A DNA stretch of 46,481 nucleotides from a virus (lineage: Duplodnaviria > Heunggongvirae > Uroviricota > Caudoviricetes), in the IMG/VR virus record IMGVR_UViG_648861009_000008. One strand, written 5' to 3'. Below are positions 1 to 46,481 of this stretch, one piece after another (the first letter of the stretch is position 1; the number at the start of each line of letters is the position of its first letter). A model generated the notes under the pieces. That model was not told where the DNA came from. It saw nothing but the letters and a program-made list of their open reading frames with translations, and did no database searches. The translations under genes were made by a program, and so were the position numbers.

Positions 1-1284
1 TTACAGACTTCTTGAAGGTTGCGCAGCTGTTACAACACGCGGTTGATCTTCCGCGGCATCTTCCAGTGCACTTAAATCACGGTCTCTCACTTCTGGCATT
101 TTCAGCGCAGAGATTAAACCAATCACTGAATATGCCATGATCATAATGGCGATCGGATACCAGGATTCCGTCATGGTGCAGAAAATACCCGCCAGGATAG
201 GACCAAAACCGGAAGCGATAAGACCACCAATTTCTTTAGAAATCGCCATCCGGGTAAAGCGGTTTTTACAGCCGAACATTTCTGCCATGGTAATGTTTTC
301 CAGAGCAAATAATCCCAGCACCGCACAGTTATGAATCACAATCAGTGCAACCATAATGGTGCTCGGGGCATAGCTTTTATCTACGATGATAGAAAGCATT
401 GGCCACGCCAGCACAATCGCAGAGGTATTCATAATAATATACGGGATCCGGCGACCTATTTTATCGGATAACCAACCAAGGAACGGAATGGTCATAAAGC
501 CGAGAATCGAACTGATCATCAATGCATCTGTTGGAATTGCTTTGTTAAACAATAACGTCTGCACTAAATAGCCTGCAAGGAAAGTCTGAATTAAACCGGA
601 GTTACCAGCCTGACCAAAACGCAGCCCTGTTGCCAGCCAGAAGGATTTGCTCTGGAACATGCTACCAGCAGGTGCAGGTTTTGCTGTCGGTTGGTTGCTG
701 TCGTTAACCTTCTCAAAGACCGGGCTTTCTTTCAGATTCATACGCAACCAGATAGCAAAGACCATCACGACAACGCTCGCCAGGAACGGTATACGCCATC
801 CCCACGCAAGCAGTTCCTCTTTACTGAGAATGAAGAACATAAAGGCCCAGATTGCCGTTGCGCTCAAGGTTCCGCAGTTAGTCCCCATAGCAACAAATGA
901 GGAGATAATTCCGCGCTTACCTTTTGGTGCATATTCCGCCAGCATCGTGCCGGCACCGGAAATTTCCGCGCCTGCCCCCAGCCCCTGAATAATACGCAGC
1001 GTCACCAGCAAAATTGGCGCAAACACACCAATTTGTGCATAGGTCGGCAGCACACCAATTAAGGTAGTACAGATCCCCATCATAGTGATGGTAATAAAGA
1101 GCACTTTTTTACGCCCGATTCTGTCGCCCATTTTGCCGAAAATAAATGCTCCGACAATACGCGCCACATAACCTGCACCGTAGGTTCCCATTGCCAGAAT
1201 TAACGCCATTGCCGTTGATGATTCAGGAAAAAATATTTCATGAAACACTAACGCTGCGCCGAGCGAATATAACTGGAAATCCAT
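1..1284 (-). CDS. ydfJ: MFS (metabolite:H+ symporter family) transporter, 5'-truncated: ORF begins inside TM1 (MDFQLYSLG...) and lacks the N-terminal G-x3-EWxDF segment; upstream sequence is unrelated
   Basis: 427-aa ORF with typical MFS motifs (GDRIGRKK, multiple TM helices); in-frame stop immediately upstream of the ATG; homology break at about 1285 consistent with prophage insertion into ydfJ. Confidence 0.8.
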   Translation of the reverse strand: MDFQLYSLGAALVFHEIFFPESSTAMALILAMGTYGAGYVARIVGAFIFGKMGDRIGRKKVLFITITMMGICTTLIGVLPTYAQIGVFAPILLVTLRIIQGLGAGAEISGAGTMLAEYAPKGKRGIISSFVAMGTNCGTLSATAIWAFMFFILSKEELLAWGWRIPFLASVVVMVFAIWLRMNLKESPVFEKVNDSNQPTAKPAPAGSMFQSKSFWLATGLRFGQAGNSGLIQTFLAGYLVQTLLFNKAIPTDALMISSILGFMTIPFLGWLSDKIGRRIPYIIMNTSAIVLAWPMLSIIVDKSYAPSTIMVALIVIHNCAVLGLFALENITMAEMFGCKNRFTRMAISKEIGGLIASGFGPILAGIFCTMTESWYPIAIMIMAYSVIGLISALKMPEVRDRDLSALEDAAEDQPRVVTAAQPSRSL

Positions 1285-1887
1285 AATTCACAGGTGTTTT
1301 TTCCCATCCTGTGGTTTCCTTGGCGTTTTCTAGGTTTTTTCAGATAGTTGCATTTTTTAAAAAGCATCCTAAGTTCGATCTCAGTGTCTATCTGGGGCCT
1401 ATTTCTGTCCCATATATGCCCCAAAAAAACTCCCCAACAGATAAGTAGTTTTTTCATGGATTTATGCGTAAAATCAAGAACGGCTGGAAATCATTCAATA
1501 CTCACACTATCGAAAAATTTACCAGCCAACCGCAGCACGTTCTTGCATAAGGCGTGTCTGCGGTTTTTCAACTATTCAGATACATCACTCCCATCACATT
1601 CATTCCTCCGCATCAAAGGCATATAGGCTATATCACCTTGATATTTTTCTTCTTCAGATAAAAACTGTTATCTATGTATACTTTTAAACCCAATCCGTGT
1701 AGAGTCTCTGCATAAGATAGTTTGCAGTTGCCGCTTCAGCTTGCGCCATAAACCGCCTGATTTTTGCTGCCACCTGTTAGCATTCCTGTATACCTGAAAC
1801 GACAATGTTTATCTACGAACTTTAAGAACACCCAAGATAAAAATTGTCAACTATATCATATATAACACATTACTAATTCGAGGCTAT

Positions 1888-2001
1888 ATGAACAGCATAC
1901 TGATAATCACTTCTCTCCTTATCATATTCAGCATTTTTAGTCATGCCCTAATAAAATTAGGGATTGGCATATCCAATAACCCAGACAAAACCGATGTATA
2001 A
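1888..2001 (+). CDS. small hydrophobic peptide (37 aa, [37 protein letters not shown])
   Basis: ATG with GAGG RBS 6 nt upstream; single predicted TM segment; below the ORF-track cutoff; not recognised. Confidence 0.25.
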
Positions 2002-2069
2002 GCCAACATATCCTGAATCAGACATACAATATCGCAATGAAAATCAATAATATTTTAAGGAATATCTTC

Positions 2070-2303
2070 ATGAAATCAAAAGACACCCTAAAGTGGTTCC
2101 CTGCGCAGCTTCCTGAAGTAAGAATTATCCTAGGGGATGCTGTAGTGGAAGTAGCAAAACAGGGAAGACCTATCAATACCAGAACATTGCTTGATTACAT
2201 TGAAGGAAACATAAAGAAAAAATCATGGCTGGATAACAAAGAATTATTACAAACAGCGATATCAGTTCTTAAAGACAACCAAAATTTAAATGGTAAAATG
2301 TAA
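2070..2303 (+). CDS. ydfK: YdfK/YnaE-family small prophage protein
   Basis: Translation MKSKDTLKWFPAQLPEVRIILGDAVVEVAKQGRP... matches the YdfK family as recalled; AAGGA RBS 8 nt upstream of ATG at 2070 (ORF track starts at an upstream in-frame ATG at 2037). Confidence 0.7.
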   Translation: MKSKDTLKWFPAQLPEVRIILGDAVVEVAKQGRPINTRTLLDYIEGNIKKKSWLDNKELLQTAISVLKDNQNLNGKM

Positions 2304-2619
2304 TATAATAAACTTACTTTTTTATCATTTTTCCACTTTAACAACATTTTGCTCCACTTTTCCACGACCAAACAACTTGAAATCTGGTTAAAATAACACG
2401 CAACACTATTCTTCTTCCTTGAGTCCGCCCGGAACTCGAAAAACAAACCGAGTTAAAGCCATTTTTCACAAAATCGATTTTGGGTCTCACCAAAATTACG
2501 GGGTTGCATACGCATTCGTTTATTTTCGAACGTGTACATACAAATATGTACAAAAATAATCAAAATTATTTTCTGAGATGCATTATGATATGAACACCAA
2601 TTTCGTATAGAATCTCACT

Positions 2620-3210
2620 ATGTCTCGAATTTTTGCTTACTGTCGGATATCAACGCTGGATCAGACCACCGAAAATCAACGCCGGGAAATCGAAAGTGCA
2701 GGTTTTAAAATCAAACCTCAGCAAATAATCGAAGAACACATTAGCGGCTCAGCAGCAACCAGTGAGCGTCCTGGTTTTAACCGGTTGCTTGCTCGCCTGA
2801 AATGTGGTGATCAATTGATTGTGACAAAACTGGATCGCCTTGGTTGTAATGCAATGGATATCAGGAAAACAGTGGAACAACTGACCGAAACAGGTATCAG
2901 AGTGCATTGCTTAGCATTGGGGGGCATTGACCTGACCAGTCCAACAGGAAAAATGATGATGCAAGTAATTTCAGCAGTCGCTGAATTTGAACGAGACCTT
3001 TTACTTGAACGCACTCATTCCGGGATAGTAAGAGCCCGCGGCGCAGGGAAACGTTTTGGTCGACCACCTGTGTTAAATGAAGAACAGAAACAGGTGGTAT
3101 TCGAACGAATTAAGTCAGGTGTAAGTATAAGTGCCATTGCCCGGGAATTCAAAACCTCGCGGCAAACCATTTTAAGAGCCAAAGCAAAACTTCAGACACC
3201 TGACATATAA
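2620..3210 (+). CDS. pinQ: serine-recombinase DNA invertase (Pin/Gin/Hin family)
   Basis: 196 aa; N-terminal catalytic region [10 protein letters not shown]-terminal HTH; placed next to the tail-fibre genes as in Mu gin and e14 pin. Confidence 0.9.
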
Positions 3211-3307
3211 AAAATAATCTCGGTGTGAGATGCTTTACGTCTTCCAAGCCCCCTTCCTTGCCGTAAATGGAAAGATACATCTAATTATAGAATTTATATG
3301 TTTTACC

Positions 3308-3883
3308 CTACGGCAGTGCTGGCCATTCAATATCCTGTGCAGTTGACGTATCAACACGGTTCAGCAATACCCGATACTTTTTCCATGCTTCCAGCAACGA
3401 GATTTCTTCCTCCGTTGCAATTTCCAGATCTGCAGCATCCTGAAGCGGCGCAATATGCTCACTGGCTACCTGCATCAGGTTGTTTTTTGTTTCTTCCGCC
3501 TCCCGGATCCGGAACAGTTTTTCTGCTTCCGTATCCTTCACCCAGGCTGTGCCGTTCCACTTCTGAAACTCCCCTTCCGGGGATAACCAGGTGACATTTT
3601 CCGGTAATGGGCCAAGTTCAGAAATAAATAACGCGTCGCCGGAAGCCACGTCATAGACGGTTTTACCCCGATGATCTTCAACGAGATGCCACGATGCCTC
3701 ATCACTGTTGAAAACAGCCACGAAGCCAGCCGGAATATCTGGCGGTGCAATATCGGTACTGTTTGCTGGCAGACCTGTATGAGGCGGAATATATGCGTCA
3801 CCTTCACCAATAAATTCATTAGTTCCTGCCAGCAGATTATAAATTTTTATGGTCCGTGGTTGTTCACTCATTCTGAATGCCAT
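3308..3883 (-). CDS. tfaQ: tail fibre assembly protein (Tfa)
   Basis: 191 aa; start overlaps the stf stop (TAATG); lambda Tfa-like sequence. Confidence 0.85.
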
Positions 3884-6804
3884 TATGCAAGCCTCACAAT
3901 GTAGTTAAATGCGATGTTTTTGACAGTGTTTTCCGCGTTACCAGCAGCGTTAACGGTGATGGTGTGTCCATGTGAGCCAATCGCAACAGAGTGCGTATGA
4001 GCACCAATACCGACAGTATGTGCGTGAGCACCTGCAGATGCAGCTGTGCCGCTGACACTATGAGTGTGCGCTCCTGCAGCACTTGTATTCACACTGGCCG
4101 CAGACACTACCTTATGTACTGACCCATTTTGTGACCACTGGCTGACTGCTGATGCGCCTGTGACACTATGAGTATGGTTTCCGGCACTTGCGGCTGTACC
4201 GCTCACACTGTGCGTATGCGCCCCGGTGTTATTCGTGGATTTAGTGCCGTAATCAAACGACGATGTGGTTTTCGTCCCCAAATCCGTACTGGATGCACTG
4301 GCGCTGTGGGTGTGCGATTTAATGCCGTCCTGTTCCTGAGACAATACGGCCCGACCACTGGCAGGTTTGCCCTTAATCGTCCAGCCACGCATATCAGGGA
4401 TCACGCCTGACGGATAAGCGGTTGCAAGTTTCGGGTAAGCGGATTTGTCAAAAGTCTGCCCCTGCATCAGGGCATAACCAGACGGAACGGTATCTGATGG
4501 CCACGGGATTGGTGCGCCAGGCGGATAAAACTGCTCTGATGGCGTATAGAGTGAATAAACTGTACCGTCCGTTAACCCTTCCGGCTTATTAGCAGAATAT
4601 GCTGGTGACGTATGAATAGTCACGCTGGCATTACTGGTATAATCCCATTGAATATTTACACCAGTCGCATAATTTCCGATTGCAACGTAAATATCGTAAG
4701 TATCACCAGATGTATTGACCCAGGCAAAATTTGTAAACCCTGTCGATGTGCGCTGCCATAAAGCACCAGTAATCCCCTTCGGATTACCATTACCTGCACG
4801 CAAAACAAGTTCAGATATACCTGCCTGTTGAGGTGACCCCACGTTAAATCCCGCGCCACCAATCAACGTAATTGAAACAACAGAACTCGCCTGTGGCATG
4901 GTTACCGTTGCTAATTTGAACCAACCAGCACCACCGCTGAATGACATTGTTGTTGAGTTAAGCGTACCAATATCTTTCGGCGTCAGTGTTATATCCGCTG
5001 AAAGCGCCTTACCATTCACCTTACGGGCAGAAGGTACCCGACCATTCGCATTATCATTAGCTGCTTTCACTGCTTTCGGTGTCGCGGCAAGCGTTTCAGA
5101 TGCGCTGTTGGTTGCACTACTGAGCTGGACAATTCCTTTTTGTGCTGTCGTAGCGTCCTGAGCAGTATATTTCCCGTTAGCAAGGTCATAGGCTGCCTTT
5201 ACCGACTTTGGCGTTGCCGCCAGCATTTCAGATGTGCTGTTGGTCGCGCTGCTGAGCTGAACTATCCCTTTTTGTGCTGTCGTTGCATCCTGTGCGGTGT
5301 ATTTCCCGTTAGCCAGCTCATACGCGGCCTTAACGGCTTTTGGCGTTGCCGCCAGTGACTCGGAAGTGCTGTTAGTCGCACTGCTGAGCTGTACTATCCC
5401 CTTTTTCGTCGTGCTCGCATCCTCAAGCGCCACGGCGGATGCAATATCCTCTGCCCGTTTTGCCGCTGTCTCGGCGCGCGTTGCCGCGGATTCCGCCGTA
5501 CTTTTGCTCTGAGCTGCCGCCGTCGCACTGCCAGCTGCCTCTGTCGCCTTCGTGGATGCCGTCGTGGCGCTGCCCTTTGCTGCTGACGCCTGTCTGGTCG
5601 CCTCATCTTTTGAAGCAGACGCAGATGATGCCGATGACGCCGCCGAACTGGCGGACGATGCGGCAGCCGTTTTTGAGGATTCTGCGCTGGTTTCCGACGC
5701 TTTCGCGTTCGTCTCGGATGTCTTCGCTGCGGAAGCAGACCTCGCTGCTGCGCTGGCCTGTTCAGTGGCTTCGCCAGCCTTCGTTGTGGCTGTTGAAGCG
5801 GACGATGCGGCGCTTTCTGCCGATTTTCCGGCAGCGGTGGCACTGGCTGAGGCCTGCCCGGCACTTGTTGACGCGGCACTGGCAGACGACGCAGCCGCTG
5901 TTTTTGAGCCTGCCGCAGCTGAGGCGCTCTGTCCCGCTGCCGTCTCAGAAGACCTGGCGTTCGTCTCGGACGTTTTTGCCGCCTTCGCGGAATTTGCTGC
6001 CGCCGTTGCCGAGGAAGCTGCGCTACTGGCGCTCGAGGATGCGTTCGTTTCTGATGATTTTGCCGCCTCTTTTGAAGCCGACGCATCCCGGGCTGAGGTG
6101 GCAGCTTCTGACGCTTTCGTGGTCGCGGTGGATGCAGAAGTGGCGGCTGATTGTTGTGACGCTGCAGCATTCGTTTCTGACGTTTTCGCGGCAGCGGCAC
6201 TGGTAGCTGCCGCGCTTTTTGAGGACTCTGCAGCGGCAGCACTTTTTTCCGCTTCAGTGGCCTTTGTTGATGCCGTTCCTGCGCTGGAAGACGCTGACTG
6301 AGCCGACGAAGCGGCCTGTCCGGCTGACGTGCTGGCTGCACGTGCTGAATCTGCAGCATCAGTCGCATGGGTTGCCGCCTCACGGGCAGATGTGCCGGCA
6401 TCACTGGCTGACTTCTTCGCGGCTGCCGTGTTCTGTGCCACCACGGACGCGTTACGCGCCACCTCTTCCACCATCTGTTCAAAACGGCGCAGTGCCTCCG
6501 GACGGGCATCATCCTCCGTCATGGCACCGAGAAAATCATTCAGCGTACCGGGTTGAGAATCTTCATACACGGTGATGGTCCCGGCATGTGACGGCGGGAA
6601 TCCTTCCACCAACAGAATAACGCTGTACTGCCCGTACTCAACGTCCATGCTGTAACGCCCGGCTTCATCCGGATTTTCTGAGGCCAGCGTGTTCACCACC
6701 ACCGTGGTGCTGTTACGTTTTGCTTTCAGCTGGATTGTGCAGTTCTGTACCGGTTTTCCTGTGCCGTCTTTCAGTACACCTGAAATCTTTACTGCCATAT
6801 TCAC
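3883..6804 (-). CDS. stfQ: side tail fibre protein (lambda Stf homolog) with a long Ala/Ser-rich region and three tandem ~45-aa repeats
   Basis: N-terminus [26 protein letters not shown] and C-terminus ...[31 protein letters not shown] match lambda Stf as recalled. Confidence 0.9.
5095..5435. repeat. three tandem ~133-bp direct repeats inside stf (repeat [42 protein letters not shown])
   Basis: Near-identical DNA blocks starting at about 5101, 5233 and 5366. Confidence 0.8.
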
Positions 6805-6807
6805 CCC

Positions 6808-6836
6808 ACAAAAAAGCCCGCCTGAACCGGCGGGCT
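6808..6836 (-). terminator. Rho-independent terminator downstream of lom
   Basis: Minus-strand hairpin AGCCCGCC-ggttca-GGCGGGCT followed by TTTTTT. Confidence 0.6.
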
Positions 6837-6862
6837 GTCATAACACTGTGTTACCTGGCTAA

Positions 6863-7462
6863 TCAGAACTTATAACCGACACCCACGATGAAACCGTCAG
6901 TGCGCCAGTCGCCACTGCCGGAGCCTTCATAAGCAATATCAATGGCCACGGATTCGGTCGGGTTAAACTGCACGCCAGCTCCCCACGCCAGAGACGTGTT
7001 GCTGTGGCGACCGTCATCACTTCCGGTCAGCACGTCGTGCGTTTTCCCCTTGTTGTCAGTTACGCGGAGATAATCCCCGGAGAAAGTCGACACACGGCTG
7101 TAAGCCATACCCGCCATCGCATACGCGCTGAACCATTCATTCACGCGCACAGACGGCCCCACCATCACGCTGAACCAGCGGTTACGCACGGAATCTTCAT
7201 GCCAGCGGGTATCGCTGTAACGGGTAAGCTGGCGATTCTTGTCTCCTGCATAGCTGAATGACGTCACCAGCCCCAGTGTGTCCGTAAACTCATAACGGTA
7301 TTTCACGTTAATCCCGTTCAGATCATCACTGCCGGGAACGTTCGTCCGGGCATGAAGATACCCCGCGCTCAGCGTGGACTGATGTTCAGACGCCCATGCA
7401 GGCGCACCGGATACGGCCAGACAAATGGCTGCGGACAAAATGGCGGCATAAAGTTTACGCAT
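6863..7462 (-). CDS. lom: Lom/Ail-family outer-membrane beta-barrel protein (moron)
   Basis: 199 aa with signal peptide ([14 protein letters not shown]), C-terminal ...GYKF; same position as lambda lom between J and stf. Confidence 0.85.
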
Positions 7463-7484
7463 AATTACCTCTCGCTTTTCTGCA

Positions 7485-7510
7485 ATAAAAAAGGCGTCAT
7501 TTCTGACGCC
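7485..7510 (-). terminator. Rho-independent terminator between J and lom
   Basis: Minus-strand hairpin GGCGTCA-gaaa-TGACGCC followed by TTTTTTATT. Confidence 0.55.
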
Positions 7511-7528
7511 CGTTCTGGGTTATAAAAT

Positions 7529-9891
<2,363 letters not shown>

Positions 9892-10730
9892 NNNNNNNNN
9901 NNNNNNNNNNNNNNNNNNNNNNNNNNNNNNNNNNNNNNNNNNNNNNNNNNNNNNNNNNNNNNNNNNNNNNNNNNNNNNNNNNNNNNNNNNNNNNNNNNNN
10001 NNNNNNNNNNNNNNNNNNNNNNNNNNNNNNNNNNNNNNNNNNNNNNNNNNNNNNNNNNNNNNNNNNNNNNNNNNNNNNNNNNNNNNNNNNNNNNNNNNNN
10101 NNNNNNNNNNNNNNNNNNNNNNNNNNNNNNNNNNNNNNNNNNNNNNNNNNNNNNNNNNNNNNNNNNNNNNNNNNNNNNNNNNNNNNNNNNNNNNNNNNNN
10201 NNNNNNNNNNNNNNNNNNNNNNNNNNNNNNNNNNNNNNNNNNNNNNNNNNNNNNNNNNNNNNNNNNNNNNNNNNNNNNNNNNNNNNNNNNNNNNNNNNNN
10301 NNNNNNNNNNNNNNNNNNNNNNNNNNNNNNNNNNNNNNNNNNNNNNNNNNNNNNNNNNNNNNNNNNNNNNNNNNNNNNNNNNNNNNNNNNNNNNNNNNNN
10401 NNNNNNNNNNNNNNNNNNNNNNNNNNNNNNNNNNNNNNNNNNNNNNNNNNNNNNNNNNNNNNNNNNNNNNNNNNNNNNNNNNNNNNNNNNNNNNNNNNNN
10501 NNNNNNNNNNNNNNNNNNNNNNNNNNNNNNNNNNNNNNNNNNNNNNNNNNNNNNNNNNNNNNNNNNNNNNNNNNNNNNNNNNNNNNNNNNNNNNNNNNNN
10601 NNNNNNNNNNNNNNNNNNNNNNNNNNNNNNNNNNNNNNNNNNNNNNNNNNNNNNNNNNNNNNNNNNNNNNNNNNNNNNNNNNNNNNNNNNNNNNNNNNNN
10701 NNNNNNNNNNNNNNNNNNNNNNNNNNNNNN
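9892..10730. other. assembly gap (839 N) hiding the 5' end of J, genes K and I, and the 3' end of L
   Basis: Run of N; flanking ORFs are J (C-terminal part) and L (N-terminal part). Confidence 0.95.
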
Positions 10731-11372
10731 AAACTTACAGCCGCTCAGGCATTTGCTGCATTTATCCTTCGTGATATCGGACGTCGGCTGATCATATTCA
10801 TCCGCGACCGCCGGACCGTGATAACCGCACTCGTCACCGCGATAGGTCCAGGTGCAGGTGTTGGCCAGCATGATGCGCCCCGGAAAAACGGCACCGTCCG
10901 TTTCCGTCGGCGTGGACAGTACAAAAGAGGCACTCACCGCGCTCAGTTCGCTGCACTGCTCGATGCGCCAGCGGCTGATCACCTCCTGCTCAGGATCGGC
11001 GTCACTGTTTCCGTTGACGAAGTTCACCGCATCCAGAAAACGGGCGTAAACCTTACGCCTGACCACCGTTCCGCCGACCAGACTCTGCAGATCTTCCGCC
11101 ATCCCGGTGACCATGCCGTGCAGGTTAGAAACCGTCAGTGTCGGACGGGCAGCACTGCCCTTGCCATTCAGTTCAAATCCCGTCCCCTGAATGGGGTATG
11201 CCTGATACTGCCGCCCCTGCCAGGTAACCGGCTCACCTTTTTCGTTCTGCTCATTACAGAAAAAATAACGTTCACCACCGACCTCTGTCAGATCGATTTC
11301 CCAGAGCACCACCTGGGCTGACTGAGTGAGGCGTGTCGTCTCATGATGTGTTTCCTGTGGAATATCCTGCAT
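10731..11372 (-). CDS. L: minor tail protein L (3' end in gap)
   Basis: MQDIPQETHHETTRLTQSAQVVLWEIDLTEVGGERYFFCNEQNEKGEPVTWQGRQYQ... closely matches lambda L as recalled; runs into the N-run. Confidence 0.85.
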
Positions 11373-11381
11373 CAGAGCCTC

Positions 11382-11711
11382 CTATGCCACGACCTGTTCA
11401 AAATCTGCCGTTATGGTTACCCACAACGCCCCCACGCTTGCCGACCATTTACGACAAACCACCCTGATCGGCTTCCAGTCATAAGGTGGCGTCCACTGAA
11501 ATGCGCGGACGCCACCGTGCCGTTCCAGAAAGGCTTTTAAAGATGGGTGTTCACATTTACGAACACGTATCGTCACGCTGTAAGTCGACAACTGGTTATT
11601 CAGTCCCGCCGCACGACGCTGTTCATAACCATCGCCAAGCTTCACTGTCACCACTTTCGGCTCTGATACCACATTCATATCCGGGCGCACTTTCCAGTGA
11701 AACGTCTCCAT
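11382..11711 (-). CDS. M: minor tail protein M
   Basis: 109 aa, same length as lambda M, with ...GDGYEQRRAAGLN...FQWTPPYDWKPIRVVCRKWS... motifs. Confidence 0.85.
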   Translation of the reverse strand: METFHWKVRPDMNVVSEPKVVTVKLGDGYEQRRAAGLNNQLSTYSVTIRVRKCEHPSLKAFLERHGGVRAFQWTPPYDWKPIRVVCRKWSASVGALWVTITADFEQVVA

Positions 11712-12562
11712 TACCGATATGCTCCACTTAACCGACCACCATCACGGGCCTGCTGTTGCATAAAGTCCGCTGCCGCTTTTTTCCCGAGGTCATAAACCGC
11801 CTTCAGGGCAGCCGGACCTATCTGCCCGTTCGTGCCATCGTTATTGATCTCGATGTTGTACTGCGGGGAAAACATCGCCATACCTGAACCCCCAATATCC
11901 GCCACAACCCCCAGCTTACCGTCAGCACCACGACGCAATGGCAGAATGGCTTCAGGTCCCGCTTCCCCCATCACACCCGCGCCTTTTGCAAAAGCAAAAA
12001 ACGTCGGACGGTTAACCACCGTGCCACTGTAACGACTCAAATCAGCAGACTGATAAATCCCCCCATTGGCATTCAGGGAAAGGCTGCTGAGATCAAATCC
12101 CAGCACACTGCCAATCCCTTTTATCGATTTCATCATGGTTGCCTGCGCCAGGATTTTCGCCATATCTGACAGCACAGAAGAGGTGAAGGATTTGAAATTG
12201 AGTTTGCCGGTAGTGACAAAAGTTGCCAGGCCATTTCCCATGTTGCTGAAGGCTGACGAGAACACCTGTTCTGCTGTTCCTGCCGTATTATCTGCATCCA
12301 CGGTAAAATCCTGAAATGCACGCAGGACTCCGTTTTTCCAGTTACCCTGCACAACTTCAAGCTGTTGCCAGTAACGGCGATTCTCATTCAGTTGTCGGTT
12401 CAGGCTCTCCGTCAGCGCCTGCTCGGCCTTTCTGTAGTCATCCGTGTTATATGTTCCTTTCTGCTCACTATCCCGCCTCAACTGCTCCAGCTGTTGCTGG
12501 TATTTCTGGCGAAGACTCAGTTGTACCTGATATCGCTGCCGCTGCTGATCACCCATACCCAC
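11711..12562 (-). CDS. H: tail tape-measure protein, C-terminal segment (different frame from the N-terminal segment)
   Basis: 283-aa ORF directly downstream of the 726-aa tape-measure ORF; the two join if one A is added to an A6 run at 12637..12642. Confidence 0.7.
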   Translation of the reverse strand: MGMGDQQRQRYQVQLSLRQKYQQQLEQLRRDSEQKGTYNTDDYRKAEQALTESLNRQLNENRRYWQQLEVVQGNWKNGVLRAFQDFTVDADNTAGTAEQVFSSAFSNMGNGLATFVTTGKLNFKSFTSSVLSDMAKILAQATMMKSIKGIGSVLGFDLSSLSLNANGGIYQSADLSRYSGTVVNRPTFFAFAKGAGVMGEAGPEAILPLRRGADGKLGVVADIGGSGMAMFSPQYNIEINNDGTNGQIGPAALKAVYDLGKKAAADFMQQQARDGGRLSGAYR

Positions 12563-12624
12563 CGTGGCGATATCCAGGTCATGTTGCTGACGCTGAGCGC
12601 GCTCTTCTTCAGCCAGTTGACTGG

Positions 12625-14805
12625 TCAGCTGAATTGTTTTTTCTTCAGCTCGTTGAGTGCCGTCTGTTTCTGAAGCTCCTGCTGTTTTACATCCAGCAGC
12701 GTCAGTGCCTGAATCAGTTCATCTTTACGGGCCAGCACACTCTTTTCATCTGCCGTCAGTTTTTTCCCGTCCAGGTCGCTGATGCGCTGCTGCAGAGCCA
12801 GAAGCTGTTTATGCGCTTCTGTCATCCTTTCCGTGGCAATGCCTGCTGACTGTCTGGCAGCAGCAATCTGTCCTTCCACCTGTGCCTGTTGCTGACTGTA
12901 CTGCAGCAATAACCGGGTGGCCTCATCATTACGGGGTTCGCGTGTTTTTTTCTTACCGGATGCCAGGGCTTTCTCGTAACGTTCATTTTCACGTTGTATC
13001 GCTGCATCCCTGACAGCCTGATCGGCGTACTGCATGGAATTAATACGCGCAATTTCACGCTGATGTCGTGCTGCTTCCGTTTCATTCATCCGGTTCAGTG
13101 CAGCATTTTCAGCATTACGTCGTTTCTGTTGCTCCTGATAATTCCGCTCTGCCTGCTCTTTTGCATCCTGCAAATCCTTCTGGCGTTTTTTCTCCTGAAG
13201 ATCGTTAAGACGCTGCTGATCGTATTCAACCTGAGAAGATGATGCCGTCCAGGGGAGTCTTTTCGCCCGCGACACTTTCTCCTGTAAAGCGGCAATCTGT
13301 TCATCCAGCGAGTCTTCACGACCAATATTCATGGCCGCATCCCAGAAACGACTCCACAAATCAGACAGATACTTCAGCGTACTGCCAAGCGCATTGAGGT
13401 TATTATCAATATCCGCAGTACGCCGACCGGTTTCCTCTGCCAGTGCAGACATGGCTATCCGTGCAGCATCACTGGACCGTCCCTGATCCCCAAGGACACG
13501 TATCTGCTCAAGCTGAGTGGCAGTAAGAAAATGCAGCTCATTGTCCAGAGCCTTCGCGGCATTTACAGGATCATCCTTCAGCCGCTTAAACTGATTTATG
13601 GTATCGCTGACCGACTGGCCAACCGATCGCTCCATCTGTGCGGCAGCTCTCGCCACCATACCGATATCGTTTCCACGAAATGCACCACTCCCCACCACCT
13701 GAGCCAGCGCACCGGCTGCAGCATGTTGCGTGATACCATTCCCGGAAATAGCACGACTGAGCGTCCACAGCTGCCCGGCAGTGACTCCGGCATAATGCCC
13801 CGTCAGCGACAACTGGCGGTTAAATTCTTCCCCCTCCTTCTGACCGTCATACCAGGCTTTACCCAGACCATAGACGGACGCGGCAATACCGCCAATAACC
13901 CCGCCAAGCATCATGCCTTTCGGTGACATCAGAGTGTCTATCCATCCGGCACGGTTAGCCAGCGTTATCCCGGATCCCCTCAGCGCCCCTAAATTGCCGC
14001 GGGCCAGTTCACCTATCAGAACGCCAATCTCCTGGCGGGCCGCTGCACTTTTCAGACCCAGCGAATGCGTGGCTTTTCCTGCCTGCTCCATTTTGCGGAT
14101 ATACACTTCTGCAGCACTGCTTACCCCCAGCTGGGCAGCCTTAGCACGAAGCAACTCAGAAGAAGAAAGATTCTGGCGGGTTGCCTGCTCTTTAAGCTGA
14201 CGGATAAACGCCACTTTCTGTCGGGTAGCCTCTTCCTCAGCCTGCGTAAGAACACGGGTTTTCGCCGTAACCTCAGAAATCAGCGCCAGATAATCCTGCT
14301 GACCAATCCCGCCACTGTTTCTGGCCTGTCGGATCTGCTGCTGAATACGCTGTAATTCCTGCAGCCCCGCACTGGCCTGTTTCACACTGTCAATCTGACG
14401 ATAAAACGCGGCAGCCGCTTTATCCTGAGCCTCCGCCAGAGCCATGGCCTGCGCCTGTTCCTCGCGCATTTTCTGGCTCAGTGCCTCCATACGCTGGCGG
14501 GTTTGCTCCACCTCGCGGGCCATGCGTTCATGAGCCTGTGCGCTCTTCTCCACCGTCTGCGCATGGACGGATGCGGCTGTTGCAGCCGAAGAAGCCGCCT
14601 GCATTGTCTGCCGGGCGGCCTGAGTCTGACGCTCCATAAAACGCTGCATACGGGCAGAAGACCGTTCTGCATCGCTGGCTGCACCATTCAGAAGGTTTTT
14701 GATACGGGGAATTTCATTTTTAAACTCTGCCGCATCAATCCCCAAATCAATGACCAGGTTGGCTATCTGGTCCATAACGCACACCTCCGGAAATACCTTC
14801 CCCAA
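12625..14805 (-). CDS. H: tail tape-measure protein, N-terminal segment (726 aa, coiled-coil rich)
   Basis: Long helical Q/A/E/R-rich ORF between G/T and M, the lambda H position. Confidence 0.85.
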   Translation of the reverse strand: MGKVFPEVCVMDQIANLVIDLGIDAAEFKNEIPRIKNLLNGAASDAERSSARMQRFMERQTQAARQTMQAASSAATAASVHAQTVEKSAQAHERMAREVEQTRQRMEALSQKMREEQAQAMALAEAQDKAAAAFYRQIDSVKQASAGLQELQRIQQQIRQARNSGGIGQQDYLALISEVTAKTRVLTQAEEEATRQKVAFIRQLKEQATRQNLSSSELLRAKAAQLGVSSAAEVYIRKMEQAGKATHSLGLKSAAARQEIGVLIGELARGNLGALRGSGITLANRAGWIDTLMSPKGMMLGGVIGGIAASVYGLGKAWYDGQKEGEEFNRQLSLTGHYAGVTAGQLWTLSRAISGNGITQHAAAGALAQVVGSGAFRGNDIGMVARAAAQMERSVGQSVSDTINQFKRLKDDPVNAAKALDNELHFLTATQLEQIRVLGDQGRSSDAARIAMSALAEETGRRTADIDNNLNALGSTLKYLSDLWSRFWDAAMNIGREDSLDEQIAALQEKVSRAKRLPWTASSSQVEYDQQRLNDLQEKKRQKDLQDAKEQAERNYQEQQKRRNAENAALNRMNETEAARHQREIARINSMQYADQAVRDAAIQRENERYEKALASGKKKTREPRNDEATRLLLQYSQQQAQVEGQIAAARQSAGIATERMTEAHKQLLALQQRISDLDGKKLTADEKSVLARKDELIQALTLLDVKQQELQKQTALNELKKKQFS

Positions 14806-15513
14806 GATGCATCAGTTCTTCGTCCGTTCGCTCCGGTATCCCGTTCTCTTCCGGTAAAAGGCTGAAATCAGCCACCGCAGCATCACTGCTACCGGACACC
14901 ATTCTCACGATCAATGCCTTCAGCGAGGCAAACTGCGCATCCATCCACACATCACTGAAGCTCTGCATCCGGAAATAATCGCCCCACTCACCAAGCTCAG
15001 TGGCCGACATTTCCGACAGCATCCGCCGCCAGTCTGCCCGCCGGAACTCCCGGGCAAGCCGCATGACAAACTGCATTTCCCGCGTCAGGACTTTTCCGGC
15101 GTCAGCACCTCATGCTCCAAATCCCCGGCATTCTCAATGACTCCCATACCGCTCAGCGACAGAACCATCTCCGCCCCCGCTCCCAGGGCATCATACGACC
15201 ATGTTGTAATAACGGATGCGCAAAGCGTCTCAACATCCTGAGACTGTTCCGCATTCCACAGTGAGCGGGAAACCAGCCAGGCATTGATATCCATCCCCAT
15301 CCGCAGAAAAGCAATCTGTCGTTCAGCCTCCGGCAGTTCTCCCTCTTCGGCATCAAACTTTGCCGTTCGCTGCTGAACAAACGCCAGATATTCAATTCTC
15401 TGCAGCCCGGACAGCTCACTGAGCACCACGGACTGCTTTTCATAATTAAACGTGCCCTGTTTCAGAAACATCATGTTCTCCACCTGCAAAAAAGCCCCGG
15501 ATAACCGGGGCAA
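14747..15513 (-). CDS. T: tail assembly chaperone G-T fusion via programmed -1 frameshift near 15091..15097
   Basis: -1 frame is open from the end of G into the T ORF; heptamer G_GAA_AAG sits where lambda has G_GGA_AAG. Confidence 0.6.
15085..15513 (-). CDS. G: tail assembly chaperone G
   Basis: 142 aa with LSELSGLQRIEYLA motif like lambda G (LSELSALQRIEHLA). Confidence 0.85.
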   Translation of the reverse strand: MPRLSGAFLQVENMMFLKQGTFNYEKQSVVLSELSGLQRIEYLAFVQQRTAKFDAEEGELPEAERQIAFLRMGMDINAWLVSRSLWNAEQSQDVETLCASVITTWSYDALGAGAEMVLSLSGMGVIENAGDLEHEVLTPEKS

Positions 15514-15531
15514 ATGATGAGTATCGTCCTG

Positions 15532-16281
15532 TTAACCTGCGGCGCTGACAGCCACCGCAGCCACTGCCACAAAATCGCCGTCAGAAGTCATGCCCACAAT
15601 GCTGACACTGCCCTGCTTCACGCCTTTCACCGTGGCCACAAGCCCGTTCAGGGTCACCGTGGCAGTCTGTGGATCTGTCGAATGCACACTGATCGCTTTG
15701 TCACTGGCTCCGTCAGGTTTTACTGTAAAGGTCAGCGTGGTGGTTGCTCCCACTTTTACACTGGCAGATGCCGGTGCCACCGTCAGCCCGGTAACGCTCA
15801 CTGTTTCAGTGCCTTCCTCTGCCAGATACGGACGCCCCACACCGCTGATTTTCACTGTGCGGGTCATCACGTCTTTTGAGGCAATGGTTTTACCCAGTGA
15901 GCTCAGCCAGCCACGGAAAACATCAACAGTGCCGTTGGGATATTTGATACGAAACGCGCAGACTTCACCGGAGTCGAACAACTGAACCAGTTTTTTCTGC
16001 CCGCTGTCACCCGGACGCCAGGCCAGCGTCGCCGAAGTATCACCGACGGATTTCTGCCCCTGGGTTGTCGTTTTCCAGTCTGCATCTTCATCATCGAGAT
16101 AAGTGTCATCTTCTGCATCAGCGGTCATTTCGCCAGGTTGCAGATCCTTCACCATCGCAAGACGCAGCCAGTCAGTGTCCGATAAAGGGTTCGCAAACGC
16201 ATCGCCCTTGCCGGTGTACATCCAGAACGTCGTTCCCGCACCTTTCGTTTTTGCCAGTGGATTTGGTGTGGTCATTGCCAC
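15532..16281 (-). CDS. V: major tail protein V with C-terminal Ig-like domain
   Basis: 249 aa; lambda V-like order and sequence; C-terminal beta-rich T/V/S region. Confidence 0.85.
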   Translation of the reverse strand: MAMTTPNPLAKTKGAGTTFWMYTGKGDAFANPLSDTDWLRLAMVKDLQPGEMTADAEDDTYLDDEDADWKTTTQGQKSVGDTSATLAWRPGDSGQKKLVQLFDSGEVCAFRIKYPNGTVDVFRGWLSSLGKTIASKDVMTRTVKISGVGRPYLAEEGTETVSVTGLTVAPASASVKVGATTTLTFTVKPDGASDKAISVHSTDPQTATVTLNGLVATVKGVKQGSVSIVGMTSDGDFVAVAAVAVSAAG

Positions 16282-16286
16282 CTCCT

Positions 16287-16700
16287 TTAATTCGTGTACG
16301 TGATCTGGTACGTGATTTCCGCCATCGCCCAGGTGGCCATCTCATTATCACGTTGATAGTTAAAACCGAGAGGGATCAGGGTGTCGATGAGTCCGGAAAG
16401 TGCCGGTATATCATTCAGGGCCGGGAAAATGGTGCTCTCCATCCACATATCCAGCTCTGAATCCGGTGCCTGTGCCCGGATGAAGACAGCAATATGCAGA
16501 ACAGCCTGCCAGTCATCTTCATCCGTCATTTTTCCGGTGTACTGAGCATCACTCAGCCACACCGCCACGGCAGGCAGTTCCTGCGCATCAATAAATGCCG
16601 GAAGCCCGTCAAAAAACGTGGCGCTGTCTCCACACTGTTCCCGAAGGCGTGCCAGTACGGCCTGGCGGATTTGTGTATGTCGGTTCATCGGGTCAGCCAT
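16287..16700 (-). CDS. U: tail terminator protein U
   Basis: 137 aa with ATFFDG...PAVAVWL...PDSELDMWMES motifs matching lambda U. Confidence 0.85.
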   Translation of the reverse strand: MADPMNRHTQIRQAVLARLREQCGDSATFFDGLPAFIDAQELPAVAVWLSDAQYTGKMTDEDDWQAVLHIAVFIRAQAPDSELDMWMESTIFPALNDIPALSGLIDTLIPLGFNYQRDNEMATWAMAEITYQITYTN

Positions 16701-17263
16701 AACCTCAGTTGTTGTTTCAGTGCATACCCCAGCTGTTTCGGCATTTCCGCAGCAATAATGCGGTCGCGGGCATCTTCAAATGCCTGTGTCAGCGGTCCGG
16801 ACAGCGGGACTTTCACCACATCAATGGGGTAACGATTTTTGCCATCAATACGCCGCATCACATGCCAGCGACCATTCGCCAGTTGCTGAATAAACGCATC
16901 CCGGAAAAGATATTTACCCACCTTCAGCACACTGCCACGGTACTGCAGTTTTCCACCACGCCGGGCCAGTCTGACCCGGGCTGTCCCCAGCTTAATAGCG
17001 GGCAGATTGCCCCGGTTAACGCGGATCCTGGCCGTCATTTTTCCTGACGGACTGGCTTTAAACACCCGGACACGCTGACGTACCAGTTTCAGGGGGATCC
17101 CTTTCACCTGGTTATCTCCCGCAACGGTATTCCCGGCAACCTGCCGGGTGGCGACCGAGACCGCTTTCTGTGCCACACGGTTTATCGCCCATGCGCTGGC
17201 CTGTGGCACCATACGGGTATCAAGGCTGTTCAGATTACGGATGGCATTCTCAAGCCCCTTCAT
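16685..17263 (-). CDS. Z: tail completion protein Z
   Basis: 192 aa at the lambda Z position, overlapping U by 16 nt. Confidence 0.75.
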   Translation of the reverse strand: MKGLENAIRNLNSLDTRMVPQASAWAINRVAQKAVSVATRQVAGNTVAGDNQVKGIPLKLVRQRVRVFKASPSGKMTARIRVNRGNLPAIKLGTARVRLARRGGKLQYRGSVLKVGKYLFRDAFIQQLANGRWHVMRRIDGKNRYPIDVVKVPLSGPLTQAFEDARDRIIAAEMPKQLGYALKQQLRLWLTR

Positions 17264-17274
17264 CCCACACCTCT

Positions 17275-17550
17275 TTACTCAATAAAGATCATTGGCTTAC
17301 CGTTAAAACGTTCATGCCGTGTGACCGTCCATTGTTGTCCGTCATAAACAACGCGATCCCCGCGCCGTGGGCGGTATCCCGAAGAAAACACCACCAGAGA
17401 GACCGCAGGTCCGGACAGAGCATTCAGCTCTGCCAGTGTTTCTCCCGGGATCACAGTCATATCGACATCATTAATCGAGGCTGTCTTTCCCATCTTTCTG
17501 ACCGTGATAGCATCCATACGCGCTGCCAGCCGGGAAAAGGGATCAGACAT
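17275..17550 (-). CDS. head-tail joining protein (FII-like)
   Basis: 91-aa ORF immediately upstream of Z, the lambda FII position. Confidence 0.6.
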   Translation of the reverse strand: MSDPFSRLAARMDAITVRKMGKTASINDVDMTVIPGETLAELNALSGPAVSLVVFSSGYRPRRGDRVVYDGQQWTVTRHERFNGKPMIFIE

Positions 17551-17911
17551 TGAGTTTTACCGGCACTTCTTCTGCACTGGTTCCGGCATCTGCCCAGACA
17601 ACCCCGACCAGCGGATCAGAGCCGCTGTTAGTCAGCTGAACTTTTCCGGACTTCAGATAAACCTTCTTACCCGTTTTCATGTCATCCGTTTTCAGCTTAG
17701 GCAGCATAAACACACCTTCGGTCATGCCGTCGCCTGTTTCACCCTGTGGAATATCGGTCAGCGCCACCGCAAAAACATCGCCCACCTGCACCAGATCTCC
17801 GCTGCTGATGGCTGCACTGGCAACAATCGCCACCGTTTTTCCTTCTTCTACAAAATTCTTTGCCATAACTGTCTCCGCACAGCCCCGTTCAGGGGCTGAT
17901 TTCAGGTACAA
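17543..17911 (-). CDS. small head-associated protein between capsid and FII (function not resolved)
   Basis: 122-aa ORF, translationally coupled (8-nt overlap) to the FII-like gene. Confidence 0.5.
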   Translation of the reverse strand: MYLKSAPERGCAETVMAKNFVEEGKTVAIVASAAISSGDLVQVGDVFAVALTDIPQGETGDGMTEGVFMLPKLKTDDMKTGKKVYLKSGKVQLTNSGSDPLVGVVWADAGTSAEEVPVKLNV

Positions 17912-17952
17912 AAAAAGCCCTTACGGGCCATCAGAGTTGTTGTCTGCGACGT

Positions 17953-19911
17953 TTACGCCGTACATTTCACCAGACCGCGGTGATCAACTGGCGCGACACC
18001 GGCGTCAATACGCACTTTCGTTGTCACGCCATCCACACTGAAGCCCTCCATCTGATCAATATATGGCGTATCCACACCGTTGAGATAAGCCACTTCAATC
18101 GTATCGGAGCCTTTTGACGCAGCCAGGTAGAAGGTGGTCTGGCTGTTATCATCAAGACGAGGCTCTGCAATAACGGTCGCAAAATCTTTCACCGGGTTAA
18201 TAATACCGGCGTTAATGTCAGCCCCCTTGACACTTGAGGAGCGAATGACCTGGTTAGCAACAGACTCCATCGCCGTCGGTACCAGTACGAACGCAGGACG
18301 AATATTCAGATGACGCTCCCCCTCTTTCTGAACGCGCATCAACTGGCGGGCTTTATCCAGCGATGCCACGTCCATTGCAGCGCTCTCCAGTACGTTTGCA
18401 TGTTTCGCTTTATCGAACAGACTTACATTATCTGTGGAGATTTTCGGGTTAGACGTCAGAATGGCATAAACCAGATCGGCAATAGTGGATTTCGCCGCAC
18501 GGCCCAGTTTCATCGGGACATCGGTCAGCATATTCAGATCATCATTGATAATGGCCTGACGGGTGATACTGAACAGCTCGCCATAGGTCGCCAGTGCAAT
18601 AGTGGCCTGTTTATCTCCGGTGGTGACGTATTTATATTCCGCCCCTTCACGCACCTGACGTAGAGCACTGAAGCCCCCCATACCCACACGATGGGCAATT
18701 TTAAAATCAGACAACTGACCTTTCCGCGTCCACTGTTCATAGGTTTCAGGGGCATCTTCCCAGCCCTGCAGAATGGCTTTGTTCGCAACATCCAGCAGAA
18801 TATTACCGAAGTCAGACGTACTGTGTGTGAACGCCGCACCGACCATCTGCATCGGGTTATAACCGGAAACCCCAATACCCCGTTCAGTTAGTGACATACG
18901 GGCATATTCACGCAGGGTCATCCCGTTGTAGACATTATCACGTTCGGTTTTTTCAAATCCGGCACGCGCCATCAGCGCCTGGCGAATCCCGTCCCCCACA
19001 AAATTACCGTTACCGGCATAAATATGAGCCGGGGTATTTTTATTGGATGGCGTGGACTCGCGCCCCATCTCGTTCAACAGCTTTTCACGGGCCTGCTCCA
19101 GCGAACATTCAGGATCGGCAAGACACTGGGCCTGCAGCGTCTGATAACGCCCGCCAAACATGGCAAACAGATCATTAATACCGTTTACACGCGCTTTTTG
19201 CTCTGCCAGTACCTGCGCACGGATACTGTTTTCATCCACCACGGGTGCTGCTGCCTGCACTGGCGTCCGGGAGGCTGCAGGTTCATCATCCTGTACGCGT
19301 GGAGCACTGTTGCGTGGCGGAGTAATCATGTTTCGAATGGATTCCGGCATCTTTTTAAATTCCTCTGTACGTTTTGACTGAATACATGCCATTGCCTTAA
19401 CGGCTGGTGTCACCTGATCAGCAAATCCCTGTGCCAGACATTCGGCACCGGACATCCAGGTCTCATCCGCCAGCATGGCAGCAATTTCATCGGTGGTTTT
19501 CCCGGTTTTCTGTGCATAAGCGGGTAACAGAACCGCCTCAACTTTATCGAGCAGGTCGGCATAGGTGCGCATGTCCTCCGCATCACCGCCCGTAAAGCCA
19601 AATGGTTTATGAATCATCATGAAGGAGTTTTCCGGCATAATGACCGGGTTTCCCACCATCGCAATGACCGACGCCATTGACGCCGCCACACCGTCGACAT
19701 AAACGGTAATGGACGCACCATGTGTTTTCAGTGCATTAAAAATGGCGATGCCTTCAAAGACATCGCCACCCGGTGAATTAATATGGAGATTAATGTGGGT
19801 GATATCGCCCAGTGCATTCAGATCACTGATAAACTGCTTCGCTGTAACACCCCAGAAACCAATCTCGTCATAAATATAAATATCCGCGTCACTCTGGTGA
19901 CCTGCCTGCAT
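17953..19911 (-). CDS. ClpP-family prohead protease fused to HK97-fold major capsid protein; the ORF track extends to 20172 but the likely start is the ATG at 19911
   Basis: N-terminal ClpP/S14-like motifs (INSPGGDVFEGIAIFNALK...ASMASVIAMVG), long C-terminal capsid-like region; probable start 14 nt downstream of the portal stop. Confidence 0.75.
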   Translation of the reverse strand: MQAGHQSDADIYIYDEIGFWGVTAKQFISDLNALGDITHINLHINSPGGDVFEGIAIFNALKTHGASITVYVDGVAASMASVIAMVGNPVIMPENSFMMIHKPFGFTGGDAEDMRTYADLLDKVEAVLLPAYAQKTGKTTDEIAAMLADETWMSGAECLAQGFADQVTPAVKAMACIQSKRTEEFKKMPESIRNMITPPRNSAPRVQDDEPAASRTPVQAAAPVVDENSIRAQVLAEQKARVNGINDLFAMFGGRYQTLQAQCLADPECSLEQAREKLLNEMGRESTPSNKNTPAHIYAGNGNFVGDGIRQALMARAGFEKTERDNVYNGMTLREYARMSLTERGIGVSGYNPMQMVGAAFTHSTSDFGNILLDVANKAILQGWEDAPETYEQWTRKGQLSDFKIAHRVGMGGFSALRQVREGAEYKYVTTGDKQATIALATYGELFSITRQAIINDDLNMLTDVPMKLGRAAKSTIADLVYAILTSNPKISTDNVSLFDKAKHANVLESAAMDVASLDKARQLMRVQKEGERHLNIRPAFVLVPTAMESVANQVIRSSSVKGADINAGIINPVKDFATVIAEPRLDDNSQTTFYLAASKGSDTIEVAYLNGVDTPYIDQMEGFSVDGVTTKVRIDAGVAPVDHRGLVKCTA

Positions 19912-19924
19912 CCTGAACCAGGAA

Positions 19925-21412
19925 TTATTCTTCGGACTGGTCGTCGGTGTGCTGCGGCTCCTGTCGTTTCGTTGCGGCACTGCTGCCTCCTTTATCACTG
20001 GCCGGATCGGTATCAAATACCAGATCCAGCTTGCGGTTTTCATCAATTTCGGCCTTGCGCCGACGTTTGACATCATCCGGATTACGACCACCTGCACGTA
20101 CCCAGTCTGATTCTGTCGCCGCTCCACCACGAATCTGAATTTTCCAGGCCTCAGCCTCCTTAACAGGGTCAATCCACGGCATCACCGGTCCGGAATACAC
20201 CGCGGTATACAGTGAAGAACGATCAAGATCGCGGGGTAGCCTGATAACACCGGATGCCACAGCCTGTTTCAGCCAGGCACGATACATCGGGCGGGTGACG
20301 GCACCAATAAACCAGTCCTGCAGGATCAGGTAGCCATCAGTGGATTCAACCAGCTCCTGACGCTGGGCGCTGTAAGTGCCGTTATAGTTGCGTGCCGTAC
20401 TGGAAAAACTCAGACGACTGCCCGCCGCCACGGCACGCAACTGACCATTACGAAAAGTTTCAAGGTTAGGATTGGGACGATCCGACTTCACCATTCCGAT
20501 TTCTTCGCCGGGTTTCAGATCGTCGTAAATAATGCCTGGCTGAATGGTAAGCTCGCGTTCATTCTCCTTGCTGCCATTACCATCCGGTTCATAGCTCTGC
20601 CCGTCGCCTTTCCGGATGTACATCCCCAGAGCAGCGGCGATCCTTGCTGCAGTCAGCTCAGAATCTTCATACTCTTTCAGGGCACTGAGGCGGATCAGCA
20701 CACCGGACAACAAAGACGTCCCGCGCATCTGGTGCAGACGGCGAACAAATTTAAGATGCAGCATTCGCTCTGCATCCACTTCTTTGGTTTCCATCTGCCG
20801 CCCGGATACGGGACGGCTTTTATACACCAGATATTTTTCGGGACGCCCCCAGTCATCAACAAACACGCCCTGATTCAGCCTGTTGCTCTCATCACTGGTC
20901 ATGGGAATAAAGTCCGGCTCGAGCGCCTCCAGCCAGAAATGAACACCGGCAGAAGGCGTCAGGCTGTTTATGCGCCCGGAAACCATCTGGGCAAACACCT
21001 CACCATCGCGCAGCCAGGTACGCAGCATCAGACGTTCCAGCATCGGACGGGTAAACTGCCCGGTGACTTCCGGACTGACAGACCATTCACTCCATCGGGT
21101 GCGTATCTCCGCTGCCAGATCACGGGCAATGGCCCCATTGCGTAATACCGGATGTGGCTCGACAATAATCCCGTTTTTCCCCACCACCCGTTCTTCCAGC
21201 TTGTCAAATACACCAATAACCAGATCGTGGTTGTTATCAAGGTAACGGGCCTGCTCACGTAACGACACGGCCCCGTACTGGCTTAACTGGTCGGCAGTTC
21301 GGTTTTCCCGCCGGGCTTTGTGTGTCCGTGTCGTTTTTACGGCCTCATAAGCCTGGATCACCGCACGGGAACGCAGCCTTGCCGCTTTCCATCCTGGTGA
21401 AAAAAACGCCAA
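19925..21412 (-). CDS. portal protein (lambda B-like)
   Basis: 495 aa between W and the protease/capsid gene; acidic C-terminus. Confidence 0.8.
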   Translation of the reverse strand: MAFFSPGWKAARLRSRAVIQAYEAVKTTRTHKARRENRTADQLSQYGAVSLREQARYLDNNHDLVIGVFDKLEERVVGKNGIIVEPHPVLRNGAIARDLAAEIRTRWSEWSVSPEVTGQFTRPMLERLMLRTWLRDGEVFAQMVSGRINSLTPSAGVHFWLEALEPDFIPMTSDESNRLNQGVFVDDWGRPEKYLVYKSRPVSGRQMETKEVDAERMLHLKFVRRLHQMRGTSLLSGVLIRLSALKEYEDSELTAARIAAALGMYIRKGDGQSYEPDGNGSKENERELTIQPGIIYDDLKPGEEIGMVKSDRPNPNLETFRNGQLRAVAAGSRLSFSSTARNYNGTYSAQRQELVESTDGYLILQDWFIGAVTRPMYRAWLKQAVASGVIRLPRDLDRSSLYTAVYSGPVMPWIDPVKEAEAWKIQIRGGAATESDWVRAGGRNPDDVKRRRKAEIDENRKLDLVFDTDPASDKGGSSAATKRQEPQHTDDQSEE

Positions 21413-21433
21413 TCACATCATCAAGAATTGCCA

Positions 21434-21652
21434 TCAGAACCTCGCCAGCCGGTACCCGGGATGCCCCCGTCGTCGTGTAATCAGAGCCGCAAGGCGGCGC
21501 TCCCACTCCTGCCGTCCCTGCCGGATCTCAGATAAGTTTTCCATGGTCATCTGCTGACCATTAAAGGTGACGGATTTTCCGTCCAGCACCGCCATTTCAG
21601 CTTCCGTATAACGCTGAATCATGGCTTCGATATCATTCTGGTTCATAACCAT
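21434..21652 (-). CDS. W: head-tail joining protein W
   Basis: 72 aa with ...TRRRGHPGYRLARF C-terminus resembling lambda W (...TQRRRGPAGFYV). Confidence 0.75.
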   Translation of the reverse strand: MVMNQNDIEAMIQRYTEAEMAVLDGKSVTFNGQQMTMENLSEIRQGRQEWERRLAALITRRRGHPGYRLARF

Positions 21653-23745
21653 CCTCCGGAAGTCAGCCAGGGGTTAACATCGTCAGTTACTGTTTTCTTC
21701 CGTTTTTGTTTTTTAACAGGCGTGGATACCGGTTCCGGTGTGGGTGACGGTTCGGTACTGTCCGGGACACACTCCAGCCAGGTTTCCCGGCTCGCCCACT
21801 CCGGTGCATCCGGCCAGCGGATCTTTTCGTATCCATGCAGAATGACCAGAGCCTCGGCATACACCATCAGGTCAAAAGCTTCGTTGGCACCGCGACCCGG
21901 CTTACTCCATTTCCCGTCACTGCTCCGCTCTTCATACGTCAGTTCGTCGTAAAACCAGCTCCCCAGCCAGTCAGGGAAATGCACATAGCCGGGACCTGGC
22001 GAGTCACGCCATAACGCGTTATTCACCCGGTCTTTCAGGGCATCCGTCTGAAGAAGCCAGAGCGGCACATCACCTGCGGCCTGCGCCCGGCGGCCCGTTC
22101 GTCCGGTGTTATCAGGGAATGTACGGCTGATCAGTTTTGCGCGCCGGATGCTGTCACCCTTAAACAGGTAAATACGTTTACCAAGGCCATCACGACGGCA
22201 ACGACGCCAGAATTTATAGGCATTATCAGTGACCCCGTCTTCACCGCCGGAGTCCACCGCCATTGCCATCAGTCGCATTTGTTGAGAAGGATCGGAGGCC
22301 AGCGGCCAGCTTTTATGAAAAACATCCGTCAGCAGGACATCCCAGTCTTCCGGATAGCTGGCCGGATCAATTCGCTGGCTCTCCCCGTCGCTGTCACCGC
22401 GCAATGACTGCGTGATGTTGTAACGATCAATAATCCAGCGTTCGCCACGGCTGCCATAGCCCGTTACCTGAACCACAAAACGGCGATGACGTCCCGCCTG
22501 CACATCCACTGTCGCCACAAGGAAATTAACGCCATCCGGCACACTGCGGGAAGGAACTGGCTCTGCCCGCTGCTCAAGCAATTCACTTTTTCGTTGCTCC
22601 ATGCTGGCGCGGGGAAGATAAGGTAATCCCCAGTCGGTATTGATAACCGTCTTGAGTGTCTCTTCACTTCCGGTTGTCTCGTATTCCTGTTCTGCAGTAA
22701 GCAGTTTGTAAACGAGTTGCGAGAGTGTCTGATAAGCAGCTGCCGGACCCTCCATCCAGAATGACGCAATACGTGAACGCCGGGGATCACCATAACGACT
22801 GCCATCTGCATTGATGGATTCACCATCCCGTAACCAGACCCCACGTCCGTTCAGCTCGCGTTTTTGTTCAGGCAAAATCCGTCCTGAACAGGAAGGACAC
22901 TGAATATAAGCCGCCTCACTTGCCAGCACAGGATCGGCAATATCACGGAAACCAGCAACCACATCGCCGCAGGGCTGAAAATACTCACCACAGTGTGGAC
23001 AGGGCCAGTACCAGCGACGGCGATCGCCACGGTTATAGAGCGACAGGATCCCCGTGGTTGGTGGAGCCTCATGCGGTGAAGTCCGTCGCCATTTCACATC
23101 CTTCACATCCCTGCCGGGGGAACTCTCCACCAGCGTCATACCACTGGACATAAATGTGGTGGTACGTTTTGAGGCAAGAGAGAAGGCATCCCCCTCACCA
23201 TCAATATCTTCCGGAAAACGGTCATAATCCGTCAGCGCCACGCATTTATAATCTGATGAAGACATGATATTGACTGACGGCCAGCCGATTTTCAGGTAGT
23301 TGCCAGCAAGGAATGTTCTGTCATAAACGTTGTTGTCATTTTTGTTCGGACTCAGGCGACTGACCACTTCCGGGCTGACGCGAAACGTTCTGGCGAGTCG
23401 TTTTTTGGAGTGTTCGCGGGCTTTTTCCTCCGTCATCTGAATGATCAGCATATCAGCAGGATCGCAAATCACGTTGTAAATCACCCAGCCGTCAATCAGG
23501 CCGATAGTCTTGCCGGTTCGTGCCGGGCCAACAAATATCACTGCGTCGTATTCACGCGAGGCCAGGCAGTTCATAGGCTCAATAACATACGGTGCCACCA
23601 GCGGATCCCACGGGACTGAGTTCCCTGCCCCCATAGGCACCCGCATATACTGAGCAACGGCATCAGCAACCCGCATTCGTCTCGGTGCGCGAAGGATATA
23701 ACCTGAATCGGTTCGTGCTGCCTTTGCGGTTTCCTGATTCAGCAT
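21643..23745 (-). CDS. A: terminase large subunit (lambda A-like)
   Basis: 700 aa with Walker A-like GPARTGKT motif; downstream of the small subunit. Confidence 0.9.
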   Translation of the reverse strand: MLNQETAKAARTDSGYILRAPRRMRVADAVAQYMRVPMGAGNSVPWDPLVAPYVIEPMNCLASREYDAVIFVGPARTGKTIGLIDGWVIYNVICDPADMLIIQMTEEKAREHSKKRLARTFRVSPEVVSRLSPNKNDNNVYDRTFLAGNYLKIGWPSVNIMSSSDYKCVALTDYDRFPEDIDGEGDAFSLASKRTTTFMSSGMTLVESSPGRDVKDVKWRRTSPHEAPPTTGILSLYNRGDRRRWYWPCPHCGEYFQPCGDVVAGFRDIADPVLASEAAYIQCPSCSGRILPEQKRELNGRGVWLRDGESINADGSRYGDPRRSRIASFWMEGPAAAYQTLSQLVYKLLTAEQEYETTGSEETLKTVINTDWGLPYLPRASMEQRKSELLEQRAEPVPSRSVPDGVNFLVATVDVQAGRHRRFVVQVTGYGSRGERWIIDRYNITQSLRGDSDGESQRIDPASYPEDWDVLLTDVFHKSWPLASDPSQQMRLMAMAVDSGGEDGVTDNAYKFWRRCRRDGLGKRIYLFKGDSIRRAKLISRTFPDNTGRTGRRAQAAGDVPLWLLQTDALKDRVNNALWRDSPGPGYVHFPDWLGSWFYDELTYEERSSDGKWSKPGRGANEAFDLMVYAEALVILHGYEKIRWPDAPEWASRETWLECVPDSTEPSPTPEPVSTPVKKQKRKKTVTDDVNPWLTSGGWL

Positions 23746-24239
23746 TACTCCTCCTGCTGTAATTCCTCCTCATCATCCGCACCTGCTTCAGTCACCCGCA
23801 GGGCTATCTGATCGCGCAGATCATCAATAATGGACTGAACACGGCTCACAGCGGCAGGCTGCAGACCGCAGTCACGTTCAAGAATATCCGGTAATGTCTC
23901 CAGCACCTGCACGACCGCTTTTGCCCAGATGGCAAACTCCCGTCTGACATCACTGGCCGGAATGAGTTGTGCCGTTTCCTGTTCGAACTTAAGACGCTCA
24001 CGTTCAGACTGATACCAGGCTTTGCGCTCATGCGCGTCCATTTCGCCTTCTGCAACCGGCGGTGGTAATGCCAGAAATGCCGACACAATATCAACCACCC
24101 GATAAAGCTTGAGGTTGCTTTCATGCCCCCCTGCAACGGGTAGATTTTGCAGCCTTGCCGCAGCAGTCTGGCGATGTACACCTGACAATGCCGCCAGTTG
24201 ACTGATATTCAGCGTCAGATTTTTTAACTCTCGATCCAT
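23745..24239 (-). CDS. nohQ: terminase small subunit (Nu1-like)
   Basis: 164 aa with N-terminal HTH (LNISQLAALSGVHRQTAAARL); overlaps the large-subunit start; cos-like site about 175 nt upstream. Confidence 0.85.
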   Translation of the reverse strand: MDRELKNLTLNISQLAALSGVHRQTAAARLQNLPVAGGHESNLKLYRVVDIVSAFLALPPPVAEGEMDAHERKAWYQSERERLKFEQETAQLIPASDVRREFAIWAKAVVQVLETLPDILERDCGLQPAAVSRVQSIIDDLRDQIALRVTEAGADDEEELQQEE

Positions 24240-24379
24240 ACCCGCTCCAGAATGTTTTAAACATGCATCTTGCGAACAACTTTAGGCAAACGGTGTTAGT
24301 GATGAACAAAAAACAATCAGAATCGACACCATAAAAATAAATCCACTGTAATATCAATCAATTACAGTAGTGGTGATGA

Positions 24380-24480
24380 CGAATAAAATTTCAAAAACTA
24401 GCCTTTTTCCGCGACGCTCCCGCCCCGTGGCAGGGGCCCCCACCGGGAGGACCCGACAGCCTGACAGCCTGACAGCCGTG
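24380..24480 (-). other. lambda-type cos region (candidate cosN about 24414..24425)
   Basis: Minus-strand reading ...CGGGTCCTCCCGGTG...CCACG|GGGCGGGAGCGTCGCGG...TGAAATTTT resembles lambda ...CGGGTCCTTTCCGGTG...TTACG|GGGCGGCGACCTCGCGGG...TGAAAATTTT. Confidence 0.6.
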
Positions 24481-24801
24481 ACGAGCATCTGATACAGCGC
24501 TTTACATAATGGCATAGGAATAATTCAGAAGGACATCACAGCATGCCCACACAAATTAGTGTGAGTGTCCTGTTTCTTCCTACGCACAGGACTGACGAGC
24601 ATGAGGGGAAAATATGCGAACCATAAATGCCTCATCTTCAGCAATGCAGCCGGCATCCGAACAGGACGATATTGTAAATTCACCTAATTACGAGGACATT
24701 GCAGTAGTTGAATTGCAGCTCTGTATTAGCCTGACAGTGACAGAATGCGATATTGACTCTGTCACAGGTGAAATAGTTTGAATGATTAGCAGTTATGGTG
24801 C

Positions 24802-25008
24802 TCAGTCAACCACCAGGGAATAATCCTTCGAATTCTTATCGTGCTTCACCAACGCTGCCTCAATTGCCCTGAATGCTTCCAGAGACACCTGATGTTCTAT
24901 ACATGCAATTACAACATCCGGGTAACTCATAGAAATGGTGCTATTAAGCATATTTTTTACACGAATCAGATCCAACGAGAGTTCATCAGCAGATTGTTCT
25001 TTATTCAT
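24802..25008 (-). CDS. hypothetical small prophage protein (68 aa)
   Basis: ORF between cos and the ydfO-like gene; not confidently recognised. Confidence 0.45.
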
Positions 25009-25293
25009 TTTGTCGCTCCATGCGTTTGCTCGTCATCTAGCGGTTAAAATATTACTTCAAATCTTACTGCATAAAAGAGGAAAAGTATGAAAGTTTGAGT
25101 ACATCGACCTTACATACATCTGTCGGTTGCATATCCCTCCTGGATGCCAGCAAGGCTCAATTTTGTTACGCAATCAACACTATTCATTAAAAACAGGCTT
25201 AATATTTGACATAAATCATCAACAAAACACAAAGAGGTCAGACCAGATTAAAACAATAAACACGATAATGCAAACTACGCGCCATCGTATCAC

Positions 25294-25719
25294 ATGGAAG
25301 GTTTACCAATGGCTCAGGCTGCCATTTTTAAAGAAATATTCGATCAAGTGCGTAAAGATTTAAACTGTGAATTATTTTATTCTGAGCTAAAACGTCACAA
25401 TATCTCACTTTATATTTACTATTTAGCCACAGATAATATTCACATTGTGTTAGAAAACGACAACATAGTGTTAGTAAAAGGACTCAAAAAGGTTGTAAAT
25501 GTTAAATTCTCCAGAAACAAACATCTTATAGAGACCTCCTATAATAAGTTGAAATCAAAAGAAATCACATTTCAACAATACAGGGAAAATCTTGCTAAAG
25601 CAGGAGTTTTCCGATGGGTTACAAATATCCAGGAACACCAAAGATATTACTATGCCTTTGATAACTCATTACTATTTACTGAAAGCATCCAGAAAACTAC
25701 ACAGATCTTACCACGCTAA
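25294..25719 (+). CDS. ydfO: DUF1398-family prophage protein (YdfO/YbcV-like); start may be the internal ATG at 25309
   Basis: Translation ...[31 protein letters not shown]...[15 protein letters not shown]... matches YdfO as recalled. Confidence 0.7.
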
Positions 25720-25870
25720 ACCATAACGTCCGGCTTCTCTCACTCCTGAGCCGGACTGCATTGGTTTAATAAAAACCATCAACAATTGTGATTTAGATAT
25801 TCGGAACCATTCAAATATAACAAAACCCCGTAAAAACGAGGTTTATGGATAAATTTTATTATTGAATACA

Positions 25871-26042
25871 TCAGATTAAATTAATCTTGACATCATAGCT
25901 TTCAAGACCCGTCATTTTTTCCCGTGCGGTAAACTGAATACTGGTAACTTCTTTCCCGGTCTTTTTCTTAAGTTCAATAATTTTTTTGTTATATATTCAG
26001 AAATATCTGCTTCTGCTTTTGTTTTAAGTTTTCAATATTCAT
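25871..26042 (-). pseudogene. gnsB: gnsB-like gene disrupted by two single-base deletions in T-runs
   Basis: Three consecutive frames give MNIENLK / QKAEADISEYITKK / IIELKKKTGKEVTSIQFTAREKMTGLESYDVKINLI, together collinear with GnsB as recalled. Confidence 0.55.
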
Positions 26043-26213
26043 CATTTCCTCTTTTAGTCTGTTATGACTTTCCAGTTACACAGTAAGTCGATTATATGGT
26101 GCAAACGTGTAAAAGATAAGATGAAACATCGCAATAATCAACATACGATAGTCTAAATTTTACACAAACAGACAAAGAGAATTTTCCTGAATTATCAATA
26201 CAATAGCATCAAA

Positions 26214-26405
26214 TCAACTCAAGAGCCTTATTGCTGCTTCCAGAATTTCTTCTGAAGTAACATGTCGATCCGCGGCTACATAAATGACTTTATGATCTCC
26301 GGTCAGAGATGGAAACCCTGCGGCCATTACAGTAAGGTGTGTTTTTTCGCCATTTGGATATTCACGCATGATGGTGTTAACTCCAGTCATCGCTGGCACT
26401 ACCAC
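26214..26405 (-). CDS. hypothetical small prophage protein (63 aa)
   Basis: ORF upstream of the cspI-like gene; not recognised. Confidence 0.45.
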   Translation of the reverse strand: MVVPAMTGVNTIMREYPNGEKTHLTVMAAGFPSLTGDHKVIYVAADRHVTSEEILEAAIRLLS

Positions 26406-26496
26406 TGCTGGTTCAGAGTTAAAAAAACTATGATTTTTTTCATGATGTTACCGTAGTATGTGAGTATCCATCGAATAGATACCAAGCAAAAAAGCT

Positions 26497-26520
26497 CCCG
26501 AAGGAGCCTTCATTTTCACT
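26497..26520 (-). terminator. Rho-independent terminator downstream of the cspI-like gene
   Basis: Minus-strand hairpin GGCTCC-ttcg-GGAGC followed by TTTTTTGC. Confidence 0.6.
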
Positions 26521-26714
26521 TTTTTAAATCCAACGACAGACGGCTGGCATTTAAGTATTGTGAAATATTATCAAATGTAATCATCATTGATTTACAAAAG
26601 ATACATTTTGCCCCGAAAGGATTCATGTCAGAAACATCAAAAGATGATGTTCTATACTGGGAACCATGACAACACGGGCATCTAAAGTGAATATGGTTTG
26701 TAATATTGTCTACC

Positions 26715-26927
26715 TCAAAGCGCCACTACATGAACAGCGGCAGGACCTTTAGGTCCGTTCTCAATACCAAATTCAACTTCCTGATTCTCAGTTAATGTTT
26801 TGAAATCGTTGCTCTGAATTGCTGAGAAATGGACAAACACATCTTTGCTGCCATCTTTCGGCGTGATGAAACCAAAACCTTTTTCAGGGTTAAACCATTT
26901 CACTAAACCAGTCATTTTGTTAGACAT
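26715..26927 (-). CDS. cspI: cold-shock protein (CspA family)
   Basis: [23 protein letters not shown]...VHFSAI with RNP1/RNP2 motifs, 70 aa. Confidence 0.9.
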
Positions 26928-27290
26928 AATTATTACCTTTTGAAGAAATTAGCCCTTGGGCAGAATGGTCCGAAAAAAAATATCAGAGAGAAAAACCAAC
27001 AAGGAAATCTCAAGAGGTACAAATAATAAAATTATAACAATGACTGCTTCAGATAAATTTGTAACAAACCAGAACACCATTAACGCATGATTAACCACCC
27101 ATAGCAAGGATTACTTTTGTAAAGAAAAACACAGCAATGAAAGAATAGCTTTATTTATTAATAATAACGTGTCATTCTGATTAAGACCTTTTATCTTACC
27201 CTTAAGATTTCAGGAATTTTGGCTCATGGAAGAGTCCTTTTTATTTAAATTTTACATTCCGCGATGTAAATGTTCCGATTTAATATTACC

Positions 27291-28314
<1,024 letters not shown>

Positions 28315-28318
<4 letters not shown>

Positions 28319-28602
28319 ATATATTTATGATGAGGACGCTCGTGCTTATTGGCAGGATTTTCAATCTTAAAGGAGTACTGATGCTGCAGATAAGACTCAA
28401 CTTTTTCTGACAATTTTTCTGCTACTTCCAGGAAGACTTGCCGGACGCTCCTTCTGGCTGCTGCCTCATAAAACTCCAGCGCAGCTCCTTCAACACGGTC
28501 CATGGCGACATCCAGGTCAAAAATTTCACCGTCAAAGCGTTCTTTGTCCTGTAAGGCTACAGTTACCGTAACTTTATTCTCAAAATTACGGACTCCTTTC
28601 AC
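28315..28602 (-). CDS. ydfR: DUF1327-family prophage protein (YdfR-like)
   Basis: 95-aa ORF between holin and endolysin, overlapping the endolysin start by 4 nt. Confidence 0.55.
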
Positions 28603-28630
28603 AACCAGTTCATAGTCTTGAGTCGTTGGA

Positions 28631-28846
28631 TTACTCTCCTCTCGCAGCCTTACGCCTGTCTTCTTTAATCTTGAAATAAAGATTTGTCAGATACGTCAGC
28701 AGGCCAAAAACCAGGCTACCCAGCACACCGATTGCAGCCCACTGTGACGGAGTTACTTTATCGAGTAACTGCAATGCCCAGAAACCAGCATTACCCGCCG
28801 ATGTGCCATAGGCAACACCTGTTGTTAACTTATCCATTGATTTCAT
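28631..28846 (-). CDS. essQ: class II holin / pinholin (phage 21 S-like) with dual start MKSMDK
   Basis: [71 protein letters not shown] closely matches S21 as recalled; the ORF track extends upstream to 28921. Confidence 0.85.
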
Positions 28847-29065
28847 ATCCTCACCCCGATGTACACGGATGGTGCAATATGTTTGAAAAGATCGGAGTCT
28901 ACGGGGTAGTTTTGACAGCACACGTTGTTCTCAACGGCGCTAAAAAAACATACACATTAAAAATGTGGGTAATTATTTTGAAAGAAAGTCATATATAAAA
29001 TAATAATACGAGAAATGTTTTCATATTTAGTGTACTGTATACGGCCATTTATACAGGAAAAGCCT

Positions 29066-29236
29066 ATGTCAGAACGTAAAAACTCAAAATCACGCCGTAA
29101 TTATCTCGTTAAATGTTCCTGCCCAAACTGCACCCAAGAGTCAGAACACAGTTTTTCAAGAGTACAAAAAGGTGCCCTTTTGATCTGCCCTCATTGCAAC
29201 AAAGTATTCCAGACAAATCTTAAAGCTGTAGCCTGA
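29066..29236 (+). CDS. small zinc-ribbon protein (CxxC-x17-CxxC)
   Basis: MSERKNSKSRRNYLVKCSCPNC...LICPHCNKVF; the ORF track starts at an upstream ATG at 29015. Confidence 0.45.
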   Translation: MSERKNSKSRRNYLVKCSCPNCTQESEHSFSRVQKGALLICPHCNKVFQTNLKAVA

Positions 29237-29295
29237 TTGATTTTATTAGTAACAAGTATTTTTTATATTTTAATAATATATTTAAAGCAGATAAT

Positions 29296-29320
29296 AAAAA
29301 ACCCGCCTGAGCGGGTTTGA
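29296..29320 (-). terminator. Rho-independent terminator (strong on minus strand, weaker on plus)
   Basis: AAAAAACCCGCctgaGCGGGTTT; the minus-strand reading has the hairpin followed by TTTTTTATT. Confidence 0.65.
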
Positions 29321-29599
29321 GATTGTGGTGCTTTTTGTGGGAGTCATCCACTTACGCACTTTGTTTTGCCATGCCAGCAGTTAGCTTCTGCTGTAAAACT
29401 ATTCATGCAGCAAACCTGCACTTCACCACAATGGTTAGCATACTTTTCCTGATTAAGATTTTGCCAAATATGCTAGCCATTGTTTCATGTATTGGACCTC
29501 CTTACTTTTTATTAAAGAGATCCAATATTCACTACTCTGTCCGTATCTCTACTCAGGCATCAGCCTTCTTCGTTATCGTATACAGACGAGCGATGAATT

Positions 29600-29815
29600 T
29601 TAATCAGTAATGATGACATTTGCTGCTGCAGGACCTTTAGCACCACTCTCTATAGAGAAGGTAACCTTTTGACCTTCAAATAAGGTTCGATAATTATCAT
29701 TCTGAATCGCAGAAAAATGCACAAACACATCTTTACTACCATCAACAGGAGAAATAAAGCCGAAACCTTTATCAGCGTTAAACCATTTTACTAAACCAGT
29801 CATTTTATTTGACAT
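29600..29815 (-). CDS. cspB: cold-shock protein (CspA family)
   Basis: [23 protein letters not shown]...VHFSAIQ..., 71 aa. Confidence 0.9.
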
Positions 29816-30115
29816 TCTACATTCCTTAACTTGAGCCTTTCGGCATAAATGGTTTGCATAACAGAAACGACTTCGTACTTAATTGGAGAGACTCAAAGAA
29901 GGAATAAGTGAATAACACCTGAAATGAGAACTGCTTTAGTAAACTACTTCGTATATCGTCTGTTCTTCAAACCGACGCAATCATTAACGCATAGTTGAAC
30001 ATATGAAGCAATGTTTATTTTAGACATCCAGCCATCTTCAACCCCATCAAAAAACTATAGCTTTCTTCAGGAACGTGTGTATAGTGCGCCAAGTTATCAG
30101 TATTAAGGAATTTTT

Positions 30116-30328
30116 TTGTCCCGTAAAATGACAGGAATTGTCAAAACCTTTGACGGCAAAAGCGGCAAGGGTCTTATCACCCCATCCGATGGTCGTATCG
30201 ATGTCCAGCTTCATGTTTCAGCGCTCAATCTCCGCGATGCAGAAGAAATTACCACCGGATTACGCGTGGAATTTTGCCGGATAAATGGTCTGCGTGGCCC
30301 TTCAGCTGCCAATGTTTACCTTTCATGA
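30116..30328 (+). CDS. cspF: cold-shock-like protein (CspF/CspH type), apparent TTG start; alternative ATG at 30128
   Basis: (M)[36 protein letters not shown]...; divergent from cspB. Confidence 0.8.
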
Positions 30329-30612
30329 GCTATATTAAAGCTTTAATTTCAGGCCCCATCGGATCACACATGGAGAGTTTTTATGAATAACCCCGTCTGT
30401 CTTGATGACTGGTTGATTGGCTTTAAAAGCTTATGCTGTACTTTGGCCGTAATAGCTCTGCTAATAATATAATAAGCAGACTCATTGTGTTTAGGGACAT
30501 TGTACTGGAAGAAAATATTTTAAACATCAGGCAAATAACCAAGTCACCAGCTAAATAATAAGTTAACAGACATGAGTCCCGGGATGAGATTCAACATTAC
30601 CATTGCCCCATT

Positions 30613-30645
30613 TAAAGCACAAAACCCGCTCATCAGCGGGTTTTC
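30613..30645 (-). terminator. candidate tR'-like terminator downstream of the late promoter
   Basis: Minus-strand hairpin AACCCGCTGatgAGCGGGTT followed by TTGTGCTTT. Confidence 0.5.
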
Positions 30646-30689
30646 TACTTTTTCTTAACGTCGGGTATACAAAGCCCATCGTTGAAAAA

Positions 30690-30718
30690 ATTTTATCCAT
30701 ATTTTTTGAAAAATGCAA
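30690..30718 (-). promoter_or_regulatory. candidate late promoter pR' (TTGCAT-17-TAAAAT) just downstream of Q
   Basis: Near-consensus sigma70 hexamers with 17-nt spacer on the minus strand, about 30 to 60 nt after the Q stop. Confidence 0.55.
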
Positions 30719-30749
30719 ACATCATGTCGCCATCTTCAGCAAAAATCAT

Positions 30750-31502
30750 TTATCTCGTCACCTTCCTCAATTGCGCTTCCGCGTATGCTTCTTCCTGCCA
30801 GCACTTTGTTACCAGTTTATCAATGACGTCCGCATACCCCTTATACCACTGATAATCGGTCAGGTCTGGTACCAGCTTCTGGACATGACGTCGTGCCAGC
30901 GTGGTCGGTAAACGACTAAATCGGTTTCCATTACAACGCCCACAAATCTTATATACCGGTACGCCATGAAACCGGGTTCTTTTTTCATCCAGAACAATCC
31001 CTTTACCCTTACACCCTCTGCACGCTGTGCTGACTTCGCCCTTACCATGGCAATGCTGACATAGTTCCTTCACCCATTCTTCCTTGATTACAGATTCCCC
31101 GCGTCTGTAGTGTTTCACCACTTCGCGCAATACATTATAAAATCCCGTACCTGAACAATGCTCACAGCGAGCCTTACTTGCCGCAGACCTGGAGTAATCA
31201 GCAAAGGCAAAATTCACAAGGTAAGGAATAATCTGTAACCGGATTTCTTCACTCAATTTGTTCAATGTCGGGTTATCCAGTGCCATCGCGTAATTTAGCA
31301 GGCCTTCAATCGCAAACTGAGGGTCCTGAACACCAACTTTTGCCAGAAATAAGGCCAACCCAAGTGGTGCTTTCGACTGCACCATCCCCTGCGCTGCCAT
31401 TACATCCGTAATTGTTAAACAACCGGTGCCTGTCGCTGGAGCGTCATCGCTCAATTTTGGAGATTTTGGGGAGTAATATTTTGGTAAGGCTTCAAGGTTC
31501 AT
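30750..31502 (-). CDS. quuQ: late-gene antiterminator Q
   Basis: 250 aa with Cys-rich zinc-binding region (CEHCSGTG...CQHCHGKG...CRGCKGKG...CGRCNG); lambdoid Q position upstream of the lysis genes. Confidence 0.85.
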   Translation of the reverse strand: MNLEALPKYYSPKSPKLSDDAPATGTGCLTITDVMAAQGMVQSKAPLGLALFLAKVGVQDPQFAIEGLLNYAMALDNPTLNKLSEEIRLQIIPYLVNFAFADYSRSAASKARCEHCSGTGFYNVLREVVKHYRRGESVIKEEWVKELCQHCHGKGEVSTACRGCKGKGIVLDEKRTRFHGVPVYKICGRCNGNRFSRLPTTLARRHVQKLVPDLTDYQWYKGYADVIDKLVTKCWQEEAYAEAQLRKVTR

Positions 31503-31515
31503 GCTCGTTCTCCAC

Positions 31516-32604
31516 TTACGCCAGTACGCCAGTTGCCAGCGCGCGATCGATAAAACGAAATATCAGCTCCAGTTGGGAGCCATACTTCTCTTCAAATGCC
31601 ACTGTATCCGTATGCAGCTCGTTGTGATGCTTTCTGCACAAAGGCAACACAAAGAGATCATGTGCTTTTGTTCCCATTCCGCCCTGCCCGTGACCAATCA
31701 GATGATGCGGATCGTCGGCTGGCATACCGCAGCAAGCACACGGCTGTGTCTTAACCCAACGAGTGTATTTCTCCTTAACCCAGCGGCGACGTTTAGGCAG
31801 CTTCATGAAAGATTCCGGAGACTCTGGATCAACGGTGATGCTTACCACCGTCTTTTCCTGTGGTGGTTTTTGTTGCTGGTGGGCGTAAGGCAACGGTGCA
31901 AGATTTTCTGTGCGTTGTTTCAATATGCTGGTGGCGGTCTGCTCTCCCTGTACGATGTCGCTTTCGCGGTACACCGAGCAGATTTTTTCCGCTGGTAATC
32001 CCAGCGAACGACGCGATACAGCCTCAGGTAGTGCATCCACCACCTGATTGCAGACCGCCCACCAGGATAATTCAGCCAAAGATAATTCCCGCTCCTGCGT
32101 ACCGCTTATTGCGTGACGGATGACGTCAATCACCCATGCTGTCAGATTTTGTTGAGCAAGCAGCTCCAGTGATTCCGATGTCTGGTCACGCAGTTGGTTG
32201 TCGCAGTGCCAGCACAACACCATTGCGCCGGTACCATAACGGTGAATGACTGTTTCAGTGTGATGGTAATCGCCATTAGGCCACTGGCAGGATGTAACAT
32301 GACGTAATAGCCAGTCAGACAATGCGCCAACGCCGCCAGTAGCACGAATCACCCGTTCGTTACTAAAAAACGGCAGCAATGTTTTGTCTTCTGCCAGCGG
32401 CTGGCGAACGGCAGGAACGACTCCGGATGGCAGATTTCGCATGCTTTTTGGTTCCGGTTCCACCAGCACTCGAGGATTATGAAATATCTGTATGGATTCA
32501 CGGCCCGGCTTAAGGACCACCAGCCCAAGCTCAGGCACCAGAACAGGTCTAAGTAATACCCGCACGTTACCTCCAGATCCGTTGCTGGAAAGTGCGGGAC
32601 GCAC
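31516..32604 (-). CDS. ydfU: DUF968-family prophage protein with C-terminal HNH-like Cys/His motif
   Basis: 362 aa; C-terminal CACCGMPADDPHHLIGHG...CRKHHNELH. Confidence 0.7.
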   Translation of the reverse strand: MRPALSSNGSGGNVRVLLRPVLVPELGLVVLKPGRESIQIFHNPRVLVEPEPKSMRNLPSGVVPAVRQPLAEDKTLLPFFSNERVIRATGGVGALSDWLLRHVTSCQWPNGDYHHTETVIHRYGTGAMVLCWHCDNQLRDQTSESLELLAQQNLTAWVIDVIRHAISGTQERELSLAELSWWAVCNQVVDALPEAVSRRSLGLPAEKICSVYRESDIVQGEQTATSILKQRTENLAPLPYAHQQQKPPQEKTVVSITVDPESPESFMKLPKRRRWVKEKYTRWVKTQPCACCGMPADDPHHLIGHGQGGMGTKAHDLFVLPLCRKHHNELHTDTVAFEEKYGSQLELIFRFIDRALATGVLA

Positions 32605-32845
32605 GTGGTGGGCGTTCGGAATAAGGCAGCCTGACAGAGATTATCCAGTGCCGATAGTCGAGACTGAGAGCTTTCTTAACCTCGAACCCGCGCCTGCGGT
32701 AAGAATGAATCAGCCATTCGGCCTGTTCTGCAGTGCATGGAGGGTGCTGGAACCATTCAGACTTGAATGCGTGAGAATACCGCCCGTGCGTGCAGGCAAG
32801 AACGGGCGAATTATCAGAATTGTAATATTTTACGTTGCGTGCCAT
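32567..32845 (-). CDS. rem: Rem-like small prophage protein
   Basis: 92-aa ORF MARNVKYYNSDNSPVLACTHGRYSHAFKSEW..., upstream of ydfU. Confidence 0.5.
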   Translation of the reverse strand: MARNVKYYNSDNSPVLACTHGRYSHAFKSEWFQHPPCTAEQAEWLIHSYRRRGFEVKKALSLDYRHWIISVRLPYSERPPRASRTFQQRIWR

Positions 32846-32911
32846 CGGTTTTCTCCGGTGGCACGGTGTTACTCAGCGGGAGTTCAGCCCCGCGCAAGAT
32901 TGTAGATGAGT

Positions 32912-33163
32912 TTATTCTTCTGCAAAAGCAGAAAAGCCAGCTTTTATTCCGATCTCTTTCAATGCCTGTAATGAAGTGACAAACTCACCTTCGCGCAAGA
33001 TAAATCCGTCCGTGACCCGAGCATCCACAAAATTAATTAACGCAGCCCCATTCTTTCGCAAACACATAATGCGGTAATGACTAACAAGATTTCCATTTTC
33101 AACGCACACAGCATAGAGGCCATCTTCACAAAAAATTTTACGCAGTTCTTCGATGTTCATCAT
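32912..33163 (-). CDS. hypothetical prophage protein (83 aa)
   Basis: ORF between hokD and rem; not recognised. Confidence 0.45.
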   Translation of the reverse strand: MMNIEELRKIFCEDGLYAVCVENGNLVSHYRIMCLRKNGAALINFVDARVTDGFILREGEFVTSLQALKEIGIKAGFSAFAEE

Positions 33164-33282
33164 CAGAATCCTTCCGGATAATTAGCTCTCCCCTTTAAGG
33201 GACCATCCCTCTTATCCCTGCGCGCTACTTAAGTATTTTTGATTCTATTCCGGCACCGTCCAGATCTTCAAACGCGTTGAAA

Positions 33283-33308
33283 ATAAAACAAAAACCCGCC
33301 GAAGCGGG
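33283..33308 (-). terminator. Rho-independent terminator downstream of hokD
   Basis: Minus-strand hairpin CCCGCttcgGCGGG followed by TTTTTGTTTT. Confidence 0.55.
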
Positions 33309-33378
33309 TTAAGTGCGGGTGCGTTGAGGATGCCTGCCACATCAGAGGTGGCGAGGGATTTCTCCCTCGCCGGGTCTC

Positions 33379-33534
33379 TTACTCCTCAGGTTCGTAAGCT
33401 GTGAAGACAGCGACCTCCGTCTGGCCGGTTCGGATTCGTACCTCGCAGAGGTCTTTCCTCGTTACCAGTGCCGTCACTATGACGGTTAAACAGATGACGA
33501 TCAGGGCGATTAACATCGCCTTTTGCTGCTTCAT
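33379..33534 (-). CDS. hokD: Hok/Gef-family type I toxin
   Basis: MKQQKAMLIALIVICLTVIVTALVTRKDLCEVRIRTGQTEVAVFTAYEPEE (51 aa); start codon abuts the N-run. Confidence 0.9.
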   Translation of the reverse strand: MKQQKAMLIALIVICLTVIVTALVTRKDLCEVRIRTGQTEVAVFTAYEPEE

Positions 33535-33535
33535 A

Positions 33536-34715
33536 NNNNNNNNNNNNNNNNNNNNNNNNNNNNNNNNNNNNNNNNNNNNNNNNNNNNNNNNNNNNNNNNN
33601 NNNNNNNNNNNNNNNNNNNNNNNNNNNNNNNNNNNNNNNNNNNNNNNNNNNNNNNNNNNNNNNNNNNNNNNNNNNNNNNNNNNNNNNNNNNNNNNNNNNN
33701 NNNNNNNNNNNNNNNNNNNNNNNNNNNNNNNNNNNNNNNNNNNNNNNNNNNNNNNNNNNNNNNNNNNNNNNNNNNNNNNNNNNNNNNNNNNNNNNNNNNN
33801 NNNNNNNNNNNNNNNNNNNNNNNNNNNNNNNNNNNNNNNNNNNNNNNNNNNNNNNNNNNNNNNNNNNNNNNNNNNNNNNNNNNNNNNNNNNNNNNNNNNN
33901 NNNNNNNNNNNNNNNNNNNNNNNNNNNNNNNNNNNNNNNNNNNNNNNNNNNNNNNNNNNNNNNNNNNNNNNNNNNNNNNNNNNNNNNNNNNNNNNNNNNN
34001 NNNNNNNNNNNNNNNNNNNNNNNNNNNNNNNNNNNNNNNNNNNNNNNNNNNNNNNNNNNNNNNNNNNNNNNNNNNNNNNNNNNNNNNNNNNNNNNNNNNN
34101 NNNNNNNNNNNNNNNNNNNNNNNNNNNNNNNNNNNNNNNNNNNNNNNNNNNNNNNNNNNNNNNNNNNNNNNNNNNNNNNNNNNNNNNNNNNNNNNNNNNN
34201 NNNNNNNNNNNNNNNNNNNNNNNNNNNNNNNNNNNNNNNNNNNNNNNNNNNNNNNNNNNNNNNNNNNNNNNNNNNNNNNNNNNNNNNNNNNNNNNNNNNN
34301 NNNNNNNNNNNNNNNNNNNNNNNNNNNNNNNNNNNNNNNNNNNNNNNNNNNNNNNNNNNNNNNNNNNNNNNNNNNNNNNNNNNNNNNNNNNNNNNNNNNN
34401 NNNNNNNNNNNNNNNNNNNNNNNNNNNNNNNNNNNNNNNNNNNNNNNNNNNNNNNNNNNNNNNNNNNNNNNNNNNNNNNNNNNNNNNNNNNNNNNNNNNN
34501 NNNNNNNNNNNNNNNNNNNNNNNNNNNNNNNNNNNNNNNNNNNNNNNNNNNNNNNNNNNNNNNNNNNNNNNNNNNNNNNNNNNNNNNNNNNNNNNNNNNN
34601 NNNNNNNNNNNNNNNNNNNNNNNNNNNNNNNNNNNNNNNNNNNNNNNNNNNNNNNNNNNNNNNNNNNNNNNNNNNNNNNNNNNNNNNNNNNNNNNNNNNN
34701 NNNNNNNNNNNNNNN
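33536..34715. other. assembly gap (1180 N) hiding the hok regulatory region and the left part of IS5
   Basis: Run of N between the hokD start and IS5 transposase C-terminal coding sequence. Confidence 0.95.
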
Positions 34716-35173
34716 GGGGCGCCACAGCGCGAGGAGCTGGCCGAGGTCGGATGTGGACTGGCTGATCGCCGAGCGACCCCGGCAACGGTAAGAACCTTGA
34801 AACAGCATCCACGCAAGAACAAAACGGCCATCAACATCGAATCCATGAAAGCCAGCATCCGGGCCAAGGTGGAGCACCCATTTCGCATCATCAAGCGACA
34901 GTTCGGCTTCGTGAAAGCCAGATACAAGGGGTTGCTGAAAAACGATAACCAACTGGCGATGTTATTCACGCTGGCCAACCTGTTTCGGGCGGACCAAATG
35001 ATACGTCAGTGGGAGAGATCTCACTAAAAACTGGGGATAACGCCTTAAATGGCGAAGAAACGGTCTAAATAGGCTGATTCAAGGCATTTACGGGAGAAAA
35101 AATCGGCTCAAACATGAAGAAATGAAATGACTGAGTCAGCCGAGAAGAATTTCCCCGCTTATTCGCACCTTCC
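34716..35173 (+). mobile_element. IS5, right-hand ~460 bp (rest in gap); terminal inverted repeat CTTATTCGCACCTTCC at 35158..35173, followed by CTAA
   Basis: Encodes the InsH C-terminus (...[45 protein letters not shown]...RQWERSH) and ends in the IS5 terminal repeat as recalled. Confidence 0.85.
34797..35027 (+). CDS. insH: IS5 transposase InsH, C-terminal fragment
   Basis: Translation matches the InsH C-terminus; the 80 nt between the gap and this ORF encode InsH-like sequence in shifting frames. Confidence 0.8.
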
Positions 35174-35379
35174 CTAACCTTCTAGTCCGCTTTGAGCGAA
35201 AAACAGCCATAATTTAGTGCCACGTATATAATGATAGAGCTATTCAAGCTAGCAATTCACATGTAAAAATTCAGAGGGTAGAAGCACATAGTTATAAATG
35301 TTGGCTCCATCGACAAATTGCGGTCTCAAGTACATTTATTAATGTTGCCCCCGCATTAACAAATCATCAAGGTGACGAC

Positions 35380-37167
35380 ATGGACGATATTAATATCAGC
35401 CTCGACGAACTTAACACTATTGATTTATCCCCCTTAATCCAGAGTAAGCTGCCAGTTACCTGCTTTGATATCACAAAGTATCTTTCTAGCCTAGGTGATG
35501 GAAGAGCGGAGATAAGACTGCTAACCCATATTTGCGGTTTTCACTTTCGTCCCGAAAATCCACAGGTACCATTTGGTCCGTGCTTTCAAAGCAGCCAAGG
35601 TAGATCTGCAATTCCGGATGACATTAACGGGTTGTCGCTGGAGGTACTTTCTCAATTTTGCCCGACGATAGAGCTACCCGAACTTCAAGCTCGTATTGCT
35701 GATACACTTTGGGTTCGTAAAATTGGTGGAATCCGTTTTCCTTTGCTGGCAGTCCGTGCTTATTATGCGTCCAGTATAGCTATTATGACATCGCAAGGGA
35801 CGTGGGTTAGTGCTTTAGAACGCCTAGAGCGTGCGCTTAGGCTGTGTTGTTTTTTTCGAAAGAATACTGATTTCAGGGATGAATTTGATCAGCTTTCGGC
35901 ACATCTACTAGCAGAGTATGAACGTACCAGAGAACAAGGCGATTCACCTTATCCGCTGCGACTCCTGCAACTCGATATCGACTGTAAAGTGAGTGAGCCA
36001 TCTTTTATTGCCCAGGAACTCCTGTTTCTGACAAAAAACTATCTGGCTCAAAAATTATTTTCATTTGCCGTCGATGCCTGTAAAACCGCAATCACGATTG
36101 CGAATAGGTGCTGTGACAGAGATACACAGTTTGAATTCTGGCGGCTTCTTGCCGATACACATCTGGAAGAGTCAAAATTCCAAGATGGCGGTATGATTTC
36201 GGCAGCCTGCATGCAGAATGCTATTGAAGCACTGGCTAATATTCCAGGAACCCGAATAGAACGTCTTGCGCTGTATGAAGAAATGCGTGATTACCAAATC
36301 GAATCCCGTCACCAGATGTCTATCCTTCAGTCTCCCCCTCAAGATATTAGTGAGATTGTCCATCAAGCCAAGAGTCGGGTAGTCGGAAGAGATATGTTTG
36401 ATATGGTTTTCAGACTTGCGATGCTGGTCTGTCGGCCAACCAGCATTGAGAGACTTAAGGCTCAAGCAATAGAACAAAAGGCCAACAGCATAGCTTGGAT
36501 GTTTGGATCAACACATATTGATCATGAGGGAATGACACTTGCTCGCATACCCGCAGGATTGGGGATTGATGATGCAAATGGGGCAGTTATTTGGCCCATA
36601 ATGATGACGAGAATGCGTATCGACCATGAGTTGGCAGTAGCTGGGCAAATTATTCCTGCTACAGATGAGATCACAATGAAATATCCAATCTCGGAGGCGT
36701 TTTTTCGCGATATGTTCATCAATCATCCCTTCATCCCGTTTGGGCATGAAGAGTTTTTCATCAAGGGTATGGTTTGCGGTTTCAATGGAGATTTTATGAC
36801 GGCATGCCACGTGTTGATTCCCCAGATCGAAAATAGTCTGAGATATGTGGCTAAAATTAAAGGTGAGGAACCATCGCAGCTTCACGGGGACGGTTCGCAA
36901 GAGCGAAATGGACTCAAGGGATTACTAGATAATCCACTGATTATTGAAGCTTTCGGCGTAGACATAATTGGCAATCTTCAGGCCTTACTGGTAGATAAAA
37001 TCTATGGTGATTTACGAAATCAACTAGCTCACGGATATGTGCCTGCCGGTTACTACAATCAACCTCCCTGCATTTTTGCATGGTGGCTTGTATTGCACAT
37101 TCTAATGAACCCTACGGCGAGATACTGGCAAGCCACTTATGGCCAAGAGAGTGAGGCTCAGACTTAA
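35380..37167 (+). CDS. orphan 595-aa protein, mostly helical, C-terminal RNxxxH (HEPN-like) motif; candidate abortive-infection/defence effector
   Basis: Intact ORF with AAGGTGA RBS; opposite strand to the phage early operon; AT-rich upstream region; IS5 end 200 bp upstream; GC and codon use lower than flanking phage genes; motif LVDKIYGDLRNQLAHGY near the C-terminus. Confidence 0.7.
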   Translation: MDDINISLDELNTIDLSPLIQSKLPVTCFDITKYLSSLGDGRAEIRLLTHICGFHFRPENPQVPFGPCFQSSQGRSAIPDDINGLSLEVLSQFCPTIELPELQARIADTLWVRKIGGIRFPLLAVRAYYASSIAIMTSQGTWVSALERLERALRLCCFFRKNTDFRDEFDQLSAHLLAEYERTREQGDSPYPLRLLQLDIDCKVSEPSFIAQELLFLTKNYLAQKLFSFAVDACKTAITIANRCCDRDTQFEFWRLLADTHLEESKFQDGGMISAACMQNAIEALANIPGTRIERLALYEEMRDYQIESRHQMSILQSPPQDISEIVHQAKSRVVGRDMFDMVFRLAMLVCRPTSIERLKAQAIEQKANSIAWMFGSTHIDHEGMTLARIPAGLGIDDANGAVIWPIMMTRMRIDHELAVAGQIIPATDEITMKYPISEAFFRDMFINHPFIPFGHEEFFIKGMVCGFNGDFMTACHVLIPQIENSLRYVAKIKGEEPSQLHGDGSQERNGLKGLLDNPLIIEAFGVDIIGNLQALLVDKIYGDLRNQLAHGYVPAGYYNQPPCIFAWWLVLHILMNPTARYWQATYGQESEAQT

Positions 37168-37264
37168 AGTGAATAAGTTTACGAAGTTGGCACTTCCGGA
37201 TGCATGTCCATATGAGTTGAGGCGATTTGGTTAATAAGGTTGAGTGCTGCTGAAATTATTCGAT

Positions 37265-37288
37265 GTCCGCTTTTGGCACAAAGCGGAC
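37265..37288. terminator. hairpin between the convergent 595-aa and 133-aa genes (possible bidirectional terminator)
   Basis: GTCCGCTTT-tggcac-AAAGCGGAC, 9-bp stem. Confidence 0.4.
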
Positions 37289-37385
37289 AACCACGCCAGA
37301 TCTACCCTGTGCCATGAAAAATGAGAATGTCAATTCACTCCTGAACTAATGCTTTTTAATCTAGTAACGTCTAAAATACCTAACA

Positions 37386-37787
37386 TTATCCCTGATAAAA
37401 TGCCAGTATGCGCTGCATAACTTCACTCATCCGGCACTCGCGACAGATTATGTTTAGGCGACTGTCGTAGCGACGTATTTCTCCATCAGGTAACGACCAG
37501 ATAAGGTCCGGATCAACCACAGCTGTTTTCTTCACCTTTGCCCTCGAGAGTTTTTTGCGGGCGTTTTGCCAGTCCTTACGCGCCTGTTCAGACGGGAATA
37601 ACCCGTAGCCGGAGTTGTATACATCGCCACTGGCTACCAGCTCTCTGGCAAGAACGCTCATCAGATATCTAGTCGCACCTGTTTTAGCTTCCAGTTGCCG
37701 TAACGTCTCACGACCGCTCTGGCGCACGAGTTCCACCACCTGCCCTTTAATTTTTTCCCGCTCTTCTTGTGTAAAAACTTTTGCCAC
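37386..37787 (-). CDS. hypothetical protein in the replication operon (133 aa)
   Basis: ORF 40 nt downstream of the O-like gene on the same strand; not recognised. Confidence 0.5.
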   Translation of the reverse strand: MAKVFTQEEREKIKGQVVELVRQSGRETLRQLEAKTGATRYLMSVLARELVASGDVYNSGYGLFPSEQARKDWQNARKKLSRAKVKKTAVVDPDLIWSLPDGEIRRYDSRLNIICRECRMSEVMQRILAFYQG

Positions 37788-37827
37788 AAGTCCCCCTTAA
37801 AATTACCTCATGACCTGAAATCAAAAC

Positions 37828-38847
37828 TTATCCTCTGAAACCAGGCGGAATTTCTGTATCCGGTTCAGAAATATGATTAACACAACGCTGTACAGGTGAA
37901 CGCCCCAGGCGGATGACCAGTTCGTCCCATTTTTCGCGGAGCTTTGACGGGCTCATGATGTTTTTTACCCAGAATGGATCCCGCTGTACCCGACCAAACA
38001 TTTCACAAATTTGTCTGTGGCTTCTGCCATCCAGCATCCGCATTGTGCGCACATCATTGGCCCAGACAGTCCAGTTAGGCTCTTTTGGTCGCATGATCTC
38101 GCCATCATCACTGGCGGCCTGTTCGTAGAGACCCACGATCCGCCCCCATATCCACTGCGCACACGCCAGATCCTCCTGGCTACCCCACTGGCGTTTTTTC
38201 GCACTAAACACAACTGCGCCAGGGTGCCGGATTAAAAAATCCTGTTCAGCCGTCTGCGGGTCCGGTTGCGAAGCTTCCGGACGAAAAGTGTTTTTATTCT
38301 CTGTAGTAATCTCTGTTGTATTCTCTGTAGGATCATCGGGCCATTTTGACCCGATGACATTGGGTCGTTTTGAACCAATGGAGCGTTTCATTTTGACCTC
38401 TTCCATCGTGTCATTTTGACCTGATGGAGCGGCGCATTTTGAACCGATGGATTCGCTCAATTTGCCATCATCTAAAAGCTCGCTTCCATAGTTAATCGTG
38501 TAGAAATTGGTCATATCGCGCTTTGATTTATTGAGCTTTTCACAACGCAAAAGCCCCAGCGTTTTCAGACTTGCAAACGCGCGCTTTAACGTTGACTCTG
38601 ACCAGAATGGGAACTGTTCCAGCCATTGTTCCGTTGTGTTGTAAATCCAGCGAACACCATCACATTCCATGCCGGAATTGGTATCTCTCAACCAGTAATG
38701 CAACTGCTGCAACACAATGGCTTCATTTAAGCCAATCTTCATCGCAAGCTGTGTGTTTATAACCAGTGGGCGTTCAGCAAAAAGAAGGCTCATAATTCCA
38801 TCCAGCTTTTTGTTGGTATTGCTGTCGATACGCAAGTTTGAAAGCAA
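37828..38847 (-). CDS. replication initiator (lambda O-like) with internal origin iterons; true start uncertain (the ORF overlaps the upstream gene by 74 nt)
   Basis: N-terminal helix-rich DNA-binding-like region; five ~23-bp iterons inside the coding sequence. Confidence 0.7.
   Translation of the reverse strand: MLSNLRIDSNTNKKLDGIMSLLFAERPLVINTQLAMKIGLNEAIVLQQLHYWLRDTNSGMECDGVRWIYNTTEQWLEQFPFWSESTLKRAFASLKTLGLLRCEKLNKSKRDMTNFYTINYGSELLDDGKLSESIGSKCAAPSGQNDTMEEVKMKRSIGSKRPNVIGSKWPDDPTENTTEITTENKNTFRPEASQPDPQTAEQDFLIRHPGAVVFSAKKRQWGSQEDLACAQWIWGRIVGLYEQAASDDGEIMRPKEPNWTVWANDVRTMRMLDGRSHRQICEMFGRVQRDPFWVKNIMSPSKLREKWDELVIRLGRSPVQRCVNHISEPDTEIPPGFRG
38343..38451. repeat. origin iterons: five direct repeats of about 23 bp with core (C/G)ATTTTGA(A/C)C(C/T)NATGGA
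   Basis: ccATTTTGACCCGATGa / cgTTTTGAACCAATGGa / tcATTTTGACCtcttcc / tcATTTTGACCTGATGGa / gcATTTTGAACCGATGGa at regular spacing. Confidence 0.7.
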
Positions 38848-39295
38848 TTGCTTTTTCTATAAGTTCGTCAGTTTCACGATCCACTACGGCAGGATCAGCA
38901 AAAAGCAGTCCGGACTCCACCACATCGCCATATTCTTTGTTTAACCCGGCGATCATGTACGTGATGCTTTTTCCGTCACTAATTTCACGATACAACCTGA
39001 AATCATTAATCCGGATAGCCTCCATAATTGCAGGCACTAGCGCCGTGAACTTTTCACGCTTATCCCTGGTGTCGATAGCCTTCCAGCGTTCGAATATCTT
39101 CACTCGATTAACGCCAAGCGCTCGCTGATCAACCGCGCCACCTTCATCTGTGACACGCTGAACATCGATGTTCGGGCGCTCTTTCAAAGCCCAGAATGCT
39201 TCAGTGATTAATATCGTCGCCTGCTCCTGTGTCATTCCTGGTCGACATATCCAGGCATCCAGAGCCTCACGAGCCTGTTCAGGAGTGATTTTCAT
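38774..39295 (-). CDS. phage early regulatory protein (YdaT/YdfX-like, CII position)
   Basis: 173-aa ORF immediately downstream of the Cro-like dicC on the same strand. Confidence 0.55.
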   Translation of the reverse strand: MKITPEQAREALDAWICRPGMTQEQATILITEAFWALKERPNIDVQRVTDEGGAVDQRALGVNRVKIFERWKAIDTRDKREKFTALVPAIMEAIRINDFRLYREISDGKSITYMIAGLNKEYGDVVESGLLFADPAVVDRETDELIEKAIAFKLAYRQQYQQKAGWNYEPSFC

Positions 39296-39506
39296 TGTTC
39301 AACCGCCCCGCCCGCTTCGTCTTACGATATTCGTCATAAACCTTGGGATCATACAGAAGCTCGCCGCCAGATGCCTCCTGTAGACGCATCGCGCGACCTT
39401 CAGGAACCAGCTCTTGCCATTGAGAAACAGCAGATGGGTCAACGCCAGCAGCTTTCGCTACTTTGGCTTTCGTACCGTAAAAATTAATTACGTCTGATTT
39501 AAACAT
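39279..39506 (-). CDS. dicC: Cro-like repressor DicC
   Basis: MFKSDVINFYGTKAKVAKAAGVDPSAVSQWQELVPEGRAMRLQEASGGELLYDPKVYDEYRK...; divergent from dicA. Confidence 0.8.
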   Translation of the reverse strand: MFKSDVINFYGTKAKVAKAAGVDPSAVSQWQELVPEGRAMRLQEASGGELLYDPKVYDEYRKTKRAGRLNNENHS

Positions 39507-39583
39507 CGCACCTCCAGTATTGAGTTTTCTCAATGCTAATCACTCAAGGAATCTCAAGTCAAGGGTTATTAAGATATCTAAAT
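39507..39583. promoter_or_regulatory. divergent dicC/dicA promoter-operator region with palindrome ATTGAG-tttt-CTCAAT (39518..39533)
   Basis: 77-bp intergenic region between divergent repressor genes containing a dyad. Confidence 0.5.
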
Positions 39584-39991
39584 ATGAACGAGAAAACTTT
39601 AGGTCAACGCATTAGAGAAAGACGTAAGCAGGTAGGTTTAAGTCAAAACGGTTTAAGCAAAGCTGCTGGCGTATCTGGCTCATCAATTTCATTATGGGAA
39701 AGTGACCATACAGCCCCGCGCGGGCAAAATTTGCATCGCCTCGCCGAGGTATTGCAATGTTCACCAACCTGGATACTGTTTGGCGACGAGGACAAAACAC
39801 CAGCTCCCCCTGTTTCACTCGATAGTGCCTTAGACTTATCGGAAGATGAGTTAGAGATGCTGCGTTTGTATCGCGCACTTCCTAAATCAGAGCAACAAGC
39901 ACAACTCAGCGAACTCCGCGCCCGCGTTGAGAATTTTAATCGCCTGTTCACCGAGCTATTAGAGGCTCGCAAACGCAACAAGCATCAATAA
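39584..39991 (+). CDS. dicA: CI-like HTH repressor DicA
   Basis: ...GQRIRERRKQVGLSQNGLSKAAGVSGSSISLWE...LQCSPTWILFGDEDK... matches DicA as recalled; the ORF track starts at 39533. Confidence 0.85.
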   Translation: MNEKTLGQRIRERRKQVGLSQNGLSKAAGVSGSSISLWESDHTAPRGQNLHRLAEVLQCSPTWILFGDEDKTPAPPVSLDSALDLSEDELEMLRLYRALPKSEQQAQLSELRARVENFNRLFTELLEARKRNKHQ

Positions 39992-40183
39992 TCATCCCTT
40001 CACAAAATTTTAAAGCCTTACATTTCAATGTATTGGCTTTATCTTGCGCCAATACTTGAGTTTTCTCATCAAAAAGCCTTGACGAAAAATAATGAGAAAA
40101 CTAAATTACCTCCATCAACACACCGCACGGTGTTCTCAGCAAACAGTTCCGCTACCCCGGCGTTAAGGGGAAATGAGGTCAGC

Positions 40184-40339
40184 ATGGATACTATCGATCT
40201 TGGCAACAACGAATCTCTGGTGTACGGCGTGTTTCCAAACCAGGACGGCACGTTCACCGCAATGACGTATACCAAAAGCAAAACGTTTAAAACCGAAAAT
40301 GGTGCCCGTCGCTGGCTGGAAAGAAACTCAGGTGAGTGA
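40184..40339 (+). CDS. ydfA: YdfA small protein
   Basis: MDTIDLGNNESLVYGVFPNQDGTFTAMTYTKSKTFKTENGARRWLERNSGE; GAGGT RBS. Confidence 0.8.
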   Translation: MDTIDLGNNESLVYGVFPNQDGTFTAMTYTKSKTFKTENGARRWLERNSGE

Positions 40340-40340
40340 T

Positions 40341-40853
40341 ATGGATTTCGACACAATCATGGAAAAGGCTTACGAAGAATACTTCGAAGGCCTTGCCGAA
40401 GGCGAAGAAGCTCTCAGCTTCAGTGAGTTTAAACAGGCACTCAGAATAAGAATGCGCTCTCACAATGACGCGGAGCACAAATATGAGAAGCAAAATCAGA
40501 CCGCAGAAAATTTTGTTCTGGAACCCGGAGAAACGCTTTTCAAAATTCCCGTTACGTGCCCCATTTGCGGTTTTACATCAGAAGAACTTGACGACTCCTG
40601 TAACAATCAGGAAACAACCAAGTATGTCGAAGATGATACCGAGTGCGCACGAAGAACGATTATATCCACGAGTCCAAACTCCAGGACCAATAAATCTCAC
40701 TTTGAGAGGGTGATTAATCCACTCCCCCAAACCAATAAAAAAGATGCCGGAGGACAAAAAACCAATGGAACAACGGGATATCTGTCAAAAAAAGACGTTC
40801 CATTAAAGACAAACAACGCAGCGCCAACAACTGTAAGCGCTTTATACCAGTAA
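40341..40853 (+). CDS. ydfB: YdfB-like protein (170 aa here; K-12 ydfB is shorter as recalled)
   Basis: MDFDTIMEKAYEEYFEGLAEGEEALSFSEFKQAL... then a longer C-terminal part with a CPICGF zinc-ribbon-like motif; start overlaps the ydfA stop. Confidence 0.65.
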   Translation: MDFDTIMEKAYEEYFEGLAEGEEALSFSEFKQALRIRMRSHNDAEHKYEKQNQTAENFVLEPGETLFKIPVTCPICGFTSEELDDSCNNQETTKYVEDDTECARRTIISTSPNSRTNKSHFERVINPLPQTNKKDAGGQKTNGTTGYLSKKDVPLKTNNAAPTTVSALYQ

Positions 40854-40951
40854 TCAATTTTCATGTTCTTAAGCGGATTTATTGGTGGTTGCGACATTGC
40901 TTAATGAATCCTTAAAACTGTGGTGATTTTAAGGATACCACCTCGCCTGAC

Positions 40952-41239
40952 GTGGTTAAAAGCAGGCACACAACACGAAAGCGCACGGCGAAGTTCGTCT
41001 CACTGTACGGTGTCGTCAAATTTAATTCGACCGTGCGCTTCCGGTTGTGGCAACCCGCGAAATGGCGCGGCGGTAAGTATGGCGGGGTTATTCCTTCCCC
41101 GTTGAGGACACCGAGTTGTCAGGTTGACCATACGCTTAAGCGACAACCCCGCTGCAACGCCCTCTGTTATCAATTTTCTGGTGACGTTTGGCGGTATCAG
41201 TTTTACTCCGTGACTGCTCTGCCGCCGTTTTTAAAGTGA
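40952..41239 (+). CDS. ydfC: YdfC-like ORF; the reading frame runs through the DicF region, so the true end is uncertain
   Basis: MVKSRHTTRKRTAKFVSLYGVVKFNSTVRF... Confidence 0.4.
   Translation: MVKSRHTTRKRTAKFVSLYGVVKFNSTVRFRLWQPAKWRGGKYGGVIPSPLRTPSCQVDHTLKRQPRCNALCYQFSGDVWRYQFYSVTALPPFLK
41175..41227 (+). ncRNA. dicF: DicF small regulatory RNA (about 53 nt) followed by a T-run at 41228..41232
   Basis: TTTCTGGTGACGTTTGGCGGTATCAGTTTTACTCCGTGACTGCTCTGCCGCC matches DicF as recalled, between ydfC and dicB. Confidence 0.85.
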
Positions 41240-41401
41240 ATTTTGTGATGCGGTGAATGCGGCTAAGCGCACGCGGAACAGTTAAAACCAAAAACAGTGT
41301 TATGGGTGGATTCTCTGTATCCGGCGTTAATTGTTAACTGGTTAACGTCACCTGGAGGCACCAGGCACTGCATCACAAAATTCATTGTTGAGGACGCGAT
41401 A

Positions 41402-41590
41402 ATGAAAACGTTATTACCAAACGTTAATACGTCTGAAGGTTGTTTTGAAATTGGTGTCACTATCAGTAACCCTGTATTTACTGAAGATGCCATTAACAAG
41501 AGAAAACAAGAACGGGAGCTATTAAATAAAATATGCATTGTTTCAATGCTGGCTCGTTTACGTCTGATGCCAAAAGGATGTGCACAATGA
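41402..41590 (+). CDS. dicB: cell-division inhibitor DicB
   Basis: MKTLLPNVNTSEGCFEIGVTISNPVFTEDAINKRKQERELLNKICIVSMLARLRLMPKGCAQ (62 aa). Confidence 0.9.
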   Translation: MKTLLPNVNTSEGCFEIGVTISNPVFTEDAINKRKQERELLNKICIVSMLARLRLMPKGCAQ

Positions 41591-41778
41591 ATTCAGCATT
41601 TGCGCTTGTTCTGACAGTTTTTCTTGTTTCCGGAGAGCCAGTTGATATTGCAGTCAGTGTTCACAGGACAATGCAGGAGTGTATGACTGCAGCAACCGAA
41701 CAGAAAATTCCCGGTAACTGTTACCCGGTCGATAAAGTTATTCACCAGTATAATATCGAAATCCCGGCAGGTCTTTAA
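41587..41778 (+). CDS. ydfD: YdfD small membrane protein
   Basis: MNSAFALVLTVFLVSGEPVDIAVSVHRTMQECMTAATEQKIPGNCYPVDKVIHQYNIEIPAGL; ATGA overlap with dicB. Confidence 0.85.
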   Translation: MNSAFALVLTVFLVSGEPVDIAVSVHRTMQECMTAATEQKIPGNCYPVDKVIHQYNIEIPAGL

Positions 41779-41871
41779 AACAGTTCCGTAATAAATATCC
41801 GGTTTCATTCTTATATGCCAGCAATGGCAGGGATTTGTTCATCCTTAAATCTGTCATGAGGTTAAAACAAA

Positions 41872-44262
41872 ATGAGTAAAGTCTTTATTTGCGCCGCTAT
41901 TCCTGACGAACTGGCAACAAGGGAAGAAGGCGCTGTGGCTGTAGCCACAGCCATTGAAGCTGGCGACGAACGCCGTGCTCGAGCAAAATTTCACTGGCAA
42001 TTCCTGGAACATTATCCGGCTGCTCAGGACTGCGCTTATAAATTTATTGTCTGCGAGGATAAACCTGGCATACCCCGCCCTGCCCTCGATTCATGGGATG
42101 CTGAATATATGCAGGAAAACCGCTGGGATGAGGAGTCTGCTTCTTTTGTCCCGGTTGAGACTGAATCCGATCCGATGAACGTCACTTTTGACAAGCTGGC
42201 CCCTGAAGTACAGAACGCTGTCATGGTTAAGTTCGACACATGTGAAAACATCACCGTTGATATGGTTATTAGCGCACAGGAATTGTTGCAGGAAGACATG
42301 GCAACATTCGACGGACATATCGTTGAAGCGTTGATGAAAATGCCAGAAGTTAACGCCATGTATCCGGAGCTTAAGTTGCACGCCATTGGGTGGGTTAAGC
42401 ATAAATGTATTCCTGGTGCTAAATGGCCCGAAATTCAGGCAGAGATGCGCATCTGGAAAAAACGTCGCGAAGGTGAACGCAAGGAAACCGGAAAATACAC
42501 GTCTGTTGTTGATCTCGCCCGCGCCAGAGCCAATCAACAGTACACTGAAAATTCAACAGGAAAAATCAGCCCGGTCATTGCTGCCATTCATCGCGAATAC
42601 AAGCAGACATGGAAAACACTGGATGACGAACTGGCCTACGCTCTCTGGCCTGGTGATGTGGATGCCGGAAACATTGACGGCAGCATCCATCGCTGGGCAA
42701 AAAATGAAGTTATCGATAACGACCGCGAAGACTGGAAGCGTATCTCGGCATCAATGCGCAAACAGCCTGATGCCCTTCGCTACGACCGCCAAACTATTTT
42801 TGGCCTTGTCCGTGAACGTCCGATCGACATTCACAAAGATCCCGTAGCACTGAACAAATATATCTGCGAATACCTGACGACAAAGGGCGTGTTTGAGAAT
42901 GAAGAAACAGACCTGGGCACTGTTGATGTTCTCCAGTCATCAGAAACACAAACTGATGCAGTGGAAACTGAGGTATCTGATATCCCAAAAAATGAAACCG
43001 CGCCGGAAGCTGAACCATCTGTAGAGCGTGAGGGGCCGTTCTATTTCCTCTTCGCAGATAAGGACGGAGAAAAATACGGTCGCGCAAACAAACTTTCTGG
43101 TCTGGATAAGGCACTGGCTGCTGGCGCCACTGAAATCACAAAAGAAGAATATTTTGCCCGAAAAAATGGCACATACACGGGCTTACCGCAAAATGTAGAT
43201 ACCGCTGAAGATTCAGAACAACCAGAGCCGATAAAAGTTACCGCTGACGAAGTAAACAAAATTATGCAGGCAGCCAATATCATCCAGCCTGACGCCGATA
43301 AGTTGCTTGCTGCATCACGTGGTGAATTTGTTGAAGGGATTAGTGACCCGAATGATCCGAAATGGGTTAAGGGGATCCAGACCCGCGATTCTGTGAACCA
43401 GAACCAGCATGAATCGGAACGGAACTACCAAAAAGCGGAACAAAACAGCCCAAATGCGTTACAAAACGAGCCAGAAACGAAACAGCCTGAATCAGTGGCG
43501 CAACAGGAAGTGGAAAAAGTCTGCACCGCCTGCGGTCAGACCGGCGGCGGCAACTGCCCTGATTGTGGCGCGGTAATGGGCGACGCAACATACCAGGAAA
43601 CATTCGATGAAGAGTATCAGGTTGAAGTTCAGGAAGATGATCCGGAGAAAATGGAAGGCGCTGAACATCCACACAAGGAGAACACTGGCGGCAATCAGCA
43701 TCACGATAGCGATAATGAAACTGGCGAGACGGCAGATCACTCAATTAAGGTGAACGGTCATCACGAAATCACATCCACCAGCAGGACGTGTGACCATCTA
43801 ATGATCGACCTTGAAACCATGGGAAAAAATCCTGATGCCCCGATCATCTCAATAGGTGCAATATTTTTCGATCCGCAAACCGGAGATATGGGACCGGAAT
43901 TTATTAAGACTATCGATCTGGAAACTGCTGGCGGAGTCATTGATCGGGACACCATTAAATGGTGGTTTAAGCAATCACGCGAAGCGCAATCTGCCATTAT
44001 GACCGATGAAATCCCGTTAGATGATGCACTGTTACAATTGCGGGAATTTATCGACGAAAACTCCGGTGAATTTTTTGTTCAGGTCTGGGGAAATGGAGCC
44101 AACTTCGACAACACGATTTTGCGCCGTTCATACGAACGGCAGGGGATCCCCTGCCCGTGGCGTTACTACAACGATCGCGATGTACGCACAATCGTTGAGC
44201 TGGGGAAAGCCATAGACTTCGATGCCAGAACGGCTATTCAATTCGAAGGTGAGCGCCGATAA
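41872..44262 (+). CDS. large prophage protein with C-terminal DnaQ-like DEDDh 3'-5' exonuclease domain; C-terminus truncated here by indels at a contig end, true end probably at 44842
   Basis: Exo motifs MIDLETMG, WGNGANFDNTIL and (in the second copy) HNALDDARYQ; lambda exo position in the pL operon. Confidence 0.8.
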   Translation: MSKVFICAAIPDELATREEGAVAVATAIEAGDERRARAKFHWQFLEHYPAAQDCAYKFIVCEDKPGIPRPALDSWDAEYMQENRWDEESASFVPVETESDPMNVTFDKLAPEVQNAVMVKFDTCENITVDMVISAQELLQEDMATFDGHIVEALMKMPEVNAMYPELKLHAIGWVKHKCIPGAKWPEIQAEMRIWKKRREGERKETGKYTSVVDLARARANQQYTENSTGKISPVIAAIHREYKQTWKTLDDELAYALWPGDVDAGNIDGSIHRWAKNEVIDNDREDWKRISASMRKQPDALRYDRQTIFGLVRERPIDIHKDPVALNKYICEYLTTKGVFENEETDLGTVDVLQSSETQTDAVETEVSDIPKNETAPEAEPSVEREGPFYFLFADKDGEKYGRANKLSGLDKALAAGATEITKEEYFARKNGTYTGLPQNVDTAEDSEQPEPIKVTADEVNKIMQAANIIQPDADKLLAASRGEFVEGISDPNDPKWVKGIQTRDSVNQNQHESERNYQKAEQNSPNALQNEPETKQPESVAQQEVEKVCTACGQTGGGNCPDCGAVMGDATYQETFDEEYQVEVQEDDPEKMEGAEHPHKENTGGNQHHDSDNETGETADHSIKVNGHHEITSTSRTCDHLMIDLETMGKNPDAPIISIGAIFFDPQTGDMGPEFIKTIDLETAGGVIDRDTIKWWFKQSREAQSAIMTDEIPLDDALLQLREFIDENSGEFFVQVWGNGANFDNTILRRSYERQGIPCPWRYYNDRDVRTIVELGKAIDFDARTAIQFEGERR

Positions 44263-44299
44263 TGCACTTGATGACGCCGTTACCAGGCAAAATACGTTT

Positions 44300-44351
44300 N
44301 NNNNNNNNNNNNNNNNNNNNNNNNNNNNNNNNNNNNNNNNNNNNNNNNNNN
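44300..44351. other. assembly gap (52 N) between two overlapping copies of the same ~445-bp sequence
   Basis: 43851..44299 and 44352..44798 are near-identical apart from single-base indels. Confidence 0.9.
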
Positions 44352-44356
44352 AATAG

Positions 44357-44842
44357 GTGCAATATTTTTCGATCCGCAAACCGGAGATATGGACCGAATT
44401 TATTAAGACTATCGATCTGGAAACTGCTGGCGGAGTCATTGATCGGGACACCATTAAATGGTGGTTTAAGCAATCACGCGAAGCGCAATCTGCCATTATG
44501 ACCGATGAAATCCCGTTAGATGATGCACTGTTACAATTGCGGGAATTTATCGACGAAAACTCCGGTGAATTTTTTGTTCAGGTCTGGGGAAATGGAGCCA
44601 ACTTCGACAACACGATTTTGCGCCGTTCATACGAACGGCAGGGGATCCCCTGCCCGTGGCGTTACTACAACGATCGCGATGTACGCACAATCGTTGAGCT
44701 GGGGAAAGCCATAGACTTCGATGCCAGAACGGCTATTCAATTCGAAGGTGAGCGCCATAATGCACTTGATGACGCCCGTTACCAGGCAAAATACGTTTCA
44801 GTTATCTGGCAAAAACTGATCCCGAGTCAGGCTGATTCTTAA
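44357..44842 (+). CDS. exonuclease C-terminal segment (second copy; carries the true 3' end of the gene)
   Basis: 161-aa ORF repeating ...EFIKTIDLETAGGVIDRDTIKWW... and continuing ...HNALDDARYQAKYVSVIWQKLIPSQADS. Confidence 0.6.
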   Translation: MQYFSIRKPEIWTEFIKTIDLETAGGVIDRDTIKWWFKQSREAQSAIMTDEIPLDDALLQLREFIDENSGEFFVQVWGNGANFDNTILRRSYERQGIPCPWRYYNDRDVRTIVELGKAIDFDARTAIQFEGERHNALDDARYQAKYVSVIWQKLIPSQADS

Positions 44843-44914
44843 TGTTCAACTGTCGCCGGTTGTGACTGGTATTCTGCAACCGGCGCTCGTCTAATATAAG
44901 AGATAAAGAAATCG

Positions 44915-45166
44915 ATGAGCGAAGTAATCATGATTGTCTCTCCCGGCAAATGGGTATCCGAAGAGCAGTTAATTGCGCTGAAAGGAATAAAAAAAGGTAC
45001 GTTAAAAAAGGCCCGGGAAAAATCGTTTATGGAAGGAAGGGAATATAAGCATGTCGCTCATGACGGTATGCCATGGGATAACAGTCCATGCTTTTACAAC
45101 CTGGAAGAAATTGATCGCTGGATTGAGCGCCAGGCATCAGCAAGACCAAGACGTCATCTTACTTGA
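44915..45166 (+). CDS. xis: excisionase-like small protein
   Basis: 83-aa basic ORF immediately upstream of the integrase. Confidence 0.55.
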   Translation: MSEVIMIVSPGKWVSEEQLIALKGIKKGTLKKAREKSFMEGREYKHVAHDGMPWDNSPCFYNLEEIDRWIERQASARPRRHLT

Positions 45167-45200
45167 CTAAAAGCCACACTAACTAATGAGAGAAGTTGAA

Positions 45201-46481
45201 ATGAAATATCCGACAGGCGTGGAAAACCATGGAGGGAAATTACGTATCTGGTTTGTTTATAAAGGCGTAAGAGTCAGGGAAAACCTGGGGGTTCCTGACA
45301 CAGCAAAAAACAGGCGCGTTGCAGGTGAGCTACGCGCCTCTGTTTGTTACGCAATAAAAACTGGTGTTTTCGACTATGCAAAACAGTTTCCCTCCTCACG
45401 CAATCTGGAAAAATTTGGTGAGGCCCGACAAGATTTAACCATAAAAGAACTGGCTGAAAAATTTCTGGCACTGAAAGAAACTGAAGTCGCAAAAACATCA
45501 CTCAACACATACCGTGCCGTCATCAAAAATATCCTGAGCATAATCGGTGAAAAAAATCTTGCCTCATCGATTAATAAAGAAAAATTACTGGAGGTTCGTA
45601 AAGAGCTACTGACTGGATACCAGATCCCCAAAAGTAACTATATTGTTACACAACCAGGGAGATCGGCTGTAACTGTAAATAATTACATGACAAATCTTAA
45701 CGCCGTGTTCCAGTTTGGTGTTGATAACGGTTACCTGGTAGATAACCCGTTTAAGGGGATCTCGCCATTAAAGGAATCAAGAACCATTCCGGATCCTCTT
45801 TCGCGGGAGGAATTCATCCGTCTTATCGATGCGTGCAGAAATCAGCAAGCCAAAAATTTATGGTGTGTTTCTGTTTATACTGGCGTTCGCCCTGGTGAGC
45901 TGTGTGCACTTGGATGGGAGGACATAGATCTGAAAAATGGAACAATGATGATCAGGAGAAATTTAGCAAAAGACCGTTTCACGGTACCAAAAACACAGGC
46001 GGGAACCAATCGGGTCATTCATCTTATTAAGCCAGCAATCGACGCTCTCCGGAGTCAGATGACATTAACGAGACTGAGCAAAGAGCATATCATTGATGTT
46101 CACCTCAGAGAGTATGGCAGAACAGAAAAACAAAAATGCACCTTTGTTTTTCAACCTGAAGTGTCAGCGAGAGTAAAAAATTATGGTGACCATTTTACCG
46201 TTGACTCAATAAGGCAGATGTGGGACGCAGCGATAAAACGTGCCGGACTCCGCCATCGAAAATCATATCAGTCGAGACATACTTATGCCTGCTGGTCGCT
46301 GACAGCTGGTGCTAACCCGGCATTTATAGCAAACCAGATGGGCCATGCAGATGCGCAAATGGTATTTCAGGTATACGGAAAATGGATGTCTGAAAACAAT
46401 AATGCACAGGTAGCTTTGTTAAATACACAGTTAAGCGAGTTTGCCCCAACCATGCCCCATAACGAAGCAATGAAAAATTAA
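45201..46481 (+). CDS. intQ: tyrosine integrase (lambda Int family)
   Basis: 427 aa from MKYPTGVENHGGKLRIWFVYKG...; C-terminal catalytic region with ...RHTYACW...; stop at the last base of the window. Confidence 0.9.
   Translation: MKYPTGVENHGGKLRIWFVYKGVRVRENLGVPDTAKNRRVAGELRASVCYAIKTGVFDYAKQFPSSRNLEKFGEARQDLTIKELAEKFLALKETEVAKTSLNTYRAVIKNILSIIGEKNLASSINKEKLLEVRKELLTGYQIPKSNYIVTQPGRSAVTVNNYMTNLNAVFQFGVDNGYLVDNPFKGISPLKESRTIPDPLSREEFIRLIDACRNQQAKNLWCVSVYTGVRPGELCALGWEDIDLKNGTMMIRRNLAKDRFTVPKTQAGTNRVIHLIKPAIDALRSQMTLTRLSKEHIIDVHLREYGRTEKQKCTFVFQPEVSARVKNYGDHFTVDSIRQMWDAAIKRAGLRHRKSYQSRHTYACWSLTAGANPAFIANQMGHADAQMVFQVYGKWMSENNNAQVALLNTQLSEFAPTMPHNEAMKN

Follow-up and report, generated by a model that had tools for sequence, protein, structure and literature searches.

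A one-base change in an A run splits the tape-measure gene of a Qin-site lambdoid prophage record and is probably a homopolymer sequencing error

Introduction

The closest described counterparts of the gene studied here are the tape-measure genes of mEp460-like phages and Qin-type prophages (AFM76050.1 of mEp460; WP_000372011.1 of E. coli), which share with it the gene order G, T, tape measure, M, L. In the phages mEp460, mEp460_ev081, Ayreon, Tritos and cdtI, the tape measure is encoded by a single gene of 3066 nt between T and an M-like gene. Changes of reading frame are not foreign to this tail module: the G/T tail chaperone genes reportedly contain a programmed −1 frameshift, a finding attributed to Xu, Hendrix and Duda (2004; cited in PMC3711429).

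Frameshifts of another kind are introduced when sequences are read. Singleton frameshifts whose two halves match one intact homolog have been assigned to sequencing errors rather than to genuine indels (Antonov et al. 2013, PMC3711429). Here we describe such a break in the tape-measure gene of the IMG/VR record IMGVR_UViG_648861009_000008, whose whole stretch of 46,481 nucleotides is called the window below. The gene is whole in all good-quality relatives, whereas in the window it is no longer a single uninterrupted ORF.

Results

A truncated ydfJ lies at one end of the window and an integrase gene at the other. Many E. coli genomes have a complete lambdoid prophage in the Qin site (ydfJ ... 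rspB), with which the whole window is collinear. As far as the sequence tells, it is a Qin-site lambdoid prophage of apparently intact type that falls into the mEp460 / cdtI phage group. In the tape-measure region its DNA is 98.4–99.1% identical to that of mEp460, mEp460_ev081, Ayreon and Tritos and 96% identical to that of cdtI. The gene occupies the expected place in the tail module, behind the G/T chaperone pair and ahead of M and L (Table 1). Its start is placed by homologs at ATG 14775, which gives a 29-nt overlap with the end of gene T, the same as in mEp460.

Table 1. Features of the tape-measure locus and sites bearing on the quality of the record (window coordinates; homopolymer differences are given from reference to window)
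Feature	Position	Strand	Remark
Gene G	15085-15471		upstream neighbour in the tail module; G stop 15085-15087
Gene T	14747-15076		−1 frame relative to G; between G and tape measure
Tape-measure gene (lambda gpH type)	11711..14775	-	3065 nt here, 3066 nt in relatives
Upstream piece	12628..14775	-	716 aa from ATG 14775; TMP_2, TMP_4 and TIGR01541 positions 1-53
A6 run (T6 on plus strand)	12637..12642	-	A7 is the consensus in relatives; sole cause of the frame change
Premature TGA	12625..12627	-	met in the shifted frame; residues Q-F-S replace T-I-Q
Downstream piece, −1 frame	11711..12636	-	remainder of TIGR01541 and Tape_meas_lam_C
M-like minor tail gene	11382-11711		directly after the tape-measure gene
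Gene L	from 11372 downward, as far as the N gap		after the M-like gene
N run	9892-10730		839 N
N run	33536-34715		1180 N
N run	44300-44351		52 N
Homopolymer difference	12637		T7 to T6
Homopolymer difference	21400		A6 to A7
Homopolymer difference	25981		T8 to T7
Homopolymer difference	26022		T5 to T4
Homopolymer difference	26421		A8 to A7
Homopolymer difference	33285		A5 to A4
Homopolymer difference	40756		A7 to A6

Family models for lambda-type tape-measure proteins matched both pieces above their curated cut-offs. PF06791 (TMP_2) and PF24622 (TMP_4) scored 167.6 bits (cut-off 30.2) and 58.6 bits (cut-off 27), respectively, on the upstream piece, and PF09718 scored 81.1 bits (cut-off 23) on the piece in the −1 frame. 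The latter also matched positions 44-332 of the NCBIfam model TIGR01541, which has 332 positions (E = 4.5e-77, 259.4 bits, cut-off 104.75), while the first 53 positions of this model correspond to residues 656-708 of the upstream piece. One domain thus runs across the break, and the two pieces are therefore halves of one gene. Judged by sequence, this gene is an ordinary member of the lambda-type tape-measure family and adds nothing new to it.

On the minus strand the junction reads ...CTC AAC GAG CTG AAG AAA AAA CAA TTC AGC TGA. The cassette at the tape-measure A run is CTGAAGAAAAAACAATTC. Aligned with its relatives, the window differs at the junction only in the run, A6 here and A7 there (T7 to T6 on the plus strand), and the rest of the gene is unchanged with respect to near-identical prophages. 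The −1 frame stays open over 331 codons that reach from 12703 across the A run as far as 11711. With one A added, the gene gives a protein of 1021 aa followed by a stop, in which every residue is the same as in the protein of NZ_CP030768.

The preliminary description had proposed that a one-base change in an A run splits the tape-measure gene, and this holds, as do its positions for the A6 run and for the stop at 12625, ahead of which the upstream protein in the given frame ends ...LKKKQFS. Some of its dimensions need adjustment. The length of 726 aa for the upstream ORF (12625..14805 in the ORF list) applies from the TTG at 14805 and becomes 716 aa from the start supported by homologs. The 283-aa ORF (11711..12562, GTG start) is in another frame as proposed, with 62 nt rather than 60 nt from the stop to its GTG; the fusion of the pieces by one added A was also correct, and the product put at about 1020 aa has exactly 1021. 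The true coding frame of the downstream piece begins before GTG 12562, and the 283-aa ORF is only the part that can be called mechanically. A search for a Shine-Dalgarno motif in front of this GTG found none in the upstream sequence, CTGGATATCGCCACG.

The window was compared over about 43.5 kb with four independent complete genomes, whose isolates came from an unrecorded source in the US, from blood in the US, from a South African chicken and from Norwegian surface water. Only 0-3 substitutions were found over this length, with none against strain GN05505. At seven homopolymer sites, one of them the tape-measure run, all four references agree against the window by one base (Table 1), and six of the seven lie in coding sequence. 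The affected share grows with the length of the run: 0/507 4-mers, 2/172 5-mers, 1/64 6-mers, 2/13 7-mers and 2/4 8-mers. One of these sites breaks the essential portal gene in the same manner as the tape measure, with a stop at codon 30.

Moreover, the record disagrees with itself. The 52-N gap is flanked on each side by 449 bp (43851-44299 and 44352-44798) that represent the same single-copy exonuclease segment and are unmerged overlapping contig ends. The two copies differ by four one-base indels and by no substitution, and at each of the four sites the other copy agrees with the references. Since overlapping contig ends disagree by indels, one-base indel errors are directly demonstrated in this assembly. 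Furthermore, the IS5 end beside the second N gap carries three one-base insertions at most 70 nt from the contig end. Overall, the record presents what would be expected of sequencing error: change confined to run length, an excess of indels that rises with run length, and a gapped draft that is inconsistent with itself. The combination of contig breaks at repeats with homopolymer errors suggests flow-based short reads (454 or Ion Torrent).

Other interpretations of these irregularities were considered and rejected. Neither a true tandem duplication at 43851-44798 nor a true deletion or fusion from J to L at 9892-10730 was accepted, as both are N-gap artefacts. A mutator lineage as the origin of the seven indels was discarded on account of the zero substitutions, the change in half of the 8-mers and the self-discordant contig ends; judging from the known spectra of mismatch-repair-deficient strains, their mutation pattern would not fit that of the window. 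As a separate observation, all ORFs called across N gaps, for example one of "514 aa" (9828..11372) and one of "784 aa" (7529..9883), are to be treated as artefacts.

The length of the A run was then compared with other data. The comparison with intact homologs that had been proposed as a check gave a uniform result: the five phages named above and the four complete E. coli genomes, where the tape measure is annotated as WP_000372011.1, all have A7 and one ORF of 1021 aa. A 321-base query across the run matched 1,857 complete-genome records, of which just one, NZ_CP025910, was an exact A6 match; the next 39 matches listed span 322 bases. This exception is itself rich in errors. In the 6.7 kb fetched from it, three of seven complete tail-gene CDSs (T, tape measure and K) are "frameshifted", and it differs by 11 indels from the reference prophage (L005). 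It is of a different lineage, with 98.3-98.9% identity. Complete ETEC genomes obtained with PacBio RS II have been published (PMC6446980); strain 204446 is not named in the main text of that paper, so its link to NZ_CP025910 is tentative. With an exact A6 in this one error-rich record among 1,857, the run does not present itself as a phase-variable locus.

A7 was found in 124 of the 126 fetched loci. More than 120 IMG/VR contigs contain the motif, and all that were fetched have A7, while a separate scan of IMG/VR returned one contig with A6, which belongs to a lineage sharing 96.5% identity with the window. At the protein level, a 1021-aa member of the WP_000372011.1 90% cluster is present on at least 1000 contigs, the exact 716-aa product on 5-7 and the 283-aa product on 24-42. 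The contigs with the 283-aa product are mostly read-archive (Logan) assemblies, many of them from the run series SRR30896xxx. In most of these assemblies the same 11 kb contain between one and four additional one-base indels, predominantly in homopolymer runs (the second A7 of the tape-measure gene and also a C4, a G6 and a G3), and only 0-2 substitutions relative to the reference; one of them has A8 at both A7 runs of the tape-measure gene. The indels failed the four-gamete test, with all four pairings present for several pairs of sites, and hence they recur independently and were not inherited on a tree. The tape-measure A run is a technical hotspot that can be demonstrated in these data.

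A6 is the sole indel over 6.5-13.5 kb of otherwise identical or near-identical sequence in four further assemblies: SRR18061896, SRR30896311, ERR15941329 and the ENA metagenome scaffold ERZ28662077. SRR30896311 comes from a run series that shows 2-5 indels in this region in its other members, and its clean appearance may reflect the low tail of the error count.

Discussion

The preliminary description had left the choice between a real inactivating mutation and a homopolymer error. Both options still stand, and the evidence strongly favours the error. In our estimate the probability is about 0.88 that the A6 is a homopolymer recorded one base short by sequencing or assembly, so that the break is not biology. 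The real DNA would then read CTG AAG AAA AAA ACA ATT CAG, with A7 and one protein of 1021 aa that would serve as the tape measure fixing tail length, and the division into products of 716 aa and 283 aa would exist in the record alone. This preference follows from the gapped draft, the six additional homopolymer differences, the discordant contig ends and the miscalls at the same run elsewhere, which together lead us to infer that the tape-measure site itself is among the errors of the record. As a rough guide, the other 7-mers of the record are miscalled at a rate of about 8%, compared with an A6 frequency of at most 0.05-0.7% elsewhere, and such figures favour error by odds of very roughly 10:1 to 100:1.

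A real mutation, in which replication slippage shortened A7 to A6 in this particular lysogen and left a fresh tape-measure pseudogene making no tails save by rare rescue, is unlikely in comparison. Homopolymer runs are natural hotspots of slippage (PMC3711429), and the tail genes of a prophage are under weak selection in the lysogen. Moreover, the four independent assemblies with A6 as their sole indel, and the A6 in the 96.5%-identical IMG/VR lineage, are what a genuine variant might leave behind; accurate short reads behind any one of these assemblies would make A6 a real allele of low frequency, which the strain of the window could carry. However, one of the four belongs to an error-prone run series, the single complete genome with A6 is error-rich, and the remaining differences of the window are technical in appearance, consisting of homopolymer indels without a single substitution against GN05505, of indels at contig ends and of overlaps that disagree. 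A bolder version, in which A6 is a recurrent low-frequency allele of this widespread E. coli prophage, with SRR18061896, ERR15941329 and ERZ28662077 as its examples, and the A7 tract a slippage-prone switch that turns tails off and by reversion on again, with a leaky A6 form, we regard as somewhat less likely still. Either a −1 slip of the P-site tRNA-Lys (at the second AAA) or the insertion of an additional A by RNA polymerase would give ...KKKTIQ..., which is exactly the wild-type sequence, so that slight leakiness would be expected of a real A6 allele. If A6 were real, the locus would be an ordinary young pseudogene in a prophage.

That the A run acts as a programmed site, by −1 ribosomal frameshifting or by transcriptional slippage, or that the 716-aa and 283-aa products are used separately, is highly improbable. 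The junction does sit on an A run, and tail modules do have a programmed −1 frameshift, though in the G/T chaperone genes upstream. Programmed ribosomal frameshifting is effectively refuted here: the phase of the run is G AAA AAA C and lacks an X XXY YYZ heptamer, folding of the 87 nt that follow is no better than that of shuffled sequences (z = +0.26), and the two-frame arrangement is not conserved, the relatives having A7 in frame. The same lack of conservation speaks against designed transcriptional slippage, for which the run is also too short, with 6 bases here and 7 in frame in relatives, as programmed transcriptional realignment typically requires runs of at least 8 (PMC3711429). Independent expression of the 283-aa ORF is likewise rejected, given a GTG without a Shine-Dalgarno motif and a single domain model that straddles the break. 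Separate expression of the two ORFs in related phages had been named as a finding that would speak against a broken gene, and no good-quality related phage or prophage has two genes in this place; the tape-measure split of vB_EcoS-606R10 sits elsewhere, in a partial genome.

With a homopolymer error as the preferred explanation, the consequences concern annotation. Anyone trusting the record as it stands would count this prophage as defective, with a split tape measure and a truncated portal. Spurious "proteins" of 716 aa and 283 aa would enter databases, and dozens of contigs already carry the 283-aa product. For the window as a whole, any frameshift at A/T runs of 5 or more bases should be distrusted.

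Among known systems, lambda gpH (853 aa) shares with the window protein its role and its C-terminal family (PF09718 / TIGR01541), and it likewise follows the G/T chaperone pair. The window protein is longer, with 1021 aa, and differs in its N-terminal and central region (TMP_2, TMP_4); over 61 bases its gene matches lambda H with 92-93% identity, whereas most of the gene cannot be aligned with lambda H at the DNA level. The programmed frameshift of G/GT belongs to this tail module too and likewise involves an A-rich site of lysine codons. It is conserved across phages and is located upstream of the tape measure, whereas the break in the tape-measure gene has neither conservation nor a slippery heptamer nor a stimulator. 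Homopolymer-length artefacts are well known from draft assemblies, and the split falls into this class and offers nothing new in this respect. Artificial homopolymer frameshifts in draft and long-read assemblies are singletons with intact homologs spanning both pieces, as here; they come as many events per record, depend on run length and are accompanied by almost no substitutions, and on the evidence of the assembled sequence the case in the window is indistinguishable from them. The mEp460-like phages are 98.6-99.1% identical to the window in DNA. The nearest match of all is provided by the Qin-type prophages, whose copies of the gene are identical to that of the window at the DNA level save for one A, with a run of 7 there and 6 here, and whose WP_000372011.1 matches the repaired window protein in all 1021 residues.

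Assembly gaps and contig ends

Three runs of N interrupt the window (see table), which therefore consists of four or more contigs joined in a scaffold. The first covers part of J, all of I and K, and part of L, with 839 N in the window versus 2447 bases in the reference genomes. Listed ORFs that span N runs, such as 9828..11372 ("514 aa") and 7529..9883 ("784 aa"), were rejected as artefacts. The third run is flanked on both sides by the same 449-bp segment of the exonuclease gene (43851-44299 and 44352-44798), which is a single-copy gene. This doubled segment represents overlapping contig ends that were left unmerged. Four one-base indels separate the two copies, namely those at 44258, 44277, 44393 and 44396, and there are no substitutions between them.

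Positions of gaps and selected features in the window
Feature	Position	Length (bases)	Strand	Remark
N run 1	9892-10730	839
N run 2	33536-34715	1180
N run 3	44300-44351	52
Portal gene	19925-21434		minus	altered run at 21400-21406
G/T tail chaperone gene junction	15085-15102		minus
IS5 end	34716-35173			adjoins N run 2

The second gap is bordered by one end of an IS5 element, which implies that an IS5 copy has inserted into the interval from hokD to the DUF4209 gene. In the complete reference genomes NZ_CP030768 and GN05505 the prophage carries IS5 elsewhere: in NZ_CP030768 the element sits in dicB, and in GN05505 it separates the DUF977 gene from the DUF4209 gene. The last 70 nt before the contig end at this IS5 contain three one-base insertions.

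One-base indels in homopolymer runs

Compared with all four reference genomes, the window also shows one-base homopolymer deletions at 25981, 26022, 26421, 33285 and 40756. Of these, gnsB contains two, ynfN one and the rem-hokD interval one; the remaining deletion falls in a hypothetical gene, whose 191-aa product is thereby cut to 170 aa. The 170-aa product is represented in NCBI by WP_000344959.1, from two contigs. The altered run in the portal gene reads A7 in the window and A6 in the four complete genomes; with A7, the gene is frameshifted and codon 30 becomes a stop. A second IMG/VR contig, IMGVR_UViG_2531839475_000006, also has this A7 and shows no other difference from the reference across 13.9 kb, and the run could be either an allele shared by the two records or a recurrent miscall.

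In many Logan (read-archive) assemblies of the same prophage (L136-L143), the tape-measure and capsid genes have one-base indels that recur at a few common sites, mostly homopolymer runs (15499, 15806, 21228, 21063 and 20463 in the coordinates of the reference prophage). The combinations of these indels are mutually incompatible, and the recurrent sites therefore constitute a list of technical hotspots for this prophage that is ready for reuse.

Relationship to other phages and prophages

A 238-base segment of the tape-measure gene (12804-13041) also occurs at 99.6% identity in the 254-kb record of Aeromonas phage AP1 (MT713136.1), in an unannotated stretch close to the record end (251326-251563). 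The presence of this E. coli prophage segment suggests that the AP1 record is contaminated or has a chimeric end.

The window (1-46481) is limited by a truncated ydfJ gene at one side and by the integrase gene end, adjoining rspB, at the other. The prophage is an apparently intact, full-length relative of the cryptic K-12 prophage Qin, with which it shares pinQ, tfaQ, cspI/B/F, gnsB, hokD, dicB, ydfD and other genes, and its head and tail module is mEp460-like. Gene G terminates with ACG CCG GAA AAG TCC TGA and T lies in the -1 frame; judging from this arrangement, the conserved programmed -1 frameshift of the tail module should therefore occur at the G/T junction. The putative frameshift site in the window is G GAA AAG, and that of lambda is G GGA AAG.

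What the first reader, a model, noticed from the sequence alone, without database searches (positions are those of the whole stretch)
15085..15100. G/T programmed frameshift uses G_GAA_AAG rather than lambda's G_GGA_AAG
The -1 frame is open from the end of G into T, so a G-T fusion is expected. The only plausible slip site at the right position is G GAA AAG (plus strand CTTTTCC, 15091..15097). The A-site slip AAG to AAA is standard, but the P-site re-pairing is imperfect, so efficiency may differ from lambda.
Basis: partly seen in the sequence, partly recalled or inferred. Interest (0 to 1): 0.45.

Follow-up and report, generated by a model that had tools for sequence, protein, structure and literature searches.

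The report
Ordinary phage tail-chaperone frameshift site
This is the usual programmed -1 ribosomal frameshift that joins the G and T tail-assembly chaperone genes of a lambda-like E. coli prophage, and its G_GAA_AAG slip sequence is the commonest one in this gene family and already annotated in phages N15, phi80 and LLS.

Summary
On the minus strand, a gpG-family gene (15471..15085) is followed by a gpT-family reading frame in the -1 frame. That frame is open only from 15109, so the G/T overlap is 25 nt. The only site in it where the A-site tRNA can re-pair is G_GAA_AAG (15097..15091).

The interpretation, a G-T fusion made by -1 slippage at this site, is well supported by comparison with relatives. 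Of 31 non-redundant G/T lineages (80% aa clustering), 26 use G_GAA_AAG, 4 use lambda's G_GGA_AAG and 1 uses A_GAA_AAG. The heptamer is an island of near-invariance in a variable linker. Its first G is a synonymous third-codon base, yet it is 97% conserved against 30-53% at neighbouring third positions.

No conserved downstream RNA structure was found. An upstream SD-like GAGG is patchy and explained by a conserved Glu codon.

This is not new. GenBank records of N15, phi80 and LLS annotate GGAAAAG as the -1 frameshift site at the homologous position. Lambda is the minority variant.

The one point of some interest is that G_GAA_AAG served as the poorly slippery comparison sequence in a reconstituted in vitro translation study, yet it is the prevalent natural site. 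No experimental measurement exists for this phage group.

The parts
15532..16281 (-). Major tail tube protein gene (lambda V-like, with a C-terminal Ig-like domain)
   Evidence: Pfam Phage_TTP_12 6e-67 and Big_2 2e-11. Annotated as major tail protein in Ayreon, mEp460, Tritos and HannyBb.
15488..15511 (-). Terminator-like GC hairpin plus T-run between V and G
   Evidence: GCCCCGGTTATCCGGGGC followed by TTTTTT. A terminator is annotated at the homologous place in Ayreon, mEp460 and N15.
15085..15471 (-). Tail assembly chaperone G gene. The start is probably the second ATG at 15471; a first ATG lies at 15474. The stop TGA is at 15087..15085.
   Evidence: Pfam Phage_TAC_2 7e-40. Homologues begin MFLK. 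PGAP calls a 387-nt CDS.
15085..15109 (-). The 25-nt stretch where both the G frame and the -1 (T) frame are open. The shift must happen here.
   Evidence: The -1 frame has a TGA at 15112..15110 and the 0 frame has its TGA at 15087..15085.
15091..15097 (-). Slip heptamer G_GAA_AAG. P-site Glu goes GAA to GGA; A-site Lys goes AAG to AAA.
   Evidence: It is the only re-pairable site in the overlap. It is conserved at the homologous position in 161/161 loci as N_GRA_AAG. Column conservation is 0.97/1/0.87/1/1/1/1 against 0.54 upstream. The same heptamer is annotated as the slippery sequence in N15, phi80 and LLS.
14747..15091 (-). T segment read in the -1 frame after the slip (VLTREMQFVMRLAREF...QPGH, 114 aa, stop at 14749..14747). 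The predicted GT fusion is about 241-242 aa.
   Evidence: Translation. Pfam Phage_tail_T 5e-15.
12625..14775 (-). Tape measure protein gene (lambda H-like). It overlaps the end of T.
   Evidence: Pfam TMP_2 4e-49 and TMP_4 7e-16.

Best explanation
This is the G/GT tail-assembly-chaperone recoding site of an mEp460/cdtI/Ayreon-type lambdoid E. coli prophage. Most ribosomes translate G (about 128 aa) to its TGA. A small fraction slip back one base with Glu-tRNA on GAA in the P site and Lys-tRNA on AAG in the A site. tRNA-Lys re-pairs perfectly with AAA. tRNA-Glu re-pairs with GGA through a central G.U. Translation then continues with GTC (Val) in the T frame, giving a fusion of about 242 aa with the junction ...TPEK-VLTRE... 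By analogy with lambda, the G part binds the tape measure protein and the T part recruits the tail tube protein, and a low GT:G ratio is needed. What is shown here is the gene identities, the frame geometry, the uniqueness of the site and its nucleotide-level conservation. The slip itself, its efficiency and the two-tRNA detail are inferred.
For: The gene order V-G-T-H and the Pfam assignments fit. The overlap is only 25 nt and holds a single A_AAG site. All 161 related loci (81 distinct G proteins) carry N_GRA_AAG in frame inside their own overlap. Across the family the permissible window shrinks to 7 nt before AAG (Edwardsiella L031) and to a stop directly after AAG (Proteus L019). In 31 non-redundant lineages the Lys codon is always AAG, although AAG is only 34% of Lys codons elsewhere in these genes. 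Glu, when present, is always GAA (55% elsewhere). The preceding codon varies between CCG, GCG and CTG (ACG also occurs at finer resolution, L070) but keeps G at its third base in 30/31 (41% expected). That third position is 97% conserved against 30-53% for other upstream third positions. The ATG at 15076, which databases use to start T, is present in only 2 of 30 lineages. The same heptamer at the homologous place is annotated as the -1 slippery sequence in N15, and with joined GT CDSs in phi80 and LLS.
Against: There is no experimental evidence for a GT product in this phage group. All 8 records whose annotation was inspected and RefSeq PGAP annotate G and T as separate genes. [quoted passage not shown] No stimulatory RNA structure was detected. 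One lineage (Morganella L026) has A_GAA_AAG, so the first G is not absolutely required.
Confidence: 0.85

Rival explanations
1. The product and site are the same, but the slip involves one tRNA only. In this reading it is an NNA_AAG hexanucleotide or A_AAG tetranucleotide site, as in IS1222 (G_CGA_AAG) or Bacillus cdd (A_CGA_AAG). Only tRNA-Lys re-pairs (AAG to AAA) and the P-site tRNA-Glu does not meaningfully re-pair.
For: The Atkins 2016 review describes productive -1 shifting at NNA_AAG sites and the dominance of tRNA-Lys shiftiness (PMC5009743). A_AAG is by far the best tetramer in E. coli (PMC4066793). Peng 2019 treats G GAA AAG as a one-tRNA site. Morganella L026 has A_GAA_AAG.
Against: The synonymous base at heptamer position 1 is G in 30 of 31 non-redundant lineages, across CCG, GCG and CTG contexts. 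It is 97% conserved against 30-53% at neighbouring third positions. The P-site codon is restricted to GAA or GGA even though a Glu/Gly exchange is tolerated. Both facts point to selection on P-site re-pairing to GGA or GGG.
Confidence: 0.25
2. T is an independent gene translated from its own ATG at 15076, as annotated in GenBank and RefSeq, and no frameshift occurs.
For: ORF 15076..14747 starts with ATG and is annotated as 'tail assembly protein T' in mEp460, Tritos, HannyBb and E. coli RefSeq.
Against: That ATG column is ATG in only 2 of 30 lineages; Gifsy-2, phi80, N15 and lambda have no start codon there. The T frame is open back to the heptamer in every lineage. The heptamer would have no reason to be conserved at synonymous positions. 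In lambda, T is known only as part of GT (Levin 1993 and Xu 2013/2014 as summarised in PMC5009743).
Confidence: 0.05
3. The G-T fusion arises from RNA polymerase slippage on the A run rather than from ribosomal slippage.
For: The site contains a homopolymeric run (AAAA).
Against: Known transcriptional slippage needs runs of about 8 or more bases (PMC3711429), and here the run is 4. Conservation extends to the flanking G, G and the terminal G of AAG, which matters for tRNA re-pairing and not for polymerase slippage.
Confidence: 0.02

Closest known systems
Phage lambda G / GT (-1 PRF at G_GGA_AAG; Levin, Hendrix & Casjens 1993; Xu, Hendrix & Duda 2004, 2013, 2014)
   Same: The same Pfam families for G and T, the same V-G-T-H gene order, the same -1 frame relation, the same A-site codon AAG and the same homologous position of the heptamer. 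No conserved stimulatory RNA structure was found around the site in the alignment that includes lambda.
   Different: The P-site codon is GAA (Glu) instead of GGA (Gly). G is about 33% identical. G ends 1 codon after the slip site instead of 5. The overlap is 25 nt against 64 nt.
Phage N15 genes 14/15, phi80 G/G-T and phage LLS genes 11/12
   Same: The identical heptamer GGAAAAG sits at the homologous position and is explicitly annotated as the -1 frameshift slippery sequence. phi80 (FN582354) and LLS also carry joined GT CDSs.
   Different: G is only about 33% identical. The preceding codon is GCG rather than CCG. Five more G codons follow the slip site.
Salmonella prophage Gifsy-2 STM1039/STM1041.1n
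   Same: This is the closest G outside the clade (55% identity). The 3' end ACG CCG GAA AAG TCC TGA is identical, and T is annotated as 'part of G+G' frameshift hybrid protein'.
   Different: The linker sequence differs, and there is no ATG at the position of the window's T start.
NNA_AAG hexanucleotide -1 sites (IS1222 G_CGA_AAG; B. subtilis cdd A_CGA_AAG; Licznar et al. 2003)
   Same: A non-canonical P-site codon ending in A is followed by AAG, and the shift is driven by E. coli-type tRNA-Lys (PMC5009743).
   Different: Here position 1 (G) is conserved and allows near-cognate P-site re-pairing through G.U, so the site behaves more like a degenerate X_XXA_AAG heptamer. No stimulator was found.
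E. coli dnaX (A_AAA_AAG with an upstream SD and a downstream hairpin)
   Same: The A-site AAG-to-AAA slip is the same. The window has a GAGG 10 nt upstream of the heptamer, which is the dnaX spacing.
   Different: There is no downstream hairpin. The SD-like element is not conserved across the family and derives from a conserved Glu codon. The expected efficiency is a few percent or less, not 50%.

Membership tests
Lambda-type G/GT tail assembly chaperone pair expressed by -1 PRF | Two consecutive ORFs lie between the major tail protein gene and the tape measure gene | tested here: met
   V 16281..15532, G 15471..15085, T frame 15109..14747 and H 14775..12625, all on the minus strand.
Lambda-type G/GT tail assembly chaperone pair expressed by -1 PRF | The upstream ORF is a gpG homologue and the downstream ORF is a gpT homologue | tested here: met
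   Pfam PF06894 at 7.4e-40 and PF06223 at 5.1e-15, both above the curated cut-offs.
Lambda-type G/GT tail assembly chaperone pair expressed by -1 PRF | The downstream ORF is in the -1 frame, overlaps the 3' end of G and has no conserved start of its own | tested here: met
   The frame offset was verified. The ATG at 15076 is present in only 2 of 30 lineages.
Lambda-type G/GT tail assembly chaperone pair expressed by -1 PRF | A slippery sequence lies inside the overlap and is conserved among homologues | tested here: met
   N_GRA_AAG is present in 161/161 loci. The heptamer columns are 0.87-1.0 conserved against 0.54 for the upstream linker.
Lambda-type G/GT tail assembly chaperone pair expressed by -1 PRF | A GT fusion protein is made at a low ratio to G and is required for tail assembly | not testable with these tools
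   This needs a reporter assay, mass spectrometry or genetics. No published data for the mEp460/cdtI group were found in the held literature.
Canonical X_XXY_YYZ heptamer | Positions 1-3 are identical and positions 4-6 are identical | tested here: not met
   G-G-A / A-A-A / G: position 3 is A, not G. The P-site re-pairing needs a central G.U (PMC6924986). It fits PRFect's descriptive 'twofour' class by its name; the definition in their Fig. S1 was not read (PMC10885494).
dnaX-like stimulated -1 PRF | A stable RNA hairpin or pseudoknot lies 5-9 nt downstream of the heptamer | tested here: not met
   Folding z-scores are -0.39 and -0.57 against shuffles. The RNAalifold consensus of 30 lineages has no pairs near the site and an energy of -1.3 kcal/mol.
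dnaX-like stimulated -1 PRF | A Shine-Dalgarno-like element lies about 10 nt upstream | tested here: inconclusive
   GAGG lies exactly 10 nt upstream in the window, Gifsy-2 and 5 other of the 31 representative lineages, and weaker GGAG-type matches at nearby spacings bring the total with anti-SD pairing of -5 kcal/mol or better to 14 of 31. The KS test against in-gene background gives p=0.005. It is absent in phi80, N15 and lambda, and it coincides with a conserved Glu codon followed by a G-initial codon.

The most novel reading that the evidence does not exclude
G_GAA_AAG may be the predominant and possibly ancestral slip site of the enterobacterial gpG/gpT family, with lambda's G_GGA_AAG arising at least three separate times. 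Its conserved first G implies that P-site tRNA-Glu re-pairing through a second-position G.U is functionally selected in vivo. This would hold even though the sequence behaves as nearly non-slippery in a reconstituted system. If so, these phages either work with a markedly lower GT:G ratio than lambda or rely on an unrecognised stimulator, such as the patchy SD-like GAGG 10 nt upstream.
Probability: 0.3. Interest if true: 0.35.

Novelty: already known. Interest (0 to 1): 0.15.

Why it matters
The practical value is mainly for annotation. This G/T pair is present in 1849 of 5426 complete E. coli genomes. The one RefSeq locus inspected, and all 8 phage records of this clade whose annotation was inspected, list it as two separate genes without the GT fusion. 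Mechanistically it is a modest natural data set. The 31 independent lineages show which positions of a degenerate heptamer are under selection. They also show that a sequence used as a poorly slippery control in vitro is the preferred natural site where only a low frameshift level is wanted. It opens no new question about phage tail assembly.

Tried and rejected
1. Downstream stimulatory structure. Single-sequence folds and the alifold consensus of 30 lineages gave nothing, so I rejected it.

2. Upstream SD-like stimulator. There is mild enrichment, but it is patchy and confounded by a conserved Glu codon. It shows no clear association with GAA versus GGA sites (12/26 against 1/4). I left it as inconclusive.

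3. Annotated GT fusions in the protein database. The only G+T fusion proteins found (P0001-P0003, P0018) are singletons in which the linker is deleted in frame. They are not slippage annotations and say nothing about the slip site.

4. Other slip sites in the 25-nt overlap. None has a re-pairable A-site codon.

5. A nearby 0-frame stop as a stimulator. The distance from the slip site to the stop is 0, 1 or 5 codons in different lineages, so it is not conserved.

6. Primary literature. Licznar et al. 2003 (efficiencies of NNA_AAG motifs) is not held in the library. The library searches also did not return Xu et al. 2004 (list of slip sites in 28 phages) as a held paper. I therefore could not cite an in vivo efficiency for GAA_AAG or confirm whether Xu et al. 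list this heptamer.

Full report
**What is in the sequence**

On the minus strand the window carries a lambda-like tail module:
- A V-like major tail tube gene at 16281..15532 (Pfam Phage_TTP_12 6e-67, Big_2).
- A terminator-like hairpin at 15511..15488.
- A gpG-family gene at 15471..15085 (Phage_TAC_2, 7e-40).
- A gpT-family frame (Phage_tail_T, 5e-15).
- A tape measure gene at 14775..12625 (TMP_2, TMP_4).

G ends ...GAG GTG CTG ACG CCG GAA AAG TCC TGA. The T frame is the -1 frame. It carries a TGA at 15112..15110 and is open from 15109 to 14747. The two frames are therefore both open for only 25 nt. Among the in-frame heptamers there, only G_GAA_AAG (15097..15091) lets the A-site tRNA re-pair (AAG to AAA).

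The bare string GGAAAAG occurs 12 times in the window against about 7 expected. The string alone means little. The weight comes from frame, position and conservation.

**Where the sequence comes from**

The G/T region is 97.5-99.6% identical to phages Ayreon, mEp460, cdtI, Tritos, HannyBb and others. It is present at 95% identity or more in 1849 of 5426 complete E. coli genomes. None of the 8 phage records of this clade whose annotation was inspected, nor the RefSeq/PGAP locus inspected, carries a joined GT CDS. They list G and T separately, with T starting at the ATG at 15076.

**Comparative test of the slip site**

I collected the following loci:
- 76 from one genome per bacterial species.
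- 80 from IMG/VR.
- Reference phages lambda, 434, Gifsy-2, phi80, mEp043 and N15.

Of these, 161 loci have a complete G gene, giving 81 distinct G proteins. Every one has an in-frame N_GRA_AAG inside its own G/-1 overlap.

Clustering at 80% amino-acid identity leaves 31 lineages:
- 26 have G_GAA_AAG. These include the window clade, Gifsy-2, phi80/mEp043, N15, Proteus, Xenorhabdus, Enterobacter, Kosakonia, Rahnella, Kluyvera and Erwinia.
- 4 have G_GGA_AAG: lambda/434, E. albertii, a Serratia/Symbiopectobacterium group and Edwardsiella.
- 1 has A_GAA_AAG (Morganella).

On a neighbour-joining tree of the predicted GT proteins, the GGA state falls in at least three separate clades nested among GAA lineages. 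This tree is rough, and recombination was not excluded. On this evidence lambda is the exception and not the rule.

**Nucleotide-level selection**

A gap-free alignment of 30 lineages (A2) shows the heptamer as an island of invariance. Major-allele frequencies across it are 0.97, 1, 0.87, 1, 1, 1, 1. The mean for the 30 upstream linker columns is 0.54.
- The Lys codon is AAG in 31/31 lineages, although AAG is only 34% of Lys codons elsewhere in these genes.
- Glu is GAA in 27/27 lineages, against 55% elsewhere.
- The preceding codon changes amino acid (CCG, GCG, CTG; ACG also occurs at finer resolution, L070) but keeps a third-position G in 30/31. The expected frequency is 41%.
- That third position is 97% conserved, while the other ten upstream third positions are 30-53% conserved.

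The probabilities computed assume independent lineages and are only indicative.

Across the family the permissible slip window shrinks further. It runs from 7 nt before the AAG codon (Edwardsiella L031) to a stop directly after AAG (Proteus L019). This pins the event to this heptamer.

The ATG used by the databases to start T is present in only 2 of 30 lineages. This argues against independent initiation of T.

**Mechanism**

The best-supported model is a tandem -1 slip. tRNA-Lys moves from AAG to AAA, which is a cognate pairing. tRNA-Glu moves from GAA to GGA, with a central G.U. Decoding then resumes at GTC. The product is a fusion of about 242 aa with the junction TPEK-VLTRE.

The conserved synonymous G at position 1, and the restriction of the P-site codon to GAA or GGA, favour a contribution from P-site re-pairing. 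The Morganella exception and the biochemical literature keep a one-tRNA (A_AAG / NNA_AAG type) slip alive as a variant (PMC5009743; PMC4066793).

Peng et al. 2019 used exactly G GAA AAG as their less slippery sequence in a reconstituted E. coli system. It gave mainly 0-frame product with wild-type EF-G, unlike G GGA AAG (PMC6924986). A low level is what the system needs. The review cited gives a G:GT molar ratio of about 30:1 for lambda.

**Stimulators**

No significant downstream structure is predicted. Z-scores are -0.39 and -0.57, and the alifold consensus has no pairs near the site.

A GAGG lies exactly 10 nt upstream in the window, in Gifsy-2 and in 5 other representative lineages. This is the dnaX spacing. 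Counting weaker GGAG-type matches at nearby spacings, 14 of 31 lineages reach -5 kcal/mol or better. Anti-SD pairing there is mildly enriched over the in-gene background (KS p=0.005). However, it is absent in phi80, N15 and lambda. It also coincides with a conserved Glu codon followed by a G-initial codon. I treat it as inconclusive.

**Is it known?**

Yes.
- The N15 GenBank record marks 10027..10033 as 'slippery sequence for -1 translational frameshift', and that sequence is GGAAAAG.
- The phi80 record FN582354 has the same feature plus a joined gpG-T CDS.
- Phage LLS (PQ299149) annotates 'minus-one programmed translational frameshift site GGAAAAG' with a joined CDS.
- Gifsy-2, the nearest relative outside the clade with an identical 3' end, annotates T as part of a frameshift hybrid.
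- The PRFect paper lists a 'twofour' motif class and discusses tRNA-Glu re-binding GGA through G.U (PMC10885494).

I could not read Xu et al. 2004 or Licznar et al. 2003. I therefore cannot say whether this heptamer is tabulated there, or what its in vivo efficiency is.

**Verdict**

The feature is an ordinary, already-described variant of the G/GT frameshift, and in fact the commonest one.

Two things remain of value. The first is annotation, because GT is missing from the records inspected for a very widespread prophage. The second is a modest mechanistic point: a heptamer regarded as poorly slippery in vitro is the preferred natural site, and there is evidence of selection on its first base.

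Noticed in passing
window 9892-10730, 33536-34715, 44300-44351: There are three runs of N (839, 1180 and 52 bases), presumably masked sequence. The first interrupts a tail gene on the minus strand (ORF 9828..11372).
   Followed up: no
window 15488-15511 (minus strand): A strong terminator-like hairpin (GCCCCGG-TTAT-CCGGGGC plus T6) lies between the major tail protein gene and G. It is annotated as a terminator in Ayreon, mEp460 and N15. It would lower transcription of G/T/H relative to V.
   Followed up: partly
E. coli RefSeq genomes and phage records: The GT fusion CDS appears systematically unannotated for this prophage type. The region is in 1849 of 5426 complete E. coli genomes. T is called as a separate gene from a non-conserved ATG in the 8 phage records whose annotation was inspected and in the one RefSeq locus inspected.
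   Followed up: partly
L026 (Morganella morganii H1r), slip site at about 1899-1905: This is the only lineage with A_GAA_AAG (preceding codon GCA), and AAG is followed directly by TAA. It is a natural test case for whether the first G is needed.
   Followed up: no
L057-L069 (genome-contig hits): Sequences with a G protein identical to lambda's, and an identical end-of-G region, sit on mostly short contigs. About half carry coverage tags near 1x in their names. The assemblies are labelled Pseudomonas, Kitasatospora, Neobacillus, Oceanobacillus, Shewanella, Leeuwenhoekiella, Pseudoxanthomonas, Psychrobacter, Paenibacillus, Chromatium and a Chromatiales MAG. This is almost certainly lambda DNA contamination or spike-in. 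L010, a 'Bacillota' MAG, carries the E. coli prophage at 98% identity.
   Followed up: no
proteins P0001-P0003, P0018: These singleton database proteins have G and T fused in frame by deletion of the linker and slip region. They could be assembly errors or real mutants that make only GT.
   Followed up: no
window 17953-20172 (minus strand): A 739-aa ORF upstream of the tail genes appears from its translation to combine a ClpP/S49-like protease motif (INSPGGDV...) with a capsid-like C-terminal part. This would be a protease-major capsid fusion. I did not test it against any library.
   Followed up: no
window, whole: GGAAAAG occurs 12 times against 7.0 +/- 2.3 expected, and only 1 of 100 shuffles reached 12. 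The other 11 copies were not checked for frame or overlap context.
   Followed up: no

Follow-up and report, generated by a model that had tools for sequence, protein, structure and literature searches.

The region directly downstream of quuQ, the antiterminator gene of the cryptic lambdoid prophage Qin of Escherichia coli K-12, very probably represents the late regulatory cassette of this prophage, homologous to the pR'-qut-tR' region of phage lambda. Such a layout after Q had been proposed in a first-pass annotation from a pair of promoter hexamers and a hairpin. It is supported by a Q protein of Pfam family PF03589, by a gapless alignment of the promoter with lambda pR', and by a transcription start site (TSS), a pause, and a 3' end that were mapped in vivo. 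The decisive feature, which is absent from that annotation, is the pause element AACGATGGG. The cassette is unannotated but an ordinary member of the family of lambda-type Q cassettes. This copy seems not to have been described before; no paper describing pR' of Qin was found in the searchable literature. The following features were located in the window, i.e., the whole stretch of 46,481 nt that was analyzed.

30750..31502, minus strand: quuQ (ydfT), antiterminator Q of the lambda-Q family, 250 aa (ORF, Pfam, BLASTP, PDB match, and K-12 annotation)
30752-30750, minus strand: stop codon TAA of quuQ
30718-30713, minus strand: -35 element TTGCAT of pR' (sequence; register backed by relatives)
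30712-30696, minus strand: 17-nt spacer TTTTCAAAAAATATGGA, predicted Q-binding element (alignment with lambda and position of the phi80 Q site)
30711-30705 and 30699-30697, minus strand: candidate Q-binding core TTTCAAA, plus TGG
30695-30690, minus strand: -10 element TAAAAT of pR' (lambda has TAAATT at the same position)
30683 (±1 nt), minus strand: transcription start +1, first A of AACGAT (TSS of Thomason, 2015, tabulated by Sun et al., 2021)
30683-30675, minus strand: sigma-dependent pause element, i.e., the -10-like AACGAT (+1 to +6) and GGG (+7 to +9), identical to lambda pR'
30666-30667, minus strand: sigma70-associated promoter-proximal pause, with the 3' ends of the RNA at a distance of 16-17 nt from the TSS (Supplementary Data 1 and 2 of Sun et al., 2021)
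30657..30683, minus strand: predicted 5'-terminal RNA hairpin, AACG (+1 to +4) with CGUU (+24 to +27) and an inner UGGG/CCCG helix (MFE fold and family covariation)
30640-30625, minus strand: tR' hairpin CCCGCT-GATG-AGCGGG, 50 nt after the -10 element and followed by TTTTGTGCTTT
30617..30644, minus strand: intrinsic terminator tR', with a stem extendable by AAAA/UUUU, tetraloop GAUG, and tail UUUUGUGC
30617..30683, minus strand: 67-nt terminated pR' transcript, analogue of the lambda 6S RNA (TSS and Term-seq 3' end)
28846-27291, minus strand: late lysis genes essQ, ydfR, rrrQ, and rzpQ, presumed targets of Q-dependent read-through (ORFs, Pfam, and K-12 annotation)

The Locus and Its Q Protein

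Over 241 nt around the site, the sequence is 100% identical to that of E. coli K-12 strain MG1655, and >1200 further E. coli genomes share this identity. The window corresponds to Qin, and the ORF upstream of the site is ydfT/quuQ (b1559). A position in NC_000913.3 equals the window position plus 1,611,739, and the orientation is the same. Since the window is Qin of K-12, the published K-12 transcript maps apply to it. In the K-12 RefSeq record, the stretch between ynfS and ydfT carries no annotation, RNA genes included.

QuuQ matches Pfam family PF03589 ("Antiterm") with an E-value of 7.7e-55, and this is the only Q-family Pfam that it matches. It is 34% identical to lambda Q (BLASTP, E = 2e-41) and matches chain Q of PDB entry 7UBM, i.e., lambda Q in the cryo-EM loading complex (E = 5.7e-37). 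The Q families are PF03589 for lambda Q, PF06530 for Q21, and PF06323 for Q82 (Yin et al., 2022; PMC9388147), and an assignment of PF03589 to the phage-82 Q was rejected as wrong on the basis of the same paper. The zinc-ribbon arm of QuuQ contains a 48-aa insertion with extra CxxC pairs relative to lambda Q. This long arm is the common form in an alignment of 13 Q proteins, in which those of lambda and P22 are the short exceptions.

The Promoter pR' and Its Spacer

On the minus strand, TTGCAT begins 31 nt past the quuQ stop codon and is followed by the 17-nt spacer, TAAAAT, the six bases TTTTTC, and AACGATGGG. The hexamers reported in the first-pass annotation are, thus, found at the positions given there. 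The register with a 17-nt spacer is backed by relatives that have TTGCAA or TTGACT in the same place, also with 17 nt. The promoter of lambda reads TTGACT-tattgaataaaattggg-TAAATT-tgactc-A(+1) (PMC4604602), and in an ungapped comparison, Qin matches it at 4 of the 6 positions of the -35 element, 11 of 17 in the spacer, 5 of 6 in the -10 element, and all nine from +1 to +9.

The prediction of promoter and terminator that had been suggested as a check of the site gave a mixed outcome. The elements are present, but the hexamers alone are at chance level, as a consensus scan found 10 promoter-like sites in 4 kb vs. 8.2 ± 3.1 in shuffled sequences, and the hairpin was called on the plus strand only (see below). 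The scan gave the site a score of 9/12, in the neighboring register TTTGCA/18. What lifts the site above chance are the 9-mer of the pause, the RNA fold, the conserved layout, and the published maps of TSS, pause, and 3' end. A 51-aa ORF at 30563-30718 starts within the -35 element, crosses the terminator, and has no Pfam match; it was treated as spurious, though it is annotated in phage PhiR42_1.

In the phi80 record, the binding site of gp17 (Q) is annotated 1 nt after the -35 element, which is the position of the Qin spacer. Directly after the -35 element, the cassettes carry heptamers that are specific for a clade: TTTCAAA or ATTCAAA in the QuuQ clade, TTGAATA in lambda and P22, and GTGGCGA or TTCCGGA elsewhere. 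Such a pattern fits a role of the heptamer as a determinant of Q specificity, and, by analogy, QuuQ is predicted to bind the promoter spacer.

The Transcription Start and the Sigma-Dependent Pause

At this locus, positions in NC_000913.3 are presumably 1976 bp higher than those in NC_000913.2, owing to IS1, 1-bp, and IS5 insertions, an offset that is consistent with the total difference in length. The nearest TSS in dRNA-seq (Thomason, 2015) is tabulated as 1640446(-) in NC_000913.2 (Sun et al., 2021; PMC7876045). It converts to 1642422 in NC_000913.3 and, hence, to window position 30683, 7 nt after the -10 element; with this offset, the position holds to within ±1 nt. Transcription thus starts at the site, as had been proposed, and the mapped start coincides with the +1 predicted from lambda. 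The coordinate has no match in a Cappable-seq supplement, which is possibly a partial table.

The pause element starts exactly 6 nt past the -10 element, and the copy at pR' is the only one in the 46-kb window. In lambda, AACGAT is a -10-like sequence that is re-bound by sigma70, with the GGG at +7 to +9 as a discriminator-like partner, and together they cause the pause at +16/+17 where Q loads (PMC5001585; PMC9388147).

A pause was indeed mapped at the corresponding place in Qin. RNET-seq after affinity purification of sigma70 from delta-greAB cells revealed pauses on the minus strand at 1640429 (score 6881) and 1640430 (score 5783) in NC_000913.2, at 17 and 16 nt from the TSS, respectively, and weaker ones at 1640431-33 (PMC7876045). 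Position 1640429 stands in row 12 of the sheet for sigma70 in delta-greAB cells and in row 4 of the sheet for class G1d, which is defined by a -10 element, a 6-nt gap, and a -10-like element (Sun et al., 2021; PMC7876045). The Qin pause is, thus, the fourth strongest of its class in the genome according to this table.

The Terminator tR' and a 67-nt RNA

The GC hairpin with a U-rich tail that had been noticed about 50 nt beyond the promoter lies at 30640-30625, flanked by AAAA and UUUU, after which GTGCTTT follows. On the minus strand, the U-tract is interrupted (UUUUGUGC), and because of this interruption, the consensus scan did not call the hairpin on this strand. It called one on the plus strand, with a stem at 30621-30644 and the tail CTACTTTTTC. 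Homologous hairpins are annotated as terminators in the records of SfV, Ayreon, HK225, phi80, and P22.

A dominant 3' end was found by Term-seq at 1642356(-) in NC_000913.3 in at least two growth conditions; it was classified as "orphan" and printed with the sequence ...CCCGCTGATGAGCGGGTTTTGTGC, end, TTTAAATGGG (Adams et al., 2021; PMC7815308). This end corresponds to window position 30617, 8 nt past the stem. Together with the TSS at 30683, it defines an RNA of 67 nt, which is the short 6S-like RNA that the lambda analogy had led to expect.

The calls on the plus strand raise the question of whether the hairpin mainly serves as a terminator for the convergent cspF-ynfS transcripts or for the quuQ operon, with the promoter hexamers being incidental. 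The symmetry of A-tract and U-tract is typical of bidirectional terminators, and the hexamer pair is at chance level. However, the TSS and the sigma70 pause were both mapped to the minus strand within the unit, the 3' end seen by Term-seq belongs to this strand as well, and phages without a cspF gene (e.g., SfV, Ayreon, and the Stx2c phages) carry the hairpin together with Q and pR'. As the sole explanation, termination of the convergent transcripts is largely refuted and has hardly any probability left; a bidirectional role of the terminator as an added function in Qin is plausible.

The 67-nt RNA has a predicted folding energy of -26.2 kcal/mol (z = -5.55 vs. shuffled sequences), and its minimum free-energy fold consists of a 5' hairpin, an A-rich linker (UAAGAAAAAGUAGAAAA), and the terminator hairpin. 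This build, with the linker being single-stranded, resembles that of small RNAs, and under non-inducing conditions, Term-seq lists the 3' end as one of ~900-1200 dominant ends. Moreover, StxS, IsrK, and the lambda 6S RNA have been discussed as by-products of antiterminated promoters (PMC7547250). The pR' transcript may, therefore, be seen as a free-standing small-RNA gene, now or additionally, that acts in trans like StxS, with antitermination being secondary or having been lost in the cryptic Qin. However, an Rfam search of 28500-32000 with permissive thresholds revealed no family at the site; apart from the cspA-type 5' UTR of cspB, it yielded only three hits in other places, all of them below threshold. 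Also, the U-run at the 3' end, being short and interrupted, is poor for Hfq, and conservation falls on the DNA-level signals: the -35 element, spacer, -10 element, and pause element are the conserved part, while the linker varies freely among close relatives. A gene for a trans-acting RNA thus has a small likelihood, and it would be compatible with a late regulatory cassette.

Conservation of the Cassette

In SfV, Ayreon, mEp460, the Stx2c-converting phages, and others, the DNA is 80-86% identical from the end of Q to the U-tract, after which the sequences diverge. The shared segment comprises positions 8-160 of the query, down to window position 30621. Since the homology stops at the U-tract, Q, pR', and tR' appear to move as one module. 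In the records of phi80 and P22, the annotations of pR', the Q site, the start, and tR' are found at equivalent places.

The 300 nt downstream of Q were compared in 15 phages and 80 species-representative Enterobacterales genomes; the diversity in this set comes from a phage tblastn search and a genome scan, as a search of viral contigs yielded only relatives of at least 95% identity. The cassette is kept downstream of Q in the phages and in about 50 of the Enterobacterales loci. Its recurrent build is a -35 element, 16-17 nt, a -10 element, 6 nt, and A-A-N-R-A-T plus GGG. The exact sequence AACGAT followed by GGG is present in 33 of the 80 genome loci, and the variants AATGAT, AACAAT, AATAAT, and AACGCT are found in many more. 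In a simple terminator search, the first hairpin places most transcript ends at ~+50 to +75, and those of a minority, including lambda, at ~+190 to +240. Thus, the 67 nt of the Qin transcript represent the typical form. That Q and the DNA elements are homologous, and that their layout is conserved, is evident from these sequence comparisons.

The complete 48.7-kb phage PhiR42_1 has a cassette region that is 100% identical over the 241 nt, with the same downstream genes in the same order. The arrangement is, therefore, not a product of decay in K-12. The identity with this phage also bears on whether the cassette is an intact-looking fossil, in which promoter, pause, and terminator work but QuuQ of K-12 is silent or inactive, so that the short RNA is the sole output. 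Qin is annotated as a cryptic prophage in K-12, the in vivo data that were found all point to termination, with no case of read-through, and the literature search revealed no work on the function of quuQ/ydfT. Nevertheless, the quuQ ORF is full length and has kept the conserved residues of the family, and QuuQ is 98.8% identical to Q of PhiR42_1 and 95% identical to Q of the Stx2c-converting phages. We consider such a silent state in K-12 to be unlikely, and, with identical copies in intact phages, it also appears unlikely for the module as a whole.

A Predicted Conserved Hairpin at the 5' End of the Transcript

In almost every cassette, the first four to five bases of the transcript can pair with a run at about +19 to +29. 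The pairings found are AACGA/TCGTT, AATGA/TCATT, and AACAA/TTGTT.

A Watson-Crick complement of the leader's own +1 to +4 is present within +13 to +36 in 34 of 47 unique leaders, against a mean of 5.8 and a maximum of 14 in 2000 shuffles. The complement follows the variant of the pause element: TCGT is found in 16 of 30 leaders with ACGA at +2 to +5 and TCAT in none of them, vs. TCAT in 9 of 11 leaders with ATGA and TCGT in none. In an alignment of 44 distinct sequences by a covariance model, 93% of the cells pair, double changes occur in four of the five pairs, and the compensatory cells number 12 vs. 1.4 ± 1.1 in shuffles (none of 500 as high), figures that should be read with the alignment being fitted to the structure, the sequences being related, and three weak alignment matches being probably spurious. 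Slid registers collapse. MAFFT/RNAalifold on +1 to +30 and on hairpin-only sequences produced ungapped or end-gapped alignments and revealed no structure. A description of the hairpin was not found in the searchable literature.

The pause element in the DNA dictates the first 4-5 nt of the transcript, and the complement at about +19 to +29 covaries with them; hence, the 5' end would be locked in a hairpin. The presence of a selected RNA element in the short pR' transcript, the 5' end of which would always be locked in a terminal hairpin across the lambda-Q family, is a tentative proposal to which we assign a low probability. As to a function, two hypotheses may be put forward. "RNA folding" after threading has been invoked as the step that makes the linkage of Q and RNA irreversible (Yin et al.; PMC9388147), and the hairpin could be this fold and prevent re-threading through the Q torus. 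Alternatively, it could shield the 5' end and thereby stabilize the late mRNA. In the cryptic Qin, the abundant hairpin-bearing 67-nt RNA might, by analogy, act as a riboregulator like StxS.

Downstream Genes and Proposed Mode of Action

The lysis genes that had been supposed to be the targets of read-through are on the same strand as pR' but at some distance from it. The first of them begins about 1.8 kb beyond tR', and cspF (on the opposite strand), cspB, and ynfU intervene. EssQ is a holin of the P21 type (PF04971), and RrrQ is a phage lysozyme (PF00959). On the minus strand, the path past tR' runs antisense to ynfS and cspF, through cspB, antisense to ynfU, and into essQ-ydfR-rrrQ-rzpQ. 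The cspB gene has a cspA-type 5' UTR (Rfam RF01766) and its own terminator at 29318-29299.

Published data place a TSS, a sigma70-associated pause, and a 3' end at the locus and, hence, back the activity of the promoter, the sigma70-dependent pausing, and the termination. With these data and the homology with lambda, the following course of events may be proposed. RNA polymerase with sigma70 would start constitutively at 30683 from TTGCAT-17-TAAAAT. Region 2 of sigma would then re-bind the -10-like AACGAT, together with GGG, on the non-template strand, and the complex would pause about 16-18 nt out. When Q is absent, the polymerase would escape from the pause, terminate at the hairpin and U-tract at 30617, and free the 67-nt RNA. 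QuuQ, once synthesized, would bind to the spacer of the promoter and be loaded onto the complex at the pause, with NusA as a probable partner by analogy with lambda Q. The Q-loaded polymerase would become resistant to terminators, pass tR', cross ynfS and cspF in antisense direction, traverse cspB with its terminator, and reach essQ-ydfR-rrrQ-rzpQ. Both the loading of QuuQ at the pause and the read-through of tR' to the lysis genes are predicted from homology. The 48-aa insertion lies in the arm that contacts DNA and sigma, and the geometry of loading and the contacts with the Q site and sigma region 4 may differ from those of lambda Q.

Several points argue against a late regulatory cassette. 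The lysis genes are 1.8 kb off behind inserted csp genes, the promoter hexamers are at chance level, and the U-tract is interrupted. Furthermore, Qin is cryptic, and Q may, therefore, never be expressed in K-12.

Comparison With Known Systems and Significance

With lambda, Qin shares a Q of the same family (PF03589) and the order of Q stop codon, about 30-45 nt, -35 element, 17-nt spacer, -10 element, 6 nt, and +1. It also shares AACGATGGG at +1 to +9, a pause about 16-17 nt from the start, and an intrinsic terminator ahead of the lysis genes. In contrast to lambda, the terminated RNA is 67 nt vs. 194 nt for the lambda 6S RNA, the spacer, i.e., the position of the Q-binding element (QBE), differs at 6 of 17 bases, Q carries the 48-aa insertion with extra CxxC pairs, and 1.8 kb of csp and ynf genes lie between tR' and the holin gene. 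Closer in transcript size are phi80 with gp17 (Q) and P22 with gene 23 and P-late, which combine a lambda-family Q with an annotated pR', a Q site, a near terminator, and RNAs of roughly 55-75 nt. The phi80 Q is of the long-arm form, like QuuQ, and its -35 element is also TTGCAT. The spacer heptamers, however, differ (TCGCGGA in phi80, TTTGAAT in P22, and TTTCAAA in Qin), and the phi80 pause element is AACGCT, whereas that of Qin is AACGAT.

A cassette of the Q82 type (PF06323) or Q21 type (PF06530) was rejected, as PF03589 was the only family matched, and the pause element at +1 to +6 and the pause at ~16-17 nt are unlike those of phage 82. In that phage, the pause is at +25 and the pause element is located further downstream (PMC5001585). 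The Q21-binding element is a direct repeat.

The site also belongs to the genome-wide list of G1d pauses, with its canonical -10 element, 6-nt gap, -10-like element, and pause 16-20 nt from the TSS (PMC7876045). Unlike G1d pauses in general, it has an obvious dedicated client, i.e., the adjacent Q gene. In the text of Sun et al. (2021; PMC7876045), there is no mention of prophages, Qin, or Q for this site. Finally, the RNA resembles StxS, which derives from the pR'-tR' region of Stx1 and Stx2a phages, in being a short RNA that a late promoter under antitermination yields as a side product (Sy et al., 2020; PMC7547250). StxS is made constitutively in lysogens, is ~74 nt long, RNase E-processed, and bound by Hfq, and has known targets (PMC7547250).

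The general understanding of Q antitermination is unchanged by these results. What they provide is an explanation for an abundant "orphan" RNA of 67 nt and a very strong sigma70 pause of K-12, which are understood as the product of tR' and the Q-loading site of Qin. Thereby, an annotation gap is filled in the best-studied bacterial genome, and existing genome-wide data are newly connected to the cassette. The locus offers a natural, chromosomal Q-loading site of the lambda type, the Q of which represents the long-arm majority form, for which a structure has yet to be solved. Past the homologous cassette of Stx2c phages lie a methylase gene and two tRNA genes, and stxA/stxB come next, at a distance of about 2.6 kb. 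Since the cassette, with a Q that is 95% identical, is located 2.6 kb upstream of stx2c in these phages, its properties bear on toxin expression.

The pR' Transcript and Its Promoter

The transcripts from the late promoter pR' in the lambda-Q family retain a hairpin at their very 5' end, and comparison across the family loci revealed compensatory changes within it. The pause element as transcribed into RNA (AACGA, AATGA, or AACAA) forms base pairs with a counterpart at approximately +19 to +29 (TCGTT, TCATT, or TTGTT, respectively). An earlier account of such a hairpin was not found in the searchable literature.

Window 30657-30683, minus strand: predicted 5'-terminal RNA hairpin of the Qin pR' transcript, conserved with compensatory changes
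Locus L004, 788-810; locus L095, 1402-1424; and ~40 other loci: further copies of this hairpin

Two length classes were found among the leaders of this family in loci L098-L177 and the phage loci. In the majority class, the first terminator ends at ~+50 to +75, and in the minority class, comprising lambda and loci L136, L145/146/158, and L159, at ~+190 to +240.

Upstream of the promoter, the stretch between the Q stop codon and the -35 hexamer is partly common to Qin (GATGGCGACATGATG) and lambda (GATGGCAACAT...GCATGATA). Lambda, P22, and members of the QuuQ clade carry the motif CAYGATR immediately 5' of the -35 hexamer; it could be a UP-like element or an additional protein-binding site.

Window 30719-30745, minus strand: stretch from the Q stop codon to the -35 hexamer, partly common to lambda

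An open reading frame covering the cassette, listed as a hypothetical protein in the annotation of phage PhiR42_1, gave no Pfam match. It overlaps the promoter, leader, and terminator, and it is almost certainly not a gene.

Window 30563-30718, minus strand: 51-codon open reading frame with a TTG start

Antisense Transcripts and Neighboring Regions

The hairpin of the terminator tR' is symmetric, with an A-tract and a U-tract, and a consensus scan called it a terminator on the plus strand (window 30621-30644). It may also terminate the convergent cspF-ynfS transcripts. A bicyclomycin-sensitive, i.e., Rho-dependent, 3' end was reported antisense to ydfT (quuQ) at NC_000913.3 1643015(+) (Adams et al., 2021; PMC7815308), which is reminiscent of paQ and a23, the antisense RNAs located within lambda Q and P22 gene 23, respectively.

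Window 31276, plus strand: Rho-dependent 3' end within quuQ, antisense to the gene (Adams et al., 2021)

IsrK is an RNA of Gifsy-1 that is linked to a Q-type antiterminator. At 29296-29374 on the minus strand, over the cspB terminator directly downstream of cspB, Rfam gave sub-threshold matches to the Trp leader and to isrK; the isrK match (18.3 bits, E = 0.83) scores at chance level. The window contains three N-masked stretches (33536-34715, 9892-10730, and 44300-44351), the first of which, 1180 nt long, by alignment to K-12 coordinates begins directly after hokD and covers relE, relB, and ydfV.

The Long Arm of QuuQ

Compared with lambda Q, the antiterminator QuuQ contains a 48-residue insertion in the zinc-ribbon arm, the part of Q in contact with the Q-binding element and with sigma region 4. 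The inserted segment contains additional CxxC pairs and matches Pfam DnaJ_CXXCXGXG (E = 7.8e-9). The long arm is present in 11 of the 13 aligned family members, whereas lambda Q and P22 Q have the short form. No long-arm Q was found among the solved structures.

Window 30999-31142, minus strand: insertion in QuuQ relative to lambda Q, residues about 121-168

Stx2c-Converting Phages

A Stx2c-converting phage encodes a Q protein 95% identical to QuuQ, together with a pR'-pause-terminator cassette of the same type.

Locus L179 (LC727877.1), 4740-8701: Q and pR'-pause-terminator cassette upstream of stxA/stxB

The stxA and stxB genes (Pfam matches RIP and SLT_beta) are located ~2.6 kb downstream of this cassette, separated from it by a methylase gene and genes for tRNA-Met and tRNA-Arg. 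From this position upstream of stxA/stxB, it follows that the late promoter governing Stx2c is of the Qin cassette type.

Follow-up and report, generated by a model that had tools for sequence, protein, structure and literature searches.

The prophage locus analysed here raises the question of whether a transposase-like fragment, lying between a scaffold gap and a 595-aa gene, marks a genuine IS5 insertion or a product of draft assembly, and, if genuine, whether it could alter the expression of the gene that follows it. The window, by which we mean the whole stretch of DNA that was analysed (46,481 nt; IMG/VR record IMGVR_UViG_648861009_000008), constitutes a lambdoid prophage of full length, integrated at Qin (ydfJ). 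A truncated ydfJ comes first, followed by genes for the tail, the head and lysis and by cspB/cspF, ydfT (Q-like), ydfU, rem and hokD, up to the 595-aa gene; the order continues with a Ren-like DUF977 gene, an O-like replication gene, ydaT, cro/cI-like genes, DicF/dicB, an exonuclease gene, xis and int. The window is collinear with many complete genomes and, as regards substitutions, 100% identical to them. The features at the locus are listed below; L001 denotes the record that supplied the reference IS5 copy and L002 the record that supplied the empty-site sequence.

33379-33534, minus strand: hokD (Hok/Gef type I toxin, 51 aa), an ORF beginning MKQQKAMLIAL and identical to annotated WP_000813254.1
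33536-34715, no strand: scaffold gap, a run of 1180 N
34716-35173, plus strand: right (3′) part of IS5, identical to canonical IS5 apart from three inserted bases
34716-35027, plus strand: C-terminal 103 codons and stop codon of the ins5A (InsH) transposase, as translated after removal of the three extra bases
34748 (C), 34776 (A) and 34786 (C), plus strand: three 1-base insertions that shift the ins5A frame, located by alignment to IS5
34997-35173, plus strand: IS5 "IB" region, the 3′ 177 bp, identical to canonical IS5
35158-35173, plus strand: IS5 right terminal inverted repeat of 16 bp, CTTATTCGCACCTTCC, the reverse complement of GGAAGGTGCGAATAAG, as in L001
35174-35177, no strand: CTAA target, expected to be the right-hand copy of a 4-bp duplication; the empty site has it once (L002 5001-5004)
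35178-35379, plus strand: native upstream region of the 595-aa gene, delimited with candidate promoters and an alignment to Brenneria
35380-37167, plus strand: 595-aa DUF7380 + DUF4209 (HEPN-type) gene, assigned from Pfam, PADLOC, a motif and its neighbours; hereafter the HEPN gene

Base-by-base alignment against the reference IS5 copy (L001:761-1955, 1195 bp, bounded by GGAAGGTGCGAACAAG and CTTATTCGCACCTTCC) revealed that 34716-35173 comprises the final 455 bp of canonical IS5 (positions 741-1195) with 0 substitutions. The three inserted bases are the sole differences, all other bases being identical (455/455). The stretch 34716-35177 matches IS5 copies in 2,842 of 5,426 complete E. coli genomes, the best of them end to end at 99.4% (462 query bases against 459 record bases). 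The element agrees with the IS5 of E. coli K-12 and relatives in its right repeat, in its transposase C-terminus and in having the typical CTAA as target; position alone sets it apart. As written, the C-terminus of InsH runs through three frames in translation; removal of the three extra bases restores the last 103 residues of WP_000019400.1 exactly, and the N-terminal 223 codons, the IS5 left repeat and the left CTAA copy would fall in the gap. Within the IB region, eight A-tracts and the IHF site (TCAA at 35079-35082, TT at 35087-35088) are all intact. The element ends at 35173 with CTAA directly 3′ of it, and this end lies 206 nt from the ATG of the 595-aa ORF. These comparisons confirm that the element seen here is the right end of an ordinary IS5 copy, so that the first-pass annotation, which had read an IS5 right end after the gap, was correct in its sequence-level observation.

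The corresponding empty site is found in complete genomes that carry the same Qin-site lambdoid prophage, in which the spacer between hokD and the HEPN gene is unbroken and measures 674 bp; strains 118UI and ATCC 25922 are two examples. Its flanks are collinear with the window at 100% identity, and homology with the window resumes exactly at the single CTAA. Because the break matches to the base an IS5 terminus plus one copy of the preferred 4-bp target, it bears the signature of transposition and not of mis-assembly, and the IS5 insertion itself is genuine. Two further statements made from the letters alone are borne out by the same evidence: the CTAA said to follow the terminal repeat is in place and occurs singly at the matching point of the empty site, and the position of IS5 some 200 bp upstream of the 595-aa gene reflects real adjacency, the junction lying inside one contig and exactly on the empty-site CTAA.

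Since the junction was not found elsewhere, the content of the gap was predicted from the empty-site sequence (L002:4534-5004). About 1211 nt would be hidden there, made up of 467 nt of DNA upstream of hokD (sok/mok and spacer), the left copy of CTAA, and positions 1-740 of IS5. A simple insertion predicts a left junction that reads ...GACACAAGCTAA and passes directly into GGAAGGTGCGAACAAG. The N run (1180) is 31 nt shorter than this simple-insertion expectation, in a scaffold where gap sizes are unreliable. The reading that we favour, with a probability of roughly 0.85, is a strain-private insertion of canonical IS5 in the prophage spacer, with the assembly broken inside IS5 and errors at the contig end. 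A canonical 1195-bp IS5 would have transposed, in this strain only, into the CTAA of the 674-bp spacer between hokD/sok and the DUF7380-DUF4209 (HEPN) gene. The draft assembly would then have broken inside the element, leaving a gene-bearing contig that extends 458 nt into IS5 with three erroneous bases in its last 71 nt, and a gap that would conceal the remainder of IS5 along with the left CTAA copy and sok/mok. We infer that the element is complete and that the event was a simple insertion, with its left junction hidden in the gap.

The quality of the scaffold was assessed by comparing the whole window with the closest complete genomes over about 44 kb, which gave 14 differences, all of them 1-nt indels, and 0 substitutions (the tally omits an apparent mismatch at 35174, where the flank is aligned against a different flank). 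Half of these indels (7/14) lie no more than 71 nt from gap edges: three follow 34716, and the others form two pairs, one before 44299 and one after 44352. None of these seven is in a homopolymer; the seven interior indels (12636, 21400, 25980, 26021, 26420, 33284 and 40755) are all in A or T homopolymers. Finding at least 7 of 14 indels in the 80-nt zones at the six gap edges has a binomial P of about 6e-11. This error profile is that of a low-coverage, pyrosequencing-type draft scaffold, and the interior indels in A/T runs are likely to be pyrosequencing-type errors that create false frameshifts in prophage genes.

The N runs show the same character. The 52-N gap at 44300-44351 is false: the two contigs that flank it share about 449 nt within the exonuclease gene of the prophage, the segment 43897-44196 is repeated at 100% identity at 44396-44695 across the gap, and four non-homopolymer indels lie within 43 nt of its edges. 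The 839-N gap (9892-10730) corresponds to 2,447 nt in the collinear genome 2017C-4173W12 (L009 9892-12338), where the hidden sequence comprises the 3′ part of gpJ and tail-assembly genes. Because 839 N stand for 2,447 nt and 52 N lie between overlapping contigs, the lengths of N runs are not true lengths. The idea that the N runs represent deliberate masking was rejected on the same two observations.

Against this background, the three extra bases in IS5 are almost certainly contig-end errors. They would be real if this IS5 copy were decaying or variant with its frame kept open by the net gain, and there are points in favour of such a history: the insertions sum to +3, replacing 12 native residues with 13, frame 0 stays open without a stop over the altered stretch, and none of the three bases is in a homopolymer. 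However, all three fall within 71 nt of the gap, a stretch with 0 substitutions that gives way to 387 nt of perfect identity, and none of them (0 for 34748 C, 34776 A and 34786 C alike) occurs among about 13,500 IS5 copies in complete E. coli genomes; non-homopolymer indels cluster in like manner at both edges of another gap in the scaffold. Given the error profile of the draft scaffold and the absence of these bases from the IS5 copies, contig-end error is much the most likely reading and real insertions are highly improbable. The early remark that the frame-shifting bases looked like low-quality contig-end sequence is upheld by their uniqueness among the IS5 copies, by the seven indels at gap edges and by the false 52-N gap. 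A further alternative is that the insertion was genuine and accompanied by a left-side deletion or rearrangement, for example with loss of sok/mok, in which case the gap would hold less or other DNA. Such an event could account for the left contig stopping exactly one base upstream of the hokD ATG, its junction would be hidden in the gap, and assemblers often break contigs at repeat boundaries. Yet the left contig terminates in ...TTCATA, which does not fit the YTAR target of IS5. The sok-proximal DNA, moreover, is a stretch of roughly 190-240 nt that belongs to a multi-copy family, with a median of 2 places in an E. coli genome and a maximum of 10; it would itself break assemblies, and this would account for a left contig that ends at the hokD ATG. 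The N run of 1180 is also much nearer to 1211, as expected for simple insertion, than to the roughly 740 expected after deletion, with the caveat that gap sizes are unreliable. An IS5-mediated deletion reaching hokD is unlikely for these three reasons, and we regard any left-side loss or rearrangement as improbable. The join between IS5 and its flank could, finally, be an assembly chimera with no IS5 upstream of the gene. In favour of this are the low quality of the assembly and the repetition of IS5 in multiple copies; against it, homology breaks off exactly at an IS5 terminus and at the canonical CTAA of which the empty site has one copy. A chimera is unlikely to respect both, and the junction sits 458 nt inside a contig, which makes this account barely credible. 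The transposase fragment with its shifted frames, the gap of 1180 N and the false gap nearby are products of the assembly that should not be taken for biology, a point whose value is mainly one of housekeeping.

To place the insertion in a wider context, a query joining the IS5 end to the flank was searched against 5,426 complete E. coli genomes, and no place spanning both halves was found; exact-match scans for the junction likewise returned nothing in species-representative genomes or metagenome contigs. The spacer is unbroken in 30 contigs that encode the exact protein (4 representative places, the other 26 being listed as similar). As far as the searched collections show, the insertion would be private to the source strain. 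Strain GN05505, whose match is 1,199 nt longer, was considered as a carrier of the same insertion and rejected: its IS5 (L008 13217-14411) lies at a different CTAA, equivalent to window 37380-37383, just downstream of the HEPN gene. In further independent events, other insertion sequences interrupt the ORF of the HEPN gene itself, namely IS4 in FDAARGOS_1290 (L011 about 3030-4470) and IS1203 in strain 720632 (L010 about 5150-6400). The HEPN gene looks like a recurrent IS target, or like a gene that is often dispensable or costly. The insertion in the window is real but routine, that of a fully ordinary IS5.

Domain analysis of the 595-aa protein identified DUF7380 at the N-terminus (E=2e-34) and DUF4209 (PF13910) at the C-terminus. 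The DUF4209 match (E=3e-8) passes the cut-off, and the domain contains an Rx4-6H motif, RNQLAH, at residues 546-551. DUF4209 has been assigned to the C6orf70 branch of the HEPN superfamily, whose members are mostly RNases and occur in defence contexts (PMC3710099). Carrying both the domain and the motif, the protein fits this DUF4209/C6orf70 branch. The profile of the PADLOC candidate PDC-S39 matches over its full length (E=8e-103, residues 43-581), which suggests a candidate defence system only; in the parts of the literature that were available, PDC-S39 receives passing mentions, without a functional test, and comparison of the protein with PDB and NCBIfam gave nothing useful.

The exact protein is WP_000340970.1 ("DUF4209 domain-containing protein"). 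It occurs in 7,275 blocks of the public assembly collection, and a query of the gene plus its flanks was covered to at least 80% in 148 complete genomes. The label of orphan gene given in the first-pass annotation does not survive these counts, which describe a common DUF7380 + DUF4209 prophage gene. Flanked by the Ren-like gene and hokD and encoded on the opposite strand, the gene occupies the ren/nin slot as a moron, a classic position for such genes in lambdoid phages. Its G+C content is 44.7%, with 38.8% for the leader (35174-35379) and 48.7% for the window. A homologue in Brenneria bubanii (L013) is 83% identical and shares only about 125 nt of upstream DNA (about 35255-35379). A protein 100% identical to that of E. 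coli is also encoded on a 5-kb contig (L012, JAEWTL010000124.1) from a "Bacillota bacterium" MAG, which is probably a case of bin contamination.

We next consider whether the insertion could influence this gene. A looser hexamer scan of the native upstream region revealed two candidate sigma-70 promoters, one with a -35 of CAGCCA at 35204 and a -10 of TATAAT at 35227-35232, the other with TCGACA at 35310 and TACATT at 35331; a stricter sigma-70 scan of 34900-35500 found no site at threshold. The best candidate is a weak one, combining a perfect TATAAT with a weak -35, and it would place the IS5 end near -66 of the best-guess start. IS5 would accordingly replace all DNA upstream of about -66 relative to that start. 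Every candidate promoter lies downstream of IS5, as does the conserved cassette that begins at about 35255. Because the candidate promoters and the conserved stretch of about 125 nt are all downstream of the insertion, the gene would not be cut off from its signals. The ins5A gene reads toward the HEPN gene, the 3′ IB region adjoins the gene side, and no intrinsic terminator is predicted on the plus strand between ins5A and the HEPN gene.

Published work on IS5 describes three routes by which the element increases expression of a gene next to it. The IB region (3′ 177 bp, with an A-tract bend and an IHF site) activates the glpFK and lac promoters in a phase-dependent manner and has no promoter activity alone (PMC2753651). 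Upstream silencing is relieved by IS5 at bgl, flhDC and ade; in the activating insertions at fucAO, flhDC and glpFK the 3′ end of IS5 faces the activated gene and the ins5A promoter is on the far side, while activation of bgl is orientation-independent (PMC2753651). At fucAO, a silent ins5A promoter and a flanking Crp site form a fusion promoter with read-through of the element; for this, the centre of the Crp site must be at -61.5, immediately beyond the left repeat (PMC11894529).

The orientation observed here is that of the published activating insertions at glpFK, flhDC and fucAO. As at glpFK (Zhang and Saier 2009, PMC2753651) and flhDC, the target is CTAA upstream of the promoter region, the ins5A promoter is distal and IB is proximal, with the IHF site and eight A-tracts intact. 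The IS5 junction, in contrast, would lie at about -66 by our best guess, compared with -126.5 at glpFK and -99.5 or -169.5 at flhDC, and the event is single and known from sequence alone. With fucAO (PMC11894529) the locus shares the orientation, and with no predicted terminator between ins5A and the downstream gene, read-through is physically possible. The predicted left flank (empty site, L002 4973-4994), however, contains no TGTGA/TCACA motif and no Crp site at -61.5; the sole Crp-like 16-mer in the spacer (TGTGGAAATGGGGCACA, L002 4934-4949) is centred about 63 nt from the IS end, which is too far. A fusion promoter of the fucAO type was rejected as the likely mechanism for lack of a suitably placed Crp site in that flank, and an increase in transcription by this route is the less likely one.

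From orientation and position, a measurable change in HEPN-gene transcription from IS5 may be expected at slightly better than even odds. An increase, whether through IB/IHF bending or through loss of upstream silencing, is possible, though we would sooner doubt it. A neutral insertion is about as likely as any expression change. IS5 would then be a passenger that entered a preferred CTAA in an A+T-rich prophage spacer, with no measurable change for the HEPN gene or for hokD, and to this we give a little under even odds. The roughly 125-nt upstream stretch conserved with the gene is not touched by the insertion, and the promoter-like site of hokD is about 264 nt away from it. The event is single and private, and the searched collections show no second insertion at the site. 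Activation by IB is moreover phase-dependent and IB lacks a promoter of its own (PMC2753651), and the ins5A promoter is essentially silent alone (PMC11894529). Set against neutrality are the exchange of the DNA upstream of about -66 for one of the most strongly bent segments of E. coli, together with an IHF site, the orientation shared with fucAO, flhDC and glpFK, and an A+T-rich leader, such DNA often being subject to silencing from upstream.

That IS5 serves as an adaptive cis-regulatory switch of the HEPN gene (PDC-S39), acting through the IB bend and IHF or through relief of silencing, is unlikely in our estimation. If it were true, the glpFK/flhDC/bgl type of IS5 activation would extend to an anti-phage gene, and the IS4, IS1203 and IS5 events at the HEPN gene elsewhere would reflect selection on its dosage. 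Those events may instead indicate tolerance or counter-selection of the gene rather than activation. The insertion places a well-studied, activator-capable IS5 end directly against the control region of a candidate defence gene that is as yet uncharacterised, which provides a natural IS5+/IS5- allele pair usable for the study of HEPN-gene regulation and host cost.

On the other side of the insertion, hokD in this prophage lineage keeps its sok/mok region and a promoter-like site. The sok/mok region upstream of hokD, hidden in the gap of the window, gives an Rfam sok match of 116 bits at L002 4527-4701, and the promoter-like site lies at L002 4736-4708; the left contig of the window ends one base past the hokD ATG. 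IS5 is about 470 nt upstream of that ATG and about 264 nt farther out than the promoter-like site, a distance that makes any influence on hokD unlikely. In K-12, hokD follows relBE. Pedersen and Gerdes are said to have reported in 1999 that, in E. coli K-12, IS150 lies at hokA and IS186 at hokC and hokE. As here, the IS at those chromosomal hok loci is near hok/sok and outside it; in this prophage the distance to the hokD ATG is about 470 nt.

Several minor observations were made in the same records. A 70-aa in-frame hok extension (L002 4377-4589) is called as a gene in some of them, and the spacer between hokD and the HEPN gene contains a 30-aa hydrophobic ORF (MVLVLKCALAITAVMAIYCLAIVLMDRLSD) on the minus strand at L002 4744-4836. 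In the window, Rfam matches above the gathering score comprise the DicF sRNA (41176-41227), IS009 (3342-3540) and two cspA-type thermoregulator leaders, those of cspI and cspB (26688-27073 and 29584-29976), all of which are as expected for a Qin-type prophage.

Follow-up and report, generated by a model that had tools for sequence, protein, structure and literature searches.

A prophage-borne DUF7380–DUF4209 protein as a candidate single-gene anti-phage system with a C-terminal HEPN domain

Introduction

Several HEPN proteins with anti-phage or toxin activity have been described in bacteria and their prophages. HepS, which is encoded by the Gifsy-1 prophage, is a constitutive and autoinhibited single HEPN protein (Nature 2026, PMC13043305). 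It is activated by the tail-tip protein J, a structural protein of the phage, and the activated protein cleaves the tRNA anticodon loop (PMC13043305). DARNA, also considered here under the name PD-T7-3, acts by abortive infection via tRNA anticodon cleavage, and its trigger is ssDNA bound by SSB (bioRxiv 10.64898/2026.02.22.705581). Besides these single proteins, there are the HepT toxins (PDB 7ae2, 8xdj, 5yep), small proteins of about 130–140 aa that are neutralised by a separate MNT antitoxin through AMPylation.

The domain DUF4209 belongs to the same fold. Anantharaman et al. (2013, PMC3710099) assigned it to the HEPN superfamily as a family of the C6orf70 (ERMARD) type and predicted catalytic activity for it; they also reported its fusion to TPR repeats and the presence of bacterial members in R-M-related operons. 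The eukaryotic C6orf70/ERMARD members are described in the same work as ER-membrane proteins with a TM helix, with a predicted role in ER-associated RNA degradation. Payne et al. (2024, bioRxiv 10.1101/2024.01.29.577857) defined PDC-S39, one of 145 explicitly unvalidated defence candidates, from genes that lay inside BREX, DISARM or type I RM systems. In the tables of DefensePredictor (2026), E. coli DUF4209 proteins are listed as "Predicted novel defense gene" with log-odds of 4.3–8.1: 4.3 for WP_021514655.1 (595 aa), about 7.4 for WP_000710784.1 (602 aa) and 8.1 for WP_033814625.1 (617 aa). None of these three proteins is among the systems that DefensePredictor tabulates as cloned and tested, and the signature motifs of the family are absent from its supplementary text. 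The family has been flagged by three independent computational studies (the 2013 HEPN census, Payne 2024 and DefensePredictor 2026), and the idea that it serves in defence is not new. PADLOC surveys of strains routinely report PDC-S39, for example in O157:H7 ECRC98 and in P. aeruginosa PAO1, and give no functional data. In the literature searched we found no phage-resistance, toxicity or RNase experiment on any DUF4209/PDC-S39 member, and a validation may have been overlooked; the sources consulted for a test of the family included two works on P2/P4 (the Rousset preprint and a 2026 paper on the hotspots), a domain-centric screen and a preprint on RB-TnSeq in O157.

In this work we analyse a member of the family encoded in a lambdoid prophage. 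The original prediction, made from the DNA letters, held that the gene is a candidate single-gene anti-phage system with a C-terminal HEPN RNase, and this is supported by every computational check able to test it.

The gene and its surroundings

The window, that is, the whole stretch of 46,481 nucleotides that was analysed, is a near-complete lambdoid prophage in which tail, capsid and terminase genes are present. The features of interest are collected in Table 1.

Table 1. Features of the gene, its product and its surroundings (positions in the window)
Feature	Position	Strand	Remarks
hokD (type I toxin)	33379..33534	-	left backbone neighbour of the variable slot
IS5, right part (visible)	34716..35173	+	transposase C-terminus 34797-35027; terminal repeat up to 35173
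Left boundary motif GTCCGCTTTGAGCGAAAAACAGCC	35185..35208	+	degenerate hairpin in the window
Cassette-borne 5' region	35187..35379	+	homology to plasmid copy starts at 35187; candidate -10 TATAAT, SD AGGTGA
Gene of the 595-aa protein, intact	35380..37167	+	ATG-started ORF; DUF7380 + TPR-like solenoid + DUF4209/HEPN; PADLOC PDC-S39
DUF7380 region (aa 4-166)	35389..35877	+	small N-terminal alpha/beta sub-domain and first helical repeats
TPR-like alpha-helical solenoid (about aa 84-312)	35629..36315	+	
C-terminal HEPN domain (about aa 404-595)	36589..37164	+	small beta-hairpin insert at aa 499-509
QIENSLR, second family-wide conserved block	36823..36843	+	in an earlier HEPN helix
RNQLAH, HEPN R-x4-H catalytic motif (aa 546-551)	37015..37032	+	translation; R546, N547, H551
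Right boundary hairpin TGTCCGCTTT-TGGCAC-AAAGCGGACA	37264..37289	.	10-bp perfect stem, between convergent genes
DUF977 gene	37386..37787	-	right backbone neighbour of the slot; last gene of the early-right operon
Replication-region gene	37828..38847	-	

The encoded protein is identical to RefSeq WP_000340970.1, annotated as "DUF4209 domain-containing protein", and there are annotated E. coli copies that are 100% identical. The ORF is intact and runs opposite to hokD, the DUF977 gene and the replication-region gene, and it lies between the end of IS5 and the replication-region gene, just as had been proposed. The last position of the IS5 element is 35173 (…CACCTTCC), and CTAA comes next; the homology to IS5-free prophages begins at 35174, so that the element lies 206 bp upstream of the ATG. 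The remaining part of IS5 and the region upstream of hokD are masked as N (33536–34715). An insertion of IS5 at this distance could change the expression of the gene in this particular strain.

The gene was said to have its own ribosome-binding site and an AT-rich upstream region, and both are present: a Shine-Dalgarno sequence AGGTGA at 35370–35375 precedes the ATG by 4 nt, and the upstream region has a GC content of ~40%, compared to 48.7% for the window. A strict sigma-70 consensus scan upstream of the gene called no promoter, and a relaxed scan yielded candidates only, such as a perfect TATAAT at 35227–35232 with a poor −35 element. On the downstream side, the hairpin that had been noticed is real as a perfect 10-bp inverted repeat located 97 nt past the stop codon, but it has no T-tract and was not called by the terminator scan; its role may be that of a terminator or insulator. 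The gene was also described as having lower GC and rarer codons than its neighbours. The direction is right (GC 44.7%, GC3 40.3% and 12.4% rare codons, where 30 other ORFs average 50.3%, 50.3% and 8.6%), but the size of the effect is modest, only about 1.1–1.3 standard deviations from the ORF means, and the neighbouring early-region genes are similarly AT-rich (GC 43–48%).

The view of a single-gene system agrees with what surrounds the gene. Neither a partner ORF nor a tandem repeat or Rfam RNA family was detected on its flanks, which contain no ORF of at least 50 aa and no credible small ORF, and no same-strand gene is adjacent to it in the window. The cognate antitoxin gene or repeated antitoxin RNA that should be adjacent to a type II or type III toxin was not found there.

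Protein architecture and conservation

We are confident that the protein has a three-part layout, in which a DUF7380 sub-domain at the N-terminus is followed by a TPR-like alpha-solenoid and then by the HEPN domain at the C-terminus. The original prediction was wrong in stating that the N-terminal region matches nothing, as the N-terminus is Pfam DUF7380 (PF24098), matched over aa 4–166 with 119.3 bits against a gathering cut-off of 27 (E 2.1e-34) and bearing the conserved residues R105, D108 and R151. The solenoid that follows is, together with aa 1–83, what evolves fastest in the protein, and it would be a sensor or oligomerisation region. At the other end, Pfam DUF4209 (PF13910) is matched by aa 484–573 over positions 2–88 of the 89 of the profile, scoring 34.0 bits (E 3.2e-8; gathering cut-off 22.3).

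The pattern LRNQLAHGY near the C-terminus, on which the proposal of a HEPN RNase had been founded, is indeed there, with RNQLAH at aa 546–551. The domain that contains it has the four-helix up-down HEPN fold, and R546-N-Q-L-A-H551 is a conserved R-x4-6-H motif with a polar residue after the arginine. In an alignment of 43 homologues that reaches down to about 25% identity, no sequence departs from R546, H551 or G552, and position 547 is occupied throughout by either N or H, which gives the family consensus L-R-[N/H]-x3-H-G. A second block in the same domain, P-Q-[IVLM]-E-N-S-x-R (aa 481–488), is conserved as strongly as the Rx4H motif, its residues Q482, E484, S486 and R488 being invariant and N485 conserved in at least 90% of the sequences. 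Together with the earlier assignment of DUF4209 to the C6orf70-type HEPN domains (PMC3710099), these data confirm the C-terminal domain as HEPN, and its sequence predicts the catalytically active RNase type.

Along the protein, conservation is highest in the HEPN domain, with a median identity of 42% to the query and 29 of its 192 columns conserved in at least 90% of the sequences. The least conserved segments are aa 1–83 and 167–312, with 14–21% identity among distant members. Such a distribution, in which a conserved HEPN domain is accompanied by variable N-terminal and solenoid segments, is the pattern of an effector joined to a sensor and supports a role in defence.

A search of PDB sequences with the full protein and with a profile of the C-terminal domain gave no relatives, and Foldseek comparison of the full-length model with viral structures (BFVD) gave nothing significant. 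NCBIfam has no model for the protein, and in PHROGs it corresponds to families of unknown function only. Homology to replication or recombination proteins, which would have counted against the original prediction, was not found, nor did any other refuting condition that sequence can address apply.

A mobile cassette in a variable slot of Qin-like prophages

The gene is part of a 2.1-kb mobile and self-contained cassette with its own 5' region and 3' hairpin. A Klebsiella IncF conjugative plasmid carries a copy that shares positions 35187–37288 of the window at 96.6% nucleotide identity (97% for the protein), and the span in common includes 193 bp of the 5' region at one end and the 3' hairpin at the other. 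The 5' region of the cassette presumably carries its own promoter. The cassette occurs in E. coli and Klebsiella genomes, many of them from human isolates.

Both ends of the cassette are marked by a hairpin-type motif GTCCGCT(T)…AGCGGAC. At the left motif, both the plasmid copy and a prophage with other cargo have the hairpin intact. In addition, the 9-mer GTCCGCTTT is found three times in the window, with 0.4 occurrences expected, and all three are at the two cassette boundaries. When the window is compared to prophages with other cargo, the homology ends at the left motif (35199) and restarts at the right motif (37265), and the alternative cargo begins at the junction with the right hairpin.

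The gene is absent from the Qin prophage of K-12, as the original prediction had it, the slot being occupied there by relE-relB-ydfV-flxA. The combination relBE-ydfV-flxA with IS remnants is the slot cargo in K-12, O157:H7 493/89 and YSP8-1, the last of which additionally holds a methyltransferase of the type II/orphan class. The cargo is a 340-aa hypothetical protein in PRO_A-1534, and in strain F070 it is a 314-aa protein together with a homologue (E 7e-157) of PD-T7-1, an experimentally validated defence system (Vassallo et al.). The slot is thus filled in other prophages by a toxin-antitoxin module or by a defence gene of a validated type. A slot bounded in this way by hairpins is undescribed in the papers that we consulted, and it could be mined for more defence genes.

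Recurrence of the gene at this position in other prophages had been suggested as a check, and the gene was found to adjoin the DUF977 gene in 25 of the 25 matches listed. In two annotated examples the gene lies between hokD and DUF977 in a Qin-like prophage without IS5. Of 5,426 complete E. coli genomes, 145 (2.7%) encode an identical protein. As for the DUF977 flank, it occurs in some 1,600 E. coli genomes.

Family size and genomic contexts

The gene is by no means an orphan, as it had been called, since the family is very large. A word-indexed homology search gave 153 relatives in Enterobacteriaceae, Vibrio, Aeromonas, Shewanella, Pseudomonas and cyanobacteria, nearly all of about 600 aa and with both DUF7380 and DUF4209. 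In an exhaustive profile search against representatives of 50%-identity clusters, 7,347 of them matched at E ≤ 1e-3 and 2,792 also at E ≤ 1e-30; the best 150 matches are aligned from end to end. One homologue is encoded on a haloarchaeal plasmid.

Both PADLOC models of PDC-S39 match the protein (E 8.4e-103 and 2.6e-102, aa 43–581 of 595). The prophage cargo slot has no BREX, DISARM or type I RM genes nearby. This does not bar membership, because the embedding in such systems describes how the family was discovered and not each of its members. Membership is in turn a label and not a function, as PDC-S39 is explicitly one of the 145 candidates.

The contexts of the homologues are diverse. Relatives that match the same PDC-S39 models as the prophage protein are found between gpA and gpQ of P2-like phages, namely in vB_EcoM-569R9 (643 aa) and as ORF612 of P2-EC46. 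We take this interval to be the P2 tin/old variable region, which Rousset et al. are said to describe as a defence hotspot. In Enterobacter kobei and Citrobacter freundii the homologues occupy other prophage positions, and the Oleispira homologue, with IS elements and group II introns on its flanks, lies 6 kb from a Cap15/CD-NTase (CBASS-like) cluster. In V. cholerae, Aeromonas and Pseudomonas the homologue is located in small islets amid housekeeping genes. Among nine distant contexts sampled, one is near a CBASS-like cluster and none is inside an RM system; several sampled homologues stand alone among housekeeping genes, with no defence neighbours, which speaks against a defence reading.

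Two cyanobacteria suggest a two-gene variant in their clade, since there a conserved PIN-domain gene follows downstream with a 4-bp overlap. A conserved downstream partner in Vibrio and Aeromonas was considered and rejected, as the two ~160-aa ORFs concerned are unrelated to each other and have no trace in the window.

Proposed function and its alternatives

We think that the gene probably encodes a stand-alone, abortive-infection-type anti-phage HEPN RNase carried as cargo by a Qin-like lambdoid prophage. Since the gene converges on the repressed early operon, it would be transcribed in the lysogen from its own promoter, and its product would rest in an autoinhibited state. Upon infection, the variable N-terminal and solenoid region would recognise a phage-derived trigger, either a protein or a nucleoprotein, and two HEPN domains would then form or expose a composite R546/H551 active site. 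The resulting metal-independent RNase would cut an essential RNA, most likely tRNA anticodon loops and otherwise mRNA or rRNA, by which translation would stop and the infection would abort; from HEPN chemistry, the cut RNA would be expected to bear 2',3'-cyclic phosphate ends. The logic of this mechanism is modelled on HepS, with the tail-tip protein J as trigger, and on DARNA/PD-T7-3, with SSB-bound ssDNA as trigger; the trigger, the RNA target and the oligomeric state are what we infer here purely by analogy.

An unlikely alternative is that the gene is a selfish toxin or addiction-type module, in which the HEPN RNase would be a growth-arrest toxin held in cis by the N-terminal domains, and which would stabilise the prophage or plasmid, or compete with mobile elements, with no meaningful protection from phages. 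The sharing of the slot with the hokD and relBE toxin systems agrees with it, as does the presence of the cassette on conjugative plasmids, the Klebsiella copy adjoining IS elements and group II introns. Moreover, an IS4-disrupted copy and truncated forms of the gene exist, as would be expected of a costly gene. However, the flanks show no antitoxin gene or RNA, and a toxin alone, with no labile antidote, cannot give post-segregational killing. The embedding of the family in RM, BREX and DISARM systems and in the variable gpA–gpQ region of P2 points to defence instead. The difference from abortive infection is in any case partly semantic, as many toxin systems are defence systems.

We consider it rather improbable that the protein is a prophage "moron" RNase serving the physiology of the phage or the host (stress, control of lysogeny or RNA quality control), in a role like that predicted for ERMARD, and not immunity. 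The protein does belong to the same Pfam family as ERMARD, and the eukaryotic branch of DUF4209 is non-immune, so the fold does not dictate a role in defence. The homologues found alone among housekeeping genes, as well as the many host-physiology genes held by Qin-type prophages (e.g., the csp genes and dicB), would also be compatible with such a role. The patchy distribution in complete E. coli genomes argues against it. In addition, the location in prophages, plasmids and IS-rich islands and the exchange of the cassette against toxin-antitoxin and defence genes are hallmarks of conflict genes, and two independent defence predictors flag the family.

That the HEPN domain is instead a non-catalytic ligand-binding or regulatory module, as in MtlR or in the C-terminal domain of kanamycin nucleotidyltransferase, and the protein a scaffold or regulator, is very improbable, as such domains typically lose the Rx4-6H motif, whereas R546 and H551 are invariant here in 43 diverse sequences and C6orf70/DUF4209 is listed as catalytically active by Anantharaman et al. 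(PMC3710099).

Wider meaning

If the protein is confirmed as anti-phage, a family counting over 7,000 representatives of 50%-identity clusters, which spans Proteobacteria and cyanobacteria and includes a member on an archaeal plasmid, would move from "candidate" to "system". It would also provide a new sensor-effector pairing and a way into the function of the eukaryotic ERMARD branch of this HEPN family. Human ERMARD is linked to a brain malformation. Such studies could conveniently begin with the E. coli copy, as it comes as a 2.1-kb cassette with its native 5' region, and the hairpin-bounded slot offers a simple route to mining Qin-like prophages for further cargo genes.

A broader reading, which we regard as tentative and on balance doubtful when taken as a whole, would join three ideas: that PDC-S39 proteins are widespread and mechanistically new single-protein immune sensors, that human ERMARD arose from a bacterial anti-phage effector, and that the interval between hokD and DUF977 is a cargo-swapping hotspot of Qin-like lambdoid prophages, so far undescribed. 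Within this joint reading, the DUF7380/TPR-like module may directly recognise a phage component and so unlock an ERMARD-type HEPN RNase. Likewise, the GTCCGCT...AGCGGAC hairpins may be the exchange junctions, and the slot may be analogous to the hotspots of P2 and P4. The descent of ERMARD, if true, would be a further prokaryote-to-eukaryote link among immune domains.

Comparison with known systems

The best mechanistic analogue of the prophage protein is DARNA/PD-T7-3, a defence system whose only protein likewise unites a HEPN RNase and a large alpha-helical solenoid. In DARNA, however, the order is reversed, as the HEPN domain is N-terminal (aa 1–159) and is followed by a Pds5-like C-terminal domain in a protein of 456 aa. 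The prophage protein does not match DARNA's own PADLOC family, and no sequence relationship between the two was detected. HepS has in common with it that a prophage encodes a single HEPN protein, but HepS is a tetrameric, minimal HEPN protein of less than 250 aa that lacks N-terminal sensor domains, and a search of PDB sequences with the prophage protein did not retrieve it. Identity with either DARNA/PD-T7-3 or HepS was rejected on the grounds of size, domain order and PADLOC family. With the HepT toxins the sequence identity is 7–11%, and there is no MNT or other partner gene at the prophage locus.

With the C6orf70/ERMARD family (PF13910) the protein has in common the Rx4H motif, the TPR-like fusion and the bacterial association with R-M-related operons, as described for the family. 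Eukaryotic ERMARD differs in being an ER-membrane protein with a TM helix, whereas the structure model of the prophage protein has no TM segment and its N-terminus is the bacterial DUF7380. Finally, PDC-S39 has the same length class and the same DUF7380 + DUF4209 architecture, and nothing substantive differs. The protein is thus a member of this catalogued candidate family, within a well-known kind of system, that of the single-protein HEPN abortive-infection systems.

Borders of the cargo slot

In Qin-like prophages, a pair of related hairpin motifs (GTCCGCT…AGCGGAC) stands on either side of the slot that separates hokD from the DUF977 gene. The borders of unrelated cargo, namely the DUF4209 gene, a 340-aa hypothetical protein and a PD-T7-1 homologue, coincide exactly with these motifs. 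Both motifs are also present in the cassette of the Klebsiella IncF conjugative plasmid. We think that these border hairpins may serve as terminators or insulators, as recombination junctions for the swapping of cargo, or as both.

The IS5 of the window lies 12 bp beyond the outer edge of the left cassette motif, upstream of the DUF4209 gene and 206 bp from its ATG. Three runs of the window are masked as N (9892-10730, 33536-34715 and 44300-44351), the second of which covers most of IS5, its left end and the target duplication there included, and the region upstream of hokD (mok/sok). In NZ_CP070048.1 (nucleotide hit H1), an IS4 inside the gene has produced separate DUF7380 and DUF4209 fragments, and shortened protein forms of 335-369 aa are frequent in assemblies (homologous proteins P0012 and P0013).

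Elsewhere in the window, a match to the Hfq-binding sRNA isrK between rem and hokD spans the full length of the Rfam model, at a sub-threshold score (25.7 bits, where the gathering score is 50; E 0.014) that is too weak for a call. The DUF1398 protein encoded by a very AT-rich ORF (32% GC) is YdfO-like and belongs to the ordinary components of Qin, and the resolvase/invertase-family gene close to the tail-fibre end is possibly a Pin-like tail-fibre invertase.

Coordinates of features in the window and in comparison loci (L) from other genomes
Feature	Locus	Position	Strand
Hairpin-type border motifs	window	35185-35208 and 37264-37289	
Hairpin-type border motifs	L014	3173-3196 and 4880-4903	
Hairpin-type border motif	L017 (E. 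coli F070)	~4884-4907	
Hairpin-type border motifs	L005	7807-7830 and 9887-9909	
IS5, right end	window	34716-35177	
isrK match (sub-threshold)	window	33289-33370	-
YdfO-like ORF	window	25294-25719	+
Resolvase/invertase-family gene	window	2620-3210	+
DUF7380-DUF4209 + PIN-domain gene, Trichocoleus	L013	10001-12348	
DUF7380-DUF4209 + PIN-domain gene, Nostoc	L020	8384-10755	
PDC-S39 relative, phage vB_EcoM-569R9	L003	5041-6972	
PDC-S39 relative, P2-EC46 ORF612	L004	220-2058	
PD-T7-1 homologue	L017	2005-3354	

Relatives in cyanobacteria and P2-like phages

In Trichocoleus and Nostoc, the DUF7380-DUF4209 gene is followed, with a 4-bp overlap, by a PIN-domain gene that is conserved between them (73% identity), and several aligned cyanobacterial homologues, these two among them, bear a C-terminal extension (…SDPWVKF). 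The pair may represent a two-gene variant of the system. Distant PDC-S39 relatives, with ~23% identity to the window protein, occur in P2-like phages. That of vB_EcoM-569R9 is placed between gpA and gpQ, which we take to be the P2 tin/old variable region, while P2-EC46 ORF612, deposited as a hypothetical protein, is known from a 2.2-kb fragment record containing ORF612 alone.

Slot cargo in other strains

In E. coli F070 (NZ_AP023237.1), the slot contains a close homologue (PADLOC E 7e-157) of PD-T7-1, a validated defence system, and an unannotated 314-aa protein, whereas relBE fills the matching prophage slot in K-12 and O157:H7. The occurrence of both contents in one slot suggests a defence/TA hotspot of lambdoid prophages.

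Follow-up and report, generated by a model that had tools for sequence, protein, structure and literature searches.

A probable replication origin inside the initiator gene of an mEp460/HannyBb-type lambdoid prophage

Results

A hybrid initiator gene

The window, a stretch of 46,481 nucleotides from a caudoviricete virus (IMG/VR record IMGVR_UViG_648861009_000008), carries on its minus strand a replication initiator gene (37828..38793) that encodes 321 residues from an ATG at 38793 and matches the PHROG 391 family 'replication initiation O-like' with an E value of 3.5e-92; the mechanically called open reading frame runs on to a TTG at 38847. The gene is intact, its reading frame is full length, and it shares length, position and 97.8% DNA identity with its annotated counterpart in the isolated phage HannyBb. 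Genes follow each other in the order cI-like / cro / YdaT-cII-like / initiator / Ren-like, and over its readable parts the window is collinear with whole phage genomes. A promoter-like site between the cI-like and cro-like genes (39533..39562, minus strand), called by consensus match only (9/12), would drive transcription of cro, the cII-like gene and the initiator across the region described below.

The initiator comprises an N-terminal winged-helix DNA-binding domain (residues 1-105; 38479..38793, minus strand), the predicted reader of the repeats, and a helical C-terminal domain (residues ~183-295; 37909..38247, minus strand) that is homologous to lambda O (BLASTP, 34% identity over 148 residues, E 3e-27). 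AlphaFold2 models the helices 183-295 with pLDDT values of 64-85 by 10-residue block; the full-length model, calculated from a shallow alignment of 12 sequences, was poor (pLDDT 55) and was therefore left out of the fold search. For the N-terminal domain, AlphaFold2 was run on the domain alone with an alignment of 84 diverse sequences, and the predicted fold is nearest to RepA_N plasmid initiators and DnaD. By sequence, neither BLASTP nor Pfam nor hhalign (70-sequence profile against lambda O residues 1-128, probability 0.04) related this domain to lambda O. Pfam returned no family for the whole protein (E up to 0.01) or for the N-terminal domain (E up to 10), Phage_rep_O and RepA_N included. 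The best match of the 70-sequence profile in the PDB was a PadR-like protein with an E value of 0.48, and a PDB sequence search with the initiator protein gave the DnaT match of its tail and insignificant matches only. Low model confidence values predict a disordered linker between the domains, and natural variants exist in which 31 linker residues are deleted in frame; both hint that the linker may be dispensable.

The last 20 codons of the gene (37831..37890, minus strand) encode QRCVNHISEPDTEIPPGFRG, which nearly matches the C-terminal end of E. coli DnaT. Fourteen of the 20 residues are identical, the segment is C-terminal in both proteins, and phmmer with a 40-residue query found the PDB chains 2ru8, 6aep and 9zbt_D with E values of 3e-4 to 7e-4. 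The initiator is no full-length member of the DnaT family: it matches the NCBIfam DnaT model PRK02854 at positions 160-179 of 179 only, with 16.3 bits against a cut-off of 201, and the label 'Primosomal protein I' in some phage records is based on this tail alone. The initiator is a hybrid, with a RepA_N/DnaD-like N-terminal winged helix, a lambda-O-like C-terminal domain and DnaT-like last 20 residues. An earlier note, made from the letters of this DNA, had called it O-like, a description that fits its C-terminal domain but not the N-terminal one.

Iterons, 12-mers and an inverted repeat between the domains

Repeat finding recovered five 23-bp units within 38334-38449 with start-to-start spacings of 24, 23, 23 and 23 bp, in agreement with the five regularly spaced direct repeats of about 23 bp that had been proposed within the initiator coding sequence; they are placed between the parts encoding its two domains. 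Written on the coding strand, iteron 1 (38334..38356, CATCGGGTCAAAATGGCCCGATG) adjoins the 12-mers described below and is the best palindrome of the array, iteron 2 (38358..38380, CATTGGTTCAAAACGACCCAATG) is also a palindrome, iteron 3 (38381..38403, GAAGAGGTCAAAATGAAACGCTC) retains the core with both outer arms gone, iteron 4 (38404..38426, CATCAGGTCAAAATGACACGATG) is a near-palindrome, and iteron 5 (38427..38449, CATCGGTTCAAAATGCGCCGCTC) is followed in register by a degenerate sixth iteron-like unit (38450..38472, GATTCGCTCAATTTGCCATCATC; coding strand GATGATGGCAAATTGAGCGAATC). Relatives, including mEp460_4F5 and Klebsiella phages, have a better copy at this sixth position (GAGGTCAAAGTGAMC). 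Units 1, 2 and 4 are near-palindromes of the form CATCGGGnCA...TGnCCCGATG, and the palindromic core of the iterons is GGTCA-AAA-TGACC. The core given previously, ATTTTGACC.GATGGA, is exact in unit 4 but in no other; mismatches number two in unit 1, four in unit 2 and one in unit 5, and unit 3 has lost the right arm (CATTTTGACCTCTTC). A shorter core, YRTTTTGAMC, starts at 38342, 38366, 38389, 38412 and 38435. Besides these five matches in the ~100 bp of the array there is one elsewhere on either strand of the 46.5 kb, without a second cluster, at a chance expectation of 1.25; none of 100 shuffles reached six.

Three tandem 12-mers with the repeat sequence ACAGAGAWTACW (38293..38328; coding strand ACAGAGAATACA, ACAGAGATTACT and ACAGAGAATAAA) form a candidate DNA-unwinding element. 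They make up the least stable 30-bp duplex of the initiator gene, only 1.7% of the 30-bp windows in the whole stretch being less stable, and their A+T content of ~70% is far less extreme than that of the AT-rich region of lambda. The three TCTCTGTAG repeats said to precede the iterons are real, as a 12-bp tandem (38295-38330), but in the direction of the gene they come after the iterons. Alone, the 9-mer is not rare (9 matches with at most one mismatch in the window versus 5.1 expected); what departs from chance is its arrangement in tandem, which relatives conserve. DnaA boxes, IHF sites and primase trinucleotides gave no convincing match to the 12-mers, and a literature search with the 12-mer sequence returned no replication-related paper among the 15 matches listed out of 40.

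Ten nucleotides beyond the 12-mers, the sequence and a hairpin scan reveal the inverted repeat GTCCGG(11 nt)CCGGAC (38260..38282). The hairpin of relatives has a 10-bp stem with compensatory changes (pair 14-20 is GC in 17, UA in 4 and CG in 3, and never unpaired); in the window's own lineage the inner part is broken and a 6-bp stem remains. Along the direction of transcription, the order is five to six 23-bp iterons, three 12-mers and the short inverted repeat. A scan for promoters and terminators found nothing above chance within this region, and an Rfam scan of 36500-41500 found no RNA family across it. The same Rfam scan recorded DicF and a sub-threshold STnc100, both further right.

Conservation of the repeats in relatives

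We compared 85 non-redundant loci whose N-terminal domains are 49-100% identical and which occur in Enterobacteria and as far away as prophages of Bacillus and Staphylococcus. Three or more consecutive units in a 21-25 bp register besides the 12-mers occur in 50 of the 85 loci, compared with 0 of 200 shuffles; at least two ACAGAGA 12-mers occur in 65, across phyla; and the full layout of DNA-binding domain, 3-7 iterons spaced at 21-24 bp and ACAGAGA 12-mers is found in 50. The earlier note had staked its reading on conservation of the repeats in related phages, and they are indeed kept in related as well as distant ones. The 12-mers are absent from 20 of the 85 relatives, and 12-mers and iterons are both absent at the same position from 11, from which it follows that the domain can also serve an origin of a different form or location. 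Closer to the window, iterons and 12-mers together show only three differences from HannyBb, and mEp460_4F5 carries a copy of the initiator-origin block that is 78% identical. A scan of viral contigs yielded only copies of 96-100% identity, which are informative on copy-number variants and not on diversity. Klebsiella phages combine the same N-terminal domain, iterons, 12-mers and hairpin with a different C-terminal domain; to judge from such comparisons, these four elements travel together as a module.

Across 10 collinear relatives, conservation at codon positions 1, 2 and 3 is 0.86, 0.93 and 0.57 in the N-terminal domain, 0.84, 0.86 and 0.80 in the iterons, and 0.94, 0.74 and 0.91 in the 12-mers. 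With their 23-bp period, the iterons are read in three frames and yield the peptides SIGSKC, PSGQND, EEVKMK, SIGSKR and VIGSKW. The 12-mers of relatives are always read in one frame, as T-E-x-T, with strikingly uniform codons: among 189 units, ACA is used in 159 and its third base is A in all 189, while GAG is used in 173 and GAA in 1. Their variable base falls on the second codon position and their synonymous sites are fixed. As the iterons use three reading frames and are conserved at third codon positions to the same degree as at first and second ones, selection acts on the DNA; the iterons, the 12-mers and the inverted repeat are conserved as DNA, not as peptide.

Residue 67, in the predicted recognition helix, co-varies with one base of the iteron half-site. 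Serine goes with TCA in 26 of 27 typed loci and aspartate with GCA in 17 of 17, and lysine or arginine is present at the five loci where ACA appears. The co-variation is seen in both Proteobacteria and Firmicutes, its counts being uncorrected for shared ancestry.

A replication gene without a phage helicase loader

No P, helicase or loader gene was found in the phage, and the whole genome of HannyBb has no annotated helicase, loader or primase. The gene directly downstream of the initiator is DUF977/Ren-like, not P, and neighbouring reading frames are QueH-like and DUF968/HNH. That the prophage keeps a replication module, as had been stated, holds insofar as the initiator is present, but the module is a single gene without P, helicase or loader. 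In 82 of the 85 loci the initiator reading frame is complete and followed by at least 1.3 kb of sequence; 24 of them have DnaT-tailed initiators and 58 have other C-termini, and a Walker-A or P-like reading frame within 1.3 kb downstream is missing in 23 of the former and 29 of the latter (Fisher p 4e-5, uncorrected for relatedness). In the two relatives with a lambda-P-like neighbour (L018 and L020), the initiator ends in ...HWNSPEAWENTL instead of the DnaT-like tail.

Discussion

The earlier proposal of a probable phage origin gains support from sequence comparison, namely from the conservation of the repeats, selection at the DNA level, residue-67 co-variation and the lambda-like layout. 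Taken as a whole, the best explanation, and to our mind a very likely one, is that ~38260-38472 is the replication origin of an mEp460/HannyBb-type lambdoid prophage, placed inside the linker-coding part of its single replication gene. Such an arrangement, an origin within the initiator gene, is textbook knowledge and of a known kind; for the mEp460/HannyBb-type initiator family, a literature search found no description of a replication origin. In lambda, too, the initiator gene harbours the origin in its central part, flanked by the regions for the N-terminal DNA-binding and the C-terminal domain, and iterons, an easily melted AT-rich stretch and an inverted repeat follow in the same order (PMC7466680), the lambda repeat GTCAGAG(14 nt)CTCTGAC occupying the same relative place as that of the window. 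Lambda ori and its Stx-phage variants with six iterons further share the 4-6 dyad-symmetric iterons with a TCAAAAYG-type centre and a spacing of 20-24 bp, and lambda shares the homologous C-terminal domain of O and the gene context cI / cro / cII-like / initiator / Ren-like. The lambda-type combination of at least four dyad-symmetric iterons and an AT-rich stretch within the initiator gene is present here, three of the units being palindromic. In contrast to lambda, however, the N-terminal domain is not detectably related to that of O (no Phage_rep_O match), there is no P gene downstream, the plain A-rich tract that is melted in lambda is replaced by a sequence-conserved 12-mer tandem, and the initiator has a DnaT-like tail.

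Near-identical in architecture are the RepA_N plasmid initiators of Gram-positive bacteria (pSK41 Rep and pTZ2162 RepA; PDB 4pta, 4pql, 4pt7 and 5kbj). These have ~320 residues, with a winged-helix N-terminal domain of ~105-120 residues, a central linker whose coding sequence is that of the origin repeats, and a distinct C-terminal domain for dealing with host replication proteins (PMC5703833). In the window, the predicted N-terminal fold is of the RepA_N/DnaD winged-helix type and the repeats have the same central location in the gene, but there is no membership at the sequence level (Pfam RepA_N, PF06970, gave no match even with E values as high as 10), the C-terminal domain is lambda-O-like, and the element is a phage rather than a plasmid replicon. 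Moreover, RepA_N replicons are described for Firmicutes, whereas this initiator family spans Proteobacteria and Firmicutes. The 12-mers, for their part, resemble the 13-mers of the RK2/TrfA system in being short tandem repeats directly beside iterons, in the least stable duplex; of the features of this type, position, tandem structure, low stability and conservation as DNA are seen here.

Several other explanations can be set against this origin. The repeats lie inside a reading frame, the protein contains 'SIGSK' three times and the 12-mers always keep to the T-E-x-T frame, so one could imagine a repetitive peptide linker in which selection acts on the amino-acid motifs (IGSK and T-E-x-T) and the DNA repeats are a by-product. 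Two of the five iterons, however, are in other frames and encode the unrelated peptides PSGQND and EEVKMK, third codon positions are better conserved in the iterons (0.80) than in the domain (0.57), and the 12-mers vary at the second codon position while their synonymous sites stay fixed; the linker is moreover predicted to be disordered, and natural variants lack 31 of its residues in frame. On the strength of reading frames and codon-position conservation we reject an explanation by peptide repeats, to which we attach a very low probability.

More serious, though still improbable, is a role of the repeats as control sites that bind the initiator for autoregulation, titration, handcuffing or exclusion of related phages, with DNA synthesis starting elsewhere in the genome. 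Plasmid iterons also function in copy-number control and incompatibility, and 11 of the 85 relatives have the domain with no repeats at the same position. Against such a role, a conserved, easily melted repeat and an inverted repeat flank the sites in the order of lambda ori, the window holds no second cluster of the core, and in both lambda and pSK41, which were studied experimentally, the intragenic sites are the origin. About as unlikely is a reading in which the origin is of a genuine type but this copy has lost its function, the prophage being a remnant with a replication module that has stopped working. Decay of prophage origins does occur, some natural alleles are missing four iterons because of a 93-nt in-frame deletion (P0020), 26 of 85 close relatives have only four exact cores, and masked runs of N in the window limit the check for completeness; yet the full-length initiator frame, the mere three differences from HannyBb in iterons and 12-mers, and the collinearity of the readable parts with complete phage genomes speak for a working copy.

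If the region is indeed the origin, its iterons would be occupied by dimers of the N-terminal domain, in which residue 67, positioned where the recognition helix begins, would recognise the third base of every half-site. On the array with its phased A-tracts, these dimers would build up a nucleoprotein complex similar to the O-some. Strain from this complex may then melt the adjoining 12-mer stretch, probably aided by rightward transcription from the cro promoter, and the single-stranded 12-mers may be held by the initiator. Such binding has parallels: the Rep protein binds the unwinding-region repeats of RK2 and F in a strand-specific manner (PMC4081077), and lambda O binds single-stranded DNA (cited in PMC7466680). 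More speculatively, as the phage is without a P, DnaC-like or DnaB-like protein, the host helicase might be brought by the initiator itself, via its lambda-O-like C-terminal domain and the DnaT-mimicking tail. The structural literature on DnaT that we examined states neither a binding partner nor a role for the DnaT C-terminal tail, which makes this recruitment step a conjecture.

Lambdoid modules with O only, as in phage LLS and 34 of 314 Enterobacterales lambdoid phages, were reported recently (Genome Res 2025, PMC12315714). As far as excerpts of that paper go, they likewise comprise just one gene, homologous to lambda O, and lack a helicase or loader, their replication 'is not yet understood', and the LLS repressor and Cro are said to have their closest relative in mEp460_4F5; the description there is of gene content, with no mention of an origin, 12-mers or a DnaT-like tail. 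The words DnaT and PriA are absent from PMC12315714. We tentatively put forward a broader proposal, which we think more doubtful than probable: that the initiator-origin cassette is an undescribed cross-phylum replicon type in which the initiator recognises a sequence-specific 12-mer unwinding element (ACAGAGAWTACW), and that its enterobacterial 'O-only' form loads the host helicase without a phage loader, the C-terminal 20 residues mimicking the DnaT tail to engage the host PriA/DnaT or DnaB-DnaC machinery. The DnaT-like tail provides a concrete hypothesis for the replication of O-only lambdoid phages and, if true, helicase loading by it would answer how they replicate.

Through its architecture, this mosaic family ties together lambda O, the RepA_N plasmid initiators and proteins of the DnaD type. 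Given that a single residue (Ser, Asp or Lys/Arg) goes with a single iteron base, it could become possible to predict the specificity and incompatibility of replicons from sequence. Most records label the initiator gene 'hypothetical protein', and Pfam has no family for the DNA-binding domain it encodes; with names for the origin and its predicted reader, such prophages would be easier to annotate and type. Relatives occur in prophages of many other Enterobacterales species, and in E. coli this prophage type is very common, with 1911 of 5426 complete genomes containing the 226-bp origin fragment.

Results

The O-like initiator gene (37828-38793, minus strand; 321 aa from its ATG) forms an open reading frame that encloses all of the repeats. 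On its coding strand, six consecutive 23-bp units begin with the degenerate unit 6' (GATGATGGCAAATTGAGCGAATC) and continue with unit 5 (CATCGGTTCAAAATGCGCCGCTC), unit 4 (CATCAGGTCAAAATGACACGATG), unit 3 (GAAGAGGTCAAAATGAAACGCTC), unit 2 (CATTGGTTCAAAACGACCCAATG) and unit 1 (CATCGGGTCAAAATGGCCCGATG), the last two being separated by one extra base; iterons 1-5 span 38334-38449. After a short spacer follow three 12-mers at 38293-38328 (ACAGAGAATACA, ACAGAGATTACT and ACAGAGAATAAA). The 23-bp and 12-bp arrays were each recovered by two repeat finders, confirming the repeats described in the earlier note. Its five iterons were found together with the degenerate sixth, and the 12-mers, which it had placed ahead of the iterons, are present but lie downstream of them in gene orientation. 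The 16-nt core that it proposed is exact in unit 4 and mismatched elsewhere, with two differences in unit 1, four in unit 2, one in unit 5, and the right arm gone in unit 3. Near-palindromic symmetry is seen in units 1, 2 and 4. The array contains five copies of the core YRTTTTGAMC, and the remainder of the 46.5-kb window, counting both strands, contains one, against a chance expectation of 1.25; six occurrences were reached in 0 of 100 shuffles.

A profile scan with the N-terminal domain, using one genome per species, gave 80 loci, to which GenBank phages were added. Hosts include Escherichia, Citrobacter, Klebsiella/Raoultella, Enterobacter, Pantoea, Xenorhabdus, Morganella, Edwardsiella, Pseudomonas, Acinetobacter, Comamonas, Gilliamella, Bacillus-group genera, Staphylococcus and lactobacilli. 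The conservation in related phages on which the earlier note had staked its lambda-like origin holds: 50 of 85 non-redundant loci carry both iterons and 12-mers, 15 only 12-mers, nine only iterons and 11 neither. At least two ACAGAGA 12-mers at 12-bp spacing, in a constant reading frame, are present at 65 of the 85 loci and missing from 20; examples lie at 2947-2994 in locus L007, 2947-2970 in L008, about 2880-2900 in L009 and in most of L010-L089. Most loci have 3-7 iteron repeats upstream of the 12-mers, with starts spaced by 23 bp in 127 of 214 cases and by 21, 22 or 24 bp in 55 more; shuffled controls gave three units in register in 0 of 200. Among close relatives, most (56 loci) keep five cores and three 12-mers, 26 score four cores, and one has four 12-mers. 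Extra 12-mers were also seen in the alleles L010 and P0100. The 12-mer ACAGAGAWTACW is kept as DNA immediately behind the iterons in phages and prophages whose iteron sequences differ, over a range from Enterobacteria to Geobacillus, Staphylococcus and lactobacilli. As the 12-mer stays constant while the iterons diverge, its reader must be equally conserved, which by sequence comparison would make it either an invariant surface of the initiator or a universal host factor.

With a period of 23 bp, successive units are necessarily translated in different frames (SIGSKC, PSGQND, EEVKMK, SIGSKR and VIGSKW). Mean pairwise conservation at codon positions 1/2/3 was computed for ten collinear enterobacterial relatives of 67-94% DNA identity. 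The N-terminal domain scored 0.86/0.93/0.57, the low third position being usual for a protein under purifying selection, the iteron array 0.84/0.86/0.80 and the 12-mers 0.94/0.74/0.91. In the 12-mers, variation is confined to one base, which falls at codon position 2, and synonymous sites do not vary: of 189 units taken from 65 loci, 159 begin with the codon ACA and all 189 have A as the third base of the first codon, and the second codon is GAG in 173 and GAA in one. Judged from these alignments, the target of selection in the repeats is the DNA, not the peptide. In the full-length AlphaFold2 model, which is poor overall, confidence is lowest at residues about 111-170 (pLDDT 23-29 in 10-residue blocks), the part encoded by the repeats. 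Natural E. coli alleles of 290 aa (P0018-P0023) show a clean in-frame loss of 31 residues (93 nt) relative to window positions 38358-38450, which in P0020 and others takes out four iterons through recombination between repeat units. These alleles resemble the in-frame ori-minus deletions of lambda (PMC6022878).

The modelled N-terminal domain (84 diverse homologues) is confident (pLDDT 84.9, pTM 0.76), with a predicted winged-helix topology in which helix 66-78 would take the recognition position; Foldseek matched it to RepA N-terminal domains with weak E values. The palindromic core of the iterons differs between lineages at its third base. The Escherichia group has GGTCA...TGACC; GGGCA...TGCCC is found in most Pantoea, Pseudomonas, Erwinia and others; the remaining Pantoea loci share GGACA...TGTCC with Staphylococcus phage P954; and Geobacillus has GTTCAAAATGAAC. 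Across 70 loci, the third base co-varies with residue 67 at the start of the helix (codon at 38593-38595). Ser goes with T at 26 of the 27 loci typed, a pairing shared by Proteobacteria and Firmicutes; Asp accompanies G at 17 of 17, and His or Asn accompanies C. These counts take loci as they stand, ignoring shared descent. A basic residue, Lys in Pantoea or Arg in Staphylococcus, is paired with A at five loci, where A is the majority base in two, tied in one and in the minority in two. This is the pattern expected if the N-terminal domain binds the iterons, and makes residue 67 a candidate one-residue specificity rule. In Klebsiella phages the N-terminal domain, iterons, 12-mers and hairpin are retained but joined to an unrelated C-terminal domain, the recombination joint lying just beyond the origin.

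The 12-mer stretch, only moderately AT-rich, has the lowest duplex stability in the gene at the 30-bp scale (-32.7 kcal/mol vs a window mean of -40.8), and just 1.7% of all 30-bp windows fall below it. About ten bases past it lies an inverted repeat, GTCCGG(11 nt)CCGGAC, at 38260-38282. In the window's own lineage this hairpin is cut down to six pairs; 20 other enterobacterial, Pantoea and Xenorhabdus loci have a 10-bp stem with a 3-nt loop, and an alignment of 24 loci (A5) reads GTCNGGTTGC-nnn-GCAACCNGAC. Stem variants are compensatory (GGTTTC/GAAACC, GGTTCC/GGAACC) and change the encoded amino acids. One inner pair is GC in 17 loci, UA in four, CG in three and never unpaired; the loci were chosen by a pattern that fixes the outer pairs, so that only inner pairs count as evidence.

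Among PHROG families, the initiator protein hits number 391, 'replication initiation O-like' (E 3.5e-92), and its C-terminal half is 34% identical to that of lambda O (E 3e-27). Its N-terminal 110 residues found nothing in lambda O by BLASTP and no Pfam family, hhalign of a 70-sequence domain profile against lambda O gave a probability of 0.04, and a Pfam search with the whole protein returned no family. The last 20 residues, QRCVNHISEPDTEIPPGFRG (37831-37890, minus strand), are identical to the last 20 of E. coli DnaT at 14 positions, the match being C-terminal in both proteins. Among 82 related initiators with a complete ORF and enough downstream sequence, 24 end in ...P-x-G-F-R/K-G, some on a different C-terminal domain. 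No Walker-A or lambda-P-like ORF lies within 1.3 kb downstream in 23 of these 24, compared with 29 of the 58 with other C-termini (Fisher p 4e-5, kinship ignored). Loci L018 (Izhakiella) and L020 (Trabulsiella) share the N-terminal domain and the layout of the origin, carry ...HWNSPEAWENTL at the C-terminus in place of the DnaT-like tail, and alone among the relatives have a lambda-P-like gene behind the initiator. The ending of the initiator seems to match the helicase-delivery partner, and the tail is probably the reason why some records read 'Primosomal protein I'.

Upstream of the initiator lie a YdaT/cII-like gene, a P22-Cro-like gene and a divergent cI-like repressor, and downstream a DUF977/Ren-like/'LygF' gene. 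No P-, DnaC- or DnaB-like gene was found downstream, and HannyBb, a close relative with a complete genome, has none annotated anywhere; its unnamed neighbour proteins are QueH-like and DUF968/HNH. The replication module is of the O-only type, with a single lambda-O homologue and without helicase or loader gene. The window is collinear with phages HannyBb, mEp460_ev081, PhiR42_1 and Tritos, the initiator region being 97-98% identical to the first three. It is an almost complete lambdoid prophage, as far as completeness can be judged with three N runs of masked or unresolved sequence (9892-10730, 33536-34715 and 44300-44351) that make the genes there unreadable.

Discussion

An iteron origin within an initiator gene is already textbook knowledge from lambda and RepA_N plasmids. 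Our literature search found no description of this probable origin, the cross-phylum 12-mer, the residue-67/base rule or the initiator's DnaT-like tail. Lambda has four annotated iterons of the ATCCCTCAAAACGAGGGA type within O, with starts 20, 24 and 23 bp apart, followed by an A-rich stretch and GTCAGAG(14 nt)CTCTGAC, also within O; the window has the same order of iterons (TCAAAAYG centre), 12-mer stretch and inverted repeat, the latter at the same relative place. In lambda and Stx phages, O binds and bends the iterons, those closest to the AT-rich tract suffice for unwinding, and O also binds single-stranded DNA (PMC7466680). A second precedent is the RepA_N plasmid pSK41, whose protein plan is almost identical: an N-terminal domain (1-120), origin-encoded residues 121-199 that are dispensable as protein, and a C-terminal domain (200-319) that handles host replication proteins (PMC5703833).

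Building on the anatomy, conservation and protein-DNA co-variation established here, we propose that the N-terminal domain would sit on the palindromic iterons as dimers, and that these dimers would assemble an O-some-like complex over the phased A-tracts. The 12-mers next to it would then melt, probably with the help of transcription from the cro promoter, a promoter-like site with a consensus-level match, and the initiator may hold the melted strands by analogy with RK2, F and lambda. The tail could couple the origin to PriA/DnaT or DnaB-DnaC and so bring the helicase; as the DnaT literature searched does not state the role of the DnaT tail, we offer this step as conjecture only. A 2025 study counts O-only modules in 34 of 314 Enterobacterales lambdoid phages and describes this type as 'not yet understood' and unstudied (PMC12315714).

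Of 5426 complete E. coli genomes, 1911 carry the 226-bp fragment with the probable origin, making this a common element of the species, in which the gene is annotated as either 'hypothetical protein' or 'phage replication protein O'; among the N-terminal-domain homologues listed, 0 of 120 have a precomputed Pfam domain. Gene calls in some E. coli genomes merge the YdaT/cII-like gene with the initiator into a single 448-aa protein (P0002-P0004) with a Pfam YdaT_toxin domain. Since the two ORFs of the window share 20 bases (38774-38793) but are read in different frames, this fusion is likely to reflect a frameshift or a gene-calling artefact. On the opposite strand, just beyond the Ren-like gene, a 595-aa gene (35380-37167, plus) with DUF7380 and DUF4209 domains is apparently missing from the corresponding place in HannyBb; it may be an insertion with an accessory or defence role. 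The leftward early region encodes a full-length DicF antisense RNA (41176-41227, plus; 72.5 bits, gathering score 48), after which comes an STnc100-like match below threshold (41225-41434, plus; 34.5 bits, gathering score 47).

Follow-up and report, generated by a model that had tools for sequence, protein, structure and literature searches.

The 3' end of the window (the window being the whole stretch of 46,481 nucleotides that was analysed) carries an exonuclease gene, an excisionase gene (DUF1233) and a tyrosine integrase gene, in this order and on the same strand (Table 1). As deposited, the exonuclease gene is represented by two ORFs placed around a run of N. Direct reading of positions 42000-46481, with a script for the count, sets this run at 44300-44351 and at exactly 52 N. 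Further N runs were found by script at 9892-10730 (839 N) and 33536-34715 (1180 N). Four contigs make up the scaffold, which comes from a draft assembly and represents a lambdoid prophage of E. coli of the Qin type.

Table 1. Features of the exonuclease locus, and segments of the window aligned with the 118UI prophage (coordinates of the reference locus, L003).
Feature	Window position	Strand	118UI (L003) position	Remarks
Exonuclease ORF as deposited	41872-44262	+		796 aa; ends ...FEGERR, stop; cut just before the Exo III motif (H-x4-D)
Repeat copy 1	43851-44299	+		449 nt; 3' end of the contig that stops at the N run; apparently correct except near its own 3' end
Indel GGG/GG	43890-43892 (copy 1, GGG); 44391-44392 (copy 2, GG)	+		copy 2 one G short
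Indel GG/G	43896-43897 (copy 1, GG); 44396 (copy 2, G)	+		four bases past GGG/GG; copy 2 one G short
Extra G, probably spurious	44258	+		copy 1; without counterpart in copy 2, 118UI, HannyBb or PhiR42_1
Indel CC/CCC	44277-44278 (copy 1, CC); 44775-44777 (copy 2, CCC)	+		copy 1 one C short; all references CCC
Scaffold gap	44300-44351	.		52 N; real distance between contig ends probably -449 nt, i.e. an overlap
Repeat copy 2	44352-44798	+		447 nt; 5' start of the following contig; apparently correct except near its own 5' end
Second ORF as deposited, probably spurious	44357-44842	+		161 aa; first 12 codons out of frame, the rest being the true C-terminal part of the exonuclease
Merged gene, piece 1	41872-44196	+		joined to 44696-44842
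Merged gene, piece 2	44696-44842	+		last 147 nt, with stop codon
Excisionase gene (DUF1233)	44915-45166	+		3' of the exonuclease gene; spacing as in complete relatives
Tyrosine integrase gene	45186-46481	+		stop codon is the end of the window
Alignment	1-6815		1052-7866	
Alignment	6807-9891		8569-11653	
Alignment	10731-33535		14101-36909	
Alignment	35174-44299		37377-46503	
Alignment	44352-46481		46055-48186	

The sequence that leads up to the first N and the sequence that begins just after the last one are copies of each other. Their alignment contains four single-base indels and no substitution, and a repeat finder returns exact shared blocks of 41 nt (43851-43891 and 44352-44392), 300 nt (43897-44196 and 44396-44695), 20 nt (44259-44278 and 44757-44776) and 23 nt (44277-44299 and 44776-44798), the start-to-start spacing of these direct repeats being 498-501 nt. 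Exact blocks of 41, 300, 20 and 23 nt cannot be attributed to chance. The initial annotation had described 43851-44299 and 44352-44798 as the same sequence around a 52-N gap, coordinates that both the alignment and the repeat finder reproduce exactly; the three differences that it named (GGG/GG, CC/CCC and an extra G) are all present, and a fourth (GG/G), which it did not list separately, has to be added. Copy 1 corresponds to nucleotides 1980-2428 of the gene, that is, to codons 660-810, which make up most of the catalytic domain.

The indels were compared with three relatives in which the gene is annotated, the 118UI prophage and the phages HannyBb and PhiR42_1. At each of the four, one copy agrees with these references and the other deviates, and the deviant base is always in the copy that has a contig end nearby (copy 1 at the 3' side, copy 2 at the 5' side). 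The two indels of copy 1 are located 41 and about 23 nt from the end of the third contig, and those of copy 2 at 40 and about 43 nt from the start of the fourth. The region of copy 2 where both G are missing (44391-44396) reads GGGACCGG in copy 1 and in all references, and their loss puts the beginning of copy 2 out of frame. On the opposite side, the extra G of copy 1 at 44258 produces a frameshift and a premature TAA (44260-44262), and it is because of this presumably false frameshift that the Exo III motif is missing from the deposited ORF. Taking as background the interior indel rate of the same window against 118UI (7 in 44,320 nt), the Poisson probability of finding four indels within the 90 nt adjoining the gap is 1.7e-9; if four errors were distributed at random over the 896 nt of both copies, the probability that all of them fall in those 90 nt is 1e-4. 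In a four-way alignment with HannyBb and PhiR42_1 each of the indels is private to one copy, and both copies carry all five substitutions that separate this strain from the two phages.

When the two copies are merged, with the join placed anywhere in the 300-nt exact block (the result is identical), a gene of 2472 nt and 823 aa is obtained, which is identical to the exonuclease gene of 118UI at 2472 of 2472 nt (product annotated as WP_000048333.1) and whose protein has 9 residues that differ from the HannyBb protein and 11 that differ from that of PhiR42_1. The initial annotation had estimated the real gene at about 825 aa and the excess length of the window at about 500 bp; both figures were close, and merging refines them to 823 aa and, at this junction, to 499 nt (447 + 52), the distance from the gene start to the end of the window being thereby shortened from 4610 to 4111 nt. 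Its description of the two deposited frames, one stopped early as ...FEGERR in the first copy and the other passing HNALDDARY to 44842 in the second, coincides with the ORFs of 796 and 161 aa found here. The latter reads through ...FEGERHNALDDARY..., including HNALDDARY, to what would be the true stop codon (44840-44842), and its sequence after the out-of-frame beginning is ...FEGERHNALDDARYQAKYVSVIWQKLIPSQADS, followed by the stop. The real locus would thus hold one uninterrupted gene of 2472 nt, coding for a protein of 823 aa, with the excisionase and integrase genes downstream of it. Compared with the exonucleases of lambdoid prophages of the Qin, mEp460 and HannyBb type, no difference is left once the presumed artefact is removed (100% DNA identity to 118UI), and the gene order dicB, ydfD, exonuclease, xis, int is common to the prophage of the window, HannyBb, PhiR42_1 and 118UI.

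The merged protein matches the Rv2179c-like 3'-5' exonuclease family of Pfam (PF16473) at residues 642-813, over positions 2-177 of the 177 of the profile (E = 1.6e-66; 223.8 bits against a cut-off of 27), and RNase_T gives a weak Pfam match over the same stretch. It contains the motifs MIDLETMG (644-651), GNGANFDNTIL (740-750) and HNALDDARY (796-804), which we take, from general knowledge of DEDDh exonucleases, to be Exo I (DxE), Exo II (D) and Exo III (H-x4-D). The full-length domain and the three motifs are common to the Rv2179c-like exonucleases, although here the domain is predicted to be the C-terminal fifth of an 823-aa protein and not a free-standing one. A four-cysteine motif, CTACGQTGGGNCPDCG, is found at residues 551-566, and the nearest solved structure by sequence is PDB 8KEL, a 227-aa 'Exodeoxyribonuclease' (E = 1.4e-6). 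The NCBIfam model of exodeoxyribonuclease VIII (NF007259) is matched only by residues 246-625, against model positions 271-602 of 877 and with 281 bits for a cut-off of 1269. An assignment as RecE equivalog was therefore rejected, the score being below the cut-off and the C-terminal nuclease part of the model being unmatched. The part of RecE that corresponds to model positions 271-602 is dispensable for its nuclease activity. The middle region is common to RecE (exodeoxyribonuclease VIII of the Rac prophage), whereas the nuclease domain differs, being here of the DEDDh Rv2179c-like type; judged by these profile matches, the merged protein is a RecE-like middle region followed by a putative C-terminal DEDDh 3'-5' exonuclease domain (residues 642-813). 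An end-to-end match (residues 1-822 of 823) is provided by phrog_2082, an 'exonuclease' family of PHROGs, and the gene is a common, already catalogued prophage exonuclease, with no new biology in it.

In a megablast search of phage records with the segment 41872-44299, full-length matches of 98.9-99.2% identity were found in the Escherichia phages HannyBb, PhiR42_1 and Tritos, where the gene is annotated as exonuclease or exodeoxyribonuclease VIII, and some other phages match only the 3' 1068 nt of the query. The annotated gene measures 2472 nt and is single-copy in HannyBb, PhiR42_1 and 118UI alike; in HannyBb and PhiR42_1 it is followed, after 72 nt, by an excisionase gene of 252 nt and then by an integrase gene of 1296 nt. 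A query of 1501 nt (43600-45100) matched 4127 records of complete E. coli genomes. The best 40 of these (99.7% identity) align with it as two pieces over 1002 nt, so that the query exceeds them by 499 nt. A second sample was taken of 60 records at even steps through the whole ranking, 59 of which cover the repeat; all 59 have a deficit of about 499 nt relative to the matched part of the query (498-501 nt in 58): query positions 1-1501 take up 1002 nt, for example, positions 1-1287 take up 788 nt and positions 1-1251 take up 752 nt. In record H104 there are four alignment pieces, a span of 1030 nt and a deficit of 469 nt. Neither tandem copies nor a duplication were found in the 99 complete E. 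coli records inspected (the best 40 and the 59 evenly sampled). The 37-mer of copy 1 that contains the error had 0 exact matches in viral_contigs, and no exact counterpart of the truncated 796-aa product was on record.

The whole window was also aligned with 49.9 kb of the complete genome of E. coli 118UI (NZ_CP032515.1), its closest complete relative, and is colinear with a single prophage located between ydfJ and rspB, the Qin site, with ydfJ at the start of the window and the integrase beside rspB at its end. Both flanks of the 52-N run are at least 99.9% identical to 118UI, where they overlap at 46055-46503, that is, by 449 nt, the length of copy 1. All the differences between the window and 118UI amount to three substitutions, seven single-base indels in contig interiors and the four indels of the repeat; each of the seven interior indels is a length change of an A or T run, and six of them fall inside genes annotated in 118UI.

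The other two N runs give an indication of how far gap lengths can be trusted in this scaffold. Where the window has 839 N, 118UI contains 2447 nt, occupied by the tail genes J to L. Among the listed records with 100% identical flanks, none has the two flanks joined, so they must be more than 1520 nt apart; the 839-N estimate is, on this comparison, off by about 1.6 kb. The 1180 N are bordered by hokD on one side and by the last 460-490 nt of an IS5 copy on the other, and strain EFF60, in which hokD and IS5 are arranged in the same way, contains 1212 nt in their place (an estimate good to about 30 nt). Each of the three gaps falls in a sequence that E. coli genomes carry in several copies: the tail segment is found at a median of 4 places per genome (up to 16), IS5 at up to 43 places, and the exonuclease/excisionase segment at 8264 places, distributed over 4113 genomes with at most 8 in each. 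As for a repeat of just this 449-nt extent as the cause of the contig break, no homology boundary was found among the best places sampled at 43851 or at 44299, and the only boundaries lie past the gene end, at 44850 and 44886.

To judge from these sequence comparisons, the duplication is almost certainly an assembly artefact, formed by overlapping and unmerged contig ends of a draft scaffold. This agrees with the initial annotation, which had read the locus as overlapping contig ends joined by N, and is borne out by the 449-nt overlap on 118UI, by the identity of the merged gene and by the single copy in the relatives. The contig that ends at 44299 and the one that starts at 44352 would share the same 449 nt of the exonuclease gene, each of them with two single-base indel errors in its terminal 45 nt or so, and they may have been left unmerged because these indels spoil an exact end-to-end overlap. 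The scaffolder would then have ordered the contigs correctly, inserting a positive gap estimate of 52 N. That homopolymer indels outnumber substitutions suggests a sequencing chemistry prone to miscounting such runs, and pyrosequencing or semiconductor sequencing, for example, could be responsible for such indel-dominated errors. The contig break at this locus may be due to low coverage or to another copy of the segment elsewhere in the source genome, the latter being a plausible cause. If the duplication is an artefact, no read should link ...AAAATACGTTT and the sequence downstream of it to ...AATAGGTGCAATA.

A genuine in-frame tandem duplication of about 501 nt (167 codons), comprising most of the DEDDh exonuclease domain, with its junction inside the 52 N and with indels caused by sequencing errors or decay, is extremely improbable. 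It would fit the spacing that results from the exact N count and the corrected indels (449 + 52 = 501 nt, a multiple of three), as well as the positive gap given by the scaffolder, and the 1180-N estimate is good to about 30 nt; but the 839-N estimate is wrong by about 1.6 kb, so that a discrepancy of 501 nt (+52 instead of -449) is within the range of this scaffold and unremarkable, and, accuracy being mixed between these two gaps, the +52 estimate is uninformative on the choice between artefact and real duplication. To our knowledge, 52 N is not a recognised minimum-gap placeholder, which counts against the artefact to some extent. Such a duplication, whose product would have about 990 aa, is absent from the 99 complete E. 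coli records and from the three annotated relatives, with their 2472-nt genes, and an assembler that meets two identical tandem copies of 449 nt should collapse them instead of splitting them between contig ends. Nor does it predict that the inner boundaries of the repeat coincide exactly with those of the N run, or that the four differences lie no more than about 43 nt away, whereas errors at contig ends do predict differences clustered at the edges.

It is also very unlikely that the join is chimeric, that is, that the two contigs come from two prophages of the same genome sharing the 3' part of the exonuclease gene, and that unrelated neighbours were linked. This possibility is favoured by the several copies of the exonuclease/excisionase segment that many E. 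coli genomes contain (8264 places over 4113 genomes), by mosaic boundaries a short way beyond the gene end (at positions 1251 and 1287 of the query, equivalent to 44850 and 44886 in the window) and by phages whose similarity is limited to the 3' 1068 nt of the query that stops at 44299. However, no aligned position differs between the copies, the five strain-specific substitutions among them, and the flanks are colinear, with at least 99.9% identity, with one 118UI prophage from ydfJ to the integrase, in the order of a single prophage. An origin of the contigs from two prophages would not make the duplication in the window any less of an artefact.

Unmerged contig ends at this locus would resemble the false ('homotype') duplications described in other assemblies, which likewise consist of near-identical copies around a scaffold gap, show error-type differences only, collapse to one copy in better assemblies and give rise to a false truncation and a false extra gene fragment in the annotation (Kelley & Salzberg 2010, PMC2864568; Ko et al. 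2022, PMC9516828). A scaffold gap between the duplicated copies is used as a criterion of false duplication, and one class of false duplications carries sequencing errors (Ko et al. 2022, PMC9516828). Here the copies abut the N run, the flanks overlap at a single-copy locus, the differences are of error type and clustered at the ends, and merging restores the gene. The cited cases are vertebrate and mostly due to haplotype divergence (PMC2864568, PMC9516828), whereas the present one would concern overlapping, error-bearing contig ends of a haploid bacterial prophage.

The value of the observation is one of data quality only. The deposited locus yields a truncated 796-aa exonuclease without its third catalytic motif and a stray 161-aa fragment, which might wrongly be taken for a pseudogene, for a gained gene or for a duplicated domain, and removal of 499 nt returns a common and intact 823-aa prophage gene. 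Further draft signs, relevant to any later reading of the window, are the other two N runs, which fall on repeated DNA, and the seven homopolymer indels.

The window (1-46481) is apparently a complete Qin-type lambdoid prophage inserted at the ydfJ/rspB site, beginning within the ydfJ remnant and finishing at the integrase stop codon. In the prophage of E. coli 118UI (NZ_CP032515.1), the closest complete relative, the sequence is interrupted by an IS200C; the window has no such insertion, and the corresponding junction lies at 6807-6815. Its features, including those assigned by Rfam, are collected in the table.

Features of the prophage and of the merged exonuclease protein
Feature	Position	Strand	Remark
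IS009	3342-3540	-	Rfam
N run, 839 N	9892-10730		within tail genes
cspA thermoregulator element	26688-27073	-	Rfam
cspA thermoregulator element	29584-29976	-	Rfam
N run, 1180 N	33536-34715		begins 1 nt upstream of hokD start codon
IS5 copy, last 460-490 nt	34716 to ~35190		directly after 1180-N run
DicF RNA	41176-41227	+	Rfam
Merged exonuclease gene	41872-44842		
A/T-run length changes vs 118UI	12636, 21400, 25980, 26021, 26420, 33284, 40755		
phrog_5943	residues 1-257		merged-gene protein
phrog_31653	residues 1-81		merged-gene protein
phrog_14078	residues 560-822		merged-gene protein
phrog_8783	residues 710-822		merged-gene protein

When the window is aligned with 118UI, the flanks of the 839-N run are separated by 2447 nt in the latter (part of J, a tail assembly protein gene, a C40 peptidase gene and the start of L), and therefore the run is too short for the true gap by about 1.6 kb. 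These flanks are multi-copy across E. coli genomes, with a median of 4 places per genome, and comparison with 118UI revealed no overlap of contig ends at this run. The end of an IS5 follows the 1180-N run, so that this element separates hokD from the DUF4209 gene. 118UI lacks this IS5, but strain EFF60 carries it at the same position, with 1212 nt where the window has 1180 N.

The same alignment contains seven single-base differences in the length of A or T runs, against only 3 substitutions in 44 kb. According to the 118UI annotation, all except one are intragenic (six of the seven: tape measure, portal, gnsB twice, ynfN and a hypothetical gene). These changes are probably homopolymer sequencing errors, in which case they would produce false frameshifts.

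The merged gene, rebuilt from the two overlapping contig ends around the 52-N run, is labelled exodeoxyribonuclease VIII in several phage records. This label is misleading: the likeness of its protein to RecE is limited to residues 246-625 (281 bits versus a cut-off of 1269), whereas its own nuclease domain is of the DEDDh Rv2179c-like type. The protein has the appearance of a RecE-type scaffold whose catalytic domain has been swapped. PHROGs contains separate families that match this protein only in fragments, suggesting that many deposited phage genomes carry the exonuclease gene in split or truncated form, whether through real decay or through an error of the kind seen at the 52-N run.
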